From sequence record OQ689735.1: a DNA stretch of 64,000 nt; one strand, 5' to 3'. The translations under genes were made by a program, and so were the position numbers. The notes beneath the pieces were generated by a model. That model had not been told where the DNA came from and ran no database searches. It was given only the letters and a program-made list of their open reading frames with translations. Shown one piece after another: positions 1-64,000 of the stretch. The DNA is from Escherichia phage 4E10. Numbering within the stretch: the stretch's first letter is position 1; the number at the start of each line of letters is the position of its first letter.

Positions 1-11
1 AATTTTCCTTA

Positions 12-2189
12 TTAGGCCGCAAGGGCCTTCATAGTTTTAGCGATTTGGGAGACTTCATCATCGCTTAAAGAGCTGCGATAACCGATGAAGTCGGAAACAA
101 TACGGAATTTCTTGGTAAACTCAGCAACCATTTTATCACTGTTTTTTGAAGCATTATTTGATAATACATCAAAAAGATTAGTTACTGTCCAGATGTCATG
201 ACCGATGGTATCTTTTCCACCATTAAAATATACACCGCGCAATGAACTAACTATATTAGCGAGCCGTGTATATTCTTCAGAAACTTCATCTGTACTGAAG
301 TACTTCATCATAAAATCTAATTCAGGATGCTTGATAATTTTATCAATATATCGTTGAGCTGAACTTGAATAACCTACATACTTATCATAATCTACATCAT
401 CAAAAGCATCTACATATAAATCACGCAAAGCTTCAAAAATACATTGGCACTGACCGAGTTCTTTTACCTTTTTCTGTAAAAGCGGACGAATAACATAAAA
501 TTCATTAATGCCAATAAGATTAGCCATACGAATCAAAATATTCATAGATGGATGACAAAGCGATGTAGTACCATCCATAGAGAAAATATCAGAACGATGC
601 ATATACGCTACATAACCAGTAATTTCATCTGCTTCTGATGTGAGCGTAAATAGTTCCTCTTTTTCCCATCGCCCGTCTTTAATTTCAAACTTAAATGCTG
701 TAGCAGCTTTAGGACGAGGAGCTTTACTTTTAACTACCTTTGGAATATAACTTTTAACCAAAGCTTCAATTTCTGACAAATAATGAATGTTAACTTCATC
801 ACTTTCAAACATTGCCATAATATCAGGTAGTAAATCAATCTGCGATTCTACTTCCGGATTAATAAACAGAAGACGCTCATTGTGATGAATATTTAAAGTG
901 TTATTAAATTCACTATCATCTAATGCACGTGCTAATCCACGGACAATATTAACACGATTTTTAATATTATCAATAACAATATTAATTTTTGTCGTATTAA
1001 TACCAAACAGACGATAACTTGATGCAACGGCTGAAGTTTCATGACTTTGTTTAATGCGTTTCAGTCGAGGGTCAAGATTTACTTCATACACAACTCCTGC
1101 ATTGCATAACTTACTGTCAGGTTCAAACATGCTCTGCATCTTCTTATATGACAGATTTTTAGTCGTGAATTTGACTGAATTACTAATCATATAATCTCGA
1201 GCAGAATACCCCATCTTCATCAATTCACGATATGTATGACGAGGAGATGTAGATTCTTTAAATCGTTTTACATCTTCATTAAATGCTTTCTCACTGAGTT
1301 CTTTAACTCGTTCAATAATATTTTTACGAGTGCGATCATCTAGTGAAAGAGCCTCACGAGATGGAGCAATATCAAGTGAACCCATTGGAAACTTAATGTA
1401 ATTCACTTCATTGCGGATGCTTAACCAGTTACGGTCTCTAATAACACCATCGATAGGATAAACAATACCGCCATAGATAGCATATAATCCGCCGCGATCT
1501 GGCCAGTATCTTTCTGGATTTACACCGTAATAGTCATCAAAATCCGGAAAATAATCAATTTCGCGATCAAGACCATTAATAATAGCCAAATCTTTGAACG
1601 GTCGCATGATATAAGAAACTTCATAAGCAAAGTTTCTAAAGTCTTTTTCTTCAACTGGAACTACGATTTCAATACCAGTTTTATCATCTGGACCCATTTC
1701 TTTTACGAATGTAGGTTTAATTTGTGGACCATCGCCATCCATGTAAGCTACATAACCACGAATTTCACCTTTATGATACGAAGTAATACTAAATGTATCA
1801 GTATAACTAAACGGAGATTTAGAACCTAAACCAAATCCGCCAATGAAATCGTTAGATTCAGCCTTAGATGAACTGAAATATGAATTATACAAACCAGGAG
1901 AATTATCATCACCTTGAATATCAAAATCACTCATACCCGGACCAAAATCTCGACAAACAAATCGTGGATCTAAACGTCCAGGAACTTGTATGATAAATTT
2001 TTCAGGATTTCCATTGAGTGCATGGGCATCAATCATGTTGGTAATCAATTCACGGACTACTGCGCGAATCTTGTTTGTATACAAATCAGACGACAGAATT
2101 TTAAATACTTTAGGAGATGCTGTGATGCTAAATGCTTTTGATTTAGAACCATTACCAAGAATTGTTTCTTTTTCAGTGGTGATAATCAT
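12..2189 (-). CDS. rIIA: rIIA protein (rapid-lysis / exclusion locus)
   Basis: 725-aa ORF; length, position at map start and sequence match T-even rIIA. Confidence 0.9.
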
Positions 2190-2199
2190 AATTTCCTCA

Positions 2200-2403
2200 T
2201 TAATTCATATTACGCTTAATAACTTCAGCAACTTCTAGTAGTTCATCTTTAGTTGCGGTGTCGGATTGAATTTTATCTCTAATATCTTTAAAGCGGTTTT
2301 TAAATTCTTCGGCTTCTCCCATATCGAAAAAGCGTTGAATGATTCTATATTCTCGATGAACTGCTTTATCAAAAAGTTCTAAATTTACTTTATATGATTT
2401 CAT
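2200..2403 (-). CDS. small hypothetical protein (T4 rIIA.1 position)
   Basis: 67-aa ORF directly upstream of rIIA, same strand. Confidence 0.6.
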
Positions 2404-2428
2404 TCCAATATCCTCATTTGCCCAATTA

Positions 2429-2458
2429 ATTATACCACATCCTTGTGGTAAAGTAAAC
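2429..2458 (-). promoter_or_regulatory. T4-type early promoter
   Basis: Minus strand reads GTTTAC, 18-bp spacer, TATAAT; spacer holds ACCACA/TGTGGT inverted repeat. Confidence 0.6.
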
Positions 2459-4278
2459 TACTGGCTCATCCATTCTTTACGAAGGTCAGCATTATCTCCC
2501 ATGAGCATTTCAAAAAGCTCTTTCCAGTTCTGAGGAAGTTTAACAACATCATATACTGGATTTTGAATCATCTCACGATATTCAGATTTTTCCAAAGAGC
2601 CAAGTCCCTTAATATAACGGATGCTATGTTTAGGTAGAGCATCTTTAGCACTCTCATATTCAGCGACTGTATAAAACCATTCTTGTTTTTTACCGACCTG
2701 AGCGATGATTACGGGAGTTTTGACAAAGCGAATTCTTCCTTGTTCAAACAGTTCTGGCCAATTACTAAAAAATCCGAGCAGAGAAGGATAAATGCTTCCT
2801 AAACCATCATGGTCAGCATCGGTCATAATAGCAATATTATGATAATTCAAGTTTTCAGCTTTTTCACCAAGAACTAATCCAGTGATTGCGCAAATATCAA
2901 ATAGTTCTTTGTTTTTAAGCATATCAGCATATGACATACCCCAACTGTTGAGAACTTTACCACGCAATGGATAACCACCATGAAGTTCTTTATCACGAAC
3001 ATCAATAAGATATCCGATAGCAGAATCACCCTCAGTCAAGAAAAGAGTAGTGTCAGCATCTTTACCGCAAAGATTCGCTTTGATATGTTTATGAACCTTA
3101 GCTTTAGAAGCCTTTTTAGCTGCTTTAGTTTCTGCTGCTTTTTCTGCTGCCAATTTACGTGCTAAAGCAGCTTCAATAATCGGCATTAAAATTGCTTCAT
3201 TATTTAGAATAGCGCGTGAAATCTTTTTAGCATCAAGTTGAATATGACTACGAATTTCACCAAAAGGAGAAGTAAGTCGTTCTTTAGTTTGAGAATCAAA
3301 TCGCATGTTTTTCATATCACGGACAAACATAACGATAGTCAAACATTCTTTGACACGCGCTTTAGTTACATCAATTTTGAACTTACGTTTGATTTGTGGA
3401 ATAAGGTCTTCACAAATATCATCCATAACACAGTCAATGTGATGGCCACCATTCTTAGTGTGAATGTTATTCACATAAGTTAATTGACGAAAACCATCCG
3501 GTGAACGACCAACCGCAATAGAACAATTTTCTTGTTCTTGAACAATAGCATGTTCATCATACTGTCGTGCATATTTCTTAAAATTGCCCTGAACCTTTTT
3601 ACCATTAAAAGTAAATTGAATATCAGGATAAACAACAGCAAGTGTCTGGAGACGATCTAGTGTAATGTCAAGATAAACTTGGGACAGCTCATTAGTTTCA
3701 AATGACATAAAATCAGGAATGAAAGTAACACGGGTTCCTTTCCATTTTCCTGGAATAGTTTCCCAGGATTTATTTTCCATGCCATTTGAACAACGAACTA
3801 CAATATTATTTTGACCATCGCCAGTTTCACCGACAAACATCACAGAAAAAATGTTAGTTAAACTAGAACCAACACCATTCATACCACCGGTGACGCGTTC
3901 TTTATCATCACCGAAGTTACCACCTGCTTTTGGAATAGTCCAGGCAGCAACAGGACCAGGAATTTCTTCACCAGTAGGTGTTTTAACCATCGCTTGTGGA
4001 ATACCGCGACCGTTATCTTCAACTGTTACTTGATTATTTTTGATAGTAACATTAATTTTATTTGCGAATTTAAACTTAGTACGAATACCTTCATCTACTG
4101 AGTTATCGATAATTTCATCAATAAGCTTAACAAGACCAGGTACATACTGAACACTTTCCCATTTACCAAACAGAAAGCGCTCATGCATTTCATTAGCAGA
4201 AGAGCCAATATACATGCCGCTACGCTTTTTGATATGTTCAATATCGCTCAGAATTTTAATTTCATTCTTAATCATCAC
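2458..4278 (-). CDS. 39: DNA topoisomerase II large subunit, fused gp39+gp60 type
   Basis: 606-aa ORF; GHKL ATPase motif (EDNGRGIP), TOPRIM-like LTEGDSA and IMTDADHDG; single uninterrupted ORF; likely true start is the ATG one codon in. Confidence 0.9.
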   Translation of the reverse strand: MMIKNEIKILSDIEHIKKRSGMYIGSSANEMHERFLFGKWESVQYVPGLVKLIDEIIDNSVDEGIRTKFKFANKINVTIKNNQVTVEDNGRGIPQAMVKTPTGEEIPGPVAAWTIPKAGGNFGDDKERVTGGMNGVGSSLTNIFSVMFVGETGDGQNNIVVRCSNGMENKSWETIPGKWKGTRVTFIPDFMSFETNELSQVYLDITLDRLQTLAVVYPDIQFTFNGKKVQGNFKKYARQYDEHAIVQEQENCSIAVGRSPDGFRQLTYVNNIHTKNGGHHIDCVMDDICEDLIPQIKRKFKIDVTKARVKECLTIVMFVRDMKNMRFDSQTKERLTSPFGEIRSHIQLDAKKISRAILNNEAILMPIIEAALARKLAAEKAAETKAAKKASKAKVHKHIKANLCGKDADTTLFLTEGDSAIGYLIDVRDKELHGGYPLRGKVLNSWGMSYADMLKNKELFDICAITGLVLGEKAENLNYHNIAIMTDADHDGLGSIYPSLLGFFSNWPELFEQGRIRFVKTPVIIAQVGKKQEWFYTVAEYESAKDALPKHSIRYIKGLGSLEKSEYREMIQNPVYDVVKLPQNWKELFEMLMGDNADLRKEWMSQ

Positions 4279-4302
4279 TTATCCTCGTTTGGTTTCGGGA
4301 AT

Positions 4303-4329
4303 ATTATACTCCGGCAATCATAAAGCTAA
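4303..4329 (-). promoter_or_regulatory. candidate MotA-dependent middle promoter for gene 39
   Basis: Minus strand TATAAT with a MotA-box-like TTTAGCTTTA about 12 bp upstream (one mismatch to TGCTT). Confidence 0.35.
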
Positions 4330-4345
4330 AGGCCCGAAGGCCTTT
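4328..4345 (-). terminator. hairpin terminator (AAAGGCC-CGAA-GGCCTTT)
   Basis: Perfect 7-bp stem with tetraloop directly after the stop of the 4345..4614 ORF. Confidence 0.5.
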
Positions 4346-4614
4346 TATTTAAAACGAATAGTTGAATCCTTAAAGAACAACCCAGAACATACTGTTCCTT
4401 CTACTTTCTGCCCGGTAGGTCCAACAGCACGAAATCCAGTATGTTGGAAATCATTTTCAGAGCAACCGAACCAGTTATATCCAGTGATTTCAATATTCGT
4501 AAAACCACTTGATGATAAAATTTTAGTTGCATTATCAGCATCAGTACATCCTACTAAAGATACTGCTAATACTAATGCTGCGATAGAACGATTAACATAT
4601 TTCATAATTTTCAC
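4345..4614 (-). CDS. putative lipoprotein
   Basis: 89-aa ORF; N-terminal signal peptide with lipobox-like LVGC. Confidence 0.55.
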   Translation of the reverse strand: MKIMKYVNRSIAALVLAVSLVGCTDADNATKILSSSGFTNIEITGYNWFGCSENDFQHTGFRAVGPTGQKVEGTVCSGLFFKDSTIRFK

Positions 4615-4991
4615 TTAAATTTAATGGCTTGAAGGAGACTAATAATTCTCAAACGGCTTCTTTCATCTTTAACTGTAAAAGAAAGAGGGTCGCCAGATTT
4701 CATAGTGATAGTGCATTCAAAATCAAAATCTTCAGGAACTTCTTCGAAGAAGTCAAATTCTTCATCATAAATTAGAACTTCACTCCGCAGACTGTGAAGA
4801 ATTTTTCCAGCATTTCTGCTAGTTGCTGTACTAATCATTGTAACATTATGACCTTTCATATCTTCAACGATAAATTCGCTTGTAGATATTACGGCATTAA
4901 TAGAACCATTCCTATTACTAGCAGAAAGTAGATATTTCTTTTCTTCACCTTCGCGAACACGATATTTCTTACCGATTTTAAACATAATCAC
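4611..4991 (-). CDS. hypothetical protein
   Basis: 126-aa ORF; start overlaps upstream stop. Confidence 0.55.
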   Translation of the reverse strand: MIMFKIGKKYRVREGEEKKYLLSASNRNGSINAVISTSEFIVEDMKGHNVTMISTATSRNAGKILHSLRSEVLIYDEEFDFFEEVPEDFDFECTITMKSGDPLSFTVKDERSRLRIISLLQAIKFK

Positions 4992-5164
4992 CCTTTAATT
5001 AAATCGTAAAAACCGCCATTCACATGCTTAGGAGCAGAAGGCCGACGAGTAGACAAACAATGACATTTAGGGCAAACATCATTTTCTCGTTCAGAAATCT
5101 TTTTAATTTTTTCATATTCATGCCCGCAATCTTCGGATTGGCATTTATAATCATACATTGGCAT
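4988..5164 (-). CDS. small zinc-ribbon protein (CxxC...CxxC)
   Basis: 58-aa ORF below the track cutoff: MPMYDYKCQSEDCGHEY...CPKCHC; fills the gap between flanking ORFs. Confidence 0.45.
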   Translation of the reverse strand: MPMYDYKCQSEDCGHEYEKIKKISERENDVCPKCHCLSTRRPSAPKHVNGGFYDLIKG

Positions 5165-5166
5165 AA

Positions 5167-5604
5167 TTATTCCTTAAAGTGTGCTTTCAACATCTGATAC
5201 AAAGACCATGCCTGTTCATTATTTTCAATAGTAACTTTCATGACCGGGAATTCTGTGAAATCTTCTATTTGTTCTTGCTCTTCCTGCTCTTGTTCTTCAG
5301 CAGCCTGGTAGGGATTTTTAACTTCATCAAAGAACACAGCTTCACTCGTTGAAAGCCAGATAAAATCTTCATCCAAAATATCTTTACCAGAAGATAACGC
5401 CAATTTTCCACTAGATGTCACAAGTTTAGTAGGACGACCAAGATAGTCAATATCTGTAACTCTAAAAGGTTCCATACCAAGACGTCGTGCATAAATTCCG
5501 TTTTCAGTATGGTCCTTGATAAAATCTTCTTGAGCTTGTTTATTTTTAAATTGATACCATTTATTAACTTCAAATTTAATAGCCATTAATAAGTTTCCTT
5601 CCAA
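5167..5604 (-). CDS. hypothetical protein (T4 goF position); start may be at 5586
   Basis: 145-aa ORF with acidic EQEQEEQEQ stretch; assignment by synteny only. Confidence 0.45.
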
Positions 5605-5801
5605 TAAGTTGTACCATCTTCAGTAATTTCGCGAAACACACCATAAATTGGTTGTTTATCACCAACTTTTTCGTACACATAAACCGAAGTCAAGTGAGTA
5701 AACTTATTAGTATGTTCCTTTTGAACTACTACAAGATTTGGATCAAATAATACATCTTCAAATTCGTCATTAGTGCAATTCTGAACAATTTTACGTTTCA
5801 T
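5586..5801 (-). CDS. hypothetical small protein (T4 cef position)
   Basis: Track ORF 5586..5858 trimmed to the internal ATG (MKRKIVQNC...), giving 71 aa. Confidence 0.4.
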
Positions 5802-5814
5802 TACAATTTCCTCA

Positions 5815-6084
5815 TTAATTGAACAGTGGAGCGATGCGTTTAAGAAGAGTAGCAGCACCTTTAGCGAATTTTACATCATGAAAAACAGTTTCTTCTTCCG
5901 TTACAACACGAGCTTTAATGTTTTCACAATCCCAATTTTTGCGAACAATCTTCAAAAGCTGCAGTAAATCTTTACATTCAGCAATATCGATAACACATCC
6001 ACGAGAATCTTCCATTATCGCACGATAACCGTAAGCCATACCATAATCGTTGAAAGATTGCTCGATGATAATTAAGTTTTCCAT
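5815..6084 (-). CDS. hypothetical protein
   Basis: Track ORF 5815..6096 begins MENKM via a TTG; ATG at 6084 follows GGAGAA and is the likely start. Confidence 0.5.
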   Translation of the reverse strand: MENLIIIEQSFNDYGMAYGYRAIMEDSRGCVIDIAECKDLLQLLKIVRKNWDCENIKARVVTEEETVFHDVKFAKGAATLLKRIAPLFN

Positions 6085-6108
6085 TTTATTCTCCAAGTTA
6101 TTTTCTGT

Positions 6109-6151
6109 ATCAGTAGTTGATATTGATATAGTACCATAATCAACTACTGAT
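6109..6151. repeat. 13-bp perfect inverted repeat (ATCAGTAGTTGAT / ATCAACTACTGAT), 17-nt loop
   Basis: Read directly from sequence; lies in the 5-prime leader of the 5815..6084 gene. Confidence 0.6.
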
Positions 6152-6152
6152 G

Positions 6153-6180
6153 TATATAGTTTTATGAAAAAATTTTAAAC
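6153..6180 (-). promoter_or_regulatory. candidate early promoter (GTTTAA, 16 bp, TATATA)
   Basis: Minus-strand -35/-10-like hexamers right after the motB stop. Confidence 0.35.
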
Positions 6181-6181
6181 T

Positions 6182-6673
6182 TTATGCATAGCGAGCTTTG
6201 CTATAGTGTTTAATCCAACTTTCAGGAATGACTTTGTATGTTCCTAAAAATACCGCGTTGTATAACTTAACGCCATCTTCTACCCATTGATCAGTAATGT
6301 ATGCACACATAGCGCGAGTACGGTTAACAACACCTTCCTCACCTTCAGTAAATTCAAACTCATAAGGAGCAACGAACTTAATAGCTTGACCGAGTTTCCA
6401 CTTAAAGTCTACACCTACATGCGAAGTATCAATCGTTTCAATTCCTTTAGCAGGAACAGCTTTCAAAAACGCAGACTCAAGAAATTTCCATCGAACATAA
6501 CCAAACTGAGGTTTAGACATTCCATCTTTAGGAATGATACGCACTTTTACTTCAGAATCTTCATCTTTAACACCATGTTTAAGCTGAATGCTTACGACTT
6601 CAACCAATTTTCCTGCTGCTTTAGAACGGGATTTATCAGATACACGAGCAATTTCACCGATATTAATATTCAT
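6182..6673 (-). CDS. motB: MotB-like protein
   Basis: 163-aa ORF at the T4 motB position; size matches. Confidence 0.5.
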   Translation of the reverse strand: MNINIGEIARVSDKSRSKAAGKLVEVVSIQLKHGVKDEDSEVKVRIIPKDGMSKPQFGYVRWKFLESAFLKAVPAKGIETIDTSHVGVDFKWKLGQAIKFVAPYEFEFTEGEEGVVNRTRAMCAYITDQWVEDGVKLYNAVFLGTYKVIPESWIKHYSKARYA

Positions 6674-6717
6674 AATTATCTCTCACTTGTTAAAAAGATT
6701 TTATACTCCGCAGGACC

Positions 6718-6747
6718 ATTATACTCTGGTCCCAAGAGTTTGTAAAC
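6718..6747 (-). promoter_or_regulatory. T4-type early promoter
   Basis: GTTTAC, 18 bp, TATAAT on minus strand; GGACCA/TGGTCC inverted repeat brackets the -10. Confidence 0.6.
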
Positions 6748-7247
6748 TAGCTTACACGAACATTAATCACTGCGCTGCGAGGAACTACAGAGTACTCTCC
6801 AGCATGAACTACGTTCAGAAGTTCAACGCCATCTTCAATCCACTGGTCAGTTACCCAACCGCCAATCGGATTCGCGAATGGACGACGAATATAAACTGCC
6901 TTACACAACAAATCAGTCGGGTCTTCAATTTTTTCAACTGGTGTTACATACATAGAAACTAAATCCATATCAATATGGGATTTTTCTTGTTCTTCTTTTT
7001 CAATTTCTGTCAATAAATTGAAATCTTCTTCATAGATGATGAATGATGATACCCTTCCATAATAGTTTCTAATTTCCATGTACACTGTACCAATGAGAAT
7101 TCCGCTATTAACACTAATAACAGTAAAAGGATATCCGCCAGTTGTACCAAGAAGTTCCCAAAACTTGCTATCAGTCGTATTCGACATTGTCTGGAAATCA
7201 ATTTCAGATGGTTTTTTCATTTGATACGTAGTATTAATTTTAATCAT
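6747..7247 (-). CDS. hypothetical protein, MotB paralog by C-terminal domain
   Basis: 166-aa ORF; C-terminus GWVTDQWIEDGVELLNVV resembles MotB AYITDQWVEDGVKLYNAV. Confidence 0.55.
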   Translation of the reverse strand: MIKINTTYQMKKPSEIDFQTMSNTTDSKFWELLGTTGGYPFTVISVNSGILIGTVYMEIRNYYGRVSSFIIYEEDFNLLTEIEKEEQEKSHIDMDLVSMYVTPVEKIEDPTDLLCKAVYIRRPFANPIGGWVTDQWIEDGVELLNVVHAGEYSVVPRSAVINVRVS

Positions 7248-7256
7248 AATTTTCCT

Positions 7257-7769
7257 TTAATCTAAGGTAATAAAGCCTTTTAATTCGGCATGCGATTTGC
7301 GAAACATTACTTGATGCCCACCAATGATAACTTGATCATCTGGCACTTCATAAATCGCAATGTACATTCCACGATCTTTTAAGTCTTCACGCTCTTCTCG
7401 AGTAAACCATCTCATTATATCATATTCACTAGCAAAAGCAAAATGATATAATGCAATAAACCACAATGGAATATAATTTTCAATTCGTGAATAATCTTTA
7501 TTCCATTTAGTTTTAATAGCATCATTAGCATTTTCAACTAATAACTTATCATCGTGTGGAATAGGAATACTTTCATGACTTTCATAATCATTGCTATGAT
7601 GATGAAATGATGATGAATTAATACCGCAAAATTTTAGCCAAGTTCGAGTTTTCATAGAATCAAATCCACGATAAGGAGTTGATTGAACACATAACTCTTG
7701 CCTAATTTTCATTATACCACTATCATCATTTAATGCGCTAAACGATGATTCAACACGATAAATTTTCAT
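7257..7769 (-). CDS. hypothetical protein
   Basis: Track ORF 7257..7808 trimmed to ATG preceded by GAGGA (MKIYRVESS...). Confidence 0.5.
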   Translation of the reverse strand: MKIYRVESSFSALNDDSGIMKIRQELCVQSTPYRGFDSMKTRTWLKFCGINSSSFHHHSNDYESHESIPIPHDDKLLVENANDAIKTKWNKDYSRIENYIPLWFIALYHFAFASEYDIMRWFTREEREDLKDRGMYIAIYEVPDDQVIIGGHQVMFRKSHAELKGFITLD

Positions 7770-7796
7770 TTTATTATCCTCAGTAGCTATGGTGTT

Positions 7797-7826
7797 ATAA
7801 TACCGCAACTAACCGAGGAAATAAAC
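7797..7826 (-). promoter_or_regulatory. candidate early promoter (GTTTAT, 18 bp, TATTAT)
   Basis: Minus-strand hexamers upstream of the 7257..7769 gene. Confidence 0.4.
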
Positions 7827-7832
7827 AACTTT

Positions 7833-8516
7833 TTATCGTTTAGTTGGAAGAGATAGAGGATCGCATTCTTCCTCTGATGGAGCGTCTTCAAGACCCATAG
7901 CATAGCGCAAAGCATACTTCATCATCAGGATGTCTTTCGCACAGTCATGAATAGAATCATGTGCAACGAATCCATCTAAAGTTCCCTTTGGAAGAGGACA
8001 TGTGGTCATATCACGAACAAGTAGAAGTGCTTCAATTCTGGTACGAATATCACGCTGATTCCAGAATTTACACGGTTCTAACTTAAATGTATCAAGCTCA
8101 TTCTCGGAAACGCCATTAAGACGTTGAATATCGCGAATGAGATCGACTAAAATTGGAAAATCAAACGACATTCCACGGCACCAGCCTTGAGATTTCCAAG
8201 GATCGATATTATGTGCATTGATGTAATCGTTGAATTTTGCAATACCATCAATGGTGCTTACATCTTCATCGGATGGTGCAATATTTTTTCGAGCTTCAGG
8301 AGACTGATTTTTCCACCATTCGATAGTGCTTTTAGTAAAAAGACGATGTCCTTTTTGGCTTTTTAAATCAAATTTGATTTTAATGCCACGTGAAACTAAT
8401 TCATCAAATGTTTCAACAACTTCTGGGTTAGGGTCAAAGGCAATAACAGCCAAATCAATAACAGCTGCTTTTTCACCACTTCCCATCGTTTCAAAATCTA
8501 TAATAAAATCAAACAT
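7833..8516 (-). CDS. dexA: exonuclease A (3-prime to 5-prime DEDD-type exonuclease)
   Basis: 227-aa ORF; matches T4 DexA in length and sequence; acidic exonuclease motifs. Confidence 0.85.
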   Translation of the reverse strand: MFDFIIDFETMGSGEKAAVIDLAVIAFDPNPEVVETFDELVSRGIKIKFDLKSQKGHRLFTKSTIEWWKNQSPEARKNIAPSDEDVSTIDGIAKFNDYINAHNIDPWKSQGWCRGMSFDFPILVDLIRDIQRLNGVSENELDTFKLEPCKFWNQRDIRTRIEALLLVRDMTTCPLPKGTLDGFVAHDSIHDCAKDILMMKYALRYAMGLEDAPSEEECDPLSLPTKR

Positions 8517-8773
8517 TAAACTTTCCTCGCTAAATCGCGAATTTGACCTACAGTATAATCTTGGATATAAACTTTATTAATGGGCTCATCAATAAATTTT
8601 GCCATAGATTCAATATCTTTTTGCATCTCTTCAAGACTGTATACTATCTTTGAAGCTTTTTCACGAATAGTTACATTTTCAGGTCCTGGATTTTCTTCAA
8701 TGACAGCTTTAACATTTGTCATAAGAGATTTAAACTGGTACCAACTTAATTCAATCATTAATAATCGCCTCAT
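8516..8773 (-). CDS. hypothetical protein (dexA.1 position)
   Basis: 85-aa ORF; resembles the next ORF (tandem paralogs). Confidence 0.5.
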   Translation of the reverse strand: MRRLLMIELSWYQFKSLMTNVKAVIEENPGPENVTIREKASKIVYSLEEMQKDIESMAKFIDEPINKVYIQDYTVGQIRDLARKV

Positions 8774-9011
8774 AAAGATAGCTAATTTCGCCTAAAACGT
8801 AATCATTGATTGTAACAGTTTTCACTTCACCACAAAAGAATTCTAACGCAATTAAATCTCGTTCAATTTCTTCTAATTGAAGCATCAACTTACTAGATTC
8901 AATTTTTATAGTTTCACGATTTTTACCATGAGCAATTTCATAAATTTCGCTCACTTTATCTTGAAGCAGATAAAACTGGTCTTTAGTTATTTCCACGAAT
9001 AGCTTCCTCAA
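8751..9011 (-). CDS. hypothetical protein (dexA.2 position)
   Basis: 86-aa ORF; paralog-like to 8516..8773 (INDYVLGEI vs IQDYTVGQI). Confidence 0.5.
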   Translation of the reverse strand: MRKLFVEITKDQFYLLQDKVSEIYEIAHGKNRETIKIESSKLMLQLEEIERDLIALEFFCGEVKTVTINDYVLGEISYLYEAIIND

Positions 9012-9243
9012 ATTTAATTAGTAATTTACAGACACTTTCATCTAGTGTAATTACCGTATCTGTATTACTGTGATATGATTGTTTTTCAATTCGTTTAATT
9101 GCTAATATAGTATCACTTATAAGATAAAGCTTATGAAGGAGCTCAGCTCCTGTTACCATAACATCGAGATTATCTTGCTTATTAGTATGCTTCCTTATAC
9201 CATCTATTAGACGATTTAAATATTTTGAATTGATGTTAATCAT
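8983..9243 (-). CDS. hypothetical protein
   Basis: 86-aa ORF just downstream of dda. Confidence 0.45.
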   Translation of the reverse strand: MININSKYLNRLIDGIRKHTNKQDNLDVMVTGAELLHKLYLISDTILAIKRIEKQSYHSNTDTVITLDESVCKLLIKFEEAIRGNN

Positions 9244-9249
9244 ATAGCC

Positions 9250-10569
9250 TCACACATAAAACACATCATAACGACCACGGGTGACACCAACATAAAGAAG
9301 TTGTTGAGCCAATTCAGCATCTGCATAATGAATACAAGGCGTATAGATGAAAGCACGGTCTACAGACATACCCTGAGCTTTATGGAATGTTGATGCAGGA
9401 AGTGCTTTCACTTTACTAAACTGTGATTTAGCATCCCAAAAATCACTCCACGGAGCTTTTCCGCCTTTGTTCCAATTTTTATAAGTTTCTGCGGTTTTAC
9501 CTAAAAATAGGTTAAACTTATACAATTCTTCATCGGATGAAATTATTTTAATCTTTTCACGATAATATTCATCATCGCCGTAAGTTTCTACTGTTAAATC
9601 CCAATGACGAATTAAGTATTCTCCAGGAACACCACGAGCTTTAACAAACGTTGATGTATACTCTGCTTCTATAATACGAACTAACTGTCCGTTATTAAAA
9701 ATAATTTCTGACACAGGCTTTCCATCAATTTTATATGTTTTAATTAATGGTTCCTGCATTACAATAATTTCACCGACAATAAAATCTTTATCAGTTTCAA
9801 AAATCTTTTTACGAATAATGCTATTTAACTTATCAACAGATTTATTCGTAAATGCCATCACACGATTTTCAAACAAATCATCTAATGATTTAACAATTGA
9901 AAAATAATTTACCATAAAATCACGTAAAGCGGTATCACCAGTAAATCCACGTACTCCATGCCCGTCAACAACTTTATCATAAATCCACTTACCGTTACGA
10001 ACGTCAGTAGCTACATCAATAATAGGAGCATTACTGCGTTTAACTTCAGTGAGTTCACACTGATAAAAATCTTTATGTGTAAAGAATGGACTGATATAAG
10101 CAGTATTTTCTCCTGGGTCAACAGGTCTAATTTGCTTATTATCACCTATTCCAATTATAGTACACCAAGGTGGAATAGTTGAAAGCAAAATTTTAAATAG
10201 CTTTCTATCATACATTGACACTTCGTCGCAGATTAATACCCTGCATTTAGCTAAATCTGGTACTTCCTTCTGTTCAAAAAGAACGTTTTCTTCATACGTA
10301 ACTGGGTTAATTTTAAGAATACTGTGAATAGTACTCGCTTCTTTCCCCGACAGTTTTGAAAGAATCTTTTTAGCTGCATGTGTAGGAGCTGCCAAAATGA
10401 TACCAGTTTCGCCTGTTGATATTAAAGCTTCAATGATGAACTTAGTAAGAGTAGTCTTACCAGTACCAGCAGGTCCATTAATAGTTACATGGTGTTTCTT
10501 TTCTTTAATAGCCCTCATAACGATGTTAAAGGCATTTTTCTGGCCTTCTGTCAAATCATCAAATGTCAT
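9250..10569 (-). CDS. dda: Dda DNA helicase (SF1B)
   Basis: 439-aa ORF; Walker A GPAGTGKT; near-identical to T4 Dda as I recall it. Confidence 0.95.
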   Translation of the reverse strand: MTFDDLTEGQKNAFNIVMRAIKEKKHHVTINGPAGTGKTTLTKFIIEALISTGETGIILAAPTHAAKKILSKLSGKEASTIHSILKINPVTYEENVLFEQKEVPDLAKCRVLICDEVSMYDRKLFKILLSTIPPWCTIIGIGDNKQIRPVDPGENTAYISPFFTHKDFYQCELTEVKRSNAPIIDVATDVRNGKWIYDKVVDGHGVRGFTGDTALRDFMVNYFSIVKSLDDLFENRVMAFTNKSVDKLNSIIRKKIFETDKDFIVGEIIVMQEPLIKTYKIDGKPVSEIIFNNGQLVRIIEAEYTSTFVKARGVPGEYLIRHWDLTVETYGDDEYYREKIKIISSDEELYKFNLFLGKTAETYKNWNKGGKAPWSDFWDAKSQFSKVKALPASTFHKAQGMSVDRAFIYTPCIHYADAELAQQLLYVGVTRGRYDVFYV

Positions 10570-10877
10570 CGGAAAGTCCCTGCAATTGGAATACTAACAA
10601 TACGCCCAGTATCTAGAATTCGTTGATATAATCTTTGTGTATCTACATCAGGCTTAACATGTTTAACTTCTATTTTATTAAACCAAAACTTGCGTGGAGT
10701 CTCAACTAGTCTTGGAATTCCCATACCTAAAGCTAGTTTATATTGGTCTTTGAGAGTAGTAAAAACTCTATCAGCAATCTCTCTTTCAAAAAATACAGCA
10801 GGACGATGTTCATCAAGCGGAACTGGCGCCGTAAATCCGTCTTTGTCTCGGTAAACTATCGCATATACATAAACCAT
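10566..10877 (-). CDS. hypothetical protein (dda.1 position)
   Basis: 103-aa ORF overlapping dda start. Confidence 0.5.
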   Translation of the reverse strand: MVYVYAIVYRDKDGFTAPVPLDEHRPAVFFEREIADRVFTTLKDQYKLALGMGIPRLVETPRKFWFNKIEVKHVKPDVDTQRLYQRILDTGRIVSIPIAGTFR

Positions 10878-10878
10878 A

Positions 10879-11625
10879 TTATCCTCGGATAAGTTTAAAA
10901 ATTGAACAATTTAGCGGATATCCTCTTTTCAGTTTAAGTTTATCAATAAAAGACAAGTTTTGATACCGCTCTACACCTTGAATAATTTTATCACACATAT
11001 CATATTGCATTTCTGCTTCTGACAACTTTTTCACAATTTTCCAATCCGAGCCTTTAAGAAGAACGTTCAGTTTAACAACTTCAGCGCCTTCTGCTATGCG
11101 AGAACCATCAATACGAGCTTTAAGCGCTATAATTCTTAGCTTAATGTCAGAGGTCTGTTTTGATTTAGAAAGCTGAGAAATGTGTTCAATTCGGTTTTCA
11201 CGTTTTTTCTGTATAGCTTTAATTTGATTATAAGTCTTTTTGATTTTAGCCCATTTCTTTTCATCTAAATTTAGTTTATGAACTTTTTTCGCAGATGAAC
11301 GACCAATTCGCAGAGCAAATAAATCACGCTTTTCAATCAACTCTTCTAAAGTATAATCAGAACGAAATGTATTATACTTTTTCTTTACTGCAATAACATT
11401 CCCTTTAATGTATCCAACGTTATTATCAAAACGTTCTAATGATAATTTCTCTCCTTCAATACGATTATCAAAAGGTTCTCCTGAATAGGCACAAACTTTT
11501 TGATCTAAAATATTCTTAATGTAATTGAAGTCTAAGTTAAAATCTTTAGAACGTCTTTTTGCAGATGCCTGAGTATGCTCTAGACGACGTTTAATTTTAC
11601 GAATTTGATTATTAGACAGCTTCAT
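10879..11625 (-). CDS. srd: Srd-like protein
   Basis: 248-aa basic ORF at the T4 srd position; synteny and size only. Confidence 0.5.
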   Translation of the reverse strand: MKLSNNQIRKIKRRLEHTQASAKRRSKDFNLDFNYIKNILDQKVCAYSGEPFDNRIEGEKLSLERFDNNVGYIKGNVIAVKKKYNTFRSDYTLEELIEKRDLFALRIGRSSAKKVHKLNLDEKKWAKIKKTYNQIKAIQKKRENRIEHISQLSKSKQTSDIKLRIIALKARIDGSRIAEGAEVVKLNVLLKGSDWKIVKKLSEAEMQYDMCDKIIQGVERYQNLSFIDKLKLKRGYPLNCSIFKLIRG

Positions 11626-11661
11626 ATTTTTCTCACATCTTACGGATGGTTAACTACTTAT

Positions 11662-11690
11662 ACTATAACATTTTACTTCAGCTTGTAAAC
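11662..11690 (-). promoter_or_regulatory. T4-type early promoter
   Basis: GTTTAC, 17 bp, TATAGT on minus strand upstream of srd. Confidence 0.5.
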
Positions 11691-11702
11691 AACTTTATGA
11701 AA

Positions 11703-11729
11703 AATGCTTTAAAACTTTCATGGTATAAT
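11703..11729 (+). promoter_or_regulatory. candidate MotA-dependent middle promoter on the plus strand
   Basis: Plus strand reads AAATGCTTTA, 12 bp, TATAAT; perfect middle-promoter geometry pointing into the 3-prime end of modA. Confidence 0.35.
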
Positions 11730-11746
11730 GAATCTAAGTCCTTCCA

Positions 11747-12349
11747 TTATAGATTAAATCCTTCAAAATCAAGAGTATAGACAGTGTATGTTGAATACTT
11801 TTTATACTCGTATCTATCCGCAATTCTAAATACACTTCCAGCTGGTATCATTACTTCTTGTTCATCTGAAACTAATTCCATATTACGATAACGGTGGCTA
11901 TCTGGAAACTTAAAACTTGGGCTATATTCTTTACAACGTAAAGCTTTTATAGCATACTCCTGGAAATTAAATACCATAGGAGCTTTGAATTCAAAAATAA
12001 CTTGTGTATTGTATTCTAATCCAGAAGCAAAATGTAGAGCTATATTTTTATCATATGAAGCTGATACTACTTTATCAAATGTAATAATATCAATTCCTTG
12101 ATTTAACACCTGTTTAGTCTCAACTGGAACACCTCTCCAAAGAGGTTTATCGTTTGGAACCAAACGAGATTTGATTATTTCATTTAACCAAGAATGATCG
12201 TCTGGCTTATTAGTAATACAATGAATTAAAAGTTCAATTTCGGATAAATTAAATCCTTCAGAAAGTAATTCTTCACGAATAGAAGCACGCACAGATGCAT
12301 CCATTGATTTGATTTTAAAATCTTTTAATTGCATTGCTGAATATTTCAT
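11747..12349 (-). CDS. modA: ADP-ribosyltransferase ModA
   Basis: 200-aa ORF; ART-like R / S-x-S / E-x-E elements; size and order match T4 modA. Confidence 0.7.
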   Translation of the reverse strand: MKYSAMQLKDFKIKSMDASVRASIREELLSEGFNLSEIELLIHCITNKPDDHSWLNEIIKSRLVPNDKPLWRGVPVETKQVLNQGIDIITFDKVVSASYDKNIALHFASGLEYNTQVIFEFKAPMVFNFQEYAIKALRCKEYSPSFKFPDSHRYRNMELVSDEQEVMIPAGSVFRIADRYEYKKYSTYTVYTLDFEGFNL

Positions 12350-12969
12350 TCAACTACCTCAATATCATACACTTTAAATGTTCCAAATGAATCGTGTAAT
12401 TTTTCTTTTGAAATAGAAGTTATTTTATACTTTCCAATTGGAATCATCCATTCTTGTTCATGTGCAATCATCATTAAGTTATCAGTACGTTCTGAATCTA
12501 ATCCATCAGTATCTTCATATGTATACTTAAACTCAGTATTAGGAGAAGAAAGTATAATATCGCTGATATGGTCAGAGTAATTAAAAGCTTTATCAGTTTT
12601 TAAGCGAAGTATTGTGTCAGTGAAATATTCAGCATAAGAAAAAGAACACGCTGTATGCAAACTAGTAGTAAATGAATCTACCCTGTTCGTTGAAAACACA
12701 TCTCCAACCTGTAAATTTTCTATTATTTCTTTTGTTGTTTTTGATATACCACGATATAATTGATAAGGCGATTTAGTTAAATGCTTTTTAATGATTTTAT
12801 TCAACTGTCTGTGAAGAGCTTCATTCTTTTTGGCTTCCATACATTGCCAAAGAATTGATTGTTCAAAATCAGTAAACTTTTCACAAACCTTTTTATACAT
12901 ATCATGTTGAAAATCAACGCTTTCAGCTTTTATAGATAACTGTTCAACATCTGCAAGATTAATAATCAT
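12346..12969 (-). CDS. modB: ADP-ribosyltransferase ModB
   Basis: 207-aa ORF, paralog of adjacent modA (YRGIS, HEQEWMIP). Confidence 0.7.
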   Translation of the reverse strand: MIINLADVEQLSIKAESVDFQHDMYKKVCEKFTDFEQSILWQCMEAKKNEALHRQLNKIIKKHLTKSPYQLYRGISKTTKEIIENLQVGDVFSTNRVDSFTTSLHTACSFSYAEYFTDTILRLKTDKAFNYSDHISDIILSSPNTEFKYTYEDTDGLDSERTDNLMMIAHEQEWMIPIGKYKITSISKEKLHDSFGTFKVYDIEVVE

Positions 12970-13036
12970 GATAGCCTCCGTATACTTCAGAAGCTATCAT
13001 ATCATTGTTAGAAAGGAAAGTAAACAACTTTTTGAA

Positions 13037-13219
13037 TTATTTTGCCCAGGGAGCCCAAGGCGGAGGGTCAAGATGGTATGAAGCCAGTTCTTCTAGAAGA
13101 GCATCTGGGGCTTCAATTCCATAATTCTGTAATACTATACGGTATTCTTTCTTATAATCACTAGAATCATTCTGGATATTCGTAGAATGATTATCTTCTA
13201 ACATCTCAAATAAATCCAT
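13037..13219 (-). CDS. hypothetical protein
   Basis: 60-aa ORF. Confidence 0.45.
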   Translation of the reverse strand: MDLFEMLEDNHSTNIQNDSSDYKKEYRIVLQNYGIEAPDALLEELASYHLDPPPWAPWAK

Positions 13220-13227
13220 ACTAATTC

Positions 13228-13698
13228 CTAGCGATAAAAACCAAATTGACGATTAGCTTCAATAATCTTTCTTTCTTCTTCGGACATTCTCCAGCGTAGT
13301 CCAACATCAAAATGAGCCCAGACCATCTTAACAAATGCATTTATATCTTTAATATCTTCAATAATGAATGTTTTACTTTTAGAAGGTTGACTCGCTAATT
13401 TAACTTTATCGTCTTCAAACATGTCAAAAAGACCATATTCATGAGCTCTTTTATAGCCTTTAATAGTTAAAGCTTCGGAAGAAGAAAACGGTGAATCAGT
13501 ATTCTGCAAAATATCTTCAGTATGCTTTATAATTAGAATAACATTTTCTGGATATTTTCTTTCTTTTATATCTTTAATTAAACTATCTGGATTTTCTGCT
13601 AAAGGAATAATTAATGAGCATTTTTTATCAAGTGTATTTACTGATTTACCTTCTTTAGACATAAATTCTATTGAATAATGTTTTGCTACTTCAATCAT
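13228..13698 (-). CDS. hypothetical protein
   Basis: 156-aa ORF. Confidence 0.5.
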
Positions 13699-13855
13699 GT
13701 GATTTCCTTTTGCCTACTAATGGACCGTCAGGAACTTTGTTTTCCTGAATGTATTTCTCATTTTCTTCCATCATTTTACTGCCAATTTTAAGAAGCAAAT
13801 CTAAGGCTTCATTTGCTTTAGCCTTTGCCTCTTCTAACGTCATATCTTTGGTCAT
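13691..13855 (-). CDS. small hypothetical protein
   Basis: 54-aa ORF below track cutoff ([21 protein letters not shown]...); start and stop overlap neighbours. Confidence 0.4.
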
Positions 13856-14055
13856 GATTTATCACCATAGATGTCTCTCATCAATTTAAGCGCTGAGCGT
13901 TCTAATTTCTTTTCTTTCTCGGCACTAATCATTGATTTCATCCATTCTTCTGATTCGTTCTGCATTTCTTTATTTGCCTGTTCAACCCAACCATCGTCAA
14001 TATACATTGAGTTTGGTCTATTGAACCATTCAAGAATCTTCTTGAGAGCTTTCAT
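13852..14055 (-). CDS. small hypothetical protein (T4 srh position)
   Basis: 67-aa ORF. Confidence 0.45.
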
Positions 14056-14527
14056 TTATTTTACCTAAAACAATAGTATGGACACCGTCAAATTTATGAA
14101 TTTTTAGCAAATTAGGATTTAAATTATTCCATAAAGAGGTAATAAAATATGATAGCGCACTTTCGTCCGTAATTATAAATTTATTTCCCTTATCAATTTT
14201 CCAGTCATATATTGAATCATATGAATAGAAGGATAACGGTTTATTATTATAGTATGCTTCAGCAACATCAATATAGTTAGATTTAGTAAATGCTTGAATT
14301 GACATAAATGGAGAATTTTGTACAGTTTCAATAATTCCGATCTTTTTGAGTTTTATTTCAACATCTTCTGGAACTGGCATTGAAATAAAATCTTCTACTA
14401 GATACATGTTATTGTCATATCTTTTATCAATCATTACTGCTACGGTAATTGGAACATCCTTGACAAACGCCATACTAATACTATTGATAGACATTTCAAA
14501 CAAAATTGCTTCCATAATTTTCCTCAA
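14030..14527 (-). CDS. hypothetical protein (T4 mrh region)
   Basis: 165-aa ORF. Confidence 0.45.
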
Positions 14528-14865
14528 TCACAAGATGTAGATGAACAACTAGAATCACAAGAACTTCCACATGAATCACCTGCCCATACATGAACAGGAA
14601 CATTAGTATCATATGAATCAGAACTAGACTGTGTATTCTGTGCATTAGATGATGTAGTAGGTACTGGCCAGCGCCAAGGATTTTTATAATATTCTTGGGC
14701 TTCTTCATAAGTCATAGTAACTGCTTCTACTGTTCCATCTCCCATATAAACATACTCAACTACAGTTAAAGGAAGGTAGTCATTTGAAATAGGAACTACG
14801 CCTTCTCCGGGAGTTGTAGAGAAAAAATCTGTAAAGAAATTTTTAAACCAATTAAAGATAAACAT
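14524..14865 (-). CDS. hypothetical protein with Cys/Ser-rich C-terminal tail
   Basis: 113-aa ORF; hydrophobic N-terminus; tail [16 protein letters not shown]. Confidence 0.5.
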
Positions 14866-15071
14866 TACAAAAAGCCTCTTTTGAATTCGACCTGCTTCTC
14901 ACCATAATCATATCGAATCTCTGCGTTAAATTCAACAGAACCATCTGCGTACATCATAAATGAATGCACAACAACTTCTGTAGACCATGGTTGCAATTCA
15001 TATTTCTTCATTACATGCCGTGAAATGATAATATCTAAATCTTCATTTGGTTTAATCCAACGATTTAACAT
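14865..15071 (-). CDS. small hypothetical protein
   Basis: 68-aa ORF with GGAG before the ATG. Confidence 0.5.
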   Translation of the reverse strand: MLNRWIKPNEDLDIIISRHVMKKYELQPWSTEVVVHSFMMYADGSVEFNAEIRYDYGEKQVEFKRGFL

Positions 15072-15097
15072 AGTGCTCTCCTCTATAAGATAATTCT

Positions 15098-15127
15098 ATT
15101 ATACCATACTCATTTTGGAAAGTAAAC
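15098..15127 (-). promoter_or_regulatory. T4-type early promoter
   Basis: GTTTAC, 18 bp, TATAAT on minus strand, just downstream of the soc terminator. Confidence 0.55.
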
Positions 15128-15141
15128 CGGTAAAATGAAAA

Positions 15142-15163
15142 AAGGACTCCCGAAGGAGTCCTT
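15142..15163 (-). terminator. hairpin terminator (AAGGACTCC-CGAA-GGAGTCCTT)
   Basis: Perfect 9-bp stem with tetraloop after soc stop. Confidence 0.55.
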
Positions 15164-15169
15164 GAATTA

Positions 15170-15406
15170 TTAACCACCTATTTCTGTGGGCGTAAACATC
15201 GCAGCATTCTTAGTTTTCCAGTCAGCTGCATCAGAAACTACAGTAGAATATGCCGCCTTTTCAGAAGGAAAGGTCTGATAATGAGAATCTGCAATACGAT
15301 GCTCGTTAGAATAAATTTCAAACGGAACAGAAACTTCCATACCTTTAACTTCTTTGCCTTCACCTGCTGGATGAGTAAAGGTCTTGATGTTAACGAAACC
15401 ACCCAT
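15170..15406 (-). CDS. soc: small outer capsid protein Soc
   Basis: 78-aa ORF; matches T4-like Soc (VNIKTF...HYQTFPSEKAAYSTV). Confidence 0.8.
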   Translation of the reverse strand: MGGFVNIKTFTHPAGEGKEVKGMEVSVPFEIYSNEHRIADSHYQTFPSEKAAYSTVVSDAADWKTKNAAMFTPTEIGG

Positions 15407-15447
15407 AATAAACTCCTTTATTGTTTAATTACAAGTGTATTTATAAC

Positions 15448-15588
15448 TTACAATTTAGCGGCTTTCCAGAGTTGTTCAATAATCTCTTGGTCTATTTCTT
15501 TAGTTATTTCATTACGTAATAAAGCAGTAAGGGCTTTCGCCCTTTTCTTATTCAACTTTTTGAGTTGACGCTTATTTAAACGAGCCAT
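15448..15588 (-). CDS. small basic hypothetical protein
   Basis: 46-aa ORF below cutoff (MARLNKRQLKKLNKKRAKAL...); ATG overlaps gene 56 stop (TAATG). Confidence 0.4.
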   Translation of the reverse strand: MARLNKRQLKKLNKKRAKALTALLRNEITKEIDQEIIEQLWKAAKL

Positions 15589-16106
15589 TAATAACCTCGG
15601 TCTTGACGAGCGAAATTTTCAGCATTTTTCAAGTAATAAAGTTTAAAGATTTCTTCAGCTGTAAGACCAAGACCCTGGAACATATTCAGAACGAAATGAA
15701 GAATATCAATCATTTCAAATTTAATTTCTAACTGGTCTTGCGGAGACAAATCAGTAATCAGAGTTTCACGACGTTCACCATGCTGCGACTTCCAAGGTTT
15801 CCATACAGCAGATGCGTCTTTTTCACCATTACTCATACCACCAAGAGAAGTCAGAAGTTCACGGAATTCATCATCAATATAATCTTTCTGATTGCGTAGC
15901 CAATCAACAACTTCACCGGCAGTAGCCAAGTCATCAGGATGACGATTATATTCAGGTTTATCTTTAGCTAAACGAATCTGCAGAGATTTCTGCATGTCAA
16001 GCATTACCTGCAGCGGGTCTTTTTCATCACCGAGAATATCCCAGTATTCATTTTGAGCTTTATCAGCGCCTTCGATCAGTTGACTACATTCGTTGAAATG
16101 CGGCAT
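15588..16106 (-). CDS. 56: dCTP pyrophosphatase (MazG-like)
   Basis: 172-aa ORF; matches T4 gp56 in size, position and sequence. Confidence 0.85.
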   Translation of the reverse strand: MPHFNECSQLIEGADKAQNEYWDILGDEKDPLQVMLDMQKSLQIRLAKDKPEYNRHPDDLATAGEVVDWLRNQKDYIDDEFRELLTSLGGMSNGEKDASAVWKPWKSQHGERRETLITDLSPQDQLEIKFEMIDILHFVLNMFQGLGLTAEEIFKLYYLKNAENFARQDRGY

Positions 16107-16179
16107 GTTATTTTTCCTTTCAATTCATGGGTTAGTAGATTAATTATACAATAAATATATAAAGCAATAAGGAGGACAT

Positions 16180-16236
16180 ATGGTACAAAAATTAATGGCA
16201 CTTGTTAATGCCATCAAAAGTAATAAAAACGTATAG
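16180..16236 (+). CDS. plus-strand mini-ORF (18 aa) with strong RBS
   Basis: AAGGAGG 5 nt before ATG; MVQKLMALVNAIKSNKNV. Confidence 0.3.
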   Translation: MVQKLMALVNAIKSNKNV

Positions 16237-16253
16237 CTTTTACTATTTCTGCT

Positions 16254-16379
16254 ATGGTAGGAATTTTACTCTGGAACTTTATTTTATCACCAATTGCAAT
16301 TGCACATGGTGTTAATATTCCAGTAGTTACTCTTGATACATTTGTAGATTTAGCATTTGCTTTAGTTGGGTTAATTTAA
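16254..16379 (+). CDS. plus-strand mini-ORF (41 aa), hydrophobic peptide
   Basis: MVGILLWNFILSPIAIAHGVNIPVVTLDTFVDLAFALVGLI; stop overlaps gene 61 stop convergently. Confidence 0.3.
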   Translation: MVGILLWNFILSPIAIAHGVNIPVVTLDTFVDLAFALVGLI

Positions 16380-17404
16380 ATCTTAGCATATTTAGATAGC
16401 CGCATTTTAGCCATTAACCCCTGGGCAATATTATTTTTCATATATTCCATAATTTGTTCAGGGGTTGCACCTTCCTTTCTAATCATATCATTAACATCTT
16501 TTGATTTCCAGGGAGATTTATCCCAAAACATAACCCTTTCTCCTGCATCAACTAATTTAGTCATTCGCTTGATAGTGTCAGGGTGACGAGGTTCATTATC
16601 TAAAACCCACACTCGTCTATCTTTAAATGGAACAACTTCTAGGTCTAATTGACCACCCGTAATAGCTATACCATTTTCAATGAAAAGGGAATCGATAGGT
16701 CCTTCTAGAACATATACATCGCCATCTTTAACTCGTTCAACTCCATAGATTTTTGTTGCCTCAGGATAAGCTTTAATGGTGATATATTTTTGAGGAGCAT
16801 CTTTCTTTAATGCGCGTCCTTGAAAAGACTCAGCCTTTCCATTAGCATTATAAATTGGAATAACAAGACGAGGCTCAGAAATTTCCTTTTTGTATGTTCC
16901 CGGTGCGATGCTATTAACTAATTTAGGCCATTCGGTTGTAAACCAAAGATATTTCCATTTATCCTTTGGAATACAACGAGCTTTTACATATTTTATAATT
17001 GGATGGTCTTCCGCCAGTTTATCTAATCTAACACATGACGGAAGAGATTTAATTATTTTCTTCTCAGGTTGTTTAGGAAGTTCTTTAGGTTTTTCTACTG
17101 GACGACTTTTACCTTTTTCTTTTCTTATTTCAAAGATATACTCACGATATAAATCAGGTTCAAACTCCTTTAAATATATTCCGATTGGTGCATGATAGTT
17201 ACAGTTATAACAATGAATATTTCCTTCATTATTATCACCATAATACCATCCACGAGCTTTATTCTGGTCGGTTTTTGAATCTCCGCAAACAGGGCATCTA
17301 AACCGCAATTTAAAAGTTGAACTATTATTTACTTGTGTGAATTTAGGTAAATGAGCCAATGCACGATACGCAAACTCATTATCAATCCAAGGTATTGATG
17401 ACAT
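16376..17404 (-). CDS. 61: DNA primase
   Basis: 342-aa ORF; zinc ribbon CPVCGD...CYNC plus TOPRIM region; matches T4 gp61. Confidence 0.9.
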   Translation of the reverse strand: MSSIPWIDNEFAYRALAHLPKFTQVNNSSTFKLRFRCPVCGDSKTDQNKARGWYYGDNNEGNIHCYNCNYHAPIGIYLKEFEPDLYREYIFEIRKEKGKSRPVEKPKELPKQPEKKIIKSLPSCVRLDKLAEDHPIIKYVKARCIPKDKWKYLWFTTEWPKLVNSIAPGTYKKEISEPRLVIPIYNANGKAESFQGRALKKDAPQKYITIKAYPEATKIYGVERVKDGDVYVLEGPIDSLFIENGIAITGGQLDLEVVPFKDRRVWVLDNEPRHPDTIKRMTKLVDAGERVMFWDKSPWKSKDVNDMIRKEGATPEQIMEYMKNNIAQGLMAKMRLSKYAKI

Positions 17405-17406
17405 TT

Positions 17407-17571
17407 TTACTCTTCTTTTTCTTTAGATTCCTCTTTTTTCTTTTTAGGAATCTGTTCAGGACCTTTATTTACTACAGCACCTGACGTTGTTCCAGTAGAG
17501 ATATTTTCAGGACTACTACCTGAATCTCCAGCGACCATATCTTCTTTGATAAATTCTTTATATGTTTTCAT
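17407..17571 (-). CDS. mini-ORF with internal-protein-like N-terminus
   Basis: 54-aa ORF below cutoff; N-terminus MKTYKEFIKED resembles the IP capsid-targeting sequence MKTYQEFIAE; low-complexity tail. Confidence 0.4.
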   Translation of the reverse strand: MKTYKEFIKEDMVAGDSGSSPENISTGTTSGAVVNKGPEQIPKKKKEESKEKEE

Positions 17572-17614
17572 ATTAACCTCTATTCATAAAAGCATTAAAA
17601 ATTTGGTCATCAAT
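17569..17614. repeat. 46-bp direct repeat, copy 1
   Basis: 43/46 identical to 17927..17972; spans the 61.1 stop and next-gene RBS/ATG. Confidence 0.7.
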
Positions 17615-17929
17615 CGATGGAATAGCAACTTTTTCTGCATCATTTAGCAAATCATTAATTTCATCAGATAGCATAACACATGTACCTTTATTTCCTGTAA
17701 TTGTTACTGCACAATTACGAACGTTTTCTTTATTAAATTTTAGGTTAATATTTTCGTAATGAAAATCCTTTAATGCTGAATATATTTTTAAAATAAAATT
17801 GTCTTTTACTACAATAAACCCAACCTCACTATTAAAACATGGTTCATGGAAACTGTAATAAACCTTTTCATCTATAAAATCGTATGAAATTTTTTCCATT
17901 TTTAAATATGAAAATTCAGAACTATACAT
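17573..17929 (-). CDS. hypothetical protein (T4 61.1 position)
   Basis: 118-aa ORF; C-terminal tail SIDDQIFNAFMNRG shared with next gene. Confidence 0.55.
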   Translation of the reverse strand: MYSSEFSYLKMEKISYDFIDEKVYYSFHEPCFNSEVGFIVVKDNFILKIYSALKDFHYENINLKFNKENVRNCAVTITGNKGTCVMLSDEINDLLNDAEKVAIPSIDDQIFNAFMNRG

Positions 17930-17972
17930 ATTAACCTTTATTCATAAAAGCATTAAAAATTTGATCGTCAAT
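17927..17972. repeat. 46-bp direct repeat, copy 2
   Basis: Near-identical to 17569..17614. Confidence 0.7.
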
Positions 17973-18572
17973 AGAAACTTTTACTTTAGGCTGTTCTTCA
18001 AACGGTAATTCATATCCACATATTACAATTTTGTGATCGATACCAAAATACACAGAAGCAATATGATTAATATTATTTTCAGTGAAATCTAAATCAACAT
18101 CAATATCTTTTTGACTAACGCTCAAAGGATAATTAATACGAATAATTCGATTATCTTTAACAAAGATTCCACCGACATACTCTGTGTTGCGTTTAAAGTT
18201 TACACGTTTCCTAAATGAAAAATATTCAGGTTCTTTATGAGCCCGACTCATAGGACATAATGAATAGCTAGAATAAGAGATGTCAAATCCTACACCTTCA
18301 ATATGAACCAACGCGTCATGATTAAACCAATTATAATCATATGCCAAATCCATTATATTGTAATATGTGAAAGGCACCGGATTAACATCATATATTGTAC
18401 CTTTAAAATCTGCCCAGGCAACGATTTCATTATCTTTAACAATTACAAAAATTGTGCCAATAAGATATCCACGGTTATTTTCATCAGGCGTTATATTATA
18501 ACATTGTGCATCAGGAAATTTACCGTATTTAAACGGTGGATTTTTGTGCATATAATAAATCATATTATTCAC
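17931..18572 (-). CDS. hypothetical protein (T4 61.2 position; possible AdfA-like)
   Basis: 213-aa ORF; positional equivalent of T4 61.2. Confidence 0.5.
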   Translation of the reverse strand: MNNMIYYMHKNPPFKYGKFPDAQCYNITPDENNRGYLIGTIFVIVKDNEIVAWADFKGTIYDVNPVPFTYYNIMDLAYDYNWFNHDALVHIEGVGFDISYSSYSLCPMSRAHKEPEYFSFRKRVNFKRNTEYVGGIFVKDNRIIRINYPLSVSQKDIDVDLDFTENNINHIASVYFGIDHKIVICGYELPFEEQPKVKVSIDDQIFNAFMNKG

Positions 18573-18858
18573 CTGTGATTTCGGTTACGATATCTTTGTT
18601 ATCAAAATTAGGGTCACAATACAGAACATAATTATACTGCATTACACCACCAGACTTAAGCTGTTTTTGTACTTCAGCTTTCATTTCAGGACGATCGCGC
18701 TCAACGATATTCATAATATCCGCTTCAATTTGAGTTTCAACTTCAGTCTGATCTGCAGTCATAGACCATTCACATAAATCTTTATCATAACCTGCCATAG
18801 CAGGCTGAGCAGCACAAGAAGCTAAAGCAAAAATTGTAGCAAAGATAAATTTTTTCAT
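18565..18858 (-). CDS. sp: Spackle periplasmic protein
   Basis: 97-aa ORF with signal peptide; matches T4 Sp in size and position. Confidence 0.75.
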   Translation of the reverse strand: MKKFIFATIFALASCAAQPAMAGYDKDLCEWSMTADQTEVETQIEADIMNIVERDRPEMKAEVQKQLKSGGVMQYNYVLYCDPNFDNKDIVTEITGE

Positions 18859-18886
18859 GATAATCTCCTCAGTAGTTTATGTTTAT

Positions 18887-18916
18887 ATAGTATCTCAATT
18901 TCCAACAAAAGTAAAC
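18887..18916 (-). promoter_or_regulatory. T4-type early promoter
   Basis: GTTTAC, 18 bp, TACTAT on minus strand, then GGAG and the sp ATG. Confidence 0.5.
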
Positions 18917-18918
18917 AG

Positions 18919-19176
18919 TTATTTTAAAACTTCTGCGTAATCACATGTTACAAACTGTTTCTCTAACTTGTCGATTTTACGAAAATACCTTTTACACTGA
19001 CGAATCTGTCGCTTCGTAGGACGTACAGCAAACTTAATAAATTCCACTCGACCAAATGGAGGACTTTCTTCTGCTGGAATATCTAGCACCAATTCCCACG
19101 TATCTGCAATAAGTGCTTTGAATTGAGTATTTTTCCTGACGTTATACGGAGTAGGTTTAAATAAAACAATATGCAT
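18919..19176 (-). CDS. hypothetical protein (T4 61.4 position)
   Basis: 85-aa ORF. Confidence 0.5.
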   Translation of the reverse strand: MHIVLFKPTPYNVRKNTQFKALIADTWELVLDIPAEESPPFGRVEFIKFAVRPTKRQIRQCKRYFRKIDKLEKQFVTCDYAEVLK

Positions 19177-19177
19177 A

Positions 19178-19360
19178 TTATCCTCGGCAATCTACTTCAC
19201 ATACTTTCTTGTCATCAATGAAAGCTTTAACTAATGCTTTATTAACTTCAGCATATTGAGTAGTAGCCCATTGAACGTCATCTTTCATCATTGTGATTTC
19301 TTTAGTAAACATACTTTCATTCTTAAACCACCCCATAAAAACTACCTTTACCAATTCCAT
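19178..19360 (-). CDS. dmd: Dmd antitoxin
   Basis: 60-aa ORF; matches T4 Dmd in size, position and sequence. Confidence 0.8.
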   Translation of the reverse strand: MELVKVVFMGWFKNESMFTKEITMMKDDVQWATTQYAEVNKALVKAFIDDKKVCEVDCRG

Positions 19361-19389
19361 AACAATCTCCTCATTTAACCAACAAGACT

Positions 19390-19419
19390 ACTATACCATA
19401 GTCTTGTCAGCTTGTAAAC
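19390..19419 (-). promoter_or_regulatory. T4-type early promoter
   Basis: GTTTAC, 18 bp, TATAGT; ACAAGAC/GTCTTGT inverted repeat brackets the -10. Confidence 0.5.
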
Positions 19420-20846
19420 TAAAATTTTAATTCATTTGCCAAAGCATCTAACTGAGCTCGAGCTGATTCGTTTCTTTGATAGCGATTCTGTTCAGCCTGA
19501 ATCTGTTGTGAACCTGCTACTTCACTCAATTCGGTTGGAGTAGAATCTTGTTCAATTTCTACCCATTTTTGATTTCCTTTTTGAACACCCATCAAAAACT
19601 TATTCCACTTATTCTTATCACCATATCGTGATTTGATTTGCTTAATGAGTTGTTGTTCAGCAGCTGCTAGCTCCTCGGTTTCAATGACCGCAAGCATAAA
19701 ATCAGCTGTTGCTGGAAGACCAGCAGATTCTGCAATATCGCTCATGTTAACATCGGAAGAGTCCCAAGCTTGTTTACCAACCTGTGCTGCAGTCCAAAGA
19801 ACAGTTTCGGTTTCAACAGCCAGAGCACGCAATTCCTCTGCGATAGCTTTAACAGTTGTGTAACTATTTTCTGAATAAACTCGGATGCGACAAGATTTAC
19901 AAATACCCAGATAGTCGACAATAATGATTGTTGGAACAAAATTCTTTTTGAGCTTCAATTCATTCAAGAGAGACCTGAATGTGTTAGCGTCTGCTCCACC
20001 AGTAGGATACTGTTTAACGATTAAACGCCCAAGAGTAGATTTCTCACGCCATTTTTCCATTTTTCCTTTATACTCAGCGTAAGAAATATGTCCATCATCA
20101 ATATCGTCAAGAGAAACATCGAGCATATTAGCGTCAATACGTTTAGCACAGACTTCTTCTGCCATTTCCATGGAGATATAAAGAACATTATGTCCGAGCT
20201 GTAAATAATCTGCCGCTAATGAACACAATCCTAATGACTTACCAACGTTAACGCCAGCCATTAAAACGTTCAGTGTTCCGGTCTCAGCTCCGCCTTTAGT
20301 AATTTTGTTTAGAATTCTGAGTTTAAATGGAACTTTACGAGCTTTATTCATATAAGATAGCCAGCGTGCTTCGTAGTCATCCATCCAATCATGACCAACG
20401 TAGCTATCAAATGAAATTGATAATGCTTGTCGCATGATGTCAGGAATAGCACCTACATCTGGCATTTTCTTATTTCGTTTTTCCGGAGGAAGCTCAGCAT
20501 TAGTTTGAATTTCAATTATTTTAGACGTAGCATTAAACATCGCCCTTTGCTGAACATATTTTTCTGTTTCTTTTACTAACCAGCTGTGGTCTTCTGGAGA
20601 ATCAGCCAGTTTTGAAATAAGTGTTTTTACACCAGAATATTCTGTTTCAGTAAATGAACTATTTTCTAATGCAACATTTAACGCATTAATAGATGGAACG
20701 CTATGGTACTCATTAACATGAGATTTAATTAATTTGAATGTATTTTTAGCTGGACCACTTTCAAAATATTCTGAATCCATATATGGCCAAACTTTTGAAA
20801 AATAAGCTTGATCAAATATAAGATGAGAAAGAATAATTTCTACCAC
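19419..20846 (-). CDS. 41: replicative DNA helicase (DnaB family)
   Basis: 475-aa ORF; Walker A GVNVGKS; matches T4 gp41 length. Confidence 0.9.
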   Translation of the reverse strand: MVEIILSHLIFDQAYFSKVWPYMDSEYFESGPAKNTFKLIKSHVNEYHSVPSINALNVALENSSFTETEYSGVKTLISKLADSPEDHSWLVKETEKYVQQRAMFNATSKIIEIQTNAELPPEKRNKKMPDVGAIPDIMRQALSISFDSYVGHDWMDDYEARWLSYMNKARKVPFKLRILNKITKGGAETGTLNVLMAGVNVGKSLGLCSLAADYLQLGHNVLYISMEMAEEVCAKRIDANMLDVSLDDIDDGHISYAEYKGKMEKWREKSTLGRLIVKQYPTGGADANTFRSLLNELKLKKNFVPTIIIVDYLGICKSCRIRVYSENSYTTVKAIAEELRALAVETETVLWTAAQVGKQAWDSSDVNMSDIAESAGLPATADFMLAVIETEELAAAEQQLIKQIKSRYGDKNKWNKFLMGVQKGNQKWVEIEQDSTPTELSEVAGSQQIQAEQNRYQRNESARAQLDALANELKF

Positions 20847-20855
20847 ACTTACTCC

Positions 20856-21218
20856 TTAAAAGAATTTAAATTTTTTCTTTGACCTTTTATTAAATGCATC
20901 TTGTAGTTGCATTGTAATACATTTTTCTACATGAGGAGCTAACTCAGCTTTTCTTTCTTGGTCAAGAACAGCAAAGTCCATTACAACCTTTCCATCAACC
21001 CAATCTAATTTTGTCACATACACAATGTGTGTAGAACCATCTTCTAGTTTAATGACAATCTCCTGGATAACATTTTCCATGGCAGATTTAATTATCTTAA
21101 GAGATTCATTAAAAAGACGTTCTTTTCTTTCTTCTTCCCCCTCCGAAGAGGGGGATTCATCGATAATTTCTAGATCTAAATCTAAATCATCTTTATTCAT
21201 TAAATTCTTCCATATCAC
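20856..21218 (-). CDS. 40: hypothetical protein at the T4 gene 40 position
   Basis: 120-aa ORF between 41 and uvsX; acidic N-terminus; synteny only. Confidence 0.55.
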   Translation of the reverse strand: MIWKNLMNKDDLDLDLEIIDESPSSEGEEERKERLFNESLKIIKSAMENVIQEIVIKLEDGSTHIVYVTKLDWVDGKVVMDFAVLDQERKAELAPHVEKCITMQLQDAFNKRSKKKFKFF

Positions 21219-22374
21219 TTAACTGCTCGAGGTCAGTTTCTAAATCAGCAGCTGATTTACTTTTACTTTCTGGAGATTTAAATTTTTCAACCTTTGAGTT
21301 AATCAATTCATCAACTTCAGCTTCAACAATTTCATTACTATCAATAGCACCTAACTGATAAGCACGTTTAATAGCATCTCGGAATGGTTGATGCTTAAAT
21401 AAAGGACCCCAGAATGTAGTGCAGTTAGTATCTTTTGCACGCCAAGATTTTTCTTCGCGAATCATCTCACCGGTTTCTTCGTCAAGAAATTCACGAGCAT
21501 ACCAACCATTCTTAGGTTTTACCACGAATCCTAATTCTAGAGCCATATCTAACAATCCAGAATAAGGATCGATACCACCGTCAAATTTAACATCAATAAA
21601 GAATTTACTTTTTTCTTTAACGGTACGAGATTTTTCTACATTTAGAACAAATTGATACCCCTGAAGATCAGAACCATCTTTAATCTGACGTTTACCGATA
21701 ATGAATACAGTATCAGCCGAATACATTACGCCTGTACCACCTGTCATCACGGTTTTACTAAACATTTCAATTGTTTCAATTGTATGGTTAACCGCAACGC
21801 ATGGAATATTTTTAATGCTAAAGTAAGGAGTAACAATACGGAATAATGACTTCAGCGATTTAGCACGAGTCATATCTGCCACAGATTTTTCATTCAAGGC
21901 ATCTTCCGTTTCTTTCTTAGAAGCCATATTACCGATTGAGTCGATGAATACAATAACTTTTTCACCGCGTTCAATAGCTTCAAGCTGGTTCACCATATCA
22001 ATTTTCAGCTGTTCAACTGACTGGATTGGCGTATGAATTACTCGTTCCGGGTCAACTCCCATGGATCGCAAATAAGCTGGAGTAATACCAAATTCACTAT
22101 CATAGAATAGACAAACCGCGTCAGGATATTTGTTCAAATACGCCGCAACCATAGTCAAAGACATATTTGATTTAAAGTGTTTAGAAGGCCCTGCGAAAAT
22201 AGTTAAACCAGACTGCATACCGCCATCAATCGCACCAGAAATAGCGATATTAAGCATTGGAATTTTTGTACGGATTACATCTTTTTCATTAAAGAATTTA
22301 GATGTAGTCAGTTCAGCAGTCATTTTAGAAGTGGAAGCTTTAATCAAACGGGATTTTAAATCTGCGATAGACAT
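21193..22374 (-). CDS. uvsX: UvsX recombinase (RecA-like)
   Basis: 393-aa ORF; Walker A GPSKHFKS; strong match to T4 UvsX. Confidence 0.9.
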   Translation of the reverse strand: MSIADLKSRLIKASTSKMTAELTTSKFFNEKDVIRTKIPMLNIAISGAIDGGMQSGLTIFAGPSKHFKSNMSLTMVAAYLNKYPDAVCLFYDSEFGITPAYLRSMGVDPERVIHTPIQSVEQLKIDMVNQLEAIERGEKVIVFIDSIGNMASKKETEDALNEKSVADMTRAKSLKSLFRIVTPYFSIKNIPCVAVNHTIETIEMFSKTVMTGGTGVMYSADTVFIIGKRQIKDGSDLQGYQFVLNVEKSRTVKEKSKFFIDVKFDGGIDPYSGLLDMALELGFVVKPKNGWYAREFLDEETGEMIREEKSWRAKDTNCTTFWGPLFKHQPFRDAIKRAYQLGAIDSNEIVEAEVDELINSKVEKFKSPESKSKSAADLETDLEQLSDMEEFNE

Positions 22375-22451
22375 TCATTTTTTCCATAGGCATCATTATA
22401 TTTTCCTCACTGGTTAAAGATAAAGTAATTATAACACAATAAATTTAGGCA

Positions 22452-23300
22452 TTAATCAACTTCTATCGGATGAATAGCATTAAACTTATGAAATGCTTCT
22501 GATTTTTCTTTACGTGAAACACACATGCGAAGAACCTTTAATGGCTCATCTTCTTCACCCAACGATTTTCGTTTTTCAATATTCGATGTTTTCCAACGAG
22601 CTTGTTCTGGAAACTCTCTATTGATTTGCTCAAGCGCTCTATTATGTTTAGAATTACTACGAATTGAACTGCACCCGCCAGGAGCTTGTGCTTTTCCAGA
22701 TACAACCAGATATTTGAACAAGGCCAAATGCGGATAACCTTGATTAATTAAATTGAGAAATGCATACATATCTTCGCACAAATCAATTTTTCCATACCCA
22801 ATTTGTTCTGTCGTAAGTTTTCCGAGGTCATACCATGTATTCGTGAATCCATATGAATTTTCACGATAATTACCCCAAGATGAAGTAATTTTAAAAATAG
22901 GTAGACGAGCATGACCATGATAATACCCGCAATCCATGGCATCCTCAACATATTGAATCAATTCATAGAACTGTTCACGAGTTAATTGATTAATTTTATC
23001 TACACAACGACGATCATCTCTTTTTCGCATTGAACTCATACGAATAGTAGTATCATCGTCAATCATCCAGATTCGTTGACCTGCATACATATCAGTAATT
23101 GCTTTACGAGTACCGGCAATTCCGTTTACATCATCAGGAATAGTTATAATTTTAGCTCTAGACCCATAAGCGTCATGATAAGCTTTTTCTTCATGTTCAC
23201 GCACTACAATATGGGGTTCATAATCAGTCGGAAACATATCAAGGGCAGAAACTGCCCCGACACGCTGATAACTTGGAATTACGAATTGAATCATTTCCAC
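22452..23300 (-). CDS. putative GT-A fold glycosyltransferase at the beta-gt locus
   Basis: 282-aa ORF between uvsX and 42; DxD-like motif IWMIDDDTT; not T4 beta-gt as I recall it. Confidence 0.55.
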   Translation of the reverse strand: MEMIQFVIPSYQRVGAVSALDMFPTDYEPHIVVREHEEKAYHDAYGSRAKIITIPDDVNGIAGTRKAITDMYAGQRIWMIDDDTTIRMSSMRKRDDRRCVDKINQLTREQFYELIQYVEDAMDCGYYHGHARLPIFKITSSWGNYRENSYGFTNTWYDLGKLTTEQIGYGKIDLCEDMYAFLNLINQGYPHLALFKYLVVSGKAQAPGGCSSIRSNSKHNRALEQINREFPEQARWKTSNIEKRKSLGEEDEPLKVLRMCVSRKEKSEAFHKFNAIHPIEVD

Positions 23301-24031
23301 TCACCTTTATAGTCTTTTTTCACAATATGAGTTTCGCCAGTATTCCACCAATGATCAACCAAGTAAAAATGACGAGAATATACATGAAGACTTCCGACAT
23401 TCCATATAATAGAACCTGCTTTATACTGACGAATTGAATCGCCGGCATTCAAATCAGATACTAATTTATCTAATACGTATTTTTGCCATGCATAATCATT
23501 ACGGAATCCGAAGACCACGTCATTTGAGCGCATGCTTACTACTGCATTGACTTTCTTATCACGAATCAGGTACTGTACTGTATTAGTACACATGAAATCT
23601 GACATACCATCTTTATTGTAGTCAAATTGCATGGATGGACGAGTATAAATCATGATACCACGTCGAGAATCAGGGTTTTGACCAAGTTCAGCTAAACACA
23701 TATCATACTGGGCGTAGTTATCTTCTGACCAAATAGCCCAACCATAATTCGAGTTAATTTCGCCTTTAGAAGATGCTACCTGCTGCCAAATCTTTGGTGT
23801 TTCGCCTGGAATATCTTTAACAAACAAGCTCTTAGATTTATACCATTCAAGTTCACGCTGAATGTATTCATCATTAAGAGCGCCAAAAATAAACGGTTCA
23901 TCTGCTACAAATGATGCGCCAATAATTTCAATAGTTTTAACACCGGTTTTATCAACTACGAAATCTTTTTCTTTTAATGCAAGCCCCAAATGAAGACGGA
24001 TTTCTTCAACTGTCATAGAGTCACTAATCAT
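23291..24031 (-). CDS. 42: dCMP hydroxymethylase
   Basis: 246-aa ORF; matches T4 gp42 in length and position. Confidence 0.85.
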   Translation of the reverse strand: MISDSMTVEEIRLHLGLALKEKDFVVDKTGVKTIEIIGASFVADEPFIFGALNDEYIQRELEWYKSKSLFVKDIPGETPKIWQQVASSKGEINSNYGWAIWSEDNYAQYDMCLAELGQNPDSRRGIMIYTRPSMQFDYNKDGMSDFMCTNTVQYLIRDKKVNAVVSMRSNDVVFGFRNDYAWQKYVLDKLVSDLNAGDSIRQYKAGSIIWNVGSLHVYSRHFYLVDHWWNTGETHIVKKDYKGEWK

Positions 24032-24184
24032 TTAAACCTCAATTGATACATTCATATTTAACTTGTAACAGTAATAAGCTCCAACCTAAAATAATAGTTG
24101 GAATCATAAGAGGAACCGTTACACTATAGTATATACTTATTATAATCATCAAGATTAAAAGCAACACTGCTATAATTTTGCTTT

Positions 24185-24436
24185 TCATTCCTTCTCTCTG
24201 ATGATAATTACTTGATTTGGCTGTGCAGACTTTTTAGTTTCACCCGCAATTGACCAAATAAATGTAATAAACCAACCAATAATTGACCAGTTAAACAGTA
24301 AAGACGTGAAAAAGATTCCTACTGTCGATTTTGACCCACGCATCAAGGCGATAAACCATGGAAGCATGTATATAATAATAGCCAACACACCTGAAACTAA
24401 AACCATAAAAATTGAACCTGCTACTAAAGTTTCCAT
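24185..24436 (-). CDS. imm: Imm superinfection immunity membrane protein
   Basis: 83-aa ORF with two hydrophobic helices; T4 Imm size and position. Confidence 0.75.
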   Translation of the reverse strand: METLVAGSIFMVLVSGVLAIIIYMLPWFIALMRGSKSTVGIFFTSLLFNWSIIGWFITFIWSIAGETKKSAQPNQVIIIREKE

Positions 24437-24443
24437 GTTTTCC

Positions 24444-24824
24444 TCACTTAGTCAAATTTTTTACACATGAATTATAAGAATTCACTACATACTCCATCGG
24501 AGCATTTTTACCAGTACGCAACTGGTAATTATTAGCCCAATTTGCCCAAAGCACGGCGCAGTAATTTTCAATTTTTTCTTCGTGTGTAATTACATCCGAA
24601 TTACGATATGCTTGAGCAGATTCATCTGGACGAATAGCTTCGTCAAAATTTGCCTGCATTTGTTCTACTGTTTTCTTTGGAGCTTCTTTATAACACTTGA
24701 CATTAGGATTATAAAACTTGCTTGAACAGTTTACAATTTTTCCTACATCAGACTGATTTACTACCGGTCCTTGAGCCACACAACCAGTAAGACCTAATGC
24801 AATAACCAAAATAGCGATTTTCAT
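24444..24824 (-). CDS. putative lipoprotein (T4 imm.1 position)
   Basis: 126-aa ORF; signal peptide with lipobox LTGC. Confidence 0.55.
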   Translation of the reverse strand: MKIAILVIALGLTGCVAQGPVVNQSDVGKIVNCSSKFYNPNVKCYKEAPKKTVEQMQANFDEAIRPDESAQAYRNSDVITHEEKIENYCAVLWANWANNYQLRTGKNAPMEYVVNSYNSCVKNLTK

Positions 24825-24834
24825 AATAATTTCC

Positions 24835-25071
24835 TCAAATGCAAGTAGTAATTACTCCAGTAGTGCTTATGCAGATATTACCCATTTGCACACCTAAAGA
24901 TCCATTTGTATTCACATGAAGATTATCATCAATTTTAACTGATATTTTACCATTAGTGTGAATAACGGTGCTAGATTTAATCACAGGTTGAGTATCATTT
25001 TCAACACTAACAAATGGAACTGCTACTAATGCAACTAAACAAACTGCTAAACACCCCATAACAATTTTCAT
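24835..25071 (-). CDS. small secreted/membrane protein
   Basis: Track ORF 24835..25083 trimmed to ATG after GGAGAA; N-terminal signal-like segment. Confidence 0.5.
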   Translation of the reverse strand: MKIVMGCLAVCLVALVAVPFVSVENDTQPVIKSSTVIHTNGKISVKIDDNLHVNTNGSLGVQMGNICISTTGVITTCI

Positions 25072-25108
25072 TTTATTCTCCAAATCTGTATCAGTAGTTG
25101 ATAGTTGT

Positions 25109-25138
25109 ATAGTACCACAGAAGAACAGTCTTGTAAAC
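25109..25138 (-). promoter_or_regulatory. T4-type early promoter in a repeated cassette
   Basis: GTTTAC, 18 bp, TACTAT; about 50 bp identical to the cassette at 51431..51480. Confidence 0.6.
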
Positions 25139-25224
25139 AGTTTTGTGAAAATTTTTTAGGGAATTCTAAAGGTCTAGAATCATCTGTTTTTCATAAGTAT
25201 AGATTTATATTACTTGTATGAAAA

Positions 25225-25242
25225 AGGGACCCGGAGGTCCCT
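25225..25242 (-). terminator. hairpin terminator (AGGGACC-CGGA-GGTCCCT)
   Basis: Perfect 7-bp stem after gene 43 stop. Confidence 0.5.
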
Positions 25243-25254
25243 AGATTTATTCTA

Positions 25255-27951
25255 TCAGCCAAACAGGAAGTCTAACGAAGCTTTTTCTTCATAGTCCATA
25301 CCAGCCGATTCACACATGCCTGCAAGCGGTTTAACAAACGATTTTTGGAACAAAGTTGAGTAGTCAATCCAAGACAGTACGTCAGAACGAATTTCTTTTG
25401 GAAGTTCTGTACCCGACGGCCAAGCAATGCACTTGTCACCAAATGGATTTCCTTCACGCAATGGAAGAACCATTACTTTATTTCCATCCAAAATTGGAGC
25501 TACACCTAAACCGCTAACAGCTCGACGATAAGTTAGCACACCACGAATATGGAACGGGCATTTAAATCCTGGCCAACCTTTATCATCATATTTCGCTATA
25601 TCGTTCGCAGTTTTTACTTCAGCAATAACTTTATAGTCAAGTTGACGATATTCTTTCTCGAAGTTCTTGTAATATTCTTGGACAGACTCTTCACCTTCCT
25701 GAAGAATACGACGAATACTTTCTTCGAGAGCTTCTTGGACCGCTTTAGGCGTTGAACTCTGCTGAGTTTCCATACCCATGATTTTTAGATGCGGTTCAGC
25801 AAATCGCTTATCTTCCATATCATAAACGTTCAGAGCATAACGCTTTTTCGCTTTCCAAAATCCACCAACGCCCTTTGAACCAAGTGGAGGGCAAGAAATA
25901 GCTTCACGGTCCATATGCATCAGATGCTCGCGGTTATTCATATAATCACATAACTCACGATATGCAACATCAATCATAGGTTCCATCTTTTTCTTACCGA
26001 ACTGATTCATGAATTCAACTAAATCGTTCTGCTCTTTGAATCGGTCAAGACCAACTTTTTCAATAACTTTATCTACACAAACATATACCGAATCAGTATC
26101 ACCTGCTGCGATGAAATCTTCGCCATTAGTTCCACATACTTTATTCAGATACTCATTAATTTTACGAGCAATCCACTGAATACCGACTTGACCAAAAATT
26201 GTAATAGCAGTAGCATTTCGCAAATCATAGTAGCGGAAATGAATATTACCAAGAGCACCGTAAAGGCTGTTAATAAGAATTTTACGGTTCAGCTGATTTG
26301 TATTAGCAAGTGTAGCCGCTTTTTCACATTCTTCAATCAAACTATTGAGAACAGATTCAGTATAATTCGATAGTTCATTTAAGAAATCATCACTGAACTT
26401 AACATATCGTTTAACTTCAGGTTTAGTTGAACAAGACCCTGCGCCTTTCATAATAATCTTTTTAATAGCTTCGGCATTCATTTCTTCAGCGAACATTTTC
26501 TTTTTCCAATCTTTACGCTGGAAAAATACTTTAGCGATTTCCTTTGGAATGATACCTTCTTGATGCTTATCATACATCCATCCATTCGGAGAACAAGAAT
26601 ATTCATCACTCGGTTTAGGAGCTGTTCCTGCGATATATTCATGAATTGGATGAACTTTAAACTGACCACGAATAGTCTCAGGACTAATGTTAACCTGACG
26701 AATAATGCTAGGATACAGAGACGTCAAGTCAAAACTCATAATATATCGACGAGCAATTGGTTTAGGTTCAAACACAAATGCACCCGGAAAACTTTGTTTA
26801 ACGTGCGAACCTTGTTGAGGAATAACCTTATGTTCACCTTTCAATGAGTTAAAAATAATAGCATCCCAAGTTTTAATAGGACTCATTACACCGGAAAAAG
26901 GCATTTTAGCGTAATAAGACATACTTAAAACTAGATCGATAAACCCGCGAATTTTATCAATTGCTTGAACTGATTCTACGTCAATGATGTTATAACTGAT
27001 ATATCGTTGATGATTAGTCTCACGAAGTTTATTAATAGGACCATCGTACGGTAATTTACCTTTTTTGGTTTCATGCTGAGCAACTGATTCCAAAGAGAAT
27101 GACGGCAAATTAGTAAATGCGAATTTCTTATACAAATCTAAATAATCAAGAATAGATACGCCATCAATAGAATAAATTTCTTTGCTACCGTACATATTTT
27201 GAATTAGTTTAGATTTTACCCGACCGATTGGAGAGAAGCGTTTCATACTGCGTTCACCGAGAACCATTTTAACACGATTCATGATATACGGAACGTCAAA
27301 TCCCTCAATATTCCAACCAGTAAAAATAGCAGGTCGTTTCTGTTCCCAAAGATTAATATATTCCATGAGCATATCACGCTCATTATCGAATGGCATATAA
27401 ATTACTCGGTCAAGAATTTCTTGAGGAACTTCATCACCACCTTCACAGTCAAGCTTAGCAGCTAACTTTGCATCCCATTTTGATACTGAACCGTACATTG
27501 AATTCAACAAATCAAAGACGTAAAAACGATCGTCAATTGAATCATAATGAGTGATAGCATCAATTTCATATTCTGCTTTCATTGGGTCAGGAAATTTATC
27601 ACCAGTAACCTCAATGTCACAGTTAGCTACACGAACAAATTTTCGGTCATAAACAATTTCTGAACCGTATGTATCACTGATATAAGCGAGTTTAAAATCG
27701 TTCATACCGAGAGCTTCGAGACCGATGTCTTCCATTCGTTTCATCCAATCTCGAGCATCTTTCATTGATGGAAATTTTTGAGGAGCACAGTTTTTACCAT
27801 AGATGTCTTTATATTTTGACTCTTCCTTACAATGCCTAAACATAGTTGGAAGATATTCTACTTCACGAGTACGTTCCTTTCCGTTTTCATCAATATAACG
27901 TTCAACAATGTTATTTCCGACTGTTTCGATAGAGATATAAAATTCTTTCAT
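25255..27951 (-). CDS. 43: DNA polymerase (family B)
   Basis: 898-aa ORF; exo motif CDIEV, pol motifs DLTSLYPS and GDTDS; T4 gp43 length. Confidence 0.95.
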   Translation of the reverse strand: MKEFYISIETVGNNIVERYIDENGKERTREVEYLPTMFRHCKEESKYKDIYGKNCAPQKFPSMKDARDWMKRMEDIGLEALGMNDFKLAYISDTYGSEIVYDRKFVRVANCDIEVTGDKFPDPMKAEYEIDAITHYDSIDDRFYVFDLLNSMYGSVSKWDAKLAAKLDCEGGDEVPQEILDRVIYMPFDNERDMLMEYINLWEQKRPAIFTGWNIEGFDVPYIMNRVKMVLGERSMKRFSPIGRVKSKLIQNMYGSKEIYSIDGVSILDYLDLYKKFAFTNLPSFSLESVAQHETKKGKLPYDGPINKLRETNHQRYISYNIIDVESVQAIDKIRGFIDLVLSMSYYAKMPFSGVMSPIKTWDAIIFNSLKGEHKVIPQQGSHVKQSFPGAFVFEPKPIARRYIMSFDLTSLYPSIIRQVNISPETIRGQFKVHPIHEYIAGTAPKPSDEYSCSPNGWMYDKHQEGIIPKEIAKVFFQRKDWKKKMFAEEMNAEAIKKIIMKGAGSCSTKPEVKRYVKFSDDFLNELSNYTESVLNSLIEECEKAATLANTNQLNRKILINSLYGALGNIHFRYYDLRNATAITIFGQVGIQWIARKINEYLNKVCGTNGEDFIAAGDTDSVYVCVDKVIEKVGLDRFKEQNDLVEFMNQFGKKKMEPMIDVAYRELCDYMNNREHLMHMDREAISCPPLGSKGVGGFWKAKKRYALNVYDMEDKRFAEPHLKIMGMETQQSSTPKAVQEALEESIRRILQEGEESVQEYYKNFEKEYRQLDYKVIAEVKTANDIAKYDDKGWPGFKCPFHIRGVLTYRRAVSGLGVAPILDGNKVMVLPLREGNPFGDKCIAWPSGTELPKEIRSDVLSWIDYSTLFQKSFVKPLAGMCESAGMDYEEKASLDFLFG

Positions 27952-28009
27952 AGATATTCCTTAGTTTATAGCCCGAGTTATTAGGCTCTTGATATATTAT
28001 ACTCCAATT

Positions 28010-28027
28010 AAGGGGCCGAAGCCCCTT
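28010..28027 (-). terminator. hairpin terminator (AAGGGGC-CGAA-GCCCCTT)
   Basis: Stem-loop after the stop of the 28030..28251 ORF. Confidence 0.5.
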
Positions 28028-28029
28028 GC

Positions 28030-28251
28030 TTAAATTAGTACTATTTGCCGGGTGAAAATTGTCAATCCATCTGCATTAATTGACTTAACGAATGCTGTAA
28101 AATGTTTTTGTTCTGGATGAACTAGTTTTTGAAATTCTACTTGAAATTTTAGTTGGAGGTTTTCTGGTAAATCAAAAAGTGTTTCTGTTGCAGAAAGATT
28201 ATATTTTTCTTTAAGAGACGCCATGTATTCTTGTGGAGTTATAGCAGTCAT
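28030..28251 (-). CDS. hypothetical protein
   Basis: Track ORF 28030..28293 trimmed to internal ATG (MTAITPQEY...) adjacent to regA stop. Confidence 0.45.
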   Translation of the reverse strand: MTAITPQEYMASLKEKYNLSATETLFDLPENLQLKFQVEFQKLVHPEQKHFTAFVKSINADGLTIFTRQIVLI

Positions 28252-28252
28252 A

Positions 28253-28621
28253 TTAATTACCAATCGTATATTTAGGAACGAGTTTCCATTCATGTTTTTG
28301 TTTAAAAGAAATAACTCGGAAGTTATTAGTTAAATCTTTCATAAAAGTTCTTTGTCCAGGAACGATTTCAATCAATCCCCAATCTTCTAACAACCATGCA
28401 ATCGAATCACGACGAACTTCATCTTCTTCTGTCATTTCAACTTGACGACCATCCATACGAAGCATTTCTTTAAAATGAACGATATAGTATAGTCCTTTTT
28501 TCTGAAGAATATGACAGGACTGATACAGAACTTTATCTTTATTATTAGCAATTCCCATACGAGTCAAAGTTTCTTTTACTTTCAGAAAATCTTCAGGTTT
28601 TTTAAGAGTAATTTCAATCAT
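28253..28621 (-). CDS. regA: translational repressor RegA
   Basis: 122-aa ORF; matches T4 RegA. Confidence 0.9.
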   Translation of the reverse strand: MIEITLKKPEDFLKVKETLTRMGIANNKDKVLYQSCHILQKKGLYYIVHFKEMLRMDGRQVEMTEEDEVRRDSIAWLLEDWGLIEIVPGQRTFMKDLTNNFRVISFKQKHEWKLVPKYTIGN

Positions 28622-28622
28622 T

Positions 28623-29186
28623 TTACCATTCCAATGCTAGTTTTTTGAGTTGTTTCTGTTCTTTTACGTTCTTAGTCACTTCTTTCAAAAAATCATCCGT
28701 GACTAAACCTTTTAGTTCTTTTAATACTAAAGGAAGTTTTCCATTTTTAGTAAGAATTGATTTATAGTTAATTGCATCATTTGTATTAACTTGATACCGC
28801 TTAGCAAGTAACTTAATAATCAATACTTCGGTGGAATCTTCAACCAGTTTTGCCCATTTACCATATCTTTTACCACGAGGAACAGCAGCCATTAGATAAT
28901 TAAAATGGGCTTCATCACTTAAGCCTGATCCAATTAAATTCATAGCATATACAGCTGGCATGCACTCTGGAAATTGTGATAATGCATTTTCAACCATGAA
29001 TTTTGAATAATCTTTTTGAGCAATAGAGCATTTAGTTTTATTATTAATAGCTCCAATTATTTCAAAAAACTCATTTTCAGCTTTTTCTTTAAAAGAATCA
29101 GCAGCGGATTGGACAGCTGTCCAATCTTTTGAATACCAAGCAACTTGATGCTCGTTTAATTGAATATCATCTTCAAATAAGCTCAT
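28623..29186 (-). CDS. 62: clamp loader small subunit
   Basis: Track ORF trimmed to MSLFEDD start, giving 187 aa as in T4 gp62. Confidence 0.85.
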
Positions 29187-29187
29187 A

Positions 29188-30147
29188 TCACTTCCACTGC
29201 ATTTCACATGCTAACTGAATGAAAAGATAAGCTAAATGCAATTCAGTATTAGCTGCAATACCATGATACTGATTATTTTCGCCGACAATTTCGTACATAC
29301 GAATAATACTCTGTGGAGTTACACGTGAATAGATTTCTTCGGCAAGTTTACCCACGAACCACGAATAATCGGCTGCATATTTTGGTGCTAAAGCTCTGAG
29401 TTGTTTAACATCTTTATTTTTGAGAGACTCAAGAACATCATCAATAGCACCACGATCGTTAGTAACCAGTGATAAAATACCAGCATCCAAAACACCTTTA
29501 GATGAATAACTATCGAGCTCACCAATAGTTTTACGAAAATCAGGAAAATTCTTTTTAACCAAAGCTGCTACAACTTTCATATCAGCTATAGCAATTCCTT
29601 CATGCTTGCAGATTTCAGTCAATCGACGAATCATCTGCTTCATCATTTCAATTTTATCTTCATCAGTTGGTTGACCGAATGTAATAACTCGGCAACGTGA
29701 CTGAAGTGGTTTAATAATACCATCAATATTGTTAGCAGTAATAATAATACTACAGTTTGAACTATAAGCTTCCATAAAGGAACGAAGATGTCGCTGAGAC
29801 TCTGCTAGCCCTGAACGGTCAAATTCATCAATAACGATTACTTTTTGACGACCATCAAATGAAGCTGCACTAGCAAAATTAGTCAAAGGACCGCGAACGA
29901 AATCAATTTTACAATCTGACCCATTCACAAACATCATATCAGCATTTACATCATGACACAATGCTTTTGCTACAGTTGTTTTACCTGTTCCTGGAGAAGG
30001 AGAATGAAGAATAATATGTGGAATCTTACCTTTACTTGTAATAGATTTAAAGGTTTCTTTATCAAAGGCGGGAAGAATACATTCATCGATAGTAGATGGA
30101 CGATATTTCTGTTCAAGAATGTGTTCTTTTTCATTTACGGTAATCAT
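29188..30147 (-). CDS. 44: clamp loader ATPase subunit (AAA+)
   Basis: Trimmed to MITVNEK start, 319 aa; Walker [11 protein letters not shown]. Confidence 0.9.
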
Positions 30148-30181
30148 AATTTCCTCATTCAAGTTTTAGTGTAAATTATAA

Positions 30182-30195
30182 AGGGCCGAAGCCCT
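30182..30195 (-). terminator. hairpin terminator (AGGGC-CGAA-GCCCT)
   Basis: Stem-loop after gene 45 stop. Confidence 0.45.
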
Positions 30196-30198
30196 CTA

Positions 30199-30885
30199 TT
30201 AAAAATCGTGGGTAGAATCAGCTTCAAGAGCTACTACATAATTCGCGTGTTCACCTTCAAATTTAGCAGCACCTTGTTTACCTTTTGCCCAGAGTAAAAG
30301 TTTATAATTTCCTGGTTGCATTTTCATATTTGCCATATTGATAATGAAATTAAATGTATTTTCACCATCATAATCACCAAGAGTCAAAGAATATTTAACA
30401 CGGGTAAGAGCAGAATCTTCTACTTTATTAAAACCGTTAATTACGATTTTACCTTCTTTTACTGTGATAGCAATTGTATCAATCTGCAGACCACGAGATA
30501 CACGCAACAGTTGTTGAAGGTCTTCAGCTTTAATTTCAGTAACAACAGATGCTACCGGGAATGGAATTGGTTTATTAGGAGCAACTACTGTGCTCGGATC
30601 AGCTGCTGGCCAAAAAATTGTTGAACGAGCATCAGCAATTTTAATATTTCCATCTTCTGACTGGGAAATTTCTGCATCGTCATTAACTAGGGACAGAATA
30701 CCGAGAAAACCGTTCAAATCGTAAATTGCTACATCAAAATCAATAGTGTCAGAAATATTTGCTTCCGCATAAGTTGTACCATTAACTGCACGAGTCATAA
30801 TAAATTGACCAGATTTAAGCATAATGCCAGAGTTAATAGTAGCGAAATTTTTAAGCAGAGCAGTAGTATCTTTAGACAGTTTCAT
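30199..30885 (-). CDS. 45: sliding clamp
   Basis: 228-aa ORF; matches T4 gp45. Confidence 0.9.
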   Translation of the reverse strand: MKLSKDTTALLKNFATINSGIMLKSGQFIMTRAVNGTTYAEANISDTIDFDVAIYDLNGFLGILSLVNDDAEISQSEDGNIKIADARSTIFWPAADPSTVVAPNKPIPFPVASVVTEIKAEDLQQLLRVSRGLQIDTIAITVKEGKIVINGFNKVEDSALTRVKYSLTLGDYDGENTFNFIINMANMKMQPGNYKLLLWAKGKQGAAKFEGEHANYVVALEADSTHDF

Positions 30886-30940
30886 GTAATTTCCTTCAAT
30901 TCAAATGAGATTTAATTTTATAACTAATTTAATAAAGCAA

Positions 30941-31330
30941 TTAACGATTAAAATCGGCAGCAATTGTTTCCGCAACAAGTTGAGCAGCAACAATTAGACG
31001 TTCATCTGCATTACCACAATAATCATCTTCAAGACGTTCACCGCATGAAGTCATAATAAATTTAGCACCGGCGTTTAGGGATTCTGTAGTATGTTTGCGC
31101 ATTAGTTCAATCCATTTATTACTTACTTCACGATCGATAGCTTCATAATACGCATGACGAGCAGGTGCAGATTTAATTTTGTTCTGAATAACTTCCATTG
31201 CGTTATCAGAAAGAGACAAAACCCATGCTCGACGAATTTTATTTTGGTTTTGTGGATTTGATTCAGAACGCACGTGTTTTGGCTGAATATCTTTTACATC
31301 AACAGTATAATTCACAGTAATTTTAGTCAT
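30941..31330 (-). CDS. rpbA: RNA polymerase-binding protein RpbA
   Basis: 129-aa ORF directly downstream of 45; T4 RpbA size and position. Confidence 0.65.
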
Positions 31331-31339
31331 AATACACCT

Positions 31340-31528
31340 TTAGTCATAATAATCAGTAACAGTCCAAGCTTCATTTCTATTGGACATTATTTTTGTATAT
31401 TCTGCTTTAAATGCATTCCTAAGCATAGATTCAGTAACTATATGCTCTTCATTAGAAAAATTATTTCTCAGAATATATCGTTTTATTTCAGGAATAGTTA
31501 ATAGATGTTGTCCAGTTGAATATTCCAT
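31340..31528 (-). CDS. small hypothetical protein (45.2 position)
   Basis: 62-aa ORF. Confidence 0.5.
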   Translation of the reverse strand: MEYSTGQHLLTIPEIKRYILRNNFSNEEHIVTESMLRNAFKAEYTKIMSNRNEAWTVTDYYD

Positions 31529-31583
31529 GTTTTTCCTCCACAGAGATTATACTCTAATAAATTAAAGCATAATCTCTTATAAA

Positions 31584-33266
31584 TTAAACCATTACAGTAA
31601 ATCGACCAACTTTCTTCATTTGAAGGTGCTGACCATATGCTTGTGGGTCATGGTCTCTATGCGAAATAACAAAAACATTAGTATTTTTTAAACTATCTAA
31701 AATAGTTGAAATAGCTTTTACACCTTCAACATCGGTCGCTGAATCAAAAACTTCATCAAGAATTAGTGTGTTTATTTTAACACCTGAAACTTTTTCAGCA
31801 ATATCACGCCAAGTAAATAAAAGAGCAATATCAATTCGTGCTTTTTCACCTTGACTGAATGAAGCATAACTAAAATCTTCACGACCACGGGATTTAATTG
31901 TCTCATTAAATTCTTCATCTAATGTAAACACATAATCCGCTTCCATTATTTTAAGATAATGGTTAATCTGCTTATTAAATAATGGAATGTACTTTTTAAT
32001 AATAGCACCTTTAATACCAGAATCTTTGAGCATATCAGTCAAAATTCCTCGGTGGTATTTTTCCATTACTAAATTAGTTTTTGTCTTAACAATTTTATCA
32101 AGTTCTTCTTGAAGCAGTGCTATTTCATCAGCATGGTCAATAAACTCAGAAGATGCTTTTTCTATAGCCGCTTTAACCTTTTTAGCTTTATCTACTGTCG
32201 TGATTAGAGATTGCTTTTTATTGCGAATATCATTTGCCAACGACTGCTGGGTTTTAATATTATCTCGGTATTCATCAACAAGAACTTTTAAATTATCACG
32301 GTGTGTTGAAAGCTGTTCAAACGAATGCGTGCATTCAGAAACTTTATCTTTAATTTTAGAAACAACTTTATCACCGGAACTCAATTGTGACAAACAGGTT
32401 GGACATAATCCACCTTCGTGATACATATTAATGACTTTATTATACGAGTCAATTTTTGATTTAATTAAAACTGCTTCTTGACCGATTTTATTAAATGCAT
32501 CAGTCGGGTCTTCGTCTAAAACAATATTAACTAATCTTTCGTTAGCTTCTTCTATTTCCGATTTTAGCGTTCTAGCTTCTTTTGCCAAATCATCATACAT
32601 ATTTTGCAGACGAGTAAGGTTGTCACCCGTTAATTTTTTCTGGCGTTCAACGTTATCATTATATATTTTAATTTGTTGGATAATACTATCTTTTTTAACA
32701 TCAAGCACTTGGTTTTGTGAATTTAATTCACGTATTAGTGCTTTATTAAGCTTATCCATTTCAGCTAATGTTCCTACCTCAAGCAGGTCTTCCACAAGCT
32801 TTCTTCGTGCAGGGGTCGACAAACCCATGAAAGGGGTATACCCTGCTGTACCAAGGACAACAATCTGCTTGAAACTGGCATATGACATTCCGATAAGCTG
32901 TTCAAATTCTGCTTGGAAATCTTTACTGCTGGCAGATTCATTAAGACGTGTACCGTTAACGGTGATTTCGAAAACGTTTGGTTTTTGTCCTCTTTTGATA
33001 TAGTACTTTTTCTCATCATATTCCATCCACAGTTCAACTAAAAGTTCTTTCTTATTTGTGCTGTTTATTAATTGACCTTTCTTTACATCACGAAATGGCT
33101 TACCAAAAAGCCCAAATGTGATGGCTTCTAACATAGTAGACTTACCACCGCCATTTCGTCCAGTAATAAGAGTTTTTTGAACCTTATCTAATTGAATGTC
33201 AATAGGATTTCCACCTACTGACATTATATTTTGATACCTAACTCGGTTTAGTTTAAAATTCTTCAC
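31584..33266 (-). CDS. 46: recombination nuclease ATPase subunit (Rad50/SbcC-like)
   Basis: 560-aa ORF; Walker A GRNGGGKST, Walker B LDEVFD, central coiled coil. Confidence 0.9.
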   Translation of the reverse strand: MKNFKLNRVRYQNIMSVGGNPIDIQLDKVQKTLITGRNGGGKSTMLEAITFGLFGKPFRDVKKGQLINSTNKKELLVELWMEYDEKKYYIKRGQKPNVFEITVNGTRLNESASSKDFQAEFEQLIGMSYASFKQIVVLGTAGYTPFMGLSTPARRKLVEDLLEVGTLAEMDKLNKALIRELNSQNQVLDVKKDSIIQQIKIYNDNVERQKKLTGDNLTRLQNMYDDLAKEARTLKSEIEEANERLVNIVLDEDPTDAFNKIGQEAVLIKSKIDSYNKVINMYHEGGLCPTCLSQLSSGDKVVSKIKDKVSECTHSFEQLSTHRDNLKVLVDEYRDNIKTQQSLANDIRNKKQSLITTVDKAKKVKAAIEKASSEFIDHADEIALLQEELDKIVKTKTNLVMEKYHRGILTDMLKDSGIKGAIIKKYIPLFNKQINHYLKIMEADYVFTLDEEFNETIKSRGREDFSYASFSQGEKARIDIALLFTWRDIAEKVSGVKINTLILDEVFDSATDVEGVKAISTILDSLKNTNVFVISHRDHDPQAYGQHLQMKKVGRFTVMV

Positions 33267-33526
33267 AAAAGATTCCTTTTAATGTATCTTTTAGACCATT
33301 CTATCATATCATCATAATCTAAAAAGTATTCATCAAATTCAGCCATACAAACAACACCTTGTGCTGCTTTTGATGTGATATAAATTATTCCAACATATCT
33401 AGAATCTTCTTCGGTATAATCAATATTTGCTATGAATTCATCATTAATGTCAAATGTCGAAAACTTCACAGTATGCATCCTTAATACAAGATACAGCCAT
33501 ATCTTGTAATGATTTAGGTGTGTCAT
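33263..33526 (-). CDS. small hypothetical protein (46.1 position)
   Basis: 87-aa ORF; start uncertain, overlaps next ORF in another frame. Confidence 0.4.
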   Translation of the reverse strand: MTHLNHYKIWLYLVLRMHTVKFSTFDINDEFIANIDYTEEDSRYVGIIYITSKAAQGVVCMAEFDEYFLDYDDMIEWSKRYIKRNLL

Positions 33527-33713
33527 TATCTAAAATGTTGAAGTTAAAAGATACAGCCCAGTCAGTGCAGACTGTAACCTTTTTAATACAATTATCTTCA
33601 ACCTCTAACGGTTCAAACCAATATTCAATAATTTCTTTATGCCCAATATCATCTTTTACTTCGCATTCAAAATGCTGACTCATCATAACATTTTTAAATT
33701 CATCAAAAGTCAT
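33450..33713 (-). CDS. small hypothetical protein (46.2 position)
   Basis: 87-aa ORF between 47 and 46. Confidence 0.45.
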   Translation of the reverse strand: MTFDEFKNVMMSQHFECEVKDDIGHKEIIEYWFEPLEVEDNCIKKVTVCTDWAVSFNFNILDNDTPKSLQDMAVSCIKDAYCEVFDI

Positions 33714-34729
33714 TGTGTTGCCTCTACATATAGCTGGTTTGCATATTGAATAAGTGCTTCACGGTCAGAATCAGTGATGTCTGGAATTGCATTAATGTAT
33801 TCTTCCATCAACGTCTGAAGAGATTGAACTTCAACTTCTTCACTGTCATCTGACTCGACAGAGTTATCAATTTTTGACACAACTCGTAATGAATGCACAA
33901 CTTTTTCTAGTTCAGATTCGAACTTCGTTAGATTTTTGTCTACTTCAGTTACTATAACACGTACTGATAGATTTGTAAAATCTTTATAGTCAATTTTTCC
34001 TTTAAATGGATAATGAATTCTACGATGCCAGGTAGTGTTGTTTGGAATAAATTCCATTCGTTCTGTTTCTGTATCAAACATCCAGAACCCACGAGGGTCA
34101 TTCTCGTCACCTGCAGTTAGTGTCCATGGTGTCCCAATATATCTGACGTTAGCAGCCTCAGAGATAGTATGGAAGTGACCAGACCACACTTCTTTATAAG
34201 TCTTAAGGAAATCAGGTTCAAGACCATGAGATTTCATTCCTTTATAAAAATAAAATCCGTTCAGTTCCCAGTGACCAACGCAAAAAGAAGCAGATGAAGT
34301 TTTGATGTGTTCAAGAATTTCACCAGTATTTTCTTCACACATCCAAGGAATTAAATCAATTAAACATCCGTCAAAATCTACTGTAGTAGGCTTATCATAT
34401 ACTTTAACATTAGGATATTTAGCCAAAAGCTCAGTAGAGGCATTTGGAGTTAAAGTATTTTTAAAGTGCATATCATGGTTTCCTACAACAGTATGTAGGG
34501 TAATACCAGCATCATCAAGCATTTGAACTATTTCACGAGCGAACTCCATAGTTTTATGCGTGATTGCTTTTCGCACATCAAAAATATCGCCGTATTGAAT
34601 CCATGTAGTAATTCCATTTTTCTTAGAATATTCTATTGCTTGTTTAATTCCATCCAACTGAATGGATTGAACCCACTCATCATCGGCTTTAACGCCTAAA
34701 TGCCAATCACCTAAATTTAAAATTTTCAT
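33710..34729 (-). CDS. 47: recombination nuclease subunit (Mre11/SbcD-like)
   Basis: 339-aa ORF; phosphoesterase motifs GDWHLG and GNHD. Confidence 0.9.
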   Translation of the reverse strand: MKILNLGDWHLGVKADDEWVQSIQLDGIKQAIEYSKKNGITTWIQYGDIFDVRKAITHKTMEFAREIVQMLDDAGITLHTVVGNHDMHFKNTLTPNASTELLAKYPNVKVYDKPTTVDFDGCLIDLIPWMCEENTGEILEHIKTSSASFCVGHWELNGFYFYKGMKSHGLEPDFLKTYKEVWSGHFHTISEAANVRYIGTPWTLTAGDENDPRGFWMFDTETERMEFIPNNTTWHRRIHYPFKGKIDYKDFTNLSVRVIVTEVDKNLTKFESELEKVVHSLRVVSKIDNSVESDDSEEVEVQSLQTLMEEYINAIPDITDSDREALIQYANQLYVEATQ

Positions 34730-34866
34730 ATATCAAGAACCGTCATTGAAATGCAAAATAAAATTATTGAAATAAACCCATCTGGTGTGCTAAAGAACCC
34801 AATCCAACATGCTCTAGTGAATAGATAAAATGCGAGAAAAAGTATCACATATCCAAGAAATATCAT
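34726..34866 (-). CDS. small hydrophobic peptide (47.1 position)
   Basis: 46-aa ORF below cutoff (MIFLGYVILFLAFYLF...); stop overlaps gene 47 ATG. Confidence 0.4.
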   Translation of the reverse strand: MIFLGYVILFLAFYLFTRACWIGFFSTPDGFISIILFCISMTVLDI

Positions 34867-34890
34867 TATATCAAACTCCGTATAAAGCTA

Positions 34891-34906
34891 AAGGGCCGAA
34901 GCCCTT
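34891..34906 (-). terminator. hairpin terminator (AAGGGC-CGAA-GCCCTT)
   Basis: Stem-loop after alpha-gt stop. Confidence 0.5.
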
Positions 34907-36108
34907 TATTTTGTAATAATGTCAAACTGTTCTTTAAAGCAGAAGCTTGAATCTTGATGCTGATACAAAAATTCATATGCTTTTTCTCGCTCACGGTCAT
35001 AAAGAGCTCGGTCAGATGACAGTTCTTTAATACGCTCAAATGTTGATTCCATATCATTTTCATCAAACCAAATGATACCGCTATCATGCGAGGTCAAAGG
35101 AGTATTATCAACACGGAATTTTAAATTTTCGCCAGTAGATTTCCAGAAAACAGGAATTGTTCCACATGCACCAAGCTCGAGATGAGTATATTCTAAAGAA
35201 CGTTGTAGATATTTTTTATCCAACTTACTCAACTGATAACCAAAACCGGATTTACTCATACGTTCAAGCATTTCGCTATTTACATAACGGTCAAGAATTT
35301 GCGTTGGCAAATTAGGAGCAATTTTAATTTGGTCTACTTGATGAAGACGATAATACTCGTATGGAATTCCTTTTTCTTTAATAGGAATGAACGCTGGAGA
35401 ACGTTCCAGACCTTCCATAATAGTACTTAGTCCTGCAGGTTTAAGATGTTTTTCATGAAAATCAAACATCTGATAAAAACCTTTCCATGTAGTCGTGCGA
35501 CCAATCCAACGGTTGATATTCATGTTAATTTCAGAAACATCTTTCCAGTAGGTTGACCGAACCTTCGCAATATCCATAGGAGGCTGAAAGTTATATACGG
35601 TCGGTGCTTCTTCAATATCATCAAACAGAGAAACAGTTTCTGGATACCATTCTTTCATCAGAACTTTATTAAAATCGCCATTATCAGAATGGCTAAAAAT
35701 AACATCAGCTCGACGAACAGTTTCTTCTAATCCCAAATTTCGACGCAAAGAAAGAGAAGAATGGTCATGTTGATAAACTACAACACGAACAGAAGGTTTA
35801 ATGTTATCAATAATTTTTTTATAGTTATTAATAGTGTCTTCTTCAACCGAAGTAGCAGGAACTGAATTGATAATTAGAATATCACAATCATTTACCAGCT
35901 TAAGTGTTTTATCATATTCTTTTGCCAATAAAACCGGAATTGAAAATGATTTATAATCATGCGCGCAATTACGAGTAAATGATTTATCTTTAGCATAAAC
36001 CAAAGTTACTTCATGACCATTCTTAATAAACCAATCACGTTGCTCAAGAGAAAATTTAGTTACACCACAACCTTCAAGACCTCGAGCCATAAAAATACAT
36101 ACTTTCAT
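34906..36108 (-). CDS. agt: DNA alpha-glucosyltransferase
   Basis: 400-aa ORF; strong match to T4 alpha-gt (MKVCIFMARGLEGCGVTKF...). Confidence 0.9.
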   Translation of the reverse strand: MKVCIFMARGLEGCGVTKFSLEQRDWFIKNGHEVTLVYAKDKSFTRNCAHDYKSFSIPVLLAKEYDKTLKLVNDCDILIINSVPATSVEEDTINNYKKIIDNIKPSVRVVVYQHDHSSLSLRRNLGLEETVRRADVIFSHSDNGDFNKVLMKEWYPETVSLFDDIEEAPTVYNFQPPMDIAKVRSTYWKDVSEINMNINRWIGRTTTWKGFYQMFDFHEKHLKPAGLSTIMEGLERSPAFIPIKEKGIPYEYYRLHQVDQIKIAPNLPTQILDRYVNSEMLERMSKSGFGYQLSKLDKKYLQRSLEYTHLELGACGTIPVFWKSTGENLKFRVDNTPLTSHDSGIIWFDENDMESTFERIKELSSDRALYDREREKAYEFLYQHQDSSFCFKEQFDIITK

Positions 36109-36159
36109 TTAATATCCTCTTTGTTTTGGTTTATTTTACCAAAAATTTATAAAGCAATA

Positions 36160-36177
36160 TAGGAGCCGAAGCTCCTA
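36160..36177 (-). terminator. hairpin terminator (TAGGAGC-CGAA-GCTCCTA)
   Basis: Stem-loop overlapping the stop of the 36175..36348 ORF. Confidence 0.45.
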
Positions 36178-36348
36178 TCCACATAATACGCCATACAGAG
36201 GCTCGTTAGAACTTTTAAATTTTATGCGCTTATATTTTATAGTTCCTTCTGCTTTAGCTTTATCATGAGACTCTTTAAAGCGTCTCATCATTTCCTCTTT
36301 AGAGGAACGAATTTTATTATAATCTATTTCAGAAGTCTGGGTGTTCAT
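36175..36348 (-). CDS. small hypothetical protein
   Basis: 57-aa ORF below cutoff (MNTQTSEIDYNKIRSSKEEMM...). Confidence 0.4.
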   Translation of the reverse strand: MNTQTSEIDYNKIRSSKEEMMRRFKESHDKAKAEGTIKYKRIKFKSSNEPLYGVLCG

Positions 36349-36351
36349 CTT

Positions 36352-36558
36352 TCATAATTGCCACCATTTTTTGACTTGATAAGAATCAACCCACACTTTC
36401 ATATTAGGGTCTGCTCTTACAATAGGAGGATTAACTTCTTTAATTGAACTATCATGGTATTCTTTTTCAGAAATTTTCACACAAAGATGACCATTCAAAG
36501 ATTCAGTAAATCCTGCATTAATTTTAAGACGCTTGAATTTTACGTGTGTAAGCATCAA
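36352..36558 (-). CDS. small hypothetical protein
   Basis: 68-aa ORF. Confidence 0.45.
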   Translation of the reverse strand: MMLTHVKFKRLKINAGFTESLNGHLCVKISEKEYHDSSIKEVNPPIVRADPNMKVWVDSYQVKKWWQL

Positions 36559-36841
36559 TCATATCCTCAATTTGCGATCTAGTAGTCTTCCAAAGAATAC
36601 TGATGAGTTCATCGTTATATGGCTGTTTTAGAATATCCCGACTTTTCTTGATAGCATATTCGTATTGAGCAAAATTATTGTTTTCAGCTGCGATCTGAGC
36701 GTGCTTATAAAGACGATTCAGTTCGCGTTTGTTTTTAGACAATAACTTATTTGCTTTTCTTTCTGCTTCAAGACGGTTCTTTTCTTCAATAGAAGAAATA
36801 AGCTTTTCCACTTCATCATTAATTTCGGGTTTATCAGTCAT
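36524..36841 (-). CDS. hypothetical protein
   Basis: 105-aa ORF, coiled-coil-like. Confidence 0.5.
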   Translation of the reverse strand: MTDKPEINDEVEKLISSIEEKNRLEAERKANKLLSKNKRELNRLYKHAQIAAENNNFAQYEYAIKKSRDILKQPYNDELISILWKTTRSQIEDMIDAYTRKIQAS

Positions 36842-36842
36842 A

Positions 36843-37061
36843 TTATTTCTCTAATATAAAATAAAAATCATCATCTGTTAAATGATACCGATAGTTTAAT
36901 TCTACACCATTAGATTTAAAAGCGGTATCATACGGATTTTCTGGATCAATATCAATGTCAAGAGCTAAAACTTCCCTGAGATACATTTTAAGTAAATAGG
37001 GAATAGCTTCAACTTCAGGTATTTCTTCCAAGAATCCGGAGAGGTTAATCGTTAGCCTCAT
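36843..37061 (-). CDS. small hypothetical protein
   Basis: 72-aa ORF. Confidence 0.5.
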
Positions 37062-37602
37062 ATAAAAAATCCAAACTAGGAGAATCGTCTACAACACTTT
37101 TCTTTTCAGCCCCCGGTGTTCTATAGGTTGATTCTTCGTAATGCGTCATTTTATCGTAGATGTCTTGAATAAAAGTTTCATCTACTAACGCAACCATATC
37201 GTCGTCACGACTGTCATAGACATTGTGAACGAAGTAACTATATTTCTTTGCAACTTCCTTACGTTCTTTTTTAATACGTTGGACGAATGCATTAAAACAA
37301 GCTTGAGTTATATACGCATGTGGGTTTTTATATTTCGTTTCATCAAAATTATGAAGCCCCTTAATAGAAGCTTCTATACCATCTGCAATCATTTCTTGTT
37401 TCCAAGACTGGGTGTATCCTGAAAAGTTGAAACGTTTAGATAAGCCTTCTGCAATAAGCATAATGGCTAATCCGATAGTATCATTCTGACGAACTACTTT
37501 ATTTGGGTCTTTATTATTTGCTAATTCTGTTTTCCAATCAATAATAGCTTGTAAAAGCTCTTTATTGTTTACGTAATTATATTTAGGCTTAGTTTCTGAC
37601 AT
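37045..37602 (-). CDS. 55: late-transcription sigma factor
   Basis: Trimmed to [10 protein letters not shown] start, 185 aa; matches T4 gp55. Confidence 0.9.
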
Positions 37603-37680
37603 TTTCACCTCTTAGCTCAATTCATAGATCTATTATATCATAATATTTGAAGATCTATCTTAAAGCATAGAGGATATCAG

Positions 37681-37950
37681 TTATCTAAGTAAGCAGTATG
37701 CTTGGAACACTTTCTCCATCATCTTTTTAAATTCATGAATATCTATGTAATGATCATTAATATCAGCGCGATATAAAAAGTCTAAAAACTTTTTATGGGT
37801 ATTAGAATATTTACTTCCAGTTAATTCAGAAACATGGCTTTCCCAATATCCAACACCAGTTTTATTTGGGAAAAATGAAATTTTCATGTATTGGTCAACA
37901 TAGAAAATACCAAAATTTTCAATAGCAATAGAAATATTAATTAATTTCAT
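37681..37950 (-). CDS. hypothetical protein
   Basis: 89-aa ORF. Confidence 0.5.
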   Translation of the reverse strand: MKLINISIAIENFGIFYVDQYMKISFFPNKTGVGYWESHVSELTGSKYSNTHKKFLDFLYRADINDHYIDIHEFKKMMEKVFQAYCLLR

Positions 37951-38162
37951 ACATTCATCAACTTAGCCGCTTCAAGAGCTGCATCTAGTGAATCAAACTG
38001 GTCAACGTATTCAATCAATTCGCCATAATTGGCATATAACCACCATTGGCTAAATTCATACTCAAGGATGAATCCGTTTCCTTCAATTTGAGTTAAACCA
38101 ATGCCATTTGTATTTACTTCATACCCAGCAAGACGTAAATCGTTAATAAGAGCTTCGTTCAT
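37947..38162 (-). CDS. hypothetical protein
   Basis: 71-aa acidic ORF. Confidence 0.5.
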   Translation of the reverse strand: MNEALINDLRLAGYEVNTNGIGLTQIEGNGFILEYEFSQWWLYANYGELIEYVDQFDSLDAALEAAKLMNV

Positions 38163-38164
38163 AA

Positions 38165-38491
38165 TTATACCTTAGTAATTTTCAGGTCTGCAAATTTTTT
38201 CTTACGTTGATTTTTCATGCGACGAATAGTTTTATCGGAAATTTCATGCTTTTGATAAGCTTTAGATTCTACACCAAAAGCTTTAACATCAAATTCTGAC
38301 AAGATATATTGAACCAACAATTCACGGACAGTGTTGCGTCCAATCTTCTGATCATTCTGTTTCATCGTCTGATGAAGCTCTTTTTCCCATTTATCCAAAA
38401 TTTGAGGAGTTACAATATCGCCTTTTTCTAACAAAGAAACTACTTTATCATATGCGTAAGAATTGATGGCGTTTTTAATTTGAATAGTCAT
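38165..38491 (-). CDS. hypothetical protein
   Basis: 108-aa ORF. Confidence 0.5.
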   Translation of the reverse strand: MTIQIKNAINSYAYDKVVSLLEKGDIVTPQILDKWEKELHQTMKQNDQKIGRNTVRELLVQYILSEFDVKAFGVESKAYQKHEISDKTIRRMKNQRKKKFADLKITKV

Positions 38492-38529
38492 ACATTATCC
38501 TCAATTACGTTAAAATTTTATTATCCAAA

Positions 38530-38545
38530 AAGGGCCGAAGCCCTT
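38530..38545 (-). terminator. hairpin terminator (AAGGGC-CGAA-GCCCTT)
   Basis: Stem-loop at the stop of the 38544..38744 ORF. Confidence 0.45.
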
Positions 38546-38744
38546 AGCTAAACTTTTTGGCACCCTTCCAGCCTTCATACATCATTGCGGCTGATATTAA
38601 TATTGCTCCTGAGCAACTTGAATATTTGTGATTCCAAAACCAGTTTAGAAAAACTTCGTCATCAATACCTTGGGCTATCATATTTTCAAAGAACTGACGA
38701 CGAGCTTCGGCAATTCGCTGCGATAATTTAGATTCAGGATTCAT
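38544..38744 (-). CDS. small hypothetical protein
   Basis: 66-aa ORF. Confidence 0.45.
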   Translation of the reverse strand: MNPESKLSQRIAEARRQFFENMIAQGIDDEVFLNWFWNHKYSSCSGAILISAAMMYEGWKGAKKFS

Positions 38745-38883
38745 TTAAATTTCCCAATTGCCATTTTCATCAATAAATTTAATCCAGTCATTTACTGACC
38801 ACTTAGTTGTATCACCTTTTGGAGTAACATTTAAAGTGTATAACCCCTGCTTAAAAAGCATTCGTTTGATATTCATATTTTCC

Positions 38884-39177
38884 TCAGCTGTAACGATAAC
38901 ACTCGTTTGATTTACGTTTAGCAACTCGTTGAGATGTATTATAATCTAATTCATCGTCGATGTAAACATCTTTTTTCAACTTTCTCACTTCATTACGTAA
39001 TTGACGATTTAATTCATTCTTAACCTCTGAATCAACACCTCGCATACGTCGCCATTTATCTGAACGAAAAATGTTTTCAACCATATCTTTATGACTTACA
39101 CCATCAGGAGCTTTACGCTTTCCGAAATAGTCATAATCACGTACTTTTAAATCTTTACGACGATACGTTTTACCCAT
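38884..39177 (-). CDS. basic hypothetical protein
   Basis: Track ORF 38884..39222 trimmed to MGKTYRRKDL; Lys/Arg-rich. Confidence 0.45.
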   Translation of the reverse strand: MGKTYRRKDLKVRDYDYFGKRKAPDGVSHKDMVENIFRSDKWRRMRGVDSEVKNELNRQLRNEVRKLKKDVYIDDELDYNTSQRVAKRKSNECYRYS

Positions 39178-39352
39178 GGAGTTTAATTTCCTTAGCAACT
39201 GAACTAAATACAGCACGGTCACAAATCATGTGTTTATGTAACTTAAGTATAATATAGCAAACTTCAAAACTATTTACATGAGTAACACGAACAGCATTAC
39301 CATTAATAAAATAATACTGTCCCTTTTTAATTTCTTTATCAACCACAACCAT
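39170..39352 (-). CDS. small hypothetical protein
   Basis: 60-aa ORF. Confidence 0.4.
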   Translation of the reverse strand: MVVVDKEIKKGQYYFINGNAVRVTHVNSFEVCYIILKLHKHMICDRAVFSSVAKEIKLHG

Positions 39353-39492
39353 ATCAAATCCTCAAAGGCAATTCATATGTTAATAATACCACGGTTTGAA
39401 CTTGTTGTAAACAACTTTGTGAAAATATTTTAGGGAATGACAAGAAGGGAACGATAGCTTAGAATGGTAATATACAGAATGCGAGAAAGAAA

Positions 39493-39505
39493 GGCCCAGA
39501 GGGCC
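39493..39505 (-). terminator. short GC hairpin (GGCCC-AGA-GGGCC)
   Basis: Stem-loop after the nrdH-like ORF stop. Confidence 0.35.
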
Positions 39506-39509
39506 CGTC

Positions 39510-39833
39510 TTAATCTTCTATGATATCTCTATCATATCCAAGTGAAATGAGAGTTTCTTTGAAGTGTTTAATGTTCTTTTGCCTAGAATCATTAATGAAA
39601 ATGACCGGATACCGAATATTAAGAGATGTGAATCCGGCGCGTTTGGCAAGAGATACAATCAGTGGACGATCATACTCAATCTTACCATTATTAGTAAGAA
39701 CTTTATAGAAAGTAAAAGGAGCATTGAGCTCCTTTAGAAGTTTTGTAACTGATTGACATCCAGGACAACGACCTACTTCATCTGGAATTCCATAGACTTC
39801 AATCTTATTCTTTAAGTTCGAGTTTTGTTCCAC
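39510..39833 (-). CDS. nrdH: NrdH-like glutaredoxin/thioredoxin-fold protein
   Basis: CPGC redox motif in GIPDEVGRCPGCQS; track ORF extends to 39962 but that overlaps the upstream gene, so a GTG start near 39833 is likely. Confidence 0.5.
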   Translation of the reverse strand: MEQNSNLKNKIEVYGIPDEVGRCPGCQSVTKLLKELNAPFTFYKVLTNNGKIEYDRPLIVSLAKRAGFTSLNIRYPVIFINDSRQKNIKHFKETLISLGYDRDIIED

Positions 39834-40116
39834 GAGAAATAATTCCTTGGTAAGCCCAATAAGGAGGATTAACAGAATCCTCACCAGAGTTTTCTTCAGG
39901 AAAATAAACCTGGATAACGAAGCCGGATTCATCAAAGGTAAAATAAACCGTAGGCAGTTCACCTAACAAATCGGCACGAGCGTTGATTTCTTCGAGGTCT
40001 TGTTCACGTCCAGCCCAGAAGCTTGGGTTCAGACTACATTCATAGAAATAATAGTCATTACCGAACATATCAAAACCATTCCAACTCTCTACTACATACC
40101 GCTCAAAACTAATCAT
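39805..40116 (-). CDS. hypothetical protein
   Basis: 103-aa ORF with protein-like composition. Confidence 0.5.
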   Translation of the reverse strand: MISFERYVVESWNGFDMFGNDYYFYECSLNPSFWAGREQDLEEINARADLLGELPTVYFTFDESGFVIQVYFPEENSGEDSVNPPYWAYQGIISRGTKLELKE

Positions 40117-40118
40117 AA

Positions 40119-40334
40119 TTAAGCCTTTTTATCAAGAACCGCATTCAGCTTGTTAGTAATTTTATCCAGACGCTCATTGAACTCACTAGAAGATAAGCCC
40201 TTTTCTGGAGAAATTAAACTAATCACGAAAAATACAACAATAAAAGGAATAAGAAAAATAGCTCCAACTGCCATAAACAGAAAGAACGTTACAGTTGTAA
40301 GAAAATCAGCTAAACCTTTACGAAATTTATACAT
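40119..40334 (-). CDS. small membrane protein
   Basis: 71-aa ORF with one long hydrophobic helix. Confidence 0.5.
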   Translation of the reverse strand: MYKFRKGLADFLTTVTFFLFMAVGAIFLIPFIVVFFVISLISPEKGLSSSEFNERLDKITNKLNAVLDKKA

Positions 40335-40449
40335 ATTTTACCCTTAATTGATTAACCAAGCATTGATAAGCACTAAACTATATTGCGAATAAAATTCTGG
40401 ACCAAAATGAAAAATCATATCATTTATAGTGTCCATAATATAATTCAAT

Positions 40450-40920
40450 TTAATCATGTTTCCACACCCCATCGGTATTTGACCAAAGTCGCTGATTATC
40501 TGATCCTCGCCACAGCTTTTTAGTCGGAAGATTTTTCTCATACTTCCCATCAATAATAACATCAACATATTTAAGCATTTCTAGTTGTTTAATATCTTCA
40601 AACTTATATCCTGTCCACAACCAAATGCTTTTATTGGGATAAAGATTTTTAATAGTTTGAACCACAGAGTGAATCACGTCTCTGTTATCAGGATAGAGAG
40701 GGTCACCTCCGGTTATAGTCAATCCTTCTATATAATCATTATTCAAACATTCAATTAATTGTTCTAGTGTTTCACCAGTGAATGGAACACCATTTCTAGC
40801 ATTCCATGTTGATTTATTATAACACCCTTCGCATTTATGCAAACAACCTGTAACGAAAAGAACGGTCCTGCAGCCAGGACCATTAACAAAATCGCAAGGA
40901 TAAAATCTATCATAATTCAT
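40450..40920 (-). CDS. nrdG: anaerobic ribonucleotide reductase activase (radical SAM)
   Basis: 156-aa ORF; CxxxCxxC as CLHKCEGC. Confidence 0.9.
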   Translation of the reverse strand: MNYDRFYPCDFVNGPGCRTVLFVTGCLHKCEGCYNKSTWNARNGVPFTGETLEQLIECLNNDYIEGLTITGGDPLYPDNRDVIHSVVQTIKNLYPNKSIWLWTGYKFEDIKQLEMLKYVDVIIDGKYEKNLPTKKLWRGSDNQRLWSNTDGVWKHD

Positions 40921-42734
40921 TGGTGCTTAACCCTATGCATGATTTCTTTATTTTTGCCGAGATTAAATCCGCGTTCGTTCGGATTTCCCAAATAACCACA
41001 TGTTCTTCTTATTGTGTTCATCTTTTTAGGATCAGTTTCTCCACAAATAGAACAAACAAATCCATTTTCAGTAGGAGTCATTTCATGGGTACTTCCACAT
41101 GTAAAACATTTATCTACTGGCATGTTAACACCAAAATAATCTAAATGTTGTGCAGCATAATCCCATACGGCCTCAAGACCCTTTAAGTTATTTTTCATAT
41201 CAGGAAGTTCAACATAAGAAATGTGACCACCTGTCGCAATGAAATGATATGGCGCTTCACGAGAAATCTTTTCAAACGGAGTAATATTTTCTTCTACTGA
41301 AACATGGAAACTGTTAGTGTACCAACCTTTATCGGTAACATCCTTTACACTTCCATATTTTTCGGTATCAAGTTTACAGAAGCGATAACAAAGGTTTTCA
41401 GCAGGAGTAGAATACAAGCTAAAAGCAAAACCAGTTCTTTCAGTCCACTGCTTAAGACGAGCATTCATTTTAGTTAAAATTTCTTGTCCAATATCACGAC
41501 CGACAAGAATATTCAATTCGTGAATACCAATGTATCCTAAGGACACTGAACTTCTACCGTTTTTAAATAACTCAATTATATCATCATCAGGTTTAAGACG
41601 AACCCCGAATGCACCTTCTTGGTAAAGAATAGGAGCAACAGTAGCTTTAACTCCTTTTAAGGAACTAATTCTACACATCAATGCTTCAAAACATAAATCC
41701 ATTCGTTCATTGAACAATTCGATAAATTTCTGTTCATTGAACTGTGTTCCAATATAAGAATCTAATGCGATACGAGGAAGATTCAGTGTTACAACACCGA
41801 GATTATTACGTCCATCAAGAATTTCATTACCAGTCGAATCTTTCCATACGCTCAAGAAACTACGGCAACCCATTGGAGAAACAGGAATAGATGAGCCGGT
41901 GATAGCTTTATTGTTCTTAGCCGAAATGATGTCAGGATACATTCTTTTGCTTGCGCACTCTAAAGCAAGCTGCTTAATATCATAGTTCGGGTCGTCTTTA
42001 TAAAGATTAACACCTTCTTCAACGAACATAACAAGTTTAGGGAAAATAGGAGTTATCCCATCACGACCAAGACCTTTAATACGATTTTTCAGAATTGCTT
42101 TCTGAATCATTCGTTCAGTCCAGTCAGTTCCCGTACCAAATGTAATTGTTACAAAAGGAGTCTGTCCGTTTGAACTAAAGAGAGTATTTACTTCATATTC
42201 ATAAGCTTGGAATGCATCGTATACGTCTTTTTCTGTTTTAGATTGAGCATAATTCAACGCATCAGCAATTTGCCATTTTTCTGCATCCTCAATATGTTTT
42301 GCATAGGTGCGTTTAACATAAGGAGAAAGTACTTTATCTACATTCGCAAAAGTCGTTCCGCCATATTGATGGGAAGCAACCTGTGCAGTAATTTGTGCCA
42401 TAATTGCAGTAGCAACTCCAATTGATTTAGGAGTTTCAATCTGTGCATTACCTAGCTTAAATCCATTCTCAAGCATTCCTTTTAAATCTACTAAACAACA
42501 ATTAGTAAATGGAAGAGCAGGGGAATAATCAATATCATGGAAATGAATAATTCCGCTTTCATGCGCTTTCATAATAAAAGACGGGACCATATTTTTGGCA
42601 ATGTGTTTAGACACAATACCAGCCATAAGGTCCCGTTGAGTTGGAAAAACACGAGAATCTTTATTAGCATTCTCGTTTAAAAGGTCTTTATTAGTTTTAT
42701 GAATCAATCCTTCAATTTCTTTTTCAATTGTCAT
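40917..42734 (-). CDS. nrdD: anaerobic ribonucleoside-triphosphate reductase
   Basis: 605-aa continuous ORF; C-terminal glycyl-radical motif RRTCGYLG and Zn-ribbon cysteines; no intron interruption. Confidence 0.9.
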   Translation of the reverse strand: MTIEKEIEGLIHKTNKDLLNENANKDSRVFPTQRDLMAGIVSKHIAKNMVPSFIMKAHESGIIHFHDIDYSPALPFTNCCLVDLKGMLENGFKLGNAQIETPKSIGVATAIMAQITAQVASHQYGGTTFANVDKVLSPYVKRTYAKHIEDAEKWQIADALNYAQSKTEKDVYDAFQAYEYEVNTLFSSNGQTPFVTITFGTGTDWTERMIQKAILKNRIKGLGRDGITPIFPKLVMFVEEGVNLYKDDPNYDIKQLALECASKRMYPDIISAKNNKAITGSSIPVSPMGCRSFLSVWKDSTGNEILDGRNNLGVVTLNLPRIALDSYIGTQFNEQKFIELFNERMDLCFEALMCRISSLKGVKATVAPILYQEGAFGVRLKPDDDIIELFKNGRSSVSLGYIGIHELNILVGRDIGQEILTKMNARLKQWTERTGFAFSLYSTPAENLCYRFCKLDTEKYGSVKDVTDKGWYTNSFHVSVEENITPFEKISREAPYHFIATGGHISYVELPDMKNNLKGLEAVWDYAAQHLDYFGVNMPVDKCFTCGSTHEMTPTENGFVCSICGETDPKKMNTIRRTCGYLGNPNERGFNLGKNKEIMHRVKHQ

Positions 42735-43204
42735 TTTAAACTCTTTCTAAGCTGCTTCTTGAATGAAGCTATTAATTGTGTTTTGGTGTCAGATTCATTA
42801 TATTCAAATCCTCTTTGAAGCATCTCGGCCATCATTTCCTCTTTTCCTAAACGAGAAAATTCCTTTGATTTATCTCCAACAAAGTTAGGGTGAATATTAT
42901 TTTGGGTGTAATCGGATTTTAAATAAGTAAGTAAATTTTCTAACCATTCAAGATAATCAACCCCTTGTCCCTTTAAGCCAGAACGATTAAATTTATGCTT
43001 CATTTGACCTTCTGCAGCATTGCAGAGATTACAAAGCAATCCACGTACCTTTCCTGCTTTTGGTCCATTTAATTCATGGTCATGGTCAAGGTGATTAGCT
43101 TGAACATCAGGATTTAATTCTCGTTGGCAAATTAAGCATTTACCATTTTGTGCATCATAAAATTTCTGTTTTTCTTCTTTATATAATTTGCCAGTCAATA
43201 ACAT
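42731..43204 (-). CDS. 49: endonuclease VII (Holliday junction resolvase)
   Basis: 157-aa ORF; matches T4 gp49 with Cys-rich N-terminus. Confidence 0.9.
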   Translation of the reverse strand: MLLTGKLYKEEKQKFYDAQNGKCLICQRELNPDVQANHLDHDHELNGPKAGKVRGLLCNLCNAAEGQMKHKFNRSGLKGQGVDYLEWLENLLTYLKSDYTQNNIHPNFVGDKSKEFSRLGKEEMMAEMLQRGFEYNESDTKTQLIASFKKQLRKSLK

Positions 43205-43245
43205 AATAAACCCTTACCTTAAATAGATAAGGGTATTTATTATTT

Positions 43246-43731
43246 TCAAGTATTGTAAAACATTCGATGCAATCGCTTATATTGCCGAATCTTTTGGTCA
43301 GAAAAAGAAATTTGGGTTTCAAGCCATTCAATATATTCTGCCGCAGCTTGCATCAAATTTCCTTCATAGCCATCGTTATTTTCTTGTGCAGCTAATTTAG
43401 CTAATGCGTATGAAATACGTTCACCTTGAAAATCAGCTTTAGGCTTCTGAACAACTTGATTAGTTCGCTCTACAACTTCTTCAATTTCGCCATTTTCGAC
43501 TGATTCAGTATTCCACAAGCACCAATATGTAATTGGCTTATCGTAGATGTTAATAATCTTTCCATCAGAAAGTTCAATTTCAATAATTCCAGTGTCAGGC
43601 TCTATATCATCTTCACATTCTTTTGCAAGTTCACGAACTTTAAAGACAGTACCTGCACTAAGTTCCGGCCAGTAATTACACAGCCCTGTATCAGCACGAT
43701 TAATTCTAAACCACTTATCTACTGTAATCAT
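43246..43731 (-). CDS. pin: protease inhibitor Pin-like protein
   Basis: Trimmed to MITVDKW start, 161 aa; T4 pin position; synteny and size. Confidence 0.55.
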   Translation of the reverse strand: MITVDKWFRINRADTGLCNYWPELSAGTVFKVRELAKECEDDIEPDTGIIEIELSDGKIINIYDKPITYWCLWNTESVENGEIEEVVERTNQVVQKPKADFQGERISYALAKLAAQENNDGYEGNLMQAAAEYIEWLETQISFSDQKIRQYKRLHRMFYNT

Positions 43732-43853
43732 GTCCCATCTCCATATCAATTAAGTCATTTATCGTTGGTTCATTATATACTGTTTCTTCATCAGTGTAAA
43801 CCGGTTCTTCCGGCTCTGGCTCTACAGTTTCCCATCTAGCCGCCCACCAAGGT

Positions 43854-44048
43854 TTAACCCCGAAGCTTATTAAGTTCTTCATCATCAATCCAGGATTCTA
43901 GTCCTGTTGGCAGGTCACATTCAATTTCCCAAAGAAGTTCTTCAATTTTCTGAAGACGATCTAGTTCTTCGGCTGGAATAGTAACCATTGATGGAGTTCT
44001 TGATACACTAATATCGTAAATCATATTTACCCCAGTTTGACCATGCAA
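43854..44048 (-). CDS. small hypothetical protein
   Basis: 64-aa ORF. Confidence 0.45.
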   Translation of the reverse strand: MHGQTGVNMIYDISVSRTPSMVTIPAEELDRLQKIEELLWEIECDLPTGLESWIDDEELNKLRG

Positions 44049-44242
44049 TCACCGTATTTCCACTTAGAAATAGACTTTTCACCATTAGAATAATAAACTT
44101 CGAGTTTAGCACGATTATTTTTAATTTGAATAACCTTGGCTGTCATCAAAGTTCCATACCCATAATAAACTGCAACTTCATCACCTACATATACCGCGCT
44201 TCCGCGGTAATCATGAATATAGTCAGTTCCTTCGAGCATCAT
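44027..44242 (-). CDS. small hypothetical protein
   Basis: 71-aa ORF. Confidence 0.45.
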   Translation of the reverse strand: MMLEGTDYIHDYRGSAVYVGDEVAVYYGYGTLMTAKVIQIKNNRAKLEVYYSNGEKSISKWKYGDCMVKLG

Positions 44243-44502
44243 TTAAAGTATTCCCGCAATTGGTCAAATCCACCAATATGACTTCCATCAGGAGCAAATA
44301 CTTGAGGCATCGTCAAGCCAATTTGAGTATCACGACCCAATTTAGTCAGAAGCTCAGCAATTTTCTCATCATCAAAAACACCTTTTTCCGGCATAATGTT
44401 GATAAATTCAAACGACTGTTTCTTCACAGTCAAAAGACGTTTTGCATTATCGCAGTACACACATTTGTGGATGTTGCTATCATAACCATATACTTTAAAC
44501 AT
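44239..44502 (-). CDS. nrdC: thioredoxin/glutaredoxin NrdC
   Basis: 87-aa ORF; CVYC active site; matches T4 NrdC. Confidence 0.85.
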   Translation of the reverse strand: MFKVYGYDSNIHKCVYCDNAKRLLTVKKQSFEFINIMPEKGVFDDEKIAELLTKLGRDTQIGLTMPQVFAPDGSHIGGFDQLREYFK

Positions 44503-44503
44503 A

Positions 44504-44746
44504 TTATTCCTTAATTCCTAGTACTTGTTTAAAAGTCTCGTCGTAATCAAGACTTTGGCCCGTTTGTTCTTTATGTTTGTATATAATATCACTTACTTCT
44601 GATAGCATATTTTTATATGAACGAGTTAAAGCAGATTTAAGCACGCTGTATCTATCAGGAAATTTACCATGTTCATTATAATAAGCTATTGCTAATTCAC
44701 GGACTGCCTTTTCAGCAGTCTCCATATATTCTTTACGCTTTGTCAT
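44504..44746 (-). CDS. small hypothetical protein
   Basis: Track ORF 44504..44887 trimmed to internal start [13 protein letters not shown] to avoid frame overlap. Confidence 0.4.
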
Positions 44747-45047
44747 TTTCTTCTCGGTCAAATCGGTGTTTACAATGGCGACATTTATAACGAAGATTAC
44801 TAGTCTGCCAATGGACCAATTGCACCTGTTCAGTTCCACATTCAGGGCAATTAGGAACGTTTTTAGAAGCCCTTTCACGACGTTCAACCATGACCATTAC
44901 AGAATCCCAATTAACAGGAGGGCTATAATCATCACAACCATGAATCTTTCCACGCATTTCCAAATTGTCTTCTTCACCAGCCATAATAATTTTAATTAGA
45001 CTAGAATTACTTGAAGCTGCAATGTCTTCTAATAGACGCTTTTTCAT
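44733..45047 (-). CDS. zinc-ribbon protein
   Basis: 104-aa ORF; CPEC...CRHC four-Cys motif. Confidence 0.5.
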
Positions 45048-46012
45048 TTCAATACCTCAATAGCATTGCGTAAACCATTTGCTTTTGCATTAAGAGCTTT
45101 TAACAATTTGGTGTGTTCTGCAATTTGGGCTTCAACTTCAATCAAACGAGCATTGAGATATTCGCGTTCTTCGCTCAGGTTATCAACCTTTTCTACTTTA
45201 GGTTCTTTTACAACTGGCTTATACGTATTAGGGTTCTTCAGTTTAATTAGAATGCGTGAGCTGTATAACATTGAACCATTATCTTCGGTTTCATCATACA
45301 TTTCCACTACGTCCATAATTTTTAACATCATGCGAAGTTTATAAGACAACGAACGAATAGTTTTGTTGTGCTTATTAATTTCTTTAGCTGTCATGGTGCC
45401 GAGATTACGTGAGTAATAATAAGGAACCTGGATATTAATTAATACTGATGAACCACCTGGCTTGTGTGTTACTTCATCAGCAATAACCCAGTCCTTAACA
45501 TGAACTGTATTTGTACGGTCATCGCCTGCGGTAAATAGTTTACGAGCATGCTTAAAAAGCATATTCACTTGGTCATTGAATTGACAAGCGAATTTATCAG
45601 CAAATTTAGTTTCAGGAATGGTAGATAACCAATCAGCTAAATGGGTCTTTTTAACATCGTTAACAATAGTAAATTCAACCAAATCGGTTATAGATGTCGC
45701 AGATTTAATGAAGCTCGGCTTCATAAAGTTTTTAATGTTATCGCGAGCTACAGTAGAAGATAACATACGAGAACGTTTAAACCATTCAAGCAAATTGCCT
45801 AACGAATGAGAATAAGCATTTTGAGTATCTTTACAGATATGATTTTCCTGGCCAACATATTGAAGGAAATCACGAAGAATATTATTGATTACTGCTCTGT
45901 GTCCTATCTGATAATTACGATGTTTAGTAATAAGACTATCAAAATAATCAATATAATGTTTACGAGTTTTCATGTTCTTCTCACTTGGTTGATGATTTAT
46001 ACTCCGAGCCAT
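45044..46012 (-). CDS. hypothetical protein, coiled-coil family member A
   Basis: 322-aa ORF; C-terminal coiled coil; true start may be the internal ATG at about 45973. Confidence 0.55.
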   Translation of the reverse strand: MARSINHQPSEKNMKTRKHYIDYFDSLITKHRNYQIGHRAVINNILRDFLQYVGQENHICKDTQNAYSHSLGNLLEWFKRSRMLSSTVARDNIKNFMKPSFIKSATSITDLVEFTIVNDVKKTHLADWLSTIPETKFADKFACQFNDQVNMLFKHARKLFTAGDDRTNTVHVKDWVIADEVTHKPGGSSVLINIQVPYYYSRNLGTMTAKEINKHNKTIRSLSYKLRMMLKIMDVVEMYDETEDNGSMLYSSRILIKLKNPNTYKPVVKEPKVEKVDNLSEEREYLNARLIEVEAQIAEHTKLLKALNAKANGLRNAIEVLK

Positions 46013-46025
46013 CCTTGGCTTTAAA

Positions 46026-47027
46026 TTACTTAATTAACTGTAAAGCTTGTTCCAAACGATCCAGGCGATTAACAGATTCTTCCCAAATCCTTTTAGCCTG
46101 CTCATATTCTTTCTGCGCTTTATTAGAAATTTCTAGAGCTTCTTTATAAGCTTTTTCTAATGCAATAACTTCTGGACGAATTTCTACCGATTTAGGCGAA
46201 TCATCAAGATTATCCATTAGTTCCTCAAGTGTAGTTTCTTCTTTAGGAGTATTCACAATTTCTTCACATTTTTGTTGGTAAATTTCTTTATCAGTTAGTG
46301 AATAAGCACACTTTACTTCACGAAGACTAACTACAATTTTATATCCTTCCCAACCGCATATATTCTTAAAAGGATAAGTATGAATATTTTCTACTGTTTC
46401 CATACAAAGTAGTGCAGTCTCTAATTGTCGAGTTATATCACTAGCAATTGAGAAAAATTTATTAATATTCTTTTGGTTAGCGTCTGGTGTAAAAAATTCA
46501 TAATTCACAAAAATAGCTGCTTTATTTTTATCAAGCTCATATTCTTTTATGATAATCATATCAGAAGCCCAAGGATGAATTTGACGATAATCGCCATAGC
46601 ATAATTTAGAAGCTGATTTTAGAATTTGCTTTTTGAAAAGTCTGAAATTACTAATCCAACGACGAGTAAAAATATTCTCAGGGTCTTCTTTAATATTAAG
46701 ATGATAAGAATTAACATCACCGAACCAATTATATCCTACTACATCTTTAGTTCGTTTAATTTCTTTCCCAAAATTACCAAGAATATCCCGATTAACCAAA
46801 TATGAAAGAAGACGAGACTCTTTAAAGGTTTTCTTGATAACATCTTTATCTACACGGCTAGAAATTTTACGAATTTCATGAATAAATTTAGTAGAAGAAA
46901 CAATACTTGCATCAACACTATTGAGCCATTGATTGATAATAGAAAGAACGATATTTTGGCCAAACATCGGTATAGCTTTATCATCAATAACGCTATTGAA
47001 TGATTTGATATATTCGTTACGAGTCAT
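46026..47027 (-). CDS. hypothetical protein, coiled-coil family member B
   Basis: Track ORF trimmed to ATG after GAGGAG (MTRNEYIKSF...); motif WISNFRLFKKQILKSASKL. Confidence 0.55.
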   Translation of the reverse strand: MTRNEYIKSFNSVIDDKAIPMFGQNIVLSIINQWLNSVDASIVSSTKFIHEIRKISSRVDKDVIKKTFKESRLLSYLVNRDILGNFGKEIKRTKDVVGYNWFGDVNSYHLNIKEDPENIFTRRWISNFRLFKKQILKSASKLCYGDYRQIHPWASDMIIIKEYELDKNKAAIFVNYEFFTPDANQKNINKFFSIASDITRQLETALLCMETVENIHTYPFKNICGWEGYKIVVSLREVKCAYSLTDKEIYQQKCEEIVNTPKEETTLEELMDNLDDSPKSVEIRPEVIALEKAYKEALEISNKAQKEYEQAKRIWEESVNRLDRLEQALQLIK

Positions 47028-47055
47028 ATTAATCTCCTCAGTAGAAAGTAAGAAC

Positions 47056-47085
47056 ATTATACCACATCCTTGTGGCAAAGTAAAC
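47056..47085 (-). promoter_or_regulatory. T4-type early promoter
   Basis: GTTTAC, 18 bp, TATAAT with CCACA/TGTGG spacer repeat. Confidence 0.55.
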
Positions 47086-48104
47086 TAGTTCAGTGCATTT
47101 AGTGCATTGTTCAGTTTAGAACGTTGCTTTGTCAGATTTTGAACCCTTGACTGAGCTTGTTCTAACACCTTTTCAGCTTCTAGCACTTCATTGGTCGCTT
47201 TAACGAGTTCATCATCTACTGCCTTAAGAGACTTCTCAATCGCGTCAGCGTGCCATTTTTCTACAGGTTTAAAATTTGAATTTTCAGTAGGAAGAAAACT
47301 CACTTTATTAAGTTTACATGCATCTATATTGCTTGAGTTATACATCCAAAATTTAGGATCGTTTGATAAGTAATTAGATAAATTTAAGTTATCTTGCACT
47401 TCTTGCTTTTTCTCTTGTGGGACTTCGTCCTTTCTCAAAAAATCGTATTTAAATGAAACGACCATATCAAGTTCATACGTTGTTGTGTCTAATTTAAATC
47501 GCTCAAAACGAGGTAAAATCTTAGAATGAACACTAGCAACAACATCCATATACTTAAATGCTTCTGTCAACTGCGATTTAAGGCATTCGCAAATTGAAAG
47601 AGAATTTTTTGTATTAGGTTTAAAGCTAATTCGTGCAGTTCTATTATTTTCTTTTAATGGTCTTACTTCCATCTGAAGAGTATAACCATCAAATTTCAGG
47701 TTCTTTAAGTTAATGTCAGAACCTTTTAATCGACTAGCTGTCGACAAAATTTGCTTTAATTGTTTACGGAATAGAGCAATAAATCTCCATTCAAGACGGT
47801 AATGATTTGGATTAAAAAATCCTGTTGATAAATCAACCTTACTCTGACCAACGCCTTGAACAAATAGAGGATTTTTATAATCAATAGTTTTACAGAAATC
47901 GGTGAGCTGTTCACGAGCAGTCATTTGCGTAATATATCCAGCTTTATCAAAATGTCGCAACCATTCACTGCTATTCATATACTTAAAGTGAATGGAACTA
48001 TTAACTCTATCAGGGTCTAAATTATTTTGGCACAAAAATGTCATAACATTACGGGTATAGCTGGCATTACGAACCATATCTTCAATTTGAGAACGAGTTT
48101 TCAT
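47085..48104 (-). CDS. hypothetical protein, coiled-coil family member C
   Basis: 339-aa ORF; motif WRFIALFRKQLKQILSTASRL; C-terminal coiled coil. Confidence 0.55.
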   Translation of the reverse strand: MKTRSQIEDMVRNASYTRNVMTFLCQNNLDPDRVNSSIHFKYMNSSEWLRHFDKAGYITQMTAREQLTDFCKTIDYKNPLFVQGVGQSKVDLSTGFFNPNHYRLEWRFIALFRKQLKQILSTASRLKGSDINLKNLKFDGYTLQMEVRPLKENNRTARISFKPNTKNSLSICECLKSQLTEAFKYMDVVASVHSKILPRFERFKLDTTTYELDMVVSFKYDFLRKDEVPQEKKQEVQDNLNLSNYLSNDPKFWMYNSSNIDACKLNKVSFLPTENSNFKPVEKWHADAIEKSLKAVDDELVKATNEVLEAEKVLEQAQSRVQNLTKQRSKLNNALNALN

Positions 48105-48112
48105 GGTATTCC

Positions 48113-49000
48113 TTAAGATTTAAGTAAATCAACAATTTTAATTAACTTTTCACGCTCAGATTTAGCTTTACTACTCAATCCAGATAGTCTAAAGATTTCA
48201 TCGTCATATTGTTGAATAGAAATATTCAGCTCTTCAATTTGCTTATTAAAATAATCAATTTGCTCAGAATGTTTTTCGTTACTACGAACTGGTACAGGTT
48301 TTGTAGGCAATTTAGTTGAACTGGATTCATCCGGGCGATAAATTAAAATACAACTTGAACCAATTGGACATTTTGCACCAGATGAATATTCTAATGTTCC
48401 AGATTCTTTTAAAACTTCAAAAGCTAAACAGAGATGATGACCCATATTGACATAATCAGTAGAGCGAGCTCTGATGTAATAATCATCTCCACGAGTACTA
48501 AATTTAAAGCATTTAAGGTCTTCTGTATTATTGGTCTTAAAAATCATTTGTTTATCTAGACCTTTAGCTAATCGAGCGCCTAATGCTAATAATCGTCGTT
48601 GATTTTCCCACAAATCTGCAATCATTTGGTCAAATGATAATTTTGGCATTAGTCGACCATAAAGGTCATATCCTTTATTATAATTACGAAGAATTTCACT
48701 CGCATTAATACGAGACAATGCTCCAATTTTATTAAGGGCTTTCATGATGCGATTAGATAAACTCATTCCAGATCCGTTTGTTCGCTGTAAATGTTTTTCT
48801 AATCCAAATCCAATATCAACTTTAAATTTATCTAAAATTTCAGCATGAACATCTCTGTCAATAACATTCAAATCCAAAGTTGGGTTAAATCTATGAAAAA
48901 ATTTATCTGGCTCTCCACGACGAAGTACAGTCCATTCATTCAATTTTTTATTAACTAAAGATTTAATTACTGTATTGACATTATTAATTACTACTGACAT
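48113..49000 (-). CDS. hypothetical protein, coiled-coil family member D
   Basis: Track ORF trimmed to ATG after GAGGA (MSVVINN...); C-terminal coiled coil. Confidence 0.5.
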   Translation of the reverse strand: MSVVINNVNTVIKSLVNKKLNEWTVLRRGEPDKFFHRFNPTLDLNVIDRDVHAEILDKFKVDIGFGLEKHLQRTNGSGMSLSNRIMKALNKIGALSRINASEILRNYNKGYDLYGRLMPKLSFDQMIADLWENQRRLLALGARLAKGLDKQMIFKTNNTEDLKCFKFSTRGDDYYIRARSTDYVNMGHHLCLAFEVLKESGTLEYSSGAKCPIGSSCILIYRPDESSSTKLPTKPVPVRSNEKHSEQIDYFNKQIEELNISIQQYDDEIFRLSGLSSKAKSEREKLIKIVDLLKS

Positions 49001-49007
49001 ATTTTCC

Positions 49008-49415
49008 TCACTCAATTTCAATTTTACTAAATACACAGAATATGATGGAAAAGACTATATAAGCACCGCATACAGATTGAACTAATACCATTCCAAAGAA
49101 CCAAACAATATTATCAAACCATGTCTGTTTTACGTCGAAAGGACGTAAACTTACAGTAATATTATCACCTTTTTCTATTGAAGAATACATCTCTGGGGAA
49201 ATATATTCACTAAATCTATAACCGTCTTTGAGTTCATATACGGCAATAAACGATAAACTAGACCCCTTTCCTTGAGTTCCTGTAAGGGTATTAACTACAG
49301 TAACATCATAATCTTTATAATGCATATAATCATTAATAGCATAATAACCATATGCAACTACTATACATAAACAACATATCAATAAATTCAATCTTTTAAT
49401 TATCAACTGTTTCAT
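49008..49415 (-). CDS. membrane protein
   Basis: 135-aa ORF with N- and C-terminal hydrophobic helices. Confidence 0.5.
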   Translation of the reverse strand: MKQLIIKRLNLLICCLCIVVAYGYYAINDYMHYKDYDVTVVNTLTGTQGKGSSLSFIAVYELKDGYRFSEYISPEMYSSIEKGDNITVSLRPFDVKQTWFDNIVWFFGMVLVQSVCGAYIVFSIIFCVFSKIEIE

Positions 49416-49470
49416 AATAATCTCAATTAAAAGGGCTTAGAACCATTATACCATCCTTGGTATAAAGCGG

Positions 49471-49998
49471 TTATGCGAGTACCGTCTTTAACCGTTCTTC
49501 AAACTTCCGAAGAGTATTTTGGCGTTCAGCTCTTTGCTTTTTGTAAGTTTCAATACGCTCTGAAATGAGAGTGTATCGTTCATTTACTGATTCTTTCATA
49601 AAATCAGGAATTTCACGAGAAGCTTTAATCTCATCAAATTTATCAATAACAGCTTGCTCTTCAGCAATTAAGTTATCATACATTAAAATATCTTTCTTGA
49701 TGAACTCAATATCTTCTTGAGTTACACGAGATAATTTAGATGCTTTATCCTTTTTGTACTGTTCGTTAGTATCACGAGACCAGTGTAATGTACGATTTTT
49801 ATTCGTATTTTTGTAAATTTCTACAATACCAATTTCATCAATAATAACGATCCAATTCCAACGGGATTTGTAAATTTGTCCTCCATCAACAGTGATTTCA
49901 CCTCCGATTGAGATGTCATTAAAGAACTTGCTTTGTGCTTCAGATTTAAATTTACCATCGTTGTAATTTACCAGGTTGAAAATATCTTTAGCATTCAT
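49471..49998 (-). CDS. hypothetical protein with C-terminal coiled coil
   Basis: Track ORF 49471..50058 trimmed to ATG after GGAGG (MNAKDIF...); the upstream part is promoter leader. Confidence 0.5.
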   Translation of the reverse strand: MNAKDIFNLVNYNDGKFKSEAQSKFFNDISIGGEITVDGGQIYKSRWNWIVIIDEIGIVEIYKNTNKNRTLHWSRDTNEQYKKDKASKLSRVTQEDIEFIKKDILMYDNLIAEEQAVIDKFDEIKASREIPDFMKESVNERYTLISERIETYKKQRAERQNTLRKFEERLKTVLA

Positions 49999-50026
49999 TT
50001 TGTGTTCCTCCGTAGTTGATAGTTGT

Positions 50027-50056
50027 ATAGTACCACAGAGGAACAGTCTTGTAAAC
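50027..50056 (-). promoter_or_regulatory. T4-type early promoter (cassette copy)
   Basis: GTTTAC, 18 bp, TACTAT; shares GTAGTTGATAGTTGTATAGTACCACAG core with 25091..25120. Confidence 0.55.
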
Positions 50057-50058
50057 AA

Positions 50059-50373
50059 CTAAAAGAAACTTCTTTCACAATTTTTTCCACTAAACCATGC
50101 GCTGACCGCTTTCTTAGTCTCAGGAGCAGTGTTATCCATAAACCATTCAAAGGCAGCCTTTTTATGATTCTGGAGGGCTTCTCGGGCTTTAATCTGCTCA
50201 CGGTCTATTAACACTAATATATGAGCCTTTCTTGTCACCAAGGGCTTCTTATGATTCTTGGAGTATTCCCAGTCATTTGTCCAACGCATTGTCGTTGCGA
50301 ACTGATGAACCGCGTCTTTAATTTTAGTTTCATAAATTTCACGAGCCTTTGAGTATAACATCACTACCTCCAT
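50059..50373 (-). CDS. hypothetical protein
   Basis: 104-aa ORF. Confidence 0.5.
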   Translation of the reverse strand: MEVVMLYSKAREIYETKIKDAVHQFATTMRWTNDWEYSKNHKKPLVTRKAHILVLIDREQIKAREALQNHKKAAFEWFMDNTAPETKKAVSAWFSGKNCERSFF

Positions 50374-50462
50374 TCACCAGTTTAATTCTAGTCATCTTTT
50401 TGATGGCAGTCCATATAATCTATTTCTGAACTGCCTTTTTGTCATAGAAGTCCTCTTATGAA

Positions 50463-51431
50463 TTATTTCAGAAGAGTAACCTCAGCGATTTCTTCCCAAC
50501 CGTTTTTGTCGGTCATAATAAAGTCAGCAAGATAAAGAGCAGTACGCAGTGAAACATTGCGTAAACGATTAACATTGACTTTCATCCATGATAATGCTTT
50601 ATAAGTTTCTTCATCAGAAAGACCGCGCTTTTGCATCATGTCAGTTGAAAGAATAACATCTTCAACCCTGACCATAATTTCTTCATTAGTGTGAACACCC
50701 AAATCTAAATAAACTGAGCGGGACACTAATGCTTGTAAATGTGGAGCAAGTTTAGTACCACGGTCTAATTCGCGGTCAATGTCAACGTTTGTGATAAAAA
50801 CAATCGTTCCTTTAAATTCAAACTCACGCTCAATGCCTTTTTCTTCTAAGTAAGAAGATGCAGTGCTCCAGCAGACTTTACGGGTCTCTCCAGTGTCCAG
50901 AGCGGCTTTTAGAAGATTAAGAATATCCATATCAGAGAAAACATCCACATCATCAATCAAAAGGACAGAATTCTCTTCACGATTATTCCAAAGCTGCTCA
51001 TAAAGACCGATACCGGAGATTTTACCGTTAATGCTTTTATATTCAATGTATCCAATATCATTTGCTTTATTTAAAGCTTTATCTAAAGAATACGTTTTAC
51101 CAATACCTGCTGCACCAGAGATAATTAATGAACGAATGTTTCCGTTAATAATACCATTCGTCATCATTCCCATAACATTAAATCTTTTATTAATGCGGGT
51201 TTTCATATCTTCATACGATTCTTTAACTTCTTCAACTTTTACACCATCATATGAAATGTCTGATTTGTAAACCCAAACACCGCGACGTTTACCGTCAATT
51301 TCAACAAAAACTTTACCATCTCCTTGTGCATCTACCGGAGCATTATCTGGGAACCATTCGCCTAAAAGCTCAAAAGTTCCAGAGATTTCTTTACCGAAGT
51401 AGATACCCTTATTGATAGTTACAGTTTTCAT
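50463..51431 (-). CDS. P-loop NTPase
   Basis: Track ORF trimmed to MKTVTINK start; Walker A GAAGIGKT, Walker B LLIDDVD. Confidence 0.6.
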   Translation of the reverse strand: MKTVTINKGIYFGKEISGTFELLGEWFPDNAPVDAQGDGKVFVEIDGKRRGVWVYKSDISYDGVKVEEVKESYEDMKTRINKRFNVMGMMTNGIINGNIRSLIISGAAGIGKTYSLDKALNKANDIGYIEYKSINGKISGIGLYEQLWNNREENSVLLIDDVDVFSDMDILNLLKAALDTGETRKVCWSTASSYLEEKGIEREFEFKGTIVFITNVDIDRELDRGTKLAPHLQALVSRSVYLDLGVHTNEEIMVRVEDVILSTDMMQKRGLSDEETYKALSWMKVNVNRLRNVSLRTALYLADFIMTDKNGWEEIAEVTLLK

Positions 51432-51468
51432 TTTATTCTCCAAATCTGTATCAGTAGTTGATAGTTGT

Positions 51469-51498
51469 ATAGTACCATAAAGCTTTATGATTGTAAAC
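51469..51498 (-). promoter_or_regulatory. T4-type early promoter (cassette copy)
   Basis: GTTTAC, 18 bp, TACTAT; about 50 bp identical to 25071..25120. Confidence 0.6.
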
Positions 51499-51528
51499 CG
51501 TTTTGTGAAAAATTTTTGAAATAAAAAA

Positions 51529-51546
51529 GGGAGCCCGAAGGCTCCC
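51529..51546 (-). terminator. hairpin terminator (GGGAGCC-CGAA-GGCTCCC)
   Basis: Perfect 7-bp stem after the 51549..52562 stop. Confidence 0.5.
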
Positions 51547-51548
51547 TA

Positions 51549-52562
51549 TCATTTATAATAACTTCGGTGGTTTTCAAGATAGACCTTCTCAAGGAAGTCA
51601 TCCCAGAAACTCATGTCTACTGTTTTAGGCATACCGTTCTTAGAAGCTTCAGTAGATGCTGCTTCTACTTGATCGACCACATCTTCTAAAAACTCTTGAA
51701 CCGTTTTAAATGGATGCTTACCCAACTTCACGTCGAGAATAAATGGAGCGTCTTGAAGTGGATAAATCAAGTCGCCAGTTTTGTAAATTTCCAATAGTTG
51801 AAGTCCACCACGACAGGCATGACTCAGAGCTTTCCAGTCAATGCCTTCATTGGCTTCGGCCTTACGAGCACGTTCACCATATTCAGCATCTAATTTGTTC
51901 AGTGACTGCTTAAGCTCAATAAGAGAAAGCGTTGTCTGATATTTACGACCCAATACAGTGTAGAACGTTTGTGGACCTGTTTTCTCATGATTATGGAATA
52001 CCCATTCACAAAATTCGTTCTCTGGAAGACGATGCTTAATATCTTCAACTTTAGTTCGACGCTGCTTAATGGAACCGTCTTCTTGGTAATCAACCCATTG
52101 CTCAGGGATTTGATTAACTACTTTCAATACATCACGTAATGCGGCCAAACGAGAACCCTTAACACCGTATTTAGAAGCTTGCTTGCGAACATATCCTAAA
52201 TAGGATTTCATGTTAGTCGTATAAAAACGAGAACGGTTGTCTTGAATAAACTTCCACACATCAGGCAAATCGGATTTAACCACTAGTTCAGGTGGAGTGT
52301 GAAGCATATCCAATGCTACAGTTTCACCATCTGCTGCTAATTTAAAGAAATACTTAAGACTGTATAGTTCATGGTCAATATCATCTTTAGTGTTTTTAGA
52401 TGATGTGTTGTTAGTGTTTTTACTCATATGCTCTTTAACATTTCCAATAAGAATATCGCGAGCAGGAGGAACAAAGATTTCTTTAAAATCTACATCAGAT
52501 TCTGGAGTAGAAGTTCCATAAAGATGACTACCAAAATAGCTTTTCATTACTGTTTTCATCAT
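51549..52562 (-). CDS. putative nucleotidyltransferase (pol-beta superfamily)
   Basis: 337-aa ORF; N-terminal GS...D-x-D motif as FGSHLYGTSTPESDVDF. Confidence 0.5.
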   Translation of the reverse strand: MMKTVMKSYFGSHLYGTSTPESDVDFKEIFVPPARDILIGNVKEHMSKNTNNTSSKNTKDDIDHELYSLKYFFKLAADGETVALDMLHTPPELVVKSDLPDVWKFIQDNRSRFYTTNMKSYLGYVRKQASKYGVKGSRLAALRDVLKVVNQIPEQWVDYQEDGSIKQRRTKVEDIKHRLPENEFCEWVFHNHEKTGPQTFYTVLGRKYQTTLSLIELKQSLNKLDAEYGERARKAEANEGIDWKALSHACRGGLQLLEIYKTGDLIYPLQDAPFILDVKLGKHPFKTVQEFLEDVVDQVEAASTEASKNGMPKTVDMSFWDDFLEKVYLENHRSYYK

Positions 52563-53020
52563 TCAGCCTTATATTCAATAACAGGACATACTTTAGCTTT
52601 ACGCGCTTTTAAAAATTCGACGATAATAGATTTCTTGGGTTGAATAGGAGGTAAACCTTTATACGCCCTATCAATATTTTCTACATGTAAAGCATAATCC
52701 TTTTTCCATTTATAATCTTTATATTTTTCATGCAGTTGTGCAGGAATAACAAATGAACCGATAATAAGTAAAACAAGCAAAATGGCAAGTATAAATGCCG
52801 ATGGAAGAAGAGTCCATAAACTACCGAAAATAAGCCAACGTTGTAGGCTTTCTGCACAAATAATTGTTAGCCCTACGAGTATAGCACATCCAAAAATAGA
52901 AACGAAAAATGTAGGAATGGCAATAGACCAAAAATATGCGCATAGTGTCTTAGGTCGTTGCCATTCATCGTTAAACAATTTGAATAATTTATAATGCCAA
53001 GAGTTTTCATTAATAATCAT
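52559..53020 (-). CDS. membrane protein
   Basis: 153-aa ORF with several hydrophobic helices. Confidence 0.5.
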   Translation of the reverse strand: MIINENSWHYKLFKLFNDEWQRPKTLCAYFWSIAIPTFFVSIFGCAILVGLTIICAESLQRWLIFGSLWTLLPSAFILAILLVLLIIGSFVIPAQLHEKYKDYKWKKDYALHVENIDRAYKGLPPIQPKKSIIVEFLKARKAKVCPVIEYKAE

Positions 53021-53022
53021 AA

Positions 53023-53544
53023 TTATCCTTTCATTGAAGGCGTAACGGTTGTTAAATACTTAATCATAGCTTCAGCTTCTGATTTTGATAATGAAATTTC
53101 TCCATTGTTTTGACGAATAGAAATAAAATCCGGATGACGGTCACCACCAGCTTTTAAAACACACATATAAGTATCAGTTTCACCTTCAATATTTGAAATG
53201 ATTGAAGCAGTTCCACATGAATGCGGTTTTTGATAAATCAATGCAGCTTTTCTTCCGCCATTTGACTGCTCATAGGCTTTTAATACATCAAGCAAATCAG
53301 TTCTTTTATCAATAGCTAAAATGTTATTTTCATCTTCAATGTTAAATCCTTCGGATACTTCATAAAGTGTTACCCATAAATCACCAATGTCAATAACAGC
53401 ATTTACTTTTCCACGGCTTTCAAGAGTATGACAAATTTTCTTGATTTCGTCATAACTCATTTTAATAATATCATCTCCTTGACTAAGGAAGATGTCATTT
53501 TTAAATTCAACACGAATTAAACCGCTTCCACTTGAAATAAACAT
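53023..53544 (-). CDS. hypothetical protein (paralog pair member)
   Basis: 173-aa ORF; C-terminus EAEAMIKYLTTVTPSM resembles next gene. Confidence 0.5.
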   Translation of the reverse strand: MFISSGSGLIRVEFKNDIFLSQGDDIIKMSYDEIKKICHTLESRGKVNAVIDIGDLWVTLYEVSEGFNIEDENNILAIDKRTDLLDVLKAYEQSNGGRKAALIYQKPHSCGTASIISNIEGETDTYMCVLKAGGDRHPDFISIRQNNGEISLSKSEAEAMIKYLTTVTPSMKG

Positions 53545-53550
53545 ATTTCC

Positions 53551-54093
53551 TCACTTTGAAATCATAGTTGGAATGACAGAATCAAGATAAGTCTTTAGCG
53601 CAATAGCTTCGTCTTTGGTAAATGTGACAATATGTGCTCGAGAATCATCATTTTGGCGAACAAGTACGACATCGCCATCTTCATAAGAAGTCTTGACATC
53701 CAAAGTCGTAGTATAATTTGCAGCTACTGGATTAATAATGCTAGCACCGCGATCTTTAGCCCATTGAAGTTTAGCCTTTTCGGGTGTTTCGACTGTTTCA
53801 GATTCCAAGAATTCTTTCACCTTGGCAACGAATGTTGCCCAATTGTTGATAGAAAGACACGCAAGTTCAGTTTCAATATTACCACCGTGAGTGCCACGAT
53901 AAAAACGAACTTGGAGGTCGTCTGTAATATTAGTTACACAGGTAACTCCTGAGGGAGCATAAGATAAAATCGCAGGCAATTCCATAGGAAGAATAGTAAT
54001 ACTATCGTCTTCCTGCGTCAGAACGTATACATTACCACGTTTTTCGATAACCAGGTCACCGAACAAATCAGTTGTTTCAATTACAGCTTTCAT
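53551..54093 (-). CDS. hypothetical protein (paralog pair member)
   Basis: Track ORF trimmed to MKAVIET; C-terminus EAIALKTYLDSVIPTM. Confidence 0.5.
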   Translation of the reverse strand: MKAVIETTDLFGDLVIEKRGNVYVLTQEDDSITILPMELPAILSYAPSGVTCVTNITDDLQVRFYRGTHGGNIETELACLSINNWATFVAKVKEFLESETVETPEKAKLQWAKDRGASIINPVAANYTTTLDVKTSYEDGDVVLVRQNDDSRAHIVTFTKDEAIALKTYLDSVIPTMISK

Positions 54094-54094
54094 A

Positions 54095-54280
54095 TTATTT
54101 ACCAATTAAAGTTTCAATATAAGAATCAAGATTTACTTTAGCTTCTTCCATAAGAGTTTTGTATTTAATCTTGCTGGCATGTCCAGAAAAAGCTGATTCA
54201 TCAATAATTGTTGACGTATGAACAGCTTTACTATACGTCTCAATTAATTCTCTTAATTTAAAAGCCTGCTCACTTGTCAT
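54095..54280 (-). CDS. small hypothetical protein
   Basis: 61-aa ORF. Confidence 0.45.
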   Translation of the reverse strand: MTSEQAFKLRELIETYSKAVHTSTIIDESAFSGHASKIKYKTLMEEAKVNLDSYIETLIGK

Positions 54281-54412
54281 TACATACTCCTCTGAATCAT
54301 ATCAATAATGTTGTTCACCAGATTATAAGTAAACATTGGGTAATTATATTGAATCATCACATACACAACAAACAAAACTTTCATTCTCTTCTCCTTGGCA
54401 GTTGACAAGATT

Positions 54413-54442
54413 ACTATACCATAACCTTGCCAACTTGTAAAC
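54413..54442 (-). promoter_or_regulatory. T4-type early promoter
   Basis: GTTTAC, 18 bp, TATAGT; imperfect inverted repeat GTTGACAAG/CTTGCCAAC brackets the -10. Confidence 0.5.
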
Positions 54443-54444
54443 CA

Positions 54445-54600
54445 TTAAATGACGTTTTCGATAAAATTCTGAAGCTTTGTATGAGCATCAACCATGATTT
54501 TCAATTCTTCTTTAGCGAAAGCCGTACCTCTTTCCCGAGCAGAATACTCATAGTCAGAAACTGCATTAGCATATTCTTCAATTAGCTTCATTAAAAACAT
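54445..54600 (-). CDS. small hypothetical protein
   Basis: 51-aa ORF below cutoff (MFLMKLIEEYANAVSDYEY...). Confidence 0.4.
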   Translation of the reverse strand: MFLMKLIEEYANAVSDYEYSARERGTAFAKEELKIMVDAHTKLQNFIENVI

Positions 54601-54607
54601 CTGCTTT

Positions 54608-54802
54608 TCAGTTTTCATTATTCCACCTAATCATTTCAAGATATTGAACTAACTTAGCTTTAGATTTATCCAAATCCCTTTTAGCTGATTCTATACCATC
54701 GTATGAATATCCTTCACAATGCTCAACTGCTAATTGGTATGAATCTATTTCAATATCATGCGCTAATTTAATGATTTTTTCAAACTGTTCACGTGTTAGC
54801 AT
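54608..54802 (-). CDS. small hypothetical protein
   Basis: 64-aa ORF. Confidence 0.45.
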   Translation of the reverse strand: MLTREQFEKIIKLAHDIEIDSYQLAVEHCEGYSYDGIESAKRDLDKSKAKLVQYLEMIRWNNEN

Positions 54803-54804
54803 AA

Positions 54805-55008
54805 TTAAACTCTCGTATTATGATCGATAATTTCATCAAGAAACATATCTAACGCTTCTAAAGCATTATCAACTTTAGTTTCAAGTTCATCAATGCCTTT
54901 ATTTGCAATGCCTGATGAAAACCAAGCAAAGTCACTAAGTTCCTCATCTGCTTTACGAATTAAAGCTACCAATTCCTTAATTTTATCCGCTTGTTCGATA
55001 CTAATCAT
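54805..55008 (-). CDS. small hypothetical protein
   Basis: Track ORF 54805..55044 trimmed to MISIEQADK. Confidence 0.4.
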   Translation of the reverse strand: MISIEQADKIKELVALIRKADEELSDFAWFSSGIANKGIDELETKVDNALEALDMFLDEIIDHNTRV

Positions 55009-55196
55009 TATTCCACCACATATGAAAGAGAGAATATTGCACATGCCATGTGAGTTGCAACTTCATCACACATATTATAGCGTTTCTTAAGAAGTTCTAC
55101 AAGTTCTTCACTAGTAACTTCATCCATGTCGACGAAAAAATCACCATTAATGATGACGTAGATATTTCCTTCTTGATTGAGTGCTTCAATTTTCAT
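55008..55196 (-). CDS. small hypothetical protein
   Basis: Track ORF 55008..55343 trimmed to ATG after GAGGAG (MKIEALNQ...); the rest is promoter leader. Confidence 0.45.
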
Positions 55197-55224
55197 GATG
55201 TTCTCCTCTTTATCCGATAGTTGT

Positions 55225-55254
55225 ATAGTACCACAGCTCAAACGGAAAGTAAAC
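55225..55254 (-). promoter_or_regulatory. T4-type early promoter (cassette copy)
   Basis: GTTTAC, 18 bp, TACTAT; upstream flank shared with the soc-proximal promoter. Confidence 0.55.
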
Positions 55255-55269
55255 CGGTAAAATGAAAAA

Positions 55270-55285
55270 GTCTCCCGAAGGAGAC
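55270..55285 (-). terminator. hairpin terminator (GTCTCC-CGAA-GGAGAC)
   Basis: Stem-loop after the 55291..55677 stop, abutting the next promoter. Confidence 0.5.
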
Positions 55286-55290
55286 TAATG

Positions 55291-55677
55291 TTATTCGAGG
55301 GAAAGAAGATACTTACTCTGGTAAAACATTCCAGTAATATCATCTATCGTGCTTTGGATGGCTGGAGGCATTTCTTTATAAATGCTGTTAGATTGGTCTA
55401 GTATGCGATCAATCATTTTAATTGTGTCGGTAGGAAGTTTACTGGCATCTGGAATTGAAGGTGTGTATTTTCTACCAGAATACCCCAAATATTGCTCACC
55501 AAATTTATCAATCAAATCTGGTAACTCGGAGAAAATAAAATCGTATGCTTTGTGTCTAGCATAATTTTTAGTTTCAAAATGTGCAGAATGAAAATAAGCT
55601 TGTGCAGCCATTAATAAACCTAAGTATTCATCTGCCTTTGAAGGTTTTCCACTTTGTGAAAAGTCGCTGAATTTCAT
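55291..55677 (-). CDS. hypothetical protein (T4 rI.-1 position)
   Basis: 128-aa ORF. Confidence 0.5.
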
Positions 55678-55967
55678 TCAGTCTCCAATTTAATGTTCAT
55701 AATTTTAGCGTATGATTGTGCCATCTCCGCGCCTCGTTCTATACATTCAAAATCAGAAGAGCACGGGTCATTTTTATAGGTCGTTCTCATAAAACTATAG
55801 AATTGTTCAGACGATTCTACGCTTTTATTTTCAAAAAGCATATAAACGTGCCTAATACCAGATTCCATAAATTTATCAAAATGAGGATCGACATTCGCTT
55901 CAATCGATGGAGATAAAACAAATGACAATCCTAGCATGGCAAATAGTGCCGTTGCTTTTAAGGCCAT
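55674..55967 (-). CDS. rI: lysis-inhibition regulator rI
   Basis: 97-aa ORF with N-terminal signal-anchor; matches T4 rI in size and position. Confidence 0.7.
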   Translation of the reverse strand: MALKATALFAMLGLSFVLSPSIEANVDPHFDKFMESGIRHVYMLFENKSVESSEQFYSFMRTTYKNDPCSSDFECIERGAEMAQSYAKIMNIKLETE

Positions 55968-55979
55968 AAAGGCCTCCTA

Positions 55980-56192
55980 TCATTTTTGTCCTGTATTTAC
56001 TTTATGCCGATGCACGGCCTTAACTTTATCAAGGTATTTTTCAAAATTTCGCAATCTAGTATAGTCTGCCGGAGATTGGTTGAGTGATACTTCTCGACGC
56101 AAAGCTGAAATGATATTTCCAACTTCCCTACGAATTTCATCTAATTGAAGAACAGTAAGATTGCGAAGTTGCTTTTCAGTTAATTGTAGCAT
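55980..56192 (-). CDS. small hypothetical protein
   Basis: 70-aa ORF. Confidence 0.45.
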
Positions 56193-56234
56193 ATATACCC
56201 CTTTAGTTAGATAAACCTATTTATAACTTTTGCA

Positions 56235-56816
56235 CTAACCGAGCTTTTTAGTTAATTCATTCCAATGTTTTCTGCACAAAGAAACATAAATTTCATCACC
56301 AATACAGATTTGATTACCTTCTTTAACAGGCGTTCCATCTTCCATTAATCGAGCTGTCATAATCGCTTTTTTACCACAATGACAAACTGCCTTTAGTTCA
56401 ATAAGTTTATCTGCAATCGCCAAAAGCTCTTTAGAACCTTCAAATAATTTTCCAGCGAAATCAGTCCTTAGCCCATAAGCCATAACAGGAACATTATATG
56501 TATCAACAATTCGGCTTAATTGATGCACCTGTTCAGTTTTTAAAAACTGAGCTTCATCTACAAATACACAATGAATATCTTTTTGTGCTTCAGCCCATTT
56601 GTAGAACTCAAAAATATCCATATCATCCGTAATAATATTCGCTTCCTGTTTAATTCCAATGCGAGAAACGACTTCACAGACAGAATCGCGAGTATCAATA
56701 GCAGGCTTAAGAACTAATACACCCATTCCGCGTTCTTTATAATTATGCGCAGCAGTCAAAAGAGAAGCAGATTTTCCAGCATTCATTGCCGCATAAGTAA
56801 AAATTAAACTCGCCAT
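56235..56816 (-). CDS. tk: thymidine kinase
   Basis: 193-aa ORF; P-loop AAMNAGKS and C-terminal Zn cysteines; matches T4 Tk. Confidence 0.9.
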   Translation of the reverse strand: MASLIFTYAAMNAGKSASLLTAAHNYKERGMGVLVLKPAIDTRDSVCEVVSRIGIKQEANIITDDMDIFEFYKWAEAQKDIHCVFVDEAQFLKTEQVHQLSRIVDTYNVPVMAYGLRTDFAGKLFEGSKELLAIADKLIELKAVCHCGKKAIMTARLMEDGTPVKEGNQICIGDEIYVSLCRKHWNELTKKLG

Positions 56817-56825
56817 ATCACCTTC

Positions 56826-57011
56826 TTAAAGCGTATTCACATAAGCTATTAATTCGTTTTCTTTCTTATCAAACCGATCAGCAAATTCTTCTTGCTGATC
56901 GGGAGATAGCGGGCCATATTCATCATAAAAGGTGTTTGCTTCTGTATGCTCATCTAGAAGTTCATGGATAAGCTCAAACAATTTATCTTTTTGTTCTTTG
57001 CTTAGGCTCAC
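56826..57011 (-). CDS. small acidic hypothetical protein
   Basis: 61-aa ORF. Confidence 0.45.
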   Translation of the reverse strand: MSLSKEQKDKLFELIHELLDEHTEANTFYDEYGPLSPDQQEEFADRFDKKENELIAYVNTL

Positions 57012-57184
57012 AGTATGTCAATCCCCAAAAGTTTTAAAATGACTCGTTTCTGATTCATAACCGCTACGATTGAATGACCGTTGGGGTCTTTTTGACCTGA
57101 TCCAATTATAAATCCTTTTTGCGCAGAAAGTTCAATCAAAACATCAAGTTCACGTAATAATTGATATTTTAAATCATCATTCAT
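57008..57184 (-). CDS. small hypothetical protein
   Basis: 58-aa ORF below cutoff (MNDDLKYQLLRELDVLIELSAQKG...). Confidence 0.4.
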   Translation of the reverse strand: MNDDLKYQLLRELDVLIELSAQKGFIIGSGQKDPNGHSIVAVMNQKRVILKLLGIDIL

Positions 57185-57408
57185 TTTGGTTTACCTTCTT
57201 TAACGAAATCAGGATAAGGATAAAATCCTGAATAAAATCCTTCACCTTTATGATTGATGCATCCTTTATTAGAACAATAGCACCAATAATCGAAATCACA
57301 AGCCATTTCATCGTTGCATAAAGCAAAAACAACCGGCCACTTACACTTTTCACAGTGGGCATTTTTAAGAATACTAGTTTGGCTCATAACCATGTAACCT
57401 TTAAGCAA
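57181..57408 (-). CDS. Cys-rich small protein (putative zinc binding)
   Basis: 75-aa ORF with 8+ Cys (CEKCKW...CNDEMACDFDYWCYCSNKGCINHKG). Confidence 0.5.
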   Translation of the reverse strand: MLKGYMVMSQTSILKNAHCEKCKWPVVFALCNDEMACDFDYWCYCSNKGCINHKGEGFYSGFYPYPDFVKEGKPK

Positions 57409-57596
57409 TATTCTTCTACATGTTGTTTACGACCTTTCCTATCAATAAAGGTATATTCAACGAATGTTCCAATATAGTCTTTATCTACATCATGTGGACT
57501 ATTAATTGGGCATTTAGTACGGCAAATGCGTTCCCATTGACGAATAATTACTGCTTTGTTTTTAGGATCAAACGGATGCGGGTAATGTACTTTCAT
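57384..57596 (-). CDS. small hypothetical protein
   Basis: 70-aa ORF. Confidence 0.45.
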   Translation of the reverse strand: MKVHYPHPFDPKNKAVIIRQWERICRTKCPINSPHDVDKDYIGTFVEYTFIDRKGRKQHVEEYCLKVTWL

Positions 57597-58047
57597 AATC
57601 CACCACTATTAAATCAATATCAGGAGTAAACATACCGATTAATTTAGAAACCTTATCCCAATCGCCGCCAGCAATACCACAACCTATGCGTGGAATGTAA
57701 ATTACCGGTTTAAACAAAAGGATTTCTGCCTGTAGATTTAATTCTATCATGCAGTTTACTAAAGCACCATAATCAAGATTAGGACCCGGTTCGTATTGCG
57801 TATACAAATTATAGCATATACCAAATCCCGTAGGATTATGTTTAAAAACAATAGACATATCGCCTAATTTATCACGAGAACCGTACTCGGTAGTGGTTTT
57901 ATCTATTTCTAAAATTTTGGGATAGGCTCTTGCTAATTGACCTGCTACGCCAGAGCCCATTGTGTGGAAGCAATTGCACCCGTGCGCAATAATATTACCT
58001 TGAAGAAATAGGGCGACAATATCGCCCTTGATATATTTTACAATCAT
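57568..58047 (-). CDS. macro-domain protein (T4 tk.4 position)
   Basis: 159-aa ORF; macro-like motifs IAHGCNCFHTMGSGVAGQLA and IGCGIAGG. Confidence 0.6.
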   Translation of the reverse strand: MIVKYIKGDIVALFLQGNIIAHGCNCFHTMGSGVAGQLARAYPKILEIDKTTTEYGSRDKLGDMSIVFKHNPTGFGICYNLYTQYEPGPNLDYGALVNCMIELNLQAEILLFKPVIYIPRIGCGIAGGDWDKVSKLIGMFTPDIDLIVVDYESTLPASV

Positions 58048-58385
58048 CTAGTACTCAATCCTCGATTATAAGAATCTACCAAACGGTCAACCATTGAATG
58101 ACAAGCGGCTTTATCTTTCTCCTCCGCAACTGAACATTCTAATGTATTCCACTTTTTAGCATATCGTTTTAATAATGTATCGTTTTTGTATCTGCTTGAT
58201 TTATCTCTTTCTCCGTCTTTATATGCATATATTAATTTCTGTGCAAATTCAGCTTGGCATGCTTTATTTTTCCCACAATAATCTGCCGCAGTGCGGTTTA
58301 CATACTCTCTAATTTCAGTATATGATGTATCTGCTAACGCAGAAAATGAAATTAATCCTATACATAAAACCAAAATTTTAGTCAT
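58044..58385 (-). CDS. secreted hypothetical protein
   Basis: 113-aa ORF with cleavable-looking signal peptide. Confidence 0.45.
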   Translation of the reverse strand: MTKILVLCIGLISFSALADTSYTEIREYVNRTAADYCGKNKACQAEFAQKLIYAYKDGERDKSSRYKNDTLLKRYAKKWNTLECSVAEEKDKAACHSMVDRLVDSYNRGLSTR

Positions 58386-58923
58386 TTACTATTTCCAAAA
58401 GTTTATTATTTTTAAGGTAATTAGCCTTTTCTAGGACTTCAGAAGCATATTTAGAACCTGCTTTAACATTCCATCCCGAATTATAAGAGGATATCGCCTT
58501 TCTTATATCGCCCTTATGTATATTTAACCAATAAGAAAGTTCAATGTACGCCCAGGAAGCTGAATTGGACCGTTTATTCAACATTCTTTTTATTTCAGTA
58601 TCGGTCATATTATAACCAAGTTCCTTAACTCTCGCTCGCATTGTCGGCAAATAATTTTGGAACATTCCATAGGCATGATGCTTTGGTTTAGATTTTAAAT
58701 TAACTCCGGCAGAGCTTTCTTGCCATAAAATAGCAGCCATTATATGACCTAATCCGCTCTTGTGGATATTTTTGTGTGTTTTATATTTTCCATCCTTAGA
58801 AAATTGTTCCCCGAATTGATACGCGTAACGCATGTTATCGAGTTGGACATTACTGAAAGTATGCTCGGAGCTATGTGCCATCATTGAAATGGCCAATAGA
58901 CCAGCGAGTAGTGCTTTTCTCAT
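58378..58923 (-). CDS. putative periplasmic lytic transglycosylase-like protein
   Basis: 181-aa ORF with signal peptide; SLT-like segment GMFQ by weak motif. Confidence 0.45.
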   Translation of the reverse strand: MRKALLAGLLAISMMAHSSEHTFSNVQLDNMRYAYQFGEQFSKDGKYKTHKNIHKSGLGHIMAAILWQESSAGVNLKSKPKHHAYGMFQNYLPTMRARVKELGYNMTDTEIKRMLNKRSNSASWAYIELSYWLNIHKGDIRKAISSYNSGWNVKAGSKYASEVLEKANYLKNNKLLEIVND

Positions 58924-58930
58924 GCTTACC

Positions 58931-59392
58931 TCATTGAGTTTTAATTACTGCTTTAGAAGCCTTTCCTGGTAAACGACGACTGTTGATAATTGCCATTCTA
59001 CATTGAAGTGACGGGTCTTTGAACTTCGCATTAGGTTTACAAACTGTAAATCCAAGCCAAAGATTTCCATCTGTGATTTCTAAACGTCCAGGACGATATT
59101 CAACCCCATCAATAAAATTCTCGTCAATGTCAGGACGCGGAGGCATACTCAGGAATTCATTAACTTCTAAAACATGGTCTTTTATTTTGTGGAATAATTC
59201 AAAAACATATGTCTCATCAATCTCCCGTTGAATTGCACGATCAAGAAGATGCTGAGAATATTTTAGATGAAACGATGAGACCCCTGCTGCTTTTGATGCC
59301 TCACGAATCTCATTGTTAATTTGACGAAACTCCGACTCAAAGTGACGACGAAGCTTATTTCGACGGATAAAAACTTCTGTATTGATAGTCAT
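58931..59392 (-). CDS. regB: RegB endoribonuclease
   Basis: 153-aa ORF; matches T4 RegB. Confidence 0.85.
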   Translation of the reverse strand: MTINTEVFIRRNKLRRHFESEFRQINNEIREASKAAGVSSFHLKYSQHLLDRAIQREIDETYVFELFHKIKDHVLEVNEFLSMPPRPDIDENFIDGVEYRPGRLEITDGNLWLGFTVCKPNAKFKDPSLQCRMAIINSRRLPGKASKAVIKTQ

Positions 59393-59451
59393 GTTATTCT
59401 CCTCTTAACTGATAGAAAAATTATACCACAGTCAAGAGGAAAAGTAAACAG

Positions 59452-59772
59452 TTATTCTTTAAATCTAATCAATTTATTCATAGACTTTGAAACTTCTGCA
59501 CGGACCTCATGTAAGTTTTTAAGCTGTTCAAGACGCTGCTCATAATAAGCAATTTCATCTTCTTCGAGACAGTCCTGTGAATCTTCTTTAAGATAGCGTG
59601 CATAGTCCTGGAAAGCGTTACGGATTACTTCCTGGAAATCATCAAGACTTTGAATTTTCTTAGGAGCAGCAGATACACGACGAGGGGCAGTATAATACTC
59701 ATAACCAAACCCTGCGCTTAATTGAGCCATTAGTATTTTTCCTCTGGTTGGAACACTGCACGACAAGCCCAC
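59452..59772 (-). CDS. hypothetical protein (vs.3 position)
   Basis: 106-aa ORF; start uncertain. Confidence 0.45.
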
Positions 59773-60032
59773 ATACTGGCTTCTTTGAGTTTCGTTTTAG
59801 CAATAGTTAACTGATCGAGGCTTTCAGCATAATTCTTTGCGAATTCATAGTCTTCACAATTATCTAGTGCTTCCCAGAATTCGTCATATAAAGCGTCAAA
59901 GATAAGTCCTAAACGAACTTCAGCATCTTTGATAGCATTCACTTTACCGATTTTCTCTTCAGTATGTGGCTTATAACCCTTAATGTCTTCAATCATATTT
60001 GACTTCCTCACCAGTACATAAATCGTATTCAA
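59730..60032 (-). CDS. hypothetical protein (vs.4 position; possible Acb2-like)
   Basis: 100-aa ORF; start may be internal (MIEDIKG); function by position only. Confidence 0.4.
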
Positions 60033-60210
60033 CTAAACGAATAGGTTCATGAATGCCATATCCCTGAACAGAAATTTCTGTCGTAGGATAAATTCCACTA
60101 ATATCACCCATATTCCACGCTTCATTAAATTGCTGTTCGCCTGAATTACTAAACCATTCTGCGAAAGCATTTAGCACATCTTTAGAACCTTCAATAATTA
60201 TCTTTGCCAT
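59989..60210 (-). CDS. small hypothetical protein
   Basis: 73-aa ORF. Confidence 0.45.
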   Translation of the reverse strand: MAKIIIEGSKDVLNAFAEWFSNSGEQQFNEAWNMGDISGIYPTTEISVQGYGIHEPIRLVEYDLCTGEEVKYD

Positions 60211-60572
60211 TACAGACTCTCAGTAAAGGTACGAGCAATAACGTCGCGCTGCTGTTCCGGAGTCAGAGAGTTAAAGCGAACTGCATAACCGGATACACGG
60301 ATGGTCAGCTGCGGATATTTTTCCGGATGCTTAACTGCATCTTCCAGAGTTTCACGACGCAGAACGTTAACGTTCAGGTGTTGACCACCTTCAATTTTAA
60401 CTGTAGGTTGTGGCTCAATTTCAATTTCACGGGCATGCAAACCATAGAAAATTTCTGGGTCTACAAAAGAGTCCTCTTTAAAGGTTTTAGAGACAATAAT
60501 TCGTGCTTGAATACCATCTTCAAAATAAATAGTACCTTTATGTGTGCCTTCAAGAATTTGATATGCTTTCAT
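60210..60572 (-). CDS. GrcA/YfiD-like autonomous glycyl-radical cofactor
   Basis: 120-aa ORF; C-terminus [25 protein letters not shown] matches the glycyl-radical motif; visibly GC-richer, host-like codon usage. Confidence 0.7.
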
Positions 60573-60579
60573 ATAAACC

Positions 60580-60960
60580 TCAATTAGAAAATAAATTTAT
60601 CCAAGATTGTTCTTTAATTAAAAATGGCTCAGAATCATATGCCATTAAACTTTGCGTAATTAATCCTTTAAAAGGTCCATCAATAAATTCCATGGTAAAA
60701 TATGGAATTTTATTCATTAGCCGTGCATTAGGAGCAGTGCACAAAACTCTGCATCCTTTGAATACGCCTTTTTGTAATTTGTATTGCTTGGGATAAAATT
60801 CGCTCAAAATGTTATTATTTGCCAAAATTTCAAAATGATTTACCAATTTATTTTTAATAGTTTTTGGCGAAAAATAAAGATATTCGAAAAGCTGTGTATC
60901 TGTCATCATTGCATTCCGATTACGAAAAACTGCGGACGAGTAATACCACCAATGCAACAT
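60580..60960 (-). CDS. hypothetical protein
   Basis: 126-aa ORF. Confidence 0.5.
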
Positions 60961-61445
60961 TTACTATTACAGCAGTAGTGTACAGTGTCAATATGGACAC
61001 TATAAATCTTATCCATATCAGGAGATTTGACAGGCTCATCAATTATATACAAAATTCGCGAAAGCGATAAACCTCTGAACTTGCTTCCTTTATTACCAAT
61101 AAAACTGCGCACAGAATCAGTAAATAAACGAAAACGTATATCATCATTAGAATAACGCGAAAATTCCTTTTTGATGTTATTTGCAGAAATTTTAGCGTAA
61201 GCTGAAGTATTAGAAAGAACAATAACTGTTCCGCCATCATACAGCCAATTAGCAGCAAAGTTAGTCACAGCAATTGATTTGCCGGATTGACGTCCACCAT
61301 CTATGCGAAGTGTGCAGTACTGTTTGAGTAAGTCTTCAAATGGCGGGGTATATTCGTTTTTACAAATTTCTTCTACTCTAGCATCAGAATGGTGTGTAAA
61401 AGCATTCATCAGGGATAGATAAGGACCAGTTAAAAATGTTCTCAT
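60906..61445 (-). CDS. P-loop-containing hypothetical protein
   Basis: Track ORF 60906..61493 trimmed to ATG after GAGAGAA (MRTFLTG...); GGRQSGKS P-loop-like. Confidence 0.45.
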   Translation of the reverse strand: MRTFLTGPYLSLMNAFTHHSDARVEEICKNEYTPPFEDLLKQYCTLRIDGGRQSGKSIAVTNFAANWLYDGGTVIVLSNTSAYAKISANNIKKEFSRYSNDDIRFRLFTDSVRSFIGNKGSKFRGLSLSRILYIIDEPVKSPDMDKIYSVHIDTVHYCCNSKCCIGGITRPQFFVIGMQ

Positions 61446-61586
61446 TTTATTCTCTCTAAATTTGGGCCATTCCGTGGCGCATGAATTGTCCATTTCTGTA
61501 TTTACCCATTACCGCACTCAGGCTCGACCTTATTACAGGTTGGCGGGAATCCCTCACAAAATCATGAGGTCCAGGTTGTTCCCATA

Positions 61587-62060
61587 TTATTTGAATGATT
61601 TGACGTACTGAATAGAACCTTTACTATTCACAAAGGCAATTTTACCATTTTTGTTATACATGGTAGCAGTACGCTGATAGCCATAAGTTTGTTTACCAGA
61701 TTGATAACCAACTAATGCAAAATTATCTTCGCCCATTTTATTCTGCTTAGCGCGGATACGTTCATGACCGTGCGCCATAAGAACCTTAGCGTCGCCAGTT
61801 GCAATGGATCTACGAGTTTTTTCATCTTCAACTGTATTAACAAAGTCGTCAAATGAATCAAATTTAGCATGAGATTTATTATACAGTTTTCCATCTACTG
61901 CATAATTATATCCCTGTACATCCATCTCAACTTCTGTACCATCATCCAATACAGCAGTGATTTTTTGACCTTTTTTAAATTTCAAAAGATCAGTAAAAGA
62001 TTCAGCAATAATTTGAGAATTAATAGCTGCTTCAGTAATAAATTCTTGATATGTTTTCAT
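61587..62060 (-). CDS. head internal protein (IP family)
   Basis: 157-aa ORF; N-terminus MKTYQEFITEA is the IP capsid-targeting sequence. Confidence 0.7.
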   Translation of the reverse strand: MKTYQEFITEAAINSQIIAESFTDLLKFKKGQKITAVLDDGTEVEMDVQGYNYAVDGKLYNKSHAKFDSFDDFVNTVEDEKTRRSIATGDAKVLMAHGHERIRAKQNKMGEDNFALVGYQSGKQTYGYQRTATMYNKNGKIAFVNSKGSIQYVKSFK

Positions 62061-62069
62061 ATGTTTCCT

Positions 62070-62486
62070 TTAAATGTAAATATTTTTACCGTAATACTTG
62101 TACCAATGTGGTTTCATTAAAATTTTTTCATCAAGTCGTTGTTGACTCAATTTAATAGCTGATTTGCATGGATTATAATCATTTTTCCATTCTGCTGGAA
62201 TATCGCTGATGTCAGGAACTTCAGTATCTTTTATACTAAACCCGCGTTTTAAGCATTCCGTTATAATGTCTGATTGACGCTTTCGCAAAAATTCTAACTT
62301 ATCGTAAAAGAAAGTAACATGACCAGAACCTAAAATAAACTCGGAAGATATTTTAAAATCTTTAACCCGCTTACCATTTGCCACATGTTTACGAACTATA
62401 CCAAAAACACGCGGCAATTCACGGTATTCTGCGATTAAATGTTGATCAGCAAGTTCAGATACTAAAGTCAAATTAATACGAGTCAT
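62070..62486 (-). CDS. denV: endonuclease V (pyrimidine-dimer DNA glycosylase)
   Basis: 138-aa ORF; matches T4 DenV ([17 protein letters not shown]...). Confidence 0.9.
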
Positions 62487-62545
62487 TTTATCCCTCCAAG
62501 TAACTGTGAATATACTATCACAATTCTAGGAGAAAGTAAACAACT

Positions 62546-63076
<531 letters not shown>

Positions 63077-63532
63077 TTAAAAGAGGTTGTTCATTATTCG
63101 GTAAAGTGAAGGACCCATCACATATTGCCACTGAGTACGAGGAATAAGAGCAAAAGCGTCCATCTCTGGAATCATAACGCCATCTTTATTTTCAAAATAA
63201 GACTCGCAGCGGCAATTTCTAAACATCTCATGCTCTACTGGAATCGTATAGTAAAATAGCTGTAAGTCTTTATTACTAGAATATTTAAATACACCTAGAT
63301 CTTCTAGAAGGTCTGGATTATAATTGCTAAAACCGGTCTCTTCTAAACATTCTCTTCGTGCTGCATCTAATGCGCTTAAATCAGAATTTTCTACACGGCC
63401 CTTTGGAATATCCCAGCGATGTGCCATCATTCCAGGCTTACGAGAACCAGTAACTCGTCCCATAAATAGGTCTTTATCTTCTGTCATAAAGATAATACCA
63501 GCTGATAATGTTTTCATTTTAATTTCCTGCAT
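63077..63532 (-). CDS. nudE: Nudix hydrolase
   Basis: 151-aa ORF; Nudix box GRVENSDLSALDAARRECLEETG; start may be the internal ATG near 63517. Confidence 0.8.
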   Translation of the reverse strand: MQEIKMKTLSAGIIFMTEDKDLFMGRVTGSRKPGMMAHRWDIPKGRVENSDLSALDAARRECLEETGFSNYNPDLLEDLGVFKYSSNKDLQLFYYTIPVEHEMFRNCRCESYFENKDGVMIPEMDAFALIPRTQWQYVMGPSLYRIMNNLF

Positions 63533-63912
63533 TCAGTGATAAAGTTATTTAAATTTTGAGTATATTTCTTTTCATCAAAAATCTTTTGCTGCCTACGTAA
63601 CCGCCATGGCATTTCAATGAACATGTACCATATTCCTGATAGTATTGCTGCTGTAAAAATATTAACAAGTATGGTTAAAAGAGCCCAATCTCCTATTCTA
63701 TCCATTGGATTTTTTATAAAAAAGTAAAACACAAACGATGATATAGGAAGACTAATGATATACCACAGAATCATAATCTTATTTGTAAACCAATCAGCAT
63801 TTGTTAACTTAGCGCGACCGTTTTGAATACATACGAACTTATCATCTGTTATAGTAGATGGCTTAGCTGCTTGATATCCCATTCTAAACTCCCTAATCAA
63901 CAAATTTTTCAT
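63514..63912 (-). CDS. membrane protein (e.2 position)
   Basis: 132-aa ORF with two hydrophobic helices. Confidence 0.5.
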   Translation of the reverse strand: MKNLLIREFRMGYQAAKPSTITDDKFVCIQNGRAKLTNADWFTNKIMILWYIISLPISSFVFYFFIKNPMDRIGDWALLTILVNIFTAAILSGIWYMFIEMPWRLRRQQKIFDEKKYTQNLNNFITECRKLK

Positions 63913-64000
63913 ATCTTCTGAACAACCATTCCAGTCAACTCTATCAACTGAAATGCCATCATCCCCATCATCTAAATCATACCAGCGAGTTTTTAAAATC

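Follow-up and report, generated by a model that had tools for sequence, protein, structure and literature searches.

Repeated promoter-leader cassettes of a T4-like phage belong to a described class of early-promoter elements and coincide with sites of accessory-gene indels

The closest described systems to the repeats reported here are the promoter-early stem-loop elements (PeSLs) of T4-like phages. For T4 and PST, Comeau, Arbiol & Krisch (2014, PMC4122927) define the element as a composite of a stem-loop, an AT-rich tract, TTTACW-N17-TAYWAT, a Shine-Dalgarno (SD) sequence and a start codon, accept degraded 'half' elements that lack the stem-loop as PeSLs, and place PeSLs in hyperplastic early regions, beside sites where close relatives differ by insertion, deletion or replacement. 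In RB49 and phi1, PeSLs are cassettes of a strong early promoter and a terminator that flank ORFans (Arbiol 2010, PMC2839356); the crossovers mapped by experiment in these phages fall in one of two intervals, -10 to ATG or SD to -10, and mini-circles were shown by inverse PCR (PMC2839356). T4 early promoters have an 'Ueber' structure (UP, -35, TGn, and -10) and are used by unmodified host RNA polymerase (Hinton 2010, PMC2988021). The cassettes studied here have the same GTTTAC-type -35 and 17-nt spacer; however, the generic T4 early consensus stops near the start site, whereas the subfamily found here also shares 19–37 nt of transcribed leader, and its -10 reads TACTAT where generic T4 early promoters have TATAAT. 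T4 early promoters were reportedly also treated by Liebig and Rueger in 1989.

The DNA analysed is a 64,000-nucleotide stretch of Escherichia phage 4E10 (OQ689735.1), referred to below as the window. It comes from a T4-like phage of the genus Tequatrovirus, is about 99% identical to AR1, Sf23, and JY01, and corresponds approximately to T4 map positions 0–67 kb, from rIIA to past regB. Its GC content is about 35% with a uniformly negative GC skew, and the genes of the region all lie on the minus strand. Megablast comparison of positions 24000–27000 and 50400–52600 with a phage collection returns several hundred Tequatrovirus genomes at 97–100% identity, including AR1, Sf23, JY01, and ECO95. The focal copy of the repeat sits just downstream of gene 43 (DNA polymerase), its exact partner in the gap that separates nrdC.11 from nrdC.10.

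A first-pass annotation of the window had proposed that these cassettes resemble PeSLs, and the likeness goes beyond resemblance: the promoter, the AT-rich tract, the SD with its start codon and the indel setting all match, and a stem-loop is found in 3 of 6 copies. Genus, composite layout and indel setting are those of the T4/PST elements, from which nothing essential differs. The cassettes are thus an already published class of element, in the genus where it was described, and not a new kind of element. What is added here to the T4/PST description is a leader-sharing subfamily, a leader whose 3' end is an optimal RegB site, a table of alleles across sites, and a negative excision test. Compared with RB49 and phi1, the putative exchange tract and the indel edge fall in the same interval as the mapped crossovers. 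The RB49 elements, unlike the copies here, have near-perfect TTGACA/TATAAT hexamers and GGGG...CCCC stems, and whereas mini-circles were demonstrated in RB49 and phi1, only sequences are compared here and the predicted excision product is fixed in no sequenced genome.

We consider it very likely that the copies form a subfamily of T4-type early-promoter cassettes (PeSLs) that are both self-contained expression modules and recombination joints. They add to the documented examples of repeated promoter-leader cassettes marking the spots at which T4-like phages exchange small accessory genes. A large share of such genes are now known to counter host defences.

Going by published T4 work on promoter activity, transcription start, RegB cleavage, and recombination mechanism, the cassettes would operate as follows. 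A strong sigma-70 promoter (UP-like tract, TTTACA, 17 nt, and TGn-TACTAT) would be read by unmodified host RNA polymerase immediately after infection, giving a short, unstructured, A/U-rich leader in which the SD, GGAGAATAAAA, doubles as a site for RegB and ribosomal protein S1. Because this SD equals the optimal RegB/S1 site, the gene behind the cassette would be translated at once and its mRNA inactivated within minutes by RegB/S1; the orthologous T4 sites precede known early genes. Where present, the upstream terminator hairpin would insulate the module from the preceding gene. The cassettes would also act as joints, because they are near-identical direct copies in a genome that recombines on short homologies; accessory ORFs could then be inserted, deleted, or swapped without losing expression, and patches of sequence could pass from one cassette copy to another.

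All copies lie on the minus strand and share one layout (Table 1): an A/T-rich tract, the -35, a 17-nt spacer, TGn, TACTAT, a leader of 28–43 nt, GGAG, and ATG. The claim that each copy carries an early promoter, a conserved leader, a ribosome-binding site and the ATG is therefore borne out. TTTACA/T-17 nt-TACTAT occurs at 25137, 51497, 50055, 55253, and 18915, the copy at 6156 (6.1 kb) has TATACA as its -35, and GGAG stands 5–8 nt before the ATG in all 6. The A/T-rich tracts are of the AAAAAATTTTCACAAAAC type at 25137, 51497, and 6156, and the remaining copies have A/T-rich tracts as well. An independent consensus scan recovers three of the promoters (25137, 51497, and 50055), each with TG before the -10; the 25137 copy reads TGg before TACTAT, and the gene downstream of it begins ATGAAAA. 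A terminator scan finds hairpins upstream of 3 of the 6 copies and none at 50055, 6156, or 18915. Those before the nrdC.10 and mobD.5 cassettes lie directly upstream of the promoter, and the one after gene 43 is about 88 nt from the -35.

Table 1. Coordinates of the cassettes and adjoining features in the window
Feature	Position	Strand	Basis or remark
Terminator hairpin after gene 43, AGGGACCTCCGGGTCCCT + T-run	25225..25242	-	Terminator scan
A/T-rich UP-like tract CCCTAAAAAATTTTCACAAAACTG, common to the 51497 and 39411 promoters	25138..25165	-	Sequence comparison
Promoter core: -35 TTTACA (25137-25132), 17-nt spacer, TGn, -10 TACTAT (25114-25109)	25109..25137	-	
37-nt leader ACAACTATCAACTACTGATACAGATTTGGAGAATAAA, predicted unstructured	25072..25108	-	Fold z = 0.05, without Rfam family
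GGAGAATAAAA, SD and exact match to the optimal RegB/S1 site	25071..25081	-	Consensus scan
78-aa ORF behind the cassette; AR1_049 homolog, phrog_4189, absent from T4	24835..25071	-	ATG 25071-25069
Terminator hairpin after nrdC.11, AGGGAGCCTTCGGGCTCCCT + T-run, directly upstream of the nrdC.10 cassette	51528..51547	-	Terminator scan
nrdC.10 cassette: UP-like tract, -35 TTTACA (51497-51492), site-specific spacer, -10 TACTAT (51474-51469)	51432..51520	-	37-nt leader identical to the 25108-25072 leader; RegB-site match 51441-51431
nrdC.10 homolog, 322 aa, phrog_1250	50463..51431	-	Start ATG 51431
nrdC.8 cassette: -35 TTTACA (50055-50050), -10 TACTAT (50032-50027), 28-nt leader ACAACTATCAACTACGGAGGAACACAAA	49999..50055	-	Without upstream hairpin; spacer complementary to SD
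nrdC.8 homolog, 175 aa, phrog_2274	49471..49998	-	Start ATG 49998
mobD.5 cassette: hairpin 55286-55269, -35 TTTACT (55253-55248), -10 TACTAT (55230-55225), 28-nt leader	55197..55286	-	Terminator scan (hairpin); first 10 nt of leader (ACAACTATCg) common to the family
mobD.5 homolog, 62 aa, phrog_3024	55008..55196	-	Start ATG 55196
6.1-kb cassette: degenerate -35 TATACA (6156-6151), -10 TACTAT (6133-6128), 43-nt leader ending GGAGAATAAA	6085..6156	-	12-bp perfect inverted repeat TCAGTAGTTGAT/ATCAACTACTGA straddling the -10
89-aa ORF behind the 6.1-kb cassette, phrog_3720	5815..6084	-	
Distant member before the spackle (sp) homolog: TTTACT-17-TACTAT, leader ATAAACATAAACTACTGAGGAGATTATC	18859..18915	-	Leader identity to the family 0.70-0.75

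The family centres on an exact 49-mer, CATTTTATTCTCCAAATCTGTATCAGTAGTTGATAGTTGTATAGTACCA, which occurs at two places (25069–25117 and 51429–51477, plus strand) and has no match in 100 dinucleotide-preserving shuffles. Repeat discovery extends this pair to 57 nt with one mismatch (25061–25117 vs 51421–51477). An identical stretch of about 50 bp with three partial copies had been reported in the first-pass annotation; the two exact and three partial copies are real, and the positions it gave for the exact pair are 2 nt off. The partial copies lie at 50009–50075 (85% identity over 67 nt, with an exact 25-mer), 55207–55273 (exact 19-mer GTGGTACTATACAACTATC), and 6080–6136 (91% over 33 nt, plus an exact 15-mer at the SD/ATG), and repeat discovery also groups 6110–6176 with the focal pair. 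A weaker family member is found at 18869–18935, and at 39365–39431 the promoter alone is common to the family.

To place these values, a set of 17 minus-strand early promoters from the window was compared segment by segment. In the 20 nt that follow the -10, identity is 74% for family pairs and 36 ± 12% (maximum 65%) for other pairs; the corresponding values are 48% vs 38% for the upstream 30 nt and 44% vs 41% for the spacer. The excess similarity of the family sits in the transcribed leader, because this segment alone stands out, and the copies are more similar to each other than generic early promoters are. The 25137 copy is itself a mosaic: its upstream tract is closest to the 39411 promoter (80% over the upstream 30 nt, vs 63% to the 51497 promoter), its spacer to 50055 (94%), and its leader is that of 51497 (100%).

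The family is also present in relatives. T4 has it at homologous sites (imm.1, nrdC.10, nrdC.8, the cef region, and mobD.5), with additional copies before e.8 and trna.4, which fall outside the window. A scan of IMG/VR with the leader core yielded about 5 T4-like genomes and 20 loci, a set too small for a phylogenetic test, and was supplemented by targeted sequences from the phage collection. In the set made up of five IMG/VR T4-like genomes, T4, and the window, no fewer than 8 different genes have the 21-nt core GGTACTATACAACTATCAACT in front of them, namely e.8, imm.1, the 78-aa ORF, nrdC.10, nrdC.8, an 87-aa ORF, a 37-aa ORF, and the gene of a 211-aa protein beginning MSKVTYIIKASNDV; in one phage record, motA is annotated under the cassette match. 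A sensitive search finds 6–9 places per Tequatrovirus genome and a single one (e.8) in the Mosigvirus RB69, so the multi-copy state is an expansion within Tequatrovirus.

Comparing flanking genes across related genomes, as the first-pass annotation had suggested, reveals indels at three cassette sites (gene 43, nrdC.10, and 6.1 kb). At the gene-43 site, the cassette is fused directly to imm.1 in T4 and one IMG/VR genome, and a 247-nt block lies between cassette and imm.1 in the window, AR1, and four other genomes. This block encodes the 78-aa ORF (85 aa in one variant) and is bounded by the direct repeat ATGAAAAT, with SD-like similarity before it; its boundary therefore coincides exactly with the cassette's 3' edge. 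Inserts are also found at the nrdC.10 site, two additional ORFs (49 and 87 aa) in OMNI12 and a different one (66 aa) in PinkRuby; in both phages they are flanked by the usual cassette on one side and, on the other, by a second promoter cassette, which then drives nrdC.10. The same site gives a split match in at least 6 further records. At 6.1 kb, T4 keeps the cassette, followed by ATGGAAAA and then by the last ~55 nt of the 89-aa ORF, and the deletion scar begins 8 nt after the start codon. Selection could be responsible for indels that end at cassette edges, since only those that keep promoter and SD survive; the cassettes may make recombination more frequent, or they may just be the places at which a rearrangement can end and still be viable.

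The leaders differ among genomes, and their alleles are shared between sites. Only 12 of 516 records match the 116-nt nrdC.10-site sequence of the window at 99% identity or more, T4 and the majority of the 516 being 93–95% identical to it; that the two main copies match exactly is a recent, derived, and lineage-specific state, not typical of the genus. At the gene-43 site, T4 and IMG/VR genome B have the leader ACTACTGATACGG, with ACT---GATACGG at nrdC.10. AR1 combines ACTACTGATACAG at gene 43 with the same nrdC.10 leader as T4 (ACT---GATACGG), and EC121 combines ACTACTGATACAG with ACT---GATATAG. SfPhi01 has ACTACTGATACGG at gene 43 and ACTACTGATACAG at nrdC.10, and both JY01 and the window carry ACTACTGATACAG at the two sites. 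The nrdC.10 leader of RB3 is likewise ACTACTGATACAG, and IMG/VR genome D has a short gene-43 leader, ACTGATACGG. The spacer at the gene-43 site is of the e.8 type (tccctgttcttc) in IMG/VR genomes C and D and agactgttcttc in the others. The 'long-A' and 'short-G' leader alleles therefore each occur at both the gene-43 and the nrdC.10 sites, in different genomes.

Short-patch ectopic exchange between cassettes, in tracts of at most about 57 nt running from the -10 to the start codon, is the simplest and the probable explanation for the shared alleles, because alleles with multiple differences recur at non-allelic sites while the site-specific flanks stay in place. Recurrent ACT slippage combined with a transition could also lead to such sharing, and the nrdC.10 site of EC121, which has A at the diagnostic position without the insertion, counts toward that reading. 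The table of leader alleles offers a cheap measure of ectopic exchange that needs nothing but sequence, and roughly 500 sequenced Tequatroviruses are at hand for it.

Exchange on a larger scale can be looked for between neighbouring copies. A distance of 1,442 bp separates the 51497 and 50055 cassettes, which have a 25-nt exact core in common, and excision between them would leave a phage without nrdC.10 and nrdC.9 and with a hybrid cassette. The query for this product was a chimera in which the end of nrdC.11 and the 51497 promoter are joined to the 50055 leader and nrdC.8. The predicted junction is covered by 0 of 659 matching phage records, which points either to rarity of the event or to selection against its product.

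The 3' end of the leader has a published counterpart. According to Durand (2006, PMC1702504), the optimal RegB/S1 site is the 11-nt GGAGAAUAAAA, with the consensus GGAGRAYARAA, and in T4 the nrdC.8 site is moderately cleaved and 24 other sites are efficiently cleaved by RegB. These sites are described, in that paper and by Uzan & Miller (2010, PMC3014915), as lying in unstructured translation initiation regions of T4 early genes. The leader end GGAGAATAAAA equals the published optimal site letter for letter. Exact matches to GGAGRAYARAA occur at 25081-25071, 51441-51431, and 6094-6084 and nowhere else in the 64 kb, where 0.47 are expected, although the three are copies of one repeat and not independent. 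They are the same three cassettes in which MENKM reading frames begin (see below), and the family members at 50055, 55253, and 18915 deviate from the consensus. By analogy with the T4 sites, the three cassettes that match exactly would be cleaved by RegB. As for the rest of the leader, none of 6 folded variants is more stable than its shuffles (z -0.09 to 1.04), and a scan of the whole window at Rfam gathering thresholds gave 0 matches; we reject the hypothesis of a structured RNA, as the leaders fold no better than shuffles and belong to no Rfam family.

We regard as possible, though on balance doubtful, a more specific reading made up of one joint claim, namely that the cassettes are a regulatory module under concerted evolution and that, in the nrdC.8/regB/modB subset, the spacer supplies an anti-SD arm. 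The immediate-early promoter and the optimal RegB-site leader would then be copied to new sites by short-patch ectopic conversion. If true, at least 8 unrelated accessory genes, including motA, would have been recruited into a 'burst then shut-off' class, and the genes with an anti-SD arm would yield protein only when transcribed from their own promoter—i.e. an early-promoter version of the mechanism of e, soc, 49, and I-TevI.

The copies may also have become alike without any exchange, each being independently selected as a maximal early promoter with an optimal SD/RegB site, and the indels at their edges would then reflect survivorship, only those that preserve the expression signal being viable. 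T4 early promoters do share an extended consensus beyond the -35 and -10 (PMC2988021), the leader's 3' end coincides with a functional consensus, and the search for a fixed excision product between neighbouring copies was negative. However, some 25 leader positions, ACAACTATCAACTACTGATACAGATTT, are covered by the identity; no function is known for these positions, and the 11 other early promoters in the window do not share them. Independent selection also fits poorly with the mosaic similarity of the 25137 copy, in which upstream tract, spacer, and leader each have a different partner, with identical multi-difference alleles at non-allelic sites, and with the OMNI12 and PinkRuby inserts, which have a cassette on both sides. 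We therefore find convergence improbable, and prefer descent of the copies as PeSL cassettes that exchange patches.

Less probable still is that the conserved leader is a cis-regulatory RNA in its own right (e.g. a binding site for a phage or host factor, or a small-RNA target) that would place a set of early genes (motA, imm.1, nrdC.10, nrdC.8, e.8, and others) under joint regulation additional to that by promoter and RegB. The occurrence of the core ACAACTATCAACTAC before at least 8 unrelated genes, at 6–9 places per genome, and also upstream of e.8 in the more distant RB69, is what such a set would look like. Yet the leader has no predicted structure (z about 0) and no Rfam family, its middle is free to vary from copy to copy and from allele to allele, by 3-nt indels or by having other sequence in its place, and its identity is explained by recent common ancestry and exchange.

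The PeSL cassettes also bear on gene starts, as each copy has a leader that can be read through in frame with the ATG, the one feature that would fit MENKM and CGTIQLS being genuine N-terminal protein extensions. This we hold to be very improbable, in line with the first-pass annotation, which took these starts to be translated leader and the downstream ATG to be the true one. The ORF list contains TTG-initiated MENKM ORFs at 25083, 51443, and 6096; their TTG lies inside the SD itself (aTTGGAG), and they have no SD of their own. The CGTIQLS read-through comes from ORFs starting at 50058 (nrdC.8) and 55343 (mobD.5), which translate promoter and leader; it begins upstream of the -10 and therefore outside the early transcript. 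The downstream ATG is the annotated start in AR1 and T4, and PHROG family profiles align from profile position 1–3 when the proteins begin there. On the grounds of the AR1/T4 annotation and the profile starts we reject the extensions, and a simple rule follows for annotating T4-like genomes: ORFs that start with MENKM or have CGTIQLS close to the N-terminus are to be trimmed to the ATG after GGAGAATAAA.

Finally, an autonomous, self-inserting mobile element (MITE-like or homing) is extremely unlikely and rejected: the copies are multiple and dispersed, with variable ORFs adjoining and homing endonuclease genes common in the region (segE in AR1), but their positions in T4, AR1, and the window are orthologous, they have no terminal inverted repeats, target-site duplications, or associated transposase or endonuclease, and every one of them runs in the direction of transcription and is joined to a start codon.

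A separate observation concerns the spacers of the 17 early promoters. Inverted repeats between spacer and leader that straddle the -10 are enriched, with at least 8 matched bp in 5 of 17 promoters vs 0.46 expected, and 0 of 300 shuffles reach the observed mean. In read-through RNA, the predicted hairpins have folding energies of -19 to -24 kcal/mol (z -2.65 to -4.7). Among all 17 promoters tested, the anti-SD spacer effect is absent at the two focal copies; a general anti-SD role of the family spacers is rejected, non-random SD occlusion being found in only 3 of 17 promoters and at neither focal copy. At these three—13024 (modB homolog), 50055 (nrdC.8), and 59448 (regB)—the SD is wholly buried in the predicted read-through hairpin and free in the transcript from the gene's own promoter: the probability that it is unpaired falls from 0.71–0.93 to 0.00 in read-through, a value as low as which is reached by 0 of 100 upstream shuffles. 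SD occlusion in read-through transcripts is known for e, soc, 49, and I-TevI (PMC3014915), and the SD burial predicted here appears similar but involves early promoters.

We find that the Shine-Dalgarno sequence (SD) of each of the regB, nrdC.8 and modB homologs is complementary to the spacer of the early promoter of the same gene. When the regB and nrdC.8 regions were folded, the SD was buried in a predicted hairpin of read-through RNA, i.e. RNA that enters from upstream of the promoter (about -23 kcal/mol, z about -4.6). Specifically, for all 3 genes the predicted probability that the SD is unpaired is 0.00 in the read-through RNA vs 0.71-0.93 in the promoter-initiated transcript, and none of the upstream shuffles gave a value as low as that of the read-through RNA (0/100). 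These predictions suggest that the regB, nrdC.8 and modB homologs may be translated solely from each gene's own promoter. Similar own-promoter-only translation is found in T4 for e, soc, 49, and I-TevI, from which the present 3 genes differ by using early promoters.

Long inverted repeats that span the -10 hexamer and leave the SD uncovered are present at 3 sites, with predicted RNA folds of -19 to -24 kcal/mol. For example, the repeat in the cassette (promoter, leader, SD, and ATG) near 6.1 kb reads TCAGTAGTTGAT...ATCAACTACTGA and matches at 12/12 bp. Among the 17 early promoters of the window, 5 have at least 8 matched bp (expected 0.46).

Subfamilies of promoter cassettes are a general feature of the phage genome analysed, because other early promoters also form near-identical pairs, i.e. 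those of the rIIA.1 and nrdC.4 homologs (97%, 32 nt) and those of the 61.4-region and mobD.2a-region genes (87%, 38 nt).

Coordinates of promoter, inverted-repeat and terminator features (window positions)
Feature	Position	Strand
regB homolog early promoter, spacer complementary to own SD	59378-59455	minus
nrdC.8 homolog early promoter, spacer complementary to own SD	49985-50062	minus
modB homolog early promoter, spacer complementary to own SD	about 12990-13030	minus
Long inverted repeat across -10 hexamer, SD uncovered	6104-6151	minus
Long inverted repeat across -10 hexamer, SD uncovered	19375-19418	minus
Long inverted repeat across -10 hexamer, SD uncovered	54400-54441	minus
Promoter pair preceding rIIA.1 and nrdC.4 homologs	2429-2460 / 47056-47087	
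Promoter pair preceding 61.4-region and mobD.2a-region genes	19382-19419 / 54405-54442	
GGGCCGAAGCCC-type terminator hairpins	28009-28039, 30179-30209, 38528-38558, 4320-4350, 34882-34912	

Terminator hairpins of the GGGCCGAAGCCC type, with similar flanks, also recur across the window (repeat families D6 and D20); they are a repeated terminator family, separate from the promoter cassettes. Unrelated to the cassettes is an indel relative to phage AR1, which carries the homing-endonuclease gene segE between nrdC.10 and nrdC.9 (L027, AR1 50677-51174); the corresponding interval of the window (50373-50463) is without segE.

A 49-nt direct repeat (92% identity) lies at 17569-17617 and 17927-17975, with a spacing of 358 nt. 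Each copy ends at a minus-strand start codon, which suggests 2 small paralogous genes in tandem or a duplicated gene start.

According to a review, the T4 RegA SELEX consensus aaAAUUGUUAUGUAA is matched exactly in no natural T4 message. Its first 12 nt, AAAAUUGUUAUG, constitute codons 2-5 of the 78-aa ORF behind the cassette downstream of gene 43 (25057-25068, minus strand), the only exact match in the window; with one mismatch permitted there are 6 matches (expected 2.07).

Follow-up and report, generated by a model that had tools for sequence, protein, structure and literature searches.

Graded paralogy and C-terminal coiled coils in the nrdC.3–nrdC.8 segment of a T4-like phage, with a candidate role in counter-defence

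The window, that is the whole 64,000-nucleotide stretch of Escherichia phage 4E10 (OQ689735.1) that was analysed, carries a tandem array that matches annotated T4 gene by gene as nrdC.3, nrdC.4, nrdC.5, nrdC.6 and nrdC.8, the members of which share a coiled-coil architecture, show homology that is graded from gene to gene, and lie in a plastic locus. The explanation that we favour, with a confidence somewhat above even, is an array of counter-defence inhibitors of shared descent, each built of a variable head and a conserved coiled-coil stalk. This would be a modest extension of known biology and not a new kind of system.

Gene layout of the segment

The window belongs to a T4-like phage (Tequatrovirus), with a DNA identity of 96-97% to many Tequatrovirus genomes, and the gene names used here are those of annotated relatives. 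All five ORFs that the original prediction had assigned to the array were confirmed in position, minus-strand orientation and ATG start (Table 1), and a GAGGAG ribosome-binding site was found upstream of nrdC.4. The promoter-like site in the gap upstream of nrdC.4 agrees with the designation of nrdC.5 as an early gene in PMC9391042. As a component of the favoured explanation, and with the same somewhat better than even confidence, the nrdC.3-nrdC.8 segment would belong to a set of accessory genes between nrdC and nrdC.10/11 that are non-essential, expressed early and serve counter-defence. One gene, nrdC.7, which lies between nrdC.6 and nrdC.8, had been passed over in the original prediction; having neither a heptad signal nor profile similarity, it was ruled out as a family member.

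Table 1. Features of the nrdC.3–nrdC.8 segment, with positions in the window
Feature	Position	Strand	Size or residues	Remarks
nrdC.3 orthologue	45044..46012	(-)	322 aa	annotation of relatives; phrog_1435
nrdC.3 C-terminal coiled-coil helix	45047..45178	(-)	aa 279-322	register a = RLILAI, d = LLVHLLL
nrdC.4 orthologue	46026..47027	(-)	333 aa	phrog_1435; precomputed PF26897
nrdC.4 C-terminal helix	46029..46175	(-)	aa 285-333	AlphaFold2 helix 285-332, uninterrupted; heptad register
nrdC.4 motif FRLFKKQILKSASKL	46602..46646	(-)	aa 128-142	within model helices 116-130 and 132-142
Sigma-70-type promoter-like site, extended -10 (TTTACT-17-TATAAT, TG)	47056..47084	(-)		gap upstream of nrdC.4; consensus match only
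nrdC.5 orthologue	47085..48104	(-)	339 aa	Pfam DUF7235 = PF23882, E 2.7e-114
nrdC.5 C-terminal helix	47088..47267	(-)	aa 280-339	AlphaFold2 helix 280-338, uninterrupted
nrdC.5 motif FRKQLKQILSTASRL	47727..47771	(-)	aa 112-126	aligned to nrdC.4 motif; nearly invariant in family
nrdC.6 orthologue	48113..49000	(-)	295 aa	phrog_2257; PF26899
nrdC.6 C-terminal helix or helices	48116..48268	(-)	aa 245-295	conserved SGLS near middle
nrdC.6 motif LWENQRRLLALGARL	48569..48613	(-)	aa 130-144	in register with nrdC.4 motif; that alignment not significant alone
nrdC.7 orthologue, predicted membrane protein	49008..49415	(-)	135 aa	92% identity to T4 nrdC.7; T4 annotation 'predicted membrane protein'
nrdC.8 orthologue	49471..49998	(-)	175 aa	phrog_2274
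nrdC.8 C-terminal amphipathic helix	49474..49623	(-)	aa 126-175	heptad score 4th of 72; shuffle p about 0.04
Promoter-like site (TTTACA-17-TACTAT, TG)	50027..50055	(-)		gap upstream of nrdC.8; consensus match only

Graded paralogy and predicted folds

By sequence comparison, the assignment of nrdC.3 and nrdC.4 to one family is solid: hhalign paired them at 97.7% (E 1.4e-12), both fall into one PHROG, jackhmmer joined them in one set, and an hmmsearch of 1.84 billion proteins, among which nrdC.4 has only 7 representative clusters, found T4-type nrdC.3 with the nrdC.4 profile at E 1.8e-8. Probable paralogy of nrdC.5 to this pair is suggested by its hhalign match to the nrdC.3+4 profile (90-91.5%, E about 1e-6), which extends over up to 250 columns and includes the head. 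A distant paralogue is probably represented by nrdC.6, as judged from fold, collinear motifs and synteny; its sequence-profile homology was not significant (E 0.004-0.04), and its fold link is one Foldseek match of moderate TM, between the nrdC.4 model and the BFVD model of JS10 nrdC.6 (E 8.7e-6, TM 0.41/0.48). No profile signal joined nrdC.8 to any other member (hhalign probability at most 1.7%); it has only the C-terminal helix in common with them, its head is different and highly conserved, and we prefer to regard it as a gene apart. The original prediction of diverged paralogues thus stands as solid for nrdC.3 and nrdC.4, as probable for nrdC.5 and by structure and synteny only for nrdC.6, and is not supported for nrdC.8. 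Its statement that the N-terminal halves differ is right as to divergence, but those of nrdC.3, nrdC.4 and nrdC.5 are detectably homologous; the pairwise alignment that it had proposed gave blastp similarity for nrdC.3-nrdC.4 only, and profile alignment extends this to nrdC.5.

The internal motif noted in three ORFs was recovered in profile-profile alignments built without reference to it, where the nrdC.4, nrdC.5 and nrdC.6 copies fall in the same register column for column (residues in Table 1), with extra collinear blocks on either side. In the model of nrdC.4, the best-modelled member (AlphaFold2 pLDDT 80.2), helices at residues 3-84 are followed by beta hairpins (89-108), the motif helices (116-142) and an alpha/beta region (158-235), and then by a low-confidence linker (263-284) and a single C-terminal helix (285-332). 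The nrdC.3 plan likewise comprises a helical plus alpha/beta head, a Pro/Lys-rich linker and a C-terminal coiled coil. The nrdC.5 model, of pLDDT 44.8 and with its C-terminal helix as the sole confident part, is unusable for comparing the nrdC.4 and nrdC.5 folds, and the predicted secondary-structure order is identical in both models. Foldseek matched nrdC.4 at a probability of 1.00 to nrdC.6 and to tandem proteins of distant T4-like phages, these structural homologues occupying the syntenic position in the Acinetobacter T4-like phage Acj61 and a Mosigvirus-like phage.

No relative of the fold was found in the PDB; tail terminator or gpU-like alpha/beta sandwich proteins were listed among the closest known systems. 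A clear match to characterised enzymes, an outcome that the original prediction had asked to be considered, was looked for, and none above cut-off appeared in Pfam, NCBIfam or PADLOC. A weak likeness to the integrase N-terminal SAM-like domain was seen at residues 43-99 of nrdC.3 (Pfam E 0.084; NCBIfam E 0.0018); this and the other similarities noted were set aside as lying far below curated cut-offs or being generic for alpha/beta sandwiches.

C-terminal helices and variation across related genomes

The predicted C-terminal heptad coiled coil was found in all five ORFs, which rank 1st to 5th by a crude heptad score of the last 42 residues when all 72 minus-strand ORFs of the window that are non-nested and reach at least 100 aa are compared. 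Each tail holds 6-8 heptads in a single unbroken register with mostly hydrophobic a/d positions and finishes in a similar L..A(L/I)..L(K/N) pattern; the signal is strong in nrdC.3 (score reached by 0/200 shuffles), nrdC.5 (top of the window) and nrdC.6, and weaker in nrdC.4 and nrdC.8. In each orthologue group conservation is higher in the helix than in the head, except for the most distant nrdC.5 homologues (23% versus 28%) and the closest one (79% versus 75%). Among nrdC.4 orthologues, helix identity is 59-92% versus 22-75% in the head, and where the heads have fallen to 22-23% the helix still keeps 65-76%, as in one example with 23% in the head and 76% in the helix. This conservation extends to every face, the solvent-facing b/c/f positions included, and the helix sequence is specific to each paralogue; helix-to-helix similarity between paralogues was not above a heptad-periodicity null (best p 0.02 among 10 pairs).

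The array had also been called diversifying, which is partly borne out by raised dN/dS in nrdC.4 and nrdC.5 (about 0.2 versus 0.01-0.07 in neighbouring genes), by the division of nrdC.3 into three deeply diverged allele classes in Tequatrovirus (62% identity to the T4 type, dS about 1), and by the lack of nrdC.3, nrdC.4 and nrdC.5 in about 90-200 genomes out of 741 related ones. However, dN/dS below 1 overall falls short of demonstrating positive selection, and nrdC.8 hardly varies at all (dN/dS 0.02), with 402 of the 741 records at least 99% identical. Natural chimeras and deletions occur at the locus as well, ACG-C40 for instance retaining intact nrdC.6 and nrdC.8 without nrdC.3, nrdC.4 and nrdC.5. 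Raised dN/dS, diverged alleles, variable presence and chimeras make up a pattern typical of accessory host-range genes, while nrdC.6 and nrdC.8, present in 741/741 genomes, and above all the near-invariant nrdC.8, are more in keeping with a conserved housekeeping interaction than with an arms race.

Counter-defence and alternative explanations

A role as anti-defence effectors, suggested in the original prediction, is right for nrdC.5 by published experiment (PMC9391042) and is putative for the other members; the accompanying remark that no function had been described was mistaken for nrdC.5. According to Srikant et al. (2022, eLife, PMC9391042), nrdC.5 of T4 defeats the sirtuin defence Dsr1, a plasmid-borne copy restores plating of the deletion mutant on dsr1-carrying cells, and the phenotype is specific to dsr1. 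The window ORF at 47085-48104 is the orthologue, with about 91% identity, the same length and position and a full-length DUF7235 match; the evidence is genetic complementation with the T4 protein, and the window protein is known here from its sequence. The paper gives neither a structure nor a mechanism for NrdC.5 and makes no mention of nrdC.3, nrdC.4 and nrdC.6 as its relatives, and no mechanism was found in the literature searched. Since nrdC.5 is already known to disarm Dsr1, its siblings nrdC.3, nrdC.4 and nrdC.6 are candidate counter-defence genes.

In the favoured explanation, tandem duplication of a single ancestral gene would have given rise to nrdC.3, nrdC.4, nrdC.5 and probably nrdC.6, all of which would keep one layout. 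The head, about 240-260 residues long, joins an N-terminal helical bundle to an alpha/beta sandwich centred on the conserved F..(I/L)L...A.(K/R)L..G.D helix; a flexible linker rich in Pro and Lys then leads to the C-terminal heptad helix, which is 45-60 residues long. Each paralogue might inhibit an immune sensor stoichiometrically, its fast-evolving head binding one host immune protein (for NrdC.5 and Dsr1 direct binding is our assumption) and its paralogue-specific, strongly conserved helix either oligomerising the protein or docking on a conserved partner. The Dsr1 sensor recognises the major capsid protein (preprint, PMC12803255), and the simplest way for nrdC.5 to block Dsr1 would be to occupy or distort this TPR sensor, so that NAD+ depletion would not be triggered; nrdC.3, nrdC.4 and nrdC.6 could act in the same way on other host factors. 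A conceptual model for such an action is DSAD1 of phage SPbeta, an inhibitor of DSR2, which, according to PMC10973363, PMC10981675 and PMC11087589, binds the sensor region of the defence-associated sirtuin and prevents its activation by a structural phage protein.

That the similarity lies merely in a convergent or mobile C-terminal module, with nrdC.3 and nrdC.4 as the only true paralogues and nrdC.5, nrdC.6 and nrdC.8 unrelated, would fit the single blastp pair, the separate Pfam and PHROGs families of the latter three, the helix similarity within the heptad null, the non-significant nrdC.6 and nrdC.8 profiles, and the natural chimeras, in which tails prove swappable between genes. For the array as a whole we consider this unlikely, as the nrdC.3+4 profile reaches into the head of nrdC.5, three conserved blocks are collinear in nrdC.4, nrdC.5 and nrdC.6, Foldseek links nrdC.4 with nrdC.6 and the distant syntenic proteins, and the nrdC.4 and nrdC.5 models agree in secondary-structure order; for nrdC.8 it is the preferred reading.

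The paralogues may instead serve early host takeover or regulation, for example by binding nucleic acid or a polymerase, with the anti-Dsr1 effect of nrdC.5 arising indirectly, through a change in host metabolism or in when, or at what level, the Dsr1 trigger appears. Their place in an early transcription unit that carries sigma-70-like promoters, the universality and conservation of nrdC.6 and nrdC.8 in Tevenvirinae, and the weak SAM-like resemblance in two libraries are compatible with such a role, which nevertheless seems improbable given how far those similarities fall short of curated cut-offs, the dispensability of the genes in laboratory hosts, the frequent natural loss of nrdC.3, nrdC.4 and nrdC.5, and the specificity of the nrdC.5 phenotype to dsr1. 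Very unlikely, in our estimation, is a hetero-oligomeric, multi-headed complex joined through the C-terminal helices in place of independent homo-oligomers: co-transcription of neighbours, paralogue-specific helices conserved on all faces and the shared tail ending would suit it, but ACG-C40 keeps nrdC.6 and nrdC.8 intact while lacking nrdC.3, nrdC.4 and nrdC.5, and plasmid-borne nrdC.5 by itself complements the mutant, the state of whose other nrdC paralogues is not given in the accessible part of PMC9391042.

Neighbouring T4 genes include gp49.2, which inhibits OLD, and nrdC.1, which inhibits Septu, and nrdC.3-nrdC.9 are all non-essential in a laboratory host. Together with the dmd/tifA/adfA anti-toxin island, gp49.2 and NrdC.1 make up an anti-defence neighbourhood that the array resembles in its clustered small, non-essential early genes, each directed at one host defence, and in the amplification and deletion of genes. 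The proteins of that neighbourhood are about 80-106 aa long and unrelated in sequence, whereas those of nrdC.3-6 are about 300-340 aa, paralogous, and equipped with a coiled-coil tail.

Layout of the array and its coiled-coil tails

The window comes from a T4-like phage. The 5.2 kb around the array matched 740 phage records, nearly all Tequatrovirus and the best at 96–97% identity, and the minus strand carries all genes of the region, five of which are the orthologues of T4 nrdC.3, nrdC.4, nrdC.5, nrdC.6 and nrdC.8. The start codons originally chosen are consistent with the orthologue lengths, and GAGGAG precedes the nrdC.4 ATG. Upstream of the array, in the direction of transcription, lie nrdC.9, nrdC.10 (AAA ATPase) and nrdC.11 (RlaP-type nucleotidyltransferase). 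In many GenBank records all of nrdC.1–nrdC.11 are labelled ‘thioredoxin’, and one 2026 paper calls nrdC.8 a ‘nucleotide reductase’; no similarity was found behind these labels, and they were set aside as an apparent artefact of the locus names.

Genes of the nrdC.3–nrdC.8 region (window coordinates)
Gene	Coordinates	Strand	Remark	Source of name
nrdC.3	45044-46012	-		annotation of phage vB_Eco_NR1 and T4
nrdC.4	46026-47027	-		annotation of phage vB_Eco_NR1 and T4
nrdC.5	47085-48104	-		annotation of phage vB_Eco_NR1 and T4
nrdC.6	48113-49000	-		annotation of phage vB_Eco_NR1 and T4
nrdC.7	49008-49415	-	predicted membrane protein, between nrdC.6 and nrdC.8	
nrdC.8	49471-49998	-		annotation of phage vB_Eco_NR1 and T4

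The five ORFs had been proposed to end in a coiled coil, and this was borne out. When heptad periodicity was scored on the last 42 residues of the 72 non-nested minus-strand ORFs of at least 100 aa in the window, ranks 1–5 were taken by the five array ORFs. A coiled coil, defined as continuous heptads with hydrophobic a/d positions and at least four heptads in a predicted helix, was found in all five proteins, each with 6–8 heptads in one register and mainly L/I/V/A at a/d; these positions are richer in Ala and Tyr in nrdC.4, and the signal is weakest in nrdC.8. The heptad scores of nrdC.3, nrdC.5 and nrdC.6 exceeded those of shuffles and that of nrdC.8 was marginal, while nrdC.4 did not rise above its shuffles, 8.5% of which reach its score, and its best-scoring window lies elsewhere in the protein. 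AlphaFold2 (AF2) predicted a single unbroken terminal helix in nrdC.4 (residues 285–332) and nrdC.5 (280–338), preceded in both by a low-confidence Pro/Lys-rich linker. Because its family alignment is shallow, the nrdC.5 model is poor (pLDDT 44.8), so it was used for secondary-structure order only and left out of fold searches. In that order it parallels the nrdC.4 model: N-terminal helices lead through short strands to the long motif helix, further strands, one helix and a hairpin follow, and linker and terminal helix close the chain. A common head–linker–coiled-coil plan is shown for the array proteins.

An internal motif had also been ascribed to three of the ORFs, and profile–profile alignments built without using it recovered the motif in the same register, placing nrdC.4 128–142, nrdC.5 112–126 and nrdC.6 130–144 column for column; two more collinear blocks accompany it, one upstream (~SR.LS....a..iL..F.K) and one downstream (~QL..A...M..V). 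Given the top heptad ranks, the AF2 helices and the motif in register, the array is real and well beyond chance.

Within orthologue groups, the C-terminal helix is better conserved than the head, as exemplified by nrdC.4 orthologues whose helices are 65–76% identical where the heads are only 22–23%, and the higher conservation extends to the solvent-facing b/c/f positions and not the core alone. Two exceptions were seen in nrdC.5, namely its most distant homologues (heads 19–23%, helices 26–28%) and its closest one (79% versus 75%).

Kinship among the array proteins

The closest kinship was determined between nrdC.3 and nrdC.4, which are one family by sequence: both matched PHROG 1435 (the Pfam PF26897 family) over their full lengths (E 3e-117 and 2e-166, respectively), jackhmmer fused them into one family, and hhalign paired them at 97.7% (E 1.4e-12, ~225 columns). 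The family is narrow, as hmmsearch of the nrdC.4 profile over 1.84 billion representative proteins returned only 7 clusters, including T4-type nrdC.3 at E 1.8e-8. Plain blastp among the five proteins recovered this pair alone (E 4e-7) and was therefore judged too insensitive for the others. A first round of hhalign gave 99.8% for nrdC.3–nrdC.5 and 99.7% for nrdC.4–nrdC.6, and these values were rejected as spurious, since they stemmed from chimeric proteins in two family alignments; the chimeras (the metagenomic protein P0056 and gp094 of Salmonella phage Manna) were taken out and hhalign was rerun.

After this removal, nrdC.5 aligned with the merged nrdC.3+4 profile at 90–91.5% (E 0.9–1.6e-6) over up to 250 columns spanning head and tail. 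It was not recovered by the nrdC.4-profile hmmsearch at E ≤0.001, nor placed in PHROG 1435/PF26897 by PHROG or Pfam, and it scored far over the Pfam gathering threshold for DUF7235 (PF23882; 382 bits versus a cut-off of 30), residues 1–339 covering profile positions 1–307 of 307. Thus nrdC.5 is, on profile evidence, probably a distant homologue of nrdC.3/4 that stands outside their curated family. No significant sequence relationship to the nrdC.3/4 family was detected for nrdC.6 by hhalign (E 0.004–0.07, probability ≤2.2%), but the nrdC.4 model (pLDDT 80) matched the public model of phage JS10 nrdC.6 in Foldseek (E 8.7e-6, probability 1.00, TM 0.41/0.48), and fold similarity together with the motif register suggests that nrdC.6 is probably a diverged tandem paralogue as well. 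For nrdC.8, hhalign against nrdC.3 and nrdC.4 gave a probability of ≤1.5%, with nothing in common beyond the C-terminal helix. The proposal of a paralogous array is hence upheld for nrdC.3 and nrdC.4, probable for nrdC.5 and carried at the level of fold for nrdC.6, but is unsupported for nrdC.8.

Fold relatives and turnover of the locus

No enzyme family was matched in Pfam, NCBIfam or PADLOC, where the NCBIfam and PADLOC hits were sub-threshold noise, and Foldseek returned no PDB match at E ≤0.001; searching PDB sequences with nrdC.5 and with the nrdC.4 profile either drew a blank or hit designed helical repeats, none better than E 3e-4 and none with a segment that passed by itself. Sub-threshold Pfam hits to PHL, integrase-SAM and MksE were set aside, and a resemblance to tail terminators (gpU-like), considered as a possible lead to a ‘structural-protein mimic’, was dropped as too weak and generic. 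As a separate observation, nrdC.3 residues 43–99 (window 45716–45886) weakly resembled the N-terminal SAM-like domain of phage integrases in two libraries that agree with each other, both hits lying far below cut-offs (Pfam, E 0.084; tyrosine recombinase in NCBIfam, E 0.0018).

Foldseek against predicted viral structures yielded significant matches (E 2e-7 to 6e-4) to uncharacterised proteins of 228–374 aa from T4-like phages of Acinetobacter, Klebsiella, Enterobacter, Pectobacterium, Serratia and Erwinia. Among them, p120 and p121 of Acinetobacter phage Acj61 (330 and 304 aa; 15451–17471 of its locus L015) are adjacent and lie between nrdC and nrdC.10, the syntenic position; their public models matched the nrdC.4 model at E 2e-7 and 1e-6, and both proteins end in a heptad helix, one closing with LNKALEIMML, which resembles LEQALQLIK of nrdC.4. 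Sequence profiles gave motif-level signals only against the Acj61 proteins, and the relationship is accordingly proposed from predicted structure and synteny. A Mosigvirus-like phage carries nrdC.6-, nrdC.5- and nrdC.3-type genes in tandem. On account of the fold matches, the Acj61 synteny and this tandem, the array module is old and conserved in position in the Straboviridae, with extremely narrow sequence families.

The array had further been described as diversifying, and its turnover in copy number and alleles agrees with this. A tblastn count of phage records gave 741 for nrdC.6 and likewise for nrdC.8, 653 for nrdC.3, 553 for nrdC.4 and 537 for nrdC.5. In Manna (6215–7252 of its locus L009; window 46026–49000), nrdC.6 aa 1–~269 is fused in frame to nrdC.4 aa 258–333 with deletion of nrdC.5 and most of nrdC.4, and the junction falls at a GA(T/A)GAAATT microhomology (GATGAAATT / GAAGAAATT) within the similar peptides QQYDDEI and QQKCEEI. 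In ACG-C40 (L013 4800–5220), an N-terminal remnant of nrdC.5 is joined out of frame to a C-terminal remnant of nrdC.3, with nothing else left of the two, and P0056 joins nrdC.5 aa 145–271 to nrdC.3 aa 142–322. Sf25 gp220 (P0122) is an nrdC.6 with residues 176–258 duplicated, another phage locus (L002 8054–9086) has nrdC.4 split into two ORFs, and T2 retains only a 155-aa fragment of nrdC.4. Transposon mapping in a laboratory host found nrdC.3 to nrdC.9 non-essential, and the locus is thus shown to be plastic and laboratory-dispensable.

Three allele classes of nrdC.3 exist in one genus, with identities to the window copy of at least 90%, ~76% and ~62%. The T4-type allele has a dS of ~1 where the flanking genes have 0.1–0.3, so that it stands out as a mosaic segment that diverged far earlier, and this indicates an allele swapped in by recombination and not recent diversification. 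Within Tequatrovirus, dN/dS was 0.19 for nrdC.4, 0.21 for nrdC.5, 0.10 for nrdC.6 and 0.02 for nrdC.8, compared with 0.01–0.07 for the neighbours endonuclease VII, nrdC, nrdC.9, nrdC.10 and nrdC.11. The gene-wide values of 0.10–0.35 are elevated over the neighbours, yet stay below the dN/dS >1 taken to mark positive selection, so that ‘diversifying’ holds for turnover but, on gene-wide values, is not demonstrated for selection.

Proposed counter-defence role and its alternatives

The array proteins were originally said to have no described function, which is out of date for nrdC.5. In the work of Srikant et al. (eLife 2022, PMC9391042), E. coli ECOR17, and also MG1655 given the sirtuin defence gene dsr1 of ECOR17, failed to support growth of a T4 deletion mutant, and this growth returned once the early gene nrdC.5 was expressed. 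The window nrdC.5 is ~91% identical in amino acids to T4 NrdC.5 with identical flanking genes, i.e. its orthologue, and would by orthology fall in the anti-Dsr1 class, growth restoration on Dsr1 cells being known for the T4 allele only. The suspected anti-defence role is therefore published for T4 nrdC.5, and extends to nrdC.3, nrdC.4 and nrdC.6 as a putative one. In the literature covered, a search found no further work on nrdC.3, nrdC.4, nrdC.6 or nrdC.8, nor on the mechanism of NrdC.5 against Dsr1.

Each paralogue may act as a non-enzymatic stoichiometric inhibitor, in which the variable head would bind a host immune protein and the paralogue-specific helix would either oligomerise the protein or dock onto a conserved partner. 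A 2026 preprint (PMC12803255) reports that Dsr1 senses the phage major capsid protein through its TPR sensor domain, and NrdC.5 could block this capsid-sensing domain in the manner of DSAD1 on DSR2, although DSAD1 is unrelated to NrdC.5 in sequence and fold; other defences would be the targets of nrdC.3, nrdC.4 and nrdC.6. This picture of diverged tandem paralogues acting as head-on-helix immune inhibitors is one that we favour by a small degree.

Three main alternatives compete with it. The array proteins might be host-takeover factors that affect Dsr1 only indirectly. True paralogy might be confined to nrdC.3 and nrdC.4, the tails of the others being convergent or mobile. In keeping with that, end-anchored profile scores tested against a heptad-preserving column shuffle placed helix similarity between paralogues not above heptad periodicity (best p 0.02 among 10 pairs, non-significant after multiple testing); the alignment of nrdC.5 over head and tail and the fold match of nrdC.6 point the other way, and for nrdC.8 an unrelated protein with such a tail is the preferred reading. 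The paralogues might also assemble as one hetero-oligomeric complex. A wider version of the favoured head-on-helix picture is rather unlikely in our estimate: nrdC.3/4/5/6, Acj61 p120/p121 and the fold relatives in Klebsiella, Pectobacterium, Serratia and Erwinia phages would form one ancient Straboviridae-wide orphan-fold superfamily, a modular platform of inhibitor heads on coiled-coil stalks with each paralogue retargeted to a different immune sensor, NrdC.5/Dsr1 being no more than the first case to be solved; the helix, conserved on all faces, would serve all of them as a working part (by obligate oligomerisation or common-partner docking) and not as a passive zipper.

T4 is the best-studied phage, and about half of its genes are still without a function. 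Already known are the annotated T4 genes, the individual families in Pfam and PHROGs, and one member with the predicted kind of function; what appears new is that nrdC.5, and probably nrdC.6, can be linked to the nrdC.3/4 family, that conserved tails go with variable heads, and that distant T4-like phages carry tandem counterparts in the syntenic position. The original intuition was largely right and the finding is real, amounting to a useful, testable extension of known anti-defence biology and no new type of system. Three or four uncharacterised genes of 300–340 codons are tied to a sibling with a proven counter-defence role, making nrdC.3, nrdC.4 and nrdC.6 concrete candidates for screening against defence-system libraries, and the silencing of the Dsr1 sirtuin by NrdC.5 can be taken apart testably along the head/linker/helix plan. 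Because T4-like phages, that of Acinetobacter among them, carry tandem copies of the fold at this locus, a mechanism, once found, would probably generalise over the Straboviridae, including therapy-candidate phages whose host range is limited by defences.

Neighbouring genes were also inspected. Reported functions nearby are inhibition of OLD by gp49.2 and of Septu by nrdC.1; the window lacks homologues of T4 gp49.2 and gp49.3 at 43749–44239, where different small ORFs (43854–44048 and 44027–44242) fill the space, and its nrdC.1 (44507–44746) matches the T4 protein at 100% identity. On the other side, nrdC.10 and nrdC.11 occupy 50463–52562, both strongly conserved at a dN/dS of 0.04 and neither with a role assigned to it; nrdC.10 resembles an AAA/STAND-like P-loop ATPase with sub-threshold Pfam hits, nrdC.11 matches the RlaP-type nucleotidyltransferases (PF10127, E 3e-11), and a strong hairpin terminator at 51528–51547 divides the two.

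Follow-up and report, generated by a model that had tools for sequence, protein, structure and literature searches.

Defence against phages through DarT-mediated ADP-ribosylation of DNA is widespread, and host range is decided by the erasers of this modification that phages encode. The name AdfM, given to such erasers, stands for anti-DarT factor macrodomain, and in phage T4 it has been assigned to the product of tk.4. T4 lacking adfA and adfN remained resistant to DarTG2, from which a further factor was predicted (PMC11825919). This gap was filled by tk.4, which was the sole significant hit when a T4 transposon library was screened by HIDEN-SEQ on a DarTG2-expressing host; a clean tk.4 knock-out was sensitive to DarTG2, and the authors of this 2025 preprint, who named the gene adfM, proposed on the strength of the genetics that its product removes ADP-ribose from DNA enzymatically (bioRxiv 10.1101/2025.11.20.689424). 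In phage PhiKZ the same name was given to gp104, which removed DarT2-installed ADP-ribose from ssDNA in vitro (Cell Rep 2026, PMC13309987). The closest bacterial point of comparison is the Streptomyces coelicolor macrodomain SCO6735. Although without Lys/Asp, SCO6735 cleaves thymidine-linked ADP-ribose off ssDNA more efficiently than either DarG or TARG1 and rescues E. coli from DarT; its catalysis has been proposed to proceed through activated water, and the Q85A variant was inactive while N27S was nearly so (PMC9411070). Uracil-linked ADP-ribose in RNA is also cleaved by SCO6735, TARG1 and DarG (PMC13036486).

Here we describe how a macro-domain gene of Escherichia phage 4E10 (OQ689735.1) compares with these systems, using the whole 64,000-nucleotide stretch of that record which was analysed (referred to as the window). 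What the comparison adds to existing annotation is a predicted Gln-type active site, a diverged allele class and no evidence for a functional link to the ADP-ribosyltransferases ModA and ModB.

The tk.4 locus and its neighbours

The window derives from a Tequatrovirus (T4-like) genome and aligned to T4 positions 1 to ~68,000; identity was 85-99%, and the alignment was interrupted by numerous indels and mosaic patches. A first-pass annotation had reported a 159-residue ORF at 57568-58047 carrying two macro-domain motifs, and both motifs were found there, at residues 20-39 and 121-128; the gene had not been recognised as T4 tk.4. Judged by alignment and by gene order (vs > tk.4 > tk.3 > tk), this ORF corresponds to T4 tk.4 as its positional orthologue. 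The features of the locus are as follows.

58044..58385, minus strand: vs (valyl-tRNA synthetase modifier), upstream neighbour; phrog_1256, E=5e-40, and T4 annotation
57568..58047, minus strand: tk.4/adfM coding sequence with ATG start, 159 aa, single macro domain
57384..57596, minus strand: tk.3 (DUF7202), downstream neighbour; Pfam DUF7202, E=3.5e-38, and T4 annotation

The encoded protein aligned with T4 Tk.4 (NP_049723) over its full length of 155 aa, gap-free, at 57% identity (E=9e-69), and the order vs-tk.4-tk.3-tk is common to both genomes. The stop codon of vs overlaps the start codon of tk.4 (ATGA, 58044-58047), vs.1 and regB lie farther upstream of vs, and tk lies downstream of tk.3. 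The vs-tk.4 order was also kept in five more T4-like phages from other genera (Dhakavirus, Karamvirus, Mosigvirus, Krischvirus and Marfavirus). A promoter scan around tk.4 returned sites no more numerous than in shuffled sequence.

The presence of a macro domain in this gene is no new observation, since T4 tk.4 carries a long-standing RefSeq annotation as 'phosphatase; contains A1pp phosphatase motif' and some GenBank records of the gene are labelled 'macro domain protein' or 'Poa1p-like family protein'; the gene is the already described tk.4/adfM. Recognition of the ORF as such explains why phages of this kind are expected to plate on DarTG2 hosts.

Fold, class and active-site residues

Both profile and structural comparisons bore out the macro domain that had been proposed from the motifs. 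PF01661 was matched at 31.5 bits (E=1.9e-7; gathering cut-off 22 bits) over profile positions 2-117 of 118, and PHROG 335 was matched at E=2e-69. An AlphaFold2 model built with 96 homologues as input had a mean pLDDT of 94.1 and a pTM of 0.89, and presented the three-layer alpha/beta/alpha macro fold. The first-pass annotation had suggested comparison with MacroD and related folds; the nearest structural neighbours of the model were TARG1, DarG, Poa1p and SCO6735/BT1257, clearly apart from the MacroD, viral and PARG types, and Foldseek agreed on these neighbours, with SCO6735 added. Tk.4 thus belongs to the ALC1/TARG1-like class and consists of one free-standing macrodomain. It contains both glycine-rich ligand loops, and the elements of the active site are listed below.

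57931..57990, minus strand: first ADP-ribose-binding loop, residues 20-39, IAHGCNCFHTMGSGVAGQLA, which holds the invariant H22 and N25
57982-57984, minus strand: H22 codon, invariant in 96 family members
57973-57975, minus strand: N25 codon, invariant in 96 family members
57796..57798, minus strand: Q84 codon, invariant Gln in the catalytic-Lys column of profile and multiple alignments
57664..57687, minus strand: second (diphosphate-binding) loop, residues 121-128, IGCGIAGG, placed by alignments

Fourteen residues were invariant across the 96 homologues, H22, N25 and Q84 among them, and within the first loop H22, G23, N25, C26, G33 and A35 showed no variation (n=96). In the alignments H22 shares its column with SCO6735 H24, TARG1 H32 and Poa1p H23, and N25 with DarG N22 and SCO6735 N27. 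The column of Q84 is occupied by TARG1 K84, DarG K80 and PhiKZ AdfM K78, and Q84 is the equivalent of SCO6735 Q85; in profile and multiple alignments the family motif 'NLYTQ' is aligned with 'LITK' of TARG1 and with 'FPTK' of both DarG and gp104. A126 occupies the column of TARG1 D125. On these residue equivalences the active site of Tk.4 departs from the DarG type, with an invariant Gln in place of the catalytic Lys in an SCO6735-like arrangement.

In T6 Tk.4 (AP018814, 9132-9599) the first ligand loop reads HTMKAGVAG, not HTMGSGVAG, so that Lys takes the place of the nearly invariant G31; the change is either genuine, and then of possible functional consequence, or an artefact of sequencing.

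With respect to individual relatives, S. coelicolor SCO6735 (PDB 5E3B) and Bacteroides BT1257 (2AFC/2FG1), which are of the Gln-type within the ALC1-like class, were the best neighbours in both structure and sequence. Like them, the window protein has Gln in the column of the catalytic Lys, retains both the partner Asn and the His that precedes it, and is encoded by a stand-alone gene with no adjacent DarT; no DarT partner was present at the locus of the bacterial homologue from Pelagimonas, which is likewise a stand-alone gene as SCO6735 is. In contrast, identity to SCO6735 and BT1257 was just 26-29% in structural alignments, the column of SCO6735 K34 is occupied by S32, the mobile loop that follows Q84 is 5-6 residues shorter and contains no Lys (K89 being absent), and the protein is acidic, with a pI of 5.2 compared with 9.7 for SCO6735. 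Human TARG1 (OARD1, 4J5R) differs in that both members of its catalytic dyad are replaced in the window protein (K84 by Q84 and D125 by A126).

The DarG macrodomain (T. aquaticus 5M31/5M3E, M. tuberculosis 5M3I) differs in its catalytic K80, which is Gln in the window protein, and in its context: the window protein ends with the macro domain, has no C-terminal DarT-binding domain and has vs and tk.3 as neighbours with no linked darT. The NCBIfam DarG equivalog (NF048014) scored 26 bits against a cut-off of 250, and the PADLOC DarG model matched in its macro part only (E=1.5e-6). Membership of the DarG family was rejected on the score far below cut-off, the Lys to Gln replacement, and the lack of both a DarT-binding domain and a darT neighbour. 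T-even AdfM should be modelled on SCO6735, not on DarG.

PhiKZ gp104 resembles the window protein in being a phage-encoded, stand-alone and acidic macro protein (computed pI 5.05 for PhiKZ AdfM) which counters DarTG2, a phenotype known in the tk.4 lineage from T4. The gp104 sequence was translated from the paper (PMC13309987) and then compared. It matched M. tuberculosis DarG at E=9e-25 and has N23 and K78, while its BLASTP match to the window protein was short, covering 23 residues (E=0.001). With near-zero pairwise similarity and K78 in the Q84 column, identity with PhiKZ AdfM was rejected. The name AdfM covers two non-orthologous macro proteins that are independent recruitments, PhiKZ gp104 (DarG-like, Lys-type) and T4 Tk.4 (SCO6735-like, Gln-type).

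Allele classes and the mosaic patch

The window protein and T4 Tk.4 share locus, single-domain architecture, near-equal length (159 versus 155 aa) and all of the family-invariant residues, yet 43% of their residues differ. Alignment of the window against T4 located this divergence as a sharply bounded patch.

57597..58009, minus strand: mosaic patch, body of tk.4, ~47-83% identical to T4 in 30-nt bins (alignment against T4)
58010..58028, minus strand: GC-rich perfect hairpin AGGGCGAU-AUU-GUCGCCCU within tk.4 codons 7-13 with a U-rich stretch after it, flagged as terminator-like by a consensus scan
56826-57011, 57008-57184 and 57181-57408: three small ORFs in place of tk.1/tk.2 (ORF list)

The flanks of the patch were 93-100% identical to T4 in 30-nt bins, and the flanking genes, vs and the part of tk.3 past its overlap with tk.4, were ~98% identical; the drop spans from just after tk.4 codon 13 to the start of tk.3. 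A 13-nt deletion in the window accounts for both the rebuilt C-terminus and the overlap of tk.4 with tk.3, which is 29 nt in the window and 4 nt in T4. The second loop, IGCGIAGG in the window, matches the family consensus and reads IGAGIGKG in the T4 allele.

Between the window and T4 copies of tk.4, dS was ~1.85 (saturated) and dN was 0.39. Within the window-type class dN/dS was 0.05-0.09, and tk.4 is therefore maintained by purifying selection. Recent positive selection as the source of the divergence from T4 was rejected on the saturated dS, the low dN/dS and the ~15 other patches of like kind in the window; the substitution pattern points instead to an old divergence combined with cassette exchange.

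The window-type allele body was found in 341 phage-database records, among them those of numerous Tequatroviruses and of Dhakavirus JS98, whose protein is 92.5% identical; BASEL phage Bas45 PaulHMueller is another carrier of this allele. For the T4-type allele, 224 records were found at a threshold of at least 90% identity, and for a Mosigvirus type, ~80% identical to T4, 154 records. T2 and T6 carry the T4-type allele (100% and 99% identity, respectively) and are for that reason of no use as indirect evidence for the window allele; the DarTG2 phenotype has been shown for the T4-type allele alone. About half of sequenced T4-like phages have an allele just 57% identical to the T4-type, and for these DarTG2 resistance should not be assumed.

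The mosaicism of tk.4 appears typical of T-even plastic regions, because ~15 other patches below 80% identity were present across the window when compared with T4 1-68 kb (for example 22401-23300, 52601-54200 and 61601-62100) and because tk.1 and tk.2 are replaced. The comparison also revealed a dozen insertions, deletions or replacements. The T4 homing-endonuclease genes mobA, segF, segA, mobB, mobC, I-TevII and mobD lie in T4 segments with no aligned counterpart in the window. T4 tk.1 and tk.2 are replaced at window 56817-57383 by unrelated sequence with no T4 alignment; of the three small ORFs found there, that at 57181-57408 is Cys-rich (CxxC...CxC...C) and its product may bind zinc.

The same genome has a mosaic patch in another anti-DarT gene as well. 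The orthologue of T4 gene 61.2 (adfA, the anti-DarT1 factor; 17931-18557, minus strand) is 74% identical to T4, and the divergence lies almost wholly within its N-terminal stretch of ~60 residues.

The 5' edge of the tk.4 patch lies directly after the hairpin. In the comparison across T4-like genera the hairpin was kept in T4, Dhakavirus, Mosigvirus and Krischvirus and was absent in Karamvirus and Marfavirus. In Krischvirus it reads GAT CTC ATC, and its stem is intact despite two amino-acid changes. The hairpin is a candidate attenuator or 3'-end element of the vs transcript, or could mark a recombination boundary.

Whether the window/JS98, T4 and Mosigvirus classes of tk.4 are functionally equivalent was also considered. 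They perhaps are not, in which case cassettes swapped between near-identical T-even genomes would be kept because each neutralises different nucleic-acid ADP-ribosyltransferases or escapes a different host sensor or inhibitor. We regard this as unlikely; if true, the diverged patch of adfA (61.2) would be in keeping with a coordinated arms race over the ADP-ribosylation of DNA.

Proposed activity of Tk.4

By analogy with SCO6735 and with the T4 genetics, the window allele of Tk.4 probably removes DarT2-made thymidine-ADP-ribose from phage ssDNA and acts in this way against DarTG2. Early in infection, Tk.4 would bind the ADP-ribose placed by the host toxin DarT2 on N3 of thymidines in single-stranded phage DNA and would hydrolyse the ribose-base bond, giving free ADP-ribose and a template that could be replicated again, and would thereby counter DarTG2 in the manner of an 'orphan antitoxin'. 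Q84, held by the invariant N25 as in SCO6735, would position the distal ribose, with catalysis through activated water. Hydrolysis of the SCO6735 kind is the best-supported mechanism because Q84 and N25 match Q85 and N27 of SCO6735, an enzyme active on DNA without the Lys. We infer both that the T4 phenotype is enzymatic and that the same activity extends to the 57%-identical window allele. The first-pass annotation had proposed that the protein erases or reads host-imposed ADP-ribosylation or tunes the phage's own, and it is the erasing of host-imposed marks that matches the DarTG2 genetics of T4 tk.4 (bioRxiv 10.1101/2025.11.20.689424).

Three observations weigh against this assignment. The DNA-holding K34 and K89 of SCO6735 are not conserved in the window protein; the diphosphate loops of the window and T4 alleles differ; and similarity to Poa1p (E=5e-9) is about as strong as that to relatives active on DNA, which means that sequence by itself does not decide the choice of substrate. 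The acidic charge of the window protein was rejected as an argument against DNA activity, as PhiKZ AdfM is equally acidic yet DNA-active. CmdTAC still defends strongly against T4, which suggests that Tk.4 gives T4 no protection from that system.

A modest chance, well below that of thymidine-ADP-ribose removal, was given to the same fold and chemistry serving another or a broader nucleic-acid substrate in the window allele, such as uracil-ADP-ribose in RNA, phosphate-linked DNA or RNA ends, or the products of other DarT2 variants. The cleavage of uracil-ADP-ribose in RNA by SCO6735, TARG1 and DarG (PMC13036486) fits with such a shift, as do the 43% of residues that differ from T4, diphosphate loop included, and the fact that T-even phages carry two or three coexisting allele classes, each about equally frequent. 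However, the invariant active-site residues are all common to both alleles, the divergence looks old and neutral-like (saturated dS) with strong purifying selection inside each class, and no bacterial defence that ADP-ribosylates uracil in RNA against T-even phages was documented in the literature examined.

Somewhat less probable again is a small-molecule enzyme, an ADP-ribose 1''-phosphate phosphatase or O-acetyl-ADP-ribose deacetylase like yeast Poa1p, that clears NAD-derived metabolites. The Poa1p match lies mainly in the N-terminal half, and the 'phosphatase' label was carried over historically from the name of the domain. Furthermore, the sole known phenotype of an orthologue is sensitivity to DarTG2 (bioRxiv 10.1101/2025.11.20.689424), and the closest subgroup (BT1257/SCO6735, Gln-type) is DNA-active (PMC9411070). 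Poa1p-like turnover of small molecules could be a side activity of Tk.4.

The two ADP-ribosyltransferase ORFs which the first-pass annotation had placed at 11747..12969 were identified as ModA and ModB and line up with T4.

11747..12349, minus strand: modA; phrog_832 'RNA polymerase ADP-ribosylase', E=4e-33, and T4 modA annotation
12346..12969, minus strand: modB; phrog_832 'RNA polymerase ADP-ribosylase', E=9e-42, and T4 modB annotation

Alt, ModA and ModB make arginine-linked ADP-ribose. That Tk.4 erases or reads the phage's own marks (those of Alt, ModA and ModB on RNA polymerase, S1 and EF-Tu, or ModB RNAylation) and tunes them during infection was considered very unlikely, although modA and modB occur in the same genome and an arginine-specific macrodomain exists (Legionella MavL, as listed in PMC13036486). 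Homologues of the macro protein were found in 2758 phage records from several families, including phages of Escherichia, Klebsiella, Salmonella, Pseudomonas, Vibrio, Acinetobacter and Aeromonas as well as Felixounavirus and Kuttervirus, whereas the 1010 phage records with ModB homologues were essentially enterobacterial T4-like phages. The macro gene lies 45 kb from modA/modB, and the structures nearest to its product belong to the TARG1/DarG/SCO6735 group and not to arginine-specific enzymes. SCO6735, TARG1 and DarG act on thymine/uracil-linked or Glu/Asp-linked ADP-ribose (PMC9411070, PMC13036486). The DarTG2 phenotype indicates a role that depends on host defence, which would still allow a second one. 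On the mismatch in distribution and on fold class the functional link to ModA/ModB was rejected, and the suggestion that Tk.4 tunes the phage's own ADP-ribosylation found no support.

The least probable reading of all was a protein that binds without catalysis, either sequestering immune signals derived from ADP-ribose or shielding modified DNA, as the SCO6735 catalytic residues are invariant in the family (Q84, N25), stoichiometric amounts would be needed, and the gene context suggests no signalling.

The window also encodes the Nudix hydrolase NudE (e.1; 63077-63532, minus strand), which is 99% identical to T4 and is annotated as active on ADP-ribose. NudE could dispose of free ADP-ribose released by the macro enzyme.

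Follow-up and report, generated by a model that had tools for sequence, protein, structure and literature searches.

Does the minus-strand ORF at 59730..60032 of the window, i.e., of the whole 64,000-nt stretch analyzed here, encode an anti-CBASS cyclic-nucleotide sponge of the type known as Vs.4 or Acb2 in phage T4? The initial annotation had proposed this from gene position, placing the ORF in the interval between regB and denV where T4 vs.4 lies. The placement was confirmed by the gene order, which is the same as in T4 from regB through vs.8. The family assignment, a guess from synteny, was borne out by near-identity to T4 Vs.4, by matches to the solved structure and to the corresponding protein families, and by the retention of all ligand-binding and hexamer-interface residues. 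Identity to a solved and characterized protein settles the question: with very little room for doubt, the region 59730..59996 (minus strand) is the vs.4/acb2 orthologue of a Tequatrovirus (T4-like phage) and would encode a cyclic-dinucleotide sponge.

Identity and Boundaries of the vs.4 Gene

The window protein and T4 Vs.4 (NC_000866, 63078..63344) are identical in 87 of 88 residues, the sole change being C50Y. The alignment to T4 Vs.4/Acb2, suggested earlier as a check, is thus near-identical, and similarity to the Acb2 family is clear. In a phmmer search against PDB sequences, the best match was 7UQ2 (E=8.1e-56, full length), the entry for "Vs.4 from T4 phage in complex with cGAMP." The Acb2 chains of Pseudomonas phage PaMx33 (8H2J and 8IXZ) were matched next, also at full length (E~0.03); in these alignments, Y8 and K23 pair with the PaMx33 residues Y11 and K26. 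The protein belongs to the Acb2_Tad1_hairpin family (Pfam: PF24729; score 71 bits, gathering cutoff 27, E=9.2e-20; residues 7-83 covering the full profile, 1-58). It also matches phrog_717 (E=3.8e-32), the PHROG in which homologues of Vs.4 were previously located (Jenson et al., PMC10097602). Nothing in the sequence contradicts the vs.4/acb2 reading, and the function is deduced from near-identity to the experimentally characterized T4 protein.

Nucleotide identity between this gene and T4 vs.4 is 95.9%. Of the codon differences, 10 are synonymous and 1 is non-synonymous, a ratio that indicates a functional gene under purifying selection. Homologues were found by tblastn in 1237 phage records, 9 of which have an identical protein (identity band of at least 99%). 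Both the codon differences and this distribution identify a real coding sequence rather than a chance ORF. The overlapping plus-strand ORFs in the ORF list are only 31-74 aa long; being short and unsupported, they were rejected as the feature, the minus-strand evidence being decisive. An Rfam scan of both strands of 57000-63000 gave no match, hence no structured-RNA alternative to the gene.

The ORF exists exactly at the coordinates of the initial annotation, where the ORF list of the window gives a minus-strand frame of 100 aa from TTG. The start of vs.4, however, is almost certainly the ATG at 59996 and not the TTG at 60032. From this ATG, the coding sequence comprises 267 nt (88 aa and TAA) and encodes a product of 10.3 kDa with a pI of 4.7. 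The choice of start follows from several observations: T4 vs.4 is annotated at 267 nt, the same 88-codon length; the crystallized T4 protein comprises residues 1-88; every aligned homologue (six genera) begins at that Met or with at most 1-4 extra residues; a Shine-Dalgarno-like GAGGAAG is located 6 nt upstream; and the 12 extra codons of the TTG start overlap the 3' end of vs.5. On the minus strand, the sequence 5' of the start is ...GGTGAGGAAGTCAAAT-ATG. Within the 36-base extension, 59997..60010 are the last sense codons of vs.5, and the 8-nt overlap of vs.5 with vs.4 is 59989..59996. The extension is probably not translated as part of Vs.4.

Table 1. Features of the vs.4 locus and its surroundings in the window.
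Feature	Coordinates	Strand	Basis
regB	58931..59392	-	Gene order compared with T4
vs.3, 92 aa	59452..59730	-	Gene order compared with T4
TAATG stop/start overlap of vs.4 (TAA 59732..59730) and vs.3 (ATG 59730..59728)	59728..59732	-	3' context TAC TAA TGG CTC
vs.4/acb2 coding sequence	59730..59996	-	87/88 identity to T4 Vs.4; PDB 7UQ2; PF24729; phrog_717; codon differences
Extension of the mechanical ORF by 12 codons to the TTG, probably not part of Vs.4	59997..60032	-	ORF list; T4 annotation; homologue alignment
Shine-Dalgarno-like GAGGAAG (putative function)	60003..60009	-	Sequence; 6 nt (TCAAAT) 5' of ATG 59996
vs.5, 73 aa	59989..60210	-	Gene order; phrog_1986 end to end
vs.6/grcA, GrcA-like glycyl-radical gene	60210..60572	-	Pfam Gly_radical
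vs.7, vs.8	Between vs.6/grcA and the Ip4-like gene; vs.8 region 60906..61557	-	Gene order
Ip4-like internal-protein gene, 157 aa	61587..62060	-	phrog_3155, full length
denV	62070..62486	-	Gene order

The neighborhood of vs.4 (Table 1) follows that of T4 (NC_000866), in which regB, vs.3, vs.4, vs.5, vs.6 (GrcA), vs.7, vs.8, and denV are found in the same order and on the same strand; the exception in the window is the Ip4-like gene. By BLASTN, the region ~57383-61587 is collinear with T4 tk.3 through vs.8 at ~93% identity. The window belongs to a Tequatrovirus, and a 25-kb piece of it is ~96% identical to many T4-like phages of Escherichia, Shigella, and Citrobacter. The 901-bp locus has a counterpart, at 99.9% identity, in an unannotated contig of Escherichia phage ECO95 1-6-1. 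For vs.3 and vs.5, no Pfam family was found above the cutoff, and their PHROG matches are of unknown function only. The genes are tightly packed, with spacings of -1 (vs.6/vs.5), -8 (vs.5/vs.4), and -1 (vs.4/vs.3). This overlapping arrangement from vs.6 to vs.3 is of the usual T4 polycistronic, translationally coupled kind, and the TAATG overlap suggests translational coupling inside the polycistronic cluster.

Several neighbors differ from their T4 counterparts. In the window, vs.5 has its full 73 aa and runs 8 nt into vs.4, whereas the frameshifted vs.5 of the T4 reference stops 36 nt short of vs.4. The window vs.5 resembles that of RB32; the T4 reference protein (58 aa) agrees with it only up to residue 17, beyond which it is read from a different frame, corresponding to a 45-aa ORF at 60033..60170 in the window. 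The T4 reference allele thus looks frameshifted relative to the family consensus. For vs.8 (60906..61557, minus strand), the start annotated in T4 is in a different frame from the N-terminus in the window, and the segment RDSRQPVIRSS... is found in a separate short ORF (61456..61557). Since the phrog_1488 profile begins at MRTFLTG, the N-terminal extension of T4 vs.8 may lie outside the conserved protein. In addition, the vs.8 product weakly resembles the large terminase in the P-loop region (phrog_2, E=6e-6; motif GGRQSGKS).

The Ip4-like protein encoded in the gap between vs.8 and denV has the N-terminal capsid-targeting sequence MKTYQEFI, with which T4 ipII and ipIII also begin. These two genes, located in T4 between denV and e, are missing in the window. 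The same internal-protein layout is found in phage teqhad, where the gene is named putative Ip4, and the site between vs.8 and denV is a known polymorphic internal-protein locus. The denV gene itself has ~78% nucleotide identity to T4, in contrast to 93-94% for the flanking genes, and is a mosaic patch beside this variable locus. On the other side of the cluster, the tk.4 orthologue (57568..58047, minus strand, 159 aa) matches phrog_335, annotated as "phosphatase"; in the T4 annotation (NC_000866), a phosphatase motif of the A1pp (macro-domain) kind is assigned to tk.4. A domain of this ADP-ribose-related type could bear on anti-defense.

Outside Tequatrovirus, a 78%-identical homologue of vs.4 was found in Escherichia phage nepoznato (Phapecoctavirus; locus L004, 295..564). 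This phage belongs to Stephanstirmvirinae, outside Straboviridae, which suggests horizontal transfer. In several genera of Straboviridae, the vs.4 homologue adjoins grcA (vs.6), and in Klebsiella phage phiA85 (locus L006, 295..576) it also adjoins regB. The phiA85 homologue is labeled "RegB-like RNA endonuclease," and in most public records of T4-like phages vs.4 is labeled "hypothetical protein." The vs.4/acb2 of the window is an already known gene and a natural allele of a published protein, the structure, ligand affinity, and anti-CBASS phenotype of which were published in 2023. The value of the assignment is chiefly correct annotation, including the true start and length of the gene, which differ from those of the mechanical ORF. 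A confident call also aids host-range prediction, as resistance to cyclic-dinucleotide CBASS and sensitivity to Panoptes would be expected.

Binding Residues, Ligand Range, and Fold

T4 Vs.4 is a hexamer binding three molecules of 3',3'-cGAMP with a Kd of ~31 nM (Jenson et al., PMC10097602). In this complex, Y8 and F82 stack on the bases, and Y8, H11, K23, and R79 make polar contacts (PMC10097602). All six cGAMP-contact residues (Y8, H11, K23, S74, R79, and F82) were found at the same positions in the window protein. Loss-of-function alleles known for T4 Vs.4 are S74N, T12I, and A77I (PMC10097602); T12 is also kept in the window protein. The hexamer interface of T4 Vs.4 is formed by L29, F33, A66, A73, and A77 (PMC10097602), and all five are retained, a comparison that concerns the residues and not the assembly.

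The PaMx33 protein has two extra pockets for cyclic trinucleotides, built on R67 and T74 (PMC10312549). In contrast, T4-Acb2 binds cyclic dinucleotides (3',3'-cGAMP with a Kd of ~84 nM) and does not bind cA3 or cAAG (Cao et al., PMC10312549). This is attributed to D61 in place of the PaMx33 R67 and to Y37, A57, L60, D61, and T64, which crowd an unkinked helix; T4-Acb2 with D61R still does not bind cA3 or cAAG (PMC10312549). In the window protein, Y37, A57, L60, D61, T64, and T68 are all unchanged. Of the PaMx33-type second pocket, which goes with a kinked helix, only the T74 equivalent (T68) is present; the equivalent of R67 is D61, and the helix is of the T4 type, without the kink. Because these T4-type blocking residues and T68 are unchanged, the window Vs.4 is predicted to be a cyclic-dinucleotide-only sponge that does not bind cA3 or cAAG.

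A single-sequence AF2 model of the protein (pLDDT 80.5) contains two helices, 13-45 and 50-81, joined by a loop at 46-49. The terminal tails (residues 1-8 and 86-88) have pLDDT below 50 and are disordered in the model. A two-helix hairpin was recovered by Foldseek against the PDB, with 7uq2 chains on top (E=3.6e-9), followed by the Acb2 entries 8h2x and 8h2j. The TM score of the monomer against 7UQ2 chains is only ~0.56, probably because the tails that build the pocket become ordered only in the interlocked hexamer.

Nine homologues were aligned, namely those of the window, T4, RB32, members of Phapecoctavirus, Kanagawavirus, Jiaodavirus, Pseudotevenvirus, and Slopekvirus (one each), and Escherichia phage vB_EcoS-716R3, an unclassified phage with a siphovirus name; the alignment reaches down to 31% identity. 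Among these sequences, residues 1-36 and 66-88 are strongly conserved, and residues ~37-65 are hypervariable. The residues G7, Y8, N20, K23, A66, E72, A73, M75-R79, V81, and P84 are invariant in all nine. Position 50 is occupied by C, Y, D, L, G, S, and others. Helix 2 of the AF2 model begins with residue 50, which places this position at the hairpin tip, opposite the end that carries the N- and C-terminal ligand residues. C50Y is a conservative-looking natural substitution and, judging from the alignment and the model, is most likely neutral.

Expected Action, Expression, and Alternative Readings

Gene identity, conservation of functional residues, fold, and purifying selection were established on the window itself, and the further steps follow the T4 literature: by analogy with T4, we infer hexamer formation, ligand binding, an anti-CBASS phenotype, and transcription within the denV-to-regB cluster. 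The 88-aa product, predicted to be a hairpin of two helices with a short tail at either terminus, would form an interlocked hexamer with three pockets, each located between two protomers. Each pocket would take up one 3',3'-cGAMP or another cyclic dinucleotide with an affinity of tens of nM. Y8 and F82 would stack on the bases, cGAMP would be held through hydrogen bonds and salt bridges from Y8, H11, K23, and R79, and S74 would be located at the ligand interface. The signal of the CD-NTase would be sequestered rather than degraded, CBASS effectors such as the phospholipase CapV would stay inactive, and the phage cycle would be completed in CBASS-carrying hosts. All of the corresponding activities have been demonstrated for T4 Vs.4, namely cGAMP binding, inhibition of CapV, and a CBASS-specific knockout phenotype, with a ~50-fold loss of titer on Cap2-mutant CBASS cells (PMC10097602). 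A phage gain of about the same size, ~50-fold, would be expected on hosts without the Cap2-conjugation boost of cGAS output.

The same binding activity would make the phage sensitive to Panoptes, a decoy-nucleotide system. T4 Acb2 binds the Panoptes decoy 2',3'-c-di-AMP with a Kd of ~62 nM, which leads to release of the OptE toxin (PMC12657218). The T4 protein is necessary and sufficient to trigger Panoptes, and T4 escapers carry loss-of-function mutations in acb2 (PMC12657218).

No promoter was located directly 5' of vs.4, and the timing of its expression therefore rests on T4 data; according to a meta-analysis of transcriptomes, expression of T4 vs.4 is mainly middle/late (bioRxiv 10.64898/2026.03.30.715471). 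A sigma-70 scan of 58800-62600 gave 14 sites, with 14.1 expected by chance. A search of 59400-62600 for the exact T4 late (TATAAATA) and MotA-box patterns gave no match, and the minus strand of 59900-62600 contained neither a MotA-box nor a late-promoter consensus. With one mismatch allowed, the only perfect late motifs were 63074..63067 and 63061..63054 (minus strand), 13 nt apart and just 5' of the inferred start of e, the lysozyme gene. Between this pair and vs.4, perfect late motifs are absent, and read-through transcription of the vs.4 cluster is possible. The best sigma-70-like site of the minus strand (59448..59420; TTTACT, a 17-nt spacer with an extended TG, TATAAT) is a strong one; it is found downstream of vs.4 and upstream of regB, within the 59 nt that separate vs.3 from regB, and is plausibly the early promoter of regB.

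The alternatives to this account concern the single substitution, the length of the product, and the identity of the target. C50Y, the only non-synonymous difference from T4, might make the hairpin or the hexamer less stable or change the range of ligands, leaving a true orthologue that is an ineffective sponge. This is very unlikely, as residue 50 is far from the ligand residues, column 50 is hypervariable among functional-looking homologues, the identical Y50 protein recurs in the 9 records mentioned above, and the codon differences point to continued purifying selection. An N-terminally extended Vs.4 of 100 aa with different properties, started at the TTG that the mechanical ORF reaches, is extremely improbable. 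Apart from the T4 annotation, the crystallized construct, the Shine-Dalgarno-like sequence, the homologues, and the overlap with vs.5, all of which speak for the ATG, Y8 needs a nearby free N-terminal tail to form the pocket (PMC10097602).

There is likewise only a slim chance that the main natural target of the protein is not CBASS but another nucleotide messenger, e.g., the 3'cADPR of Thoeris. Within the Acb2 family, some members are inhibitors of type I Thoeris whose ligand is 3'cADPR rather than cGAMP (bioRxiv 10.1101/2025.08.24.671296), and T4 Acb2 takes several cyclic dinucleotides, including 2',3'-c-di-AMP (PMC10312549, PMC12657218). However, in the Thoeris-type Acb2_43, the stacking Tyr is replaced by L6 and V7 on a beta strand (bioRxiv 10.1101/2025.08.24.671296), whereas Y8, F82, and K23 are all retained in the window protein, which shares 99% identity with T4 Vs.4, a protein of known CBASS-directed activities (PMC10097602). 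A reading that leaves the sponge function in place concerns the hypervariable tip (residues ~37-65, with C50Y among them): diversifying selection might act on it to escape a host factor recognizing the sponge, or the tip might tune the affinity for decoys, e.g., 2',3'-c-di-AMP of Panoptes. This reading derives from the pattern of variability, the tip changing freely while the pocket is fixed, and is highly doubtful; if true, the Y50 allele would differ from T4 Vs.4 toward such counter-counter-defenses. A cyclic-dinucleotide sponge of 88 aa directed against CBASS is the preferred reading.

Comparison with Known Sponges

Among the known systems, Tad1 (Thoeris anti-defense 1) shares with the window protein the PF24729 hairpin domain and the strategy of sequestering the signal. 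Tad1 proteins are larger and bind gcADPR. Tad1 was absent from both the sequence matches (phmmer against the PDB) and the fold matches (Foldseek), all strong matches being to Vs.4/Acb2.

The Acb2 protein of PaMx33 (p26; 8H2J, 8H2X, and 8IXZ; Huiting et al., 2023; Cao et al.) has the helical-hairpin fold in common with the window protein (Foldseek probability 0.99-1.0), as well as the pocket Tyr (Y11/Y8) and Lys (K26/K23) in a full-length alignment, although the two proteins have only ~24% identity. The sponge mechanism, a hexamer with three cyclic dinucleotides (PMC10312549), is predicted to be the same in the window protein.

The closest system is T4 Vs.4/Acb2 itself (NP_049728; PDB 7UQ2; Jenson et al., 2023, Nature 616:326), of the same 88-aa length and encoded in the same slot between vs.3 and vs.5. 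Its cGAMP-contact, hexamer-interface, and cA3-pocket-blocking residues are all as in the window protein, and the window allele differs from it by C50Y at the tip of the hairpin and by the 10 synonymous changes.
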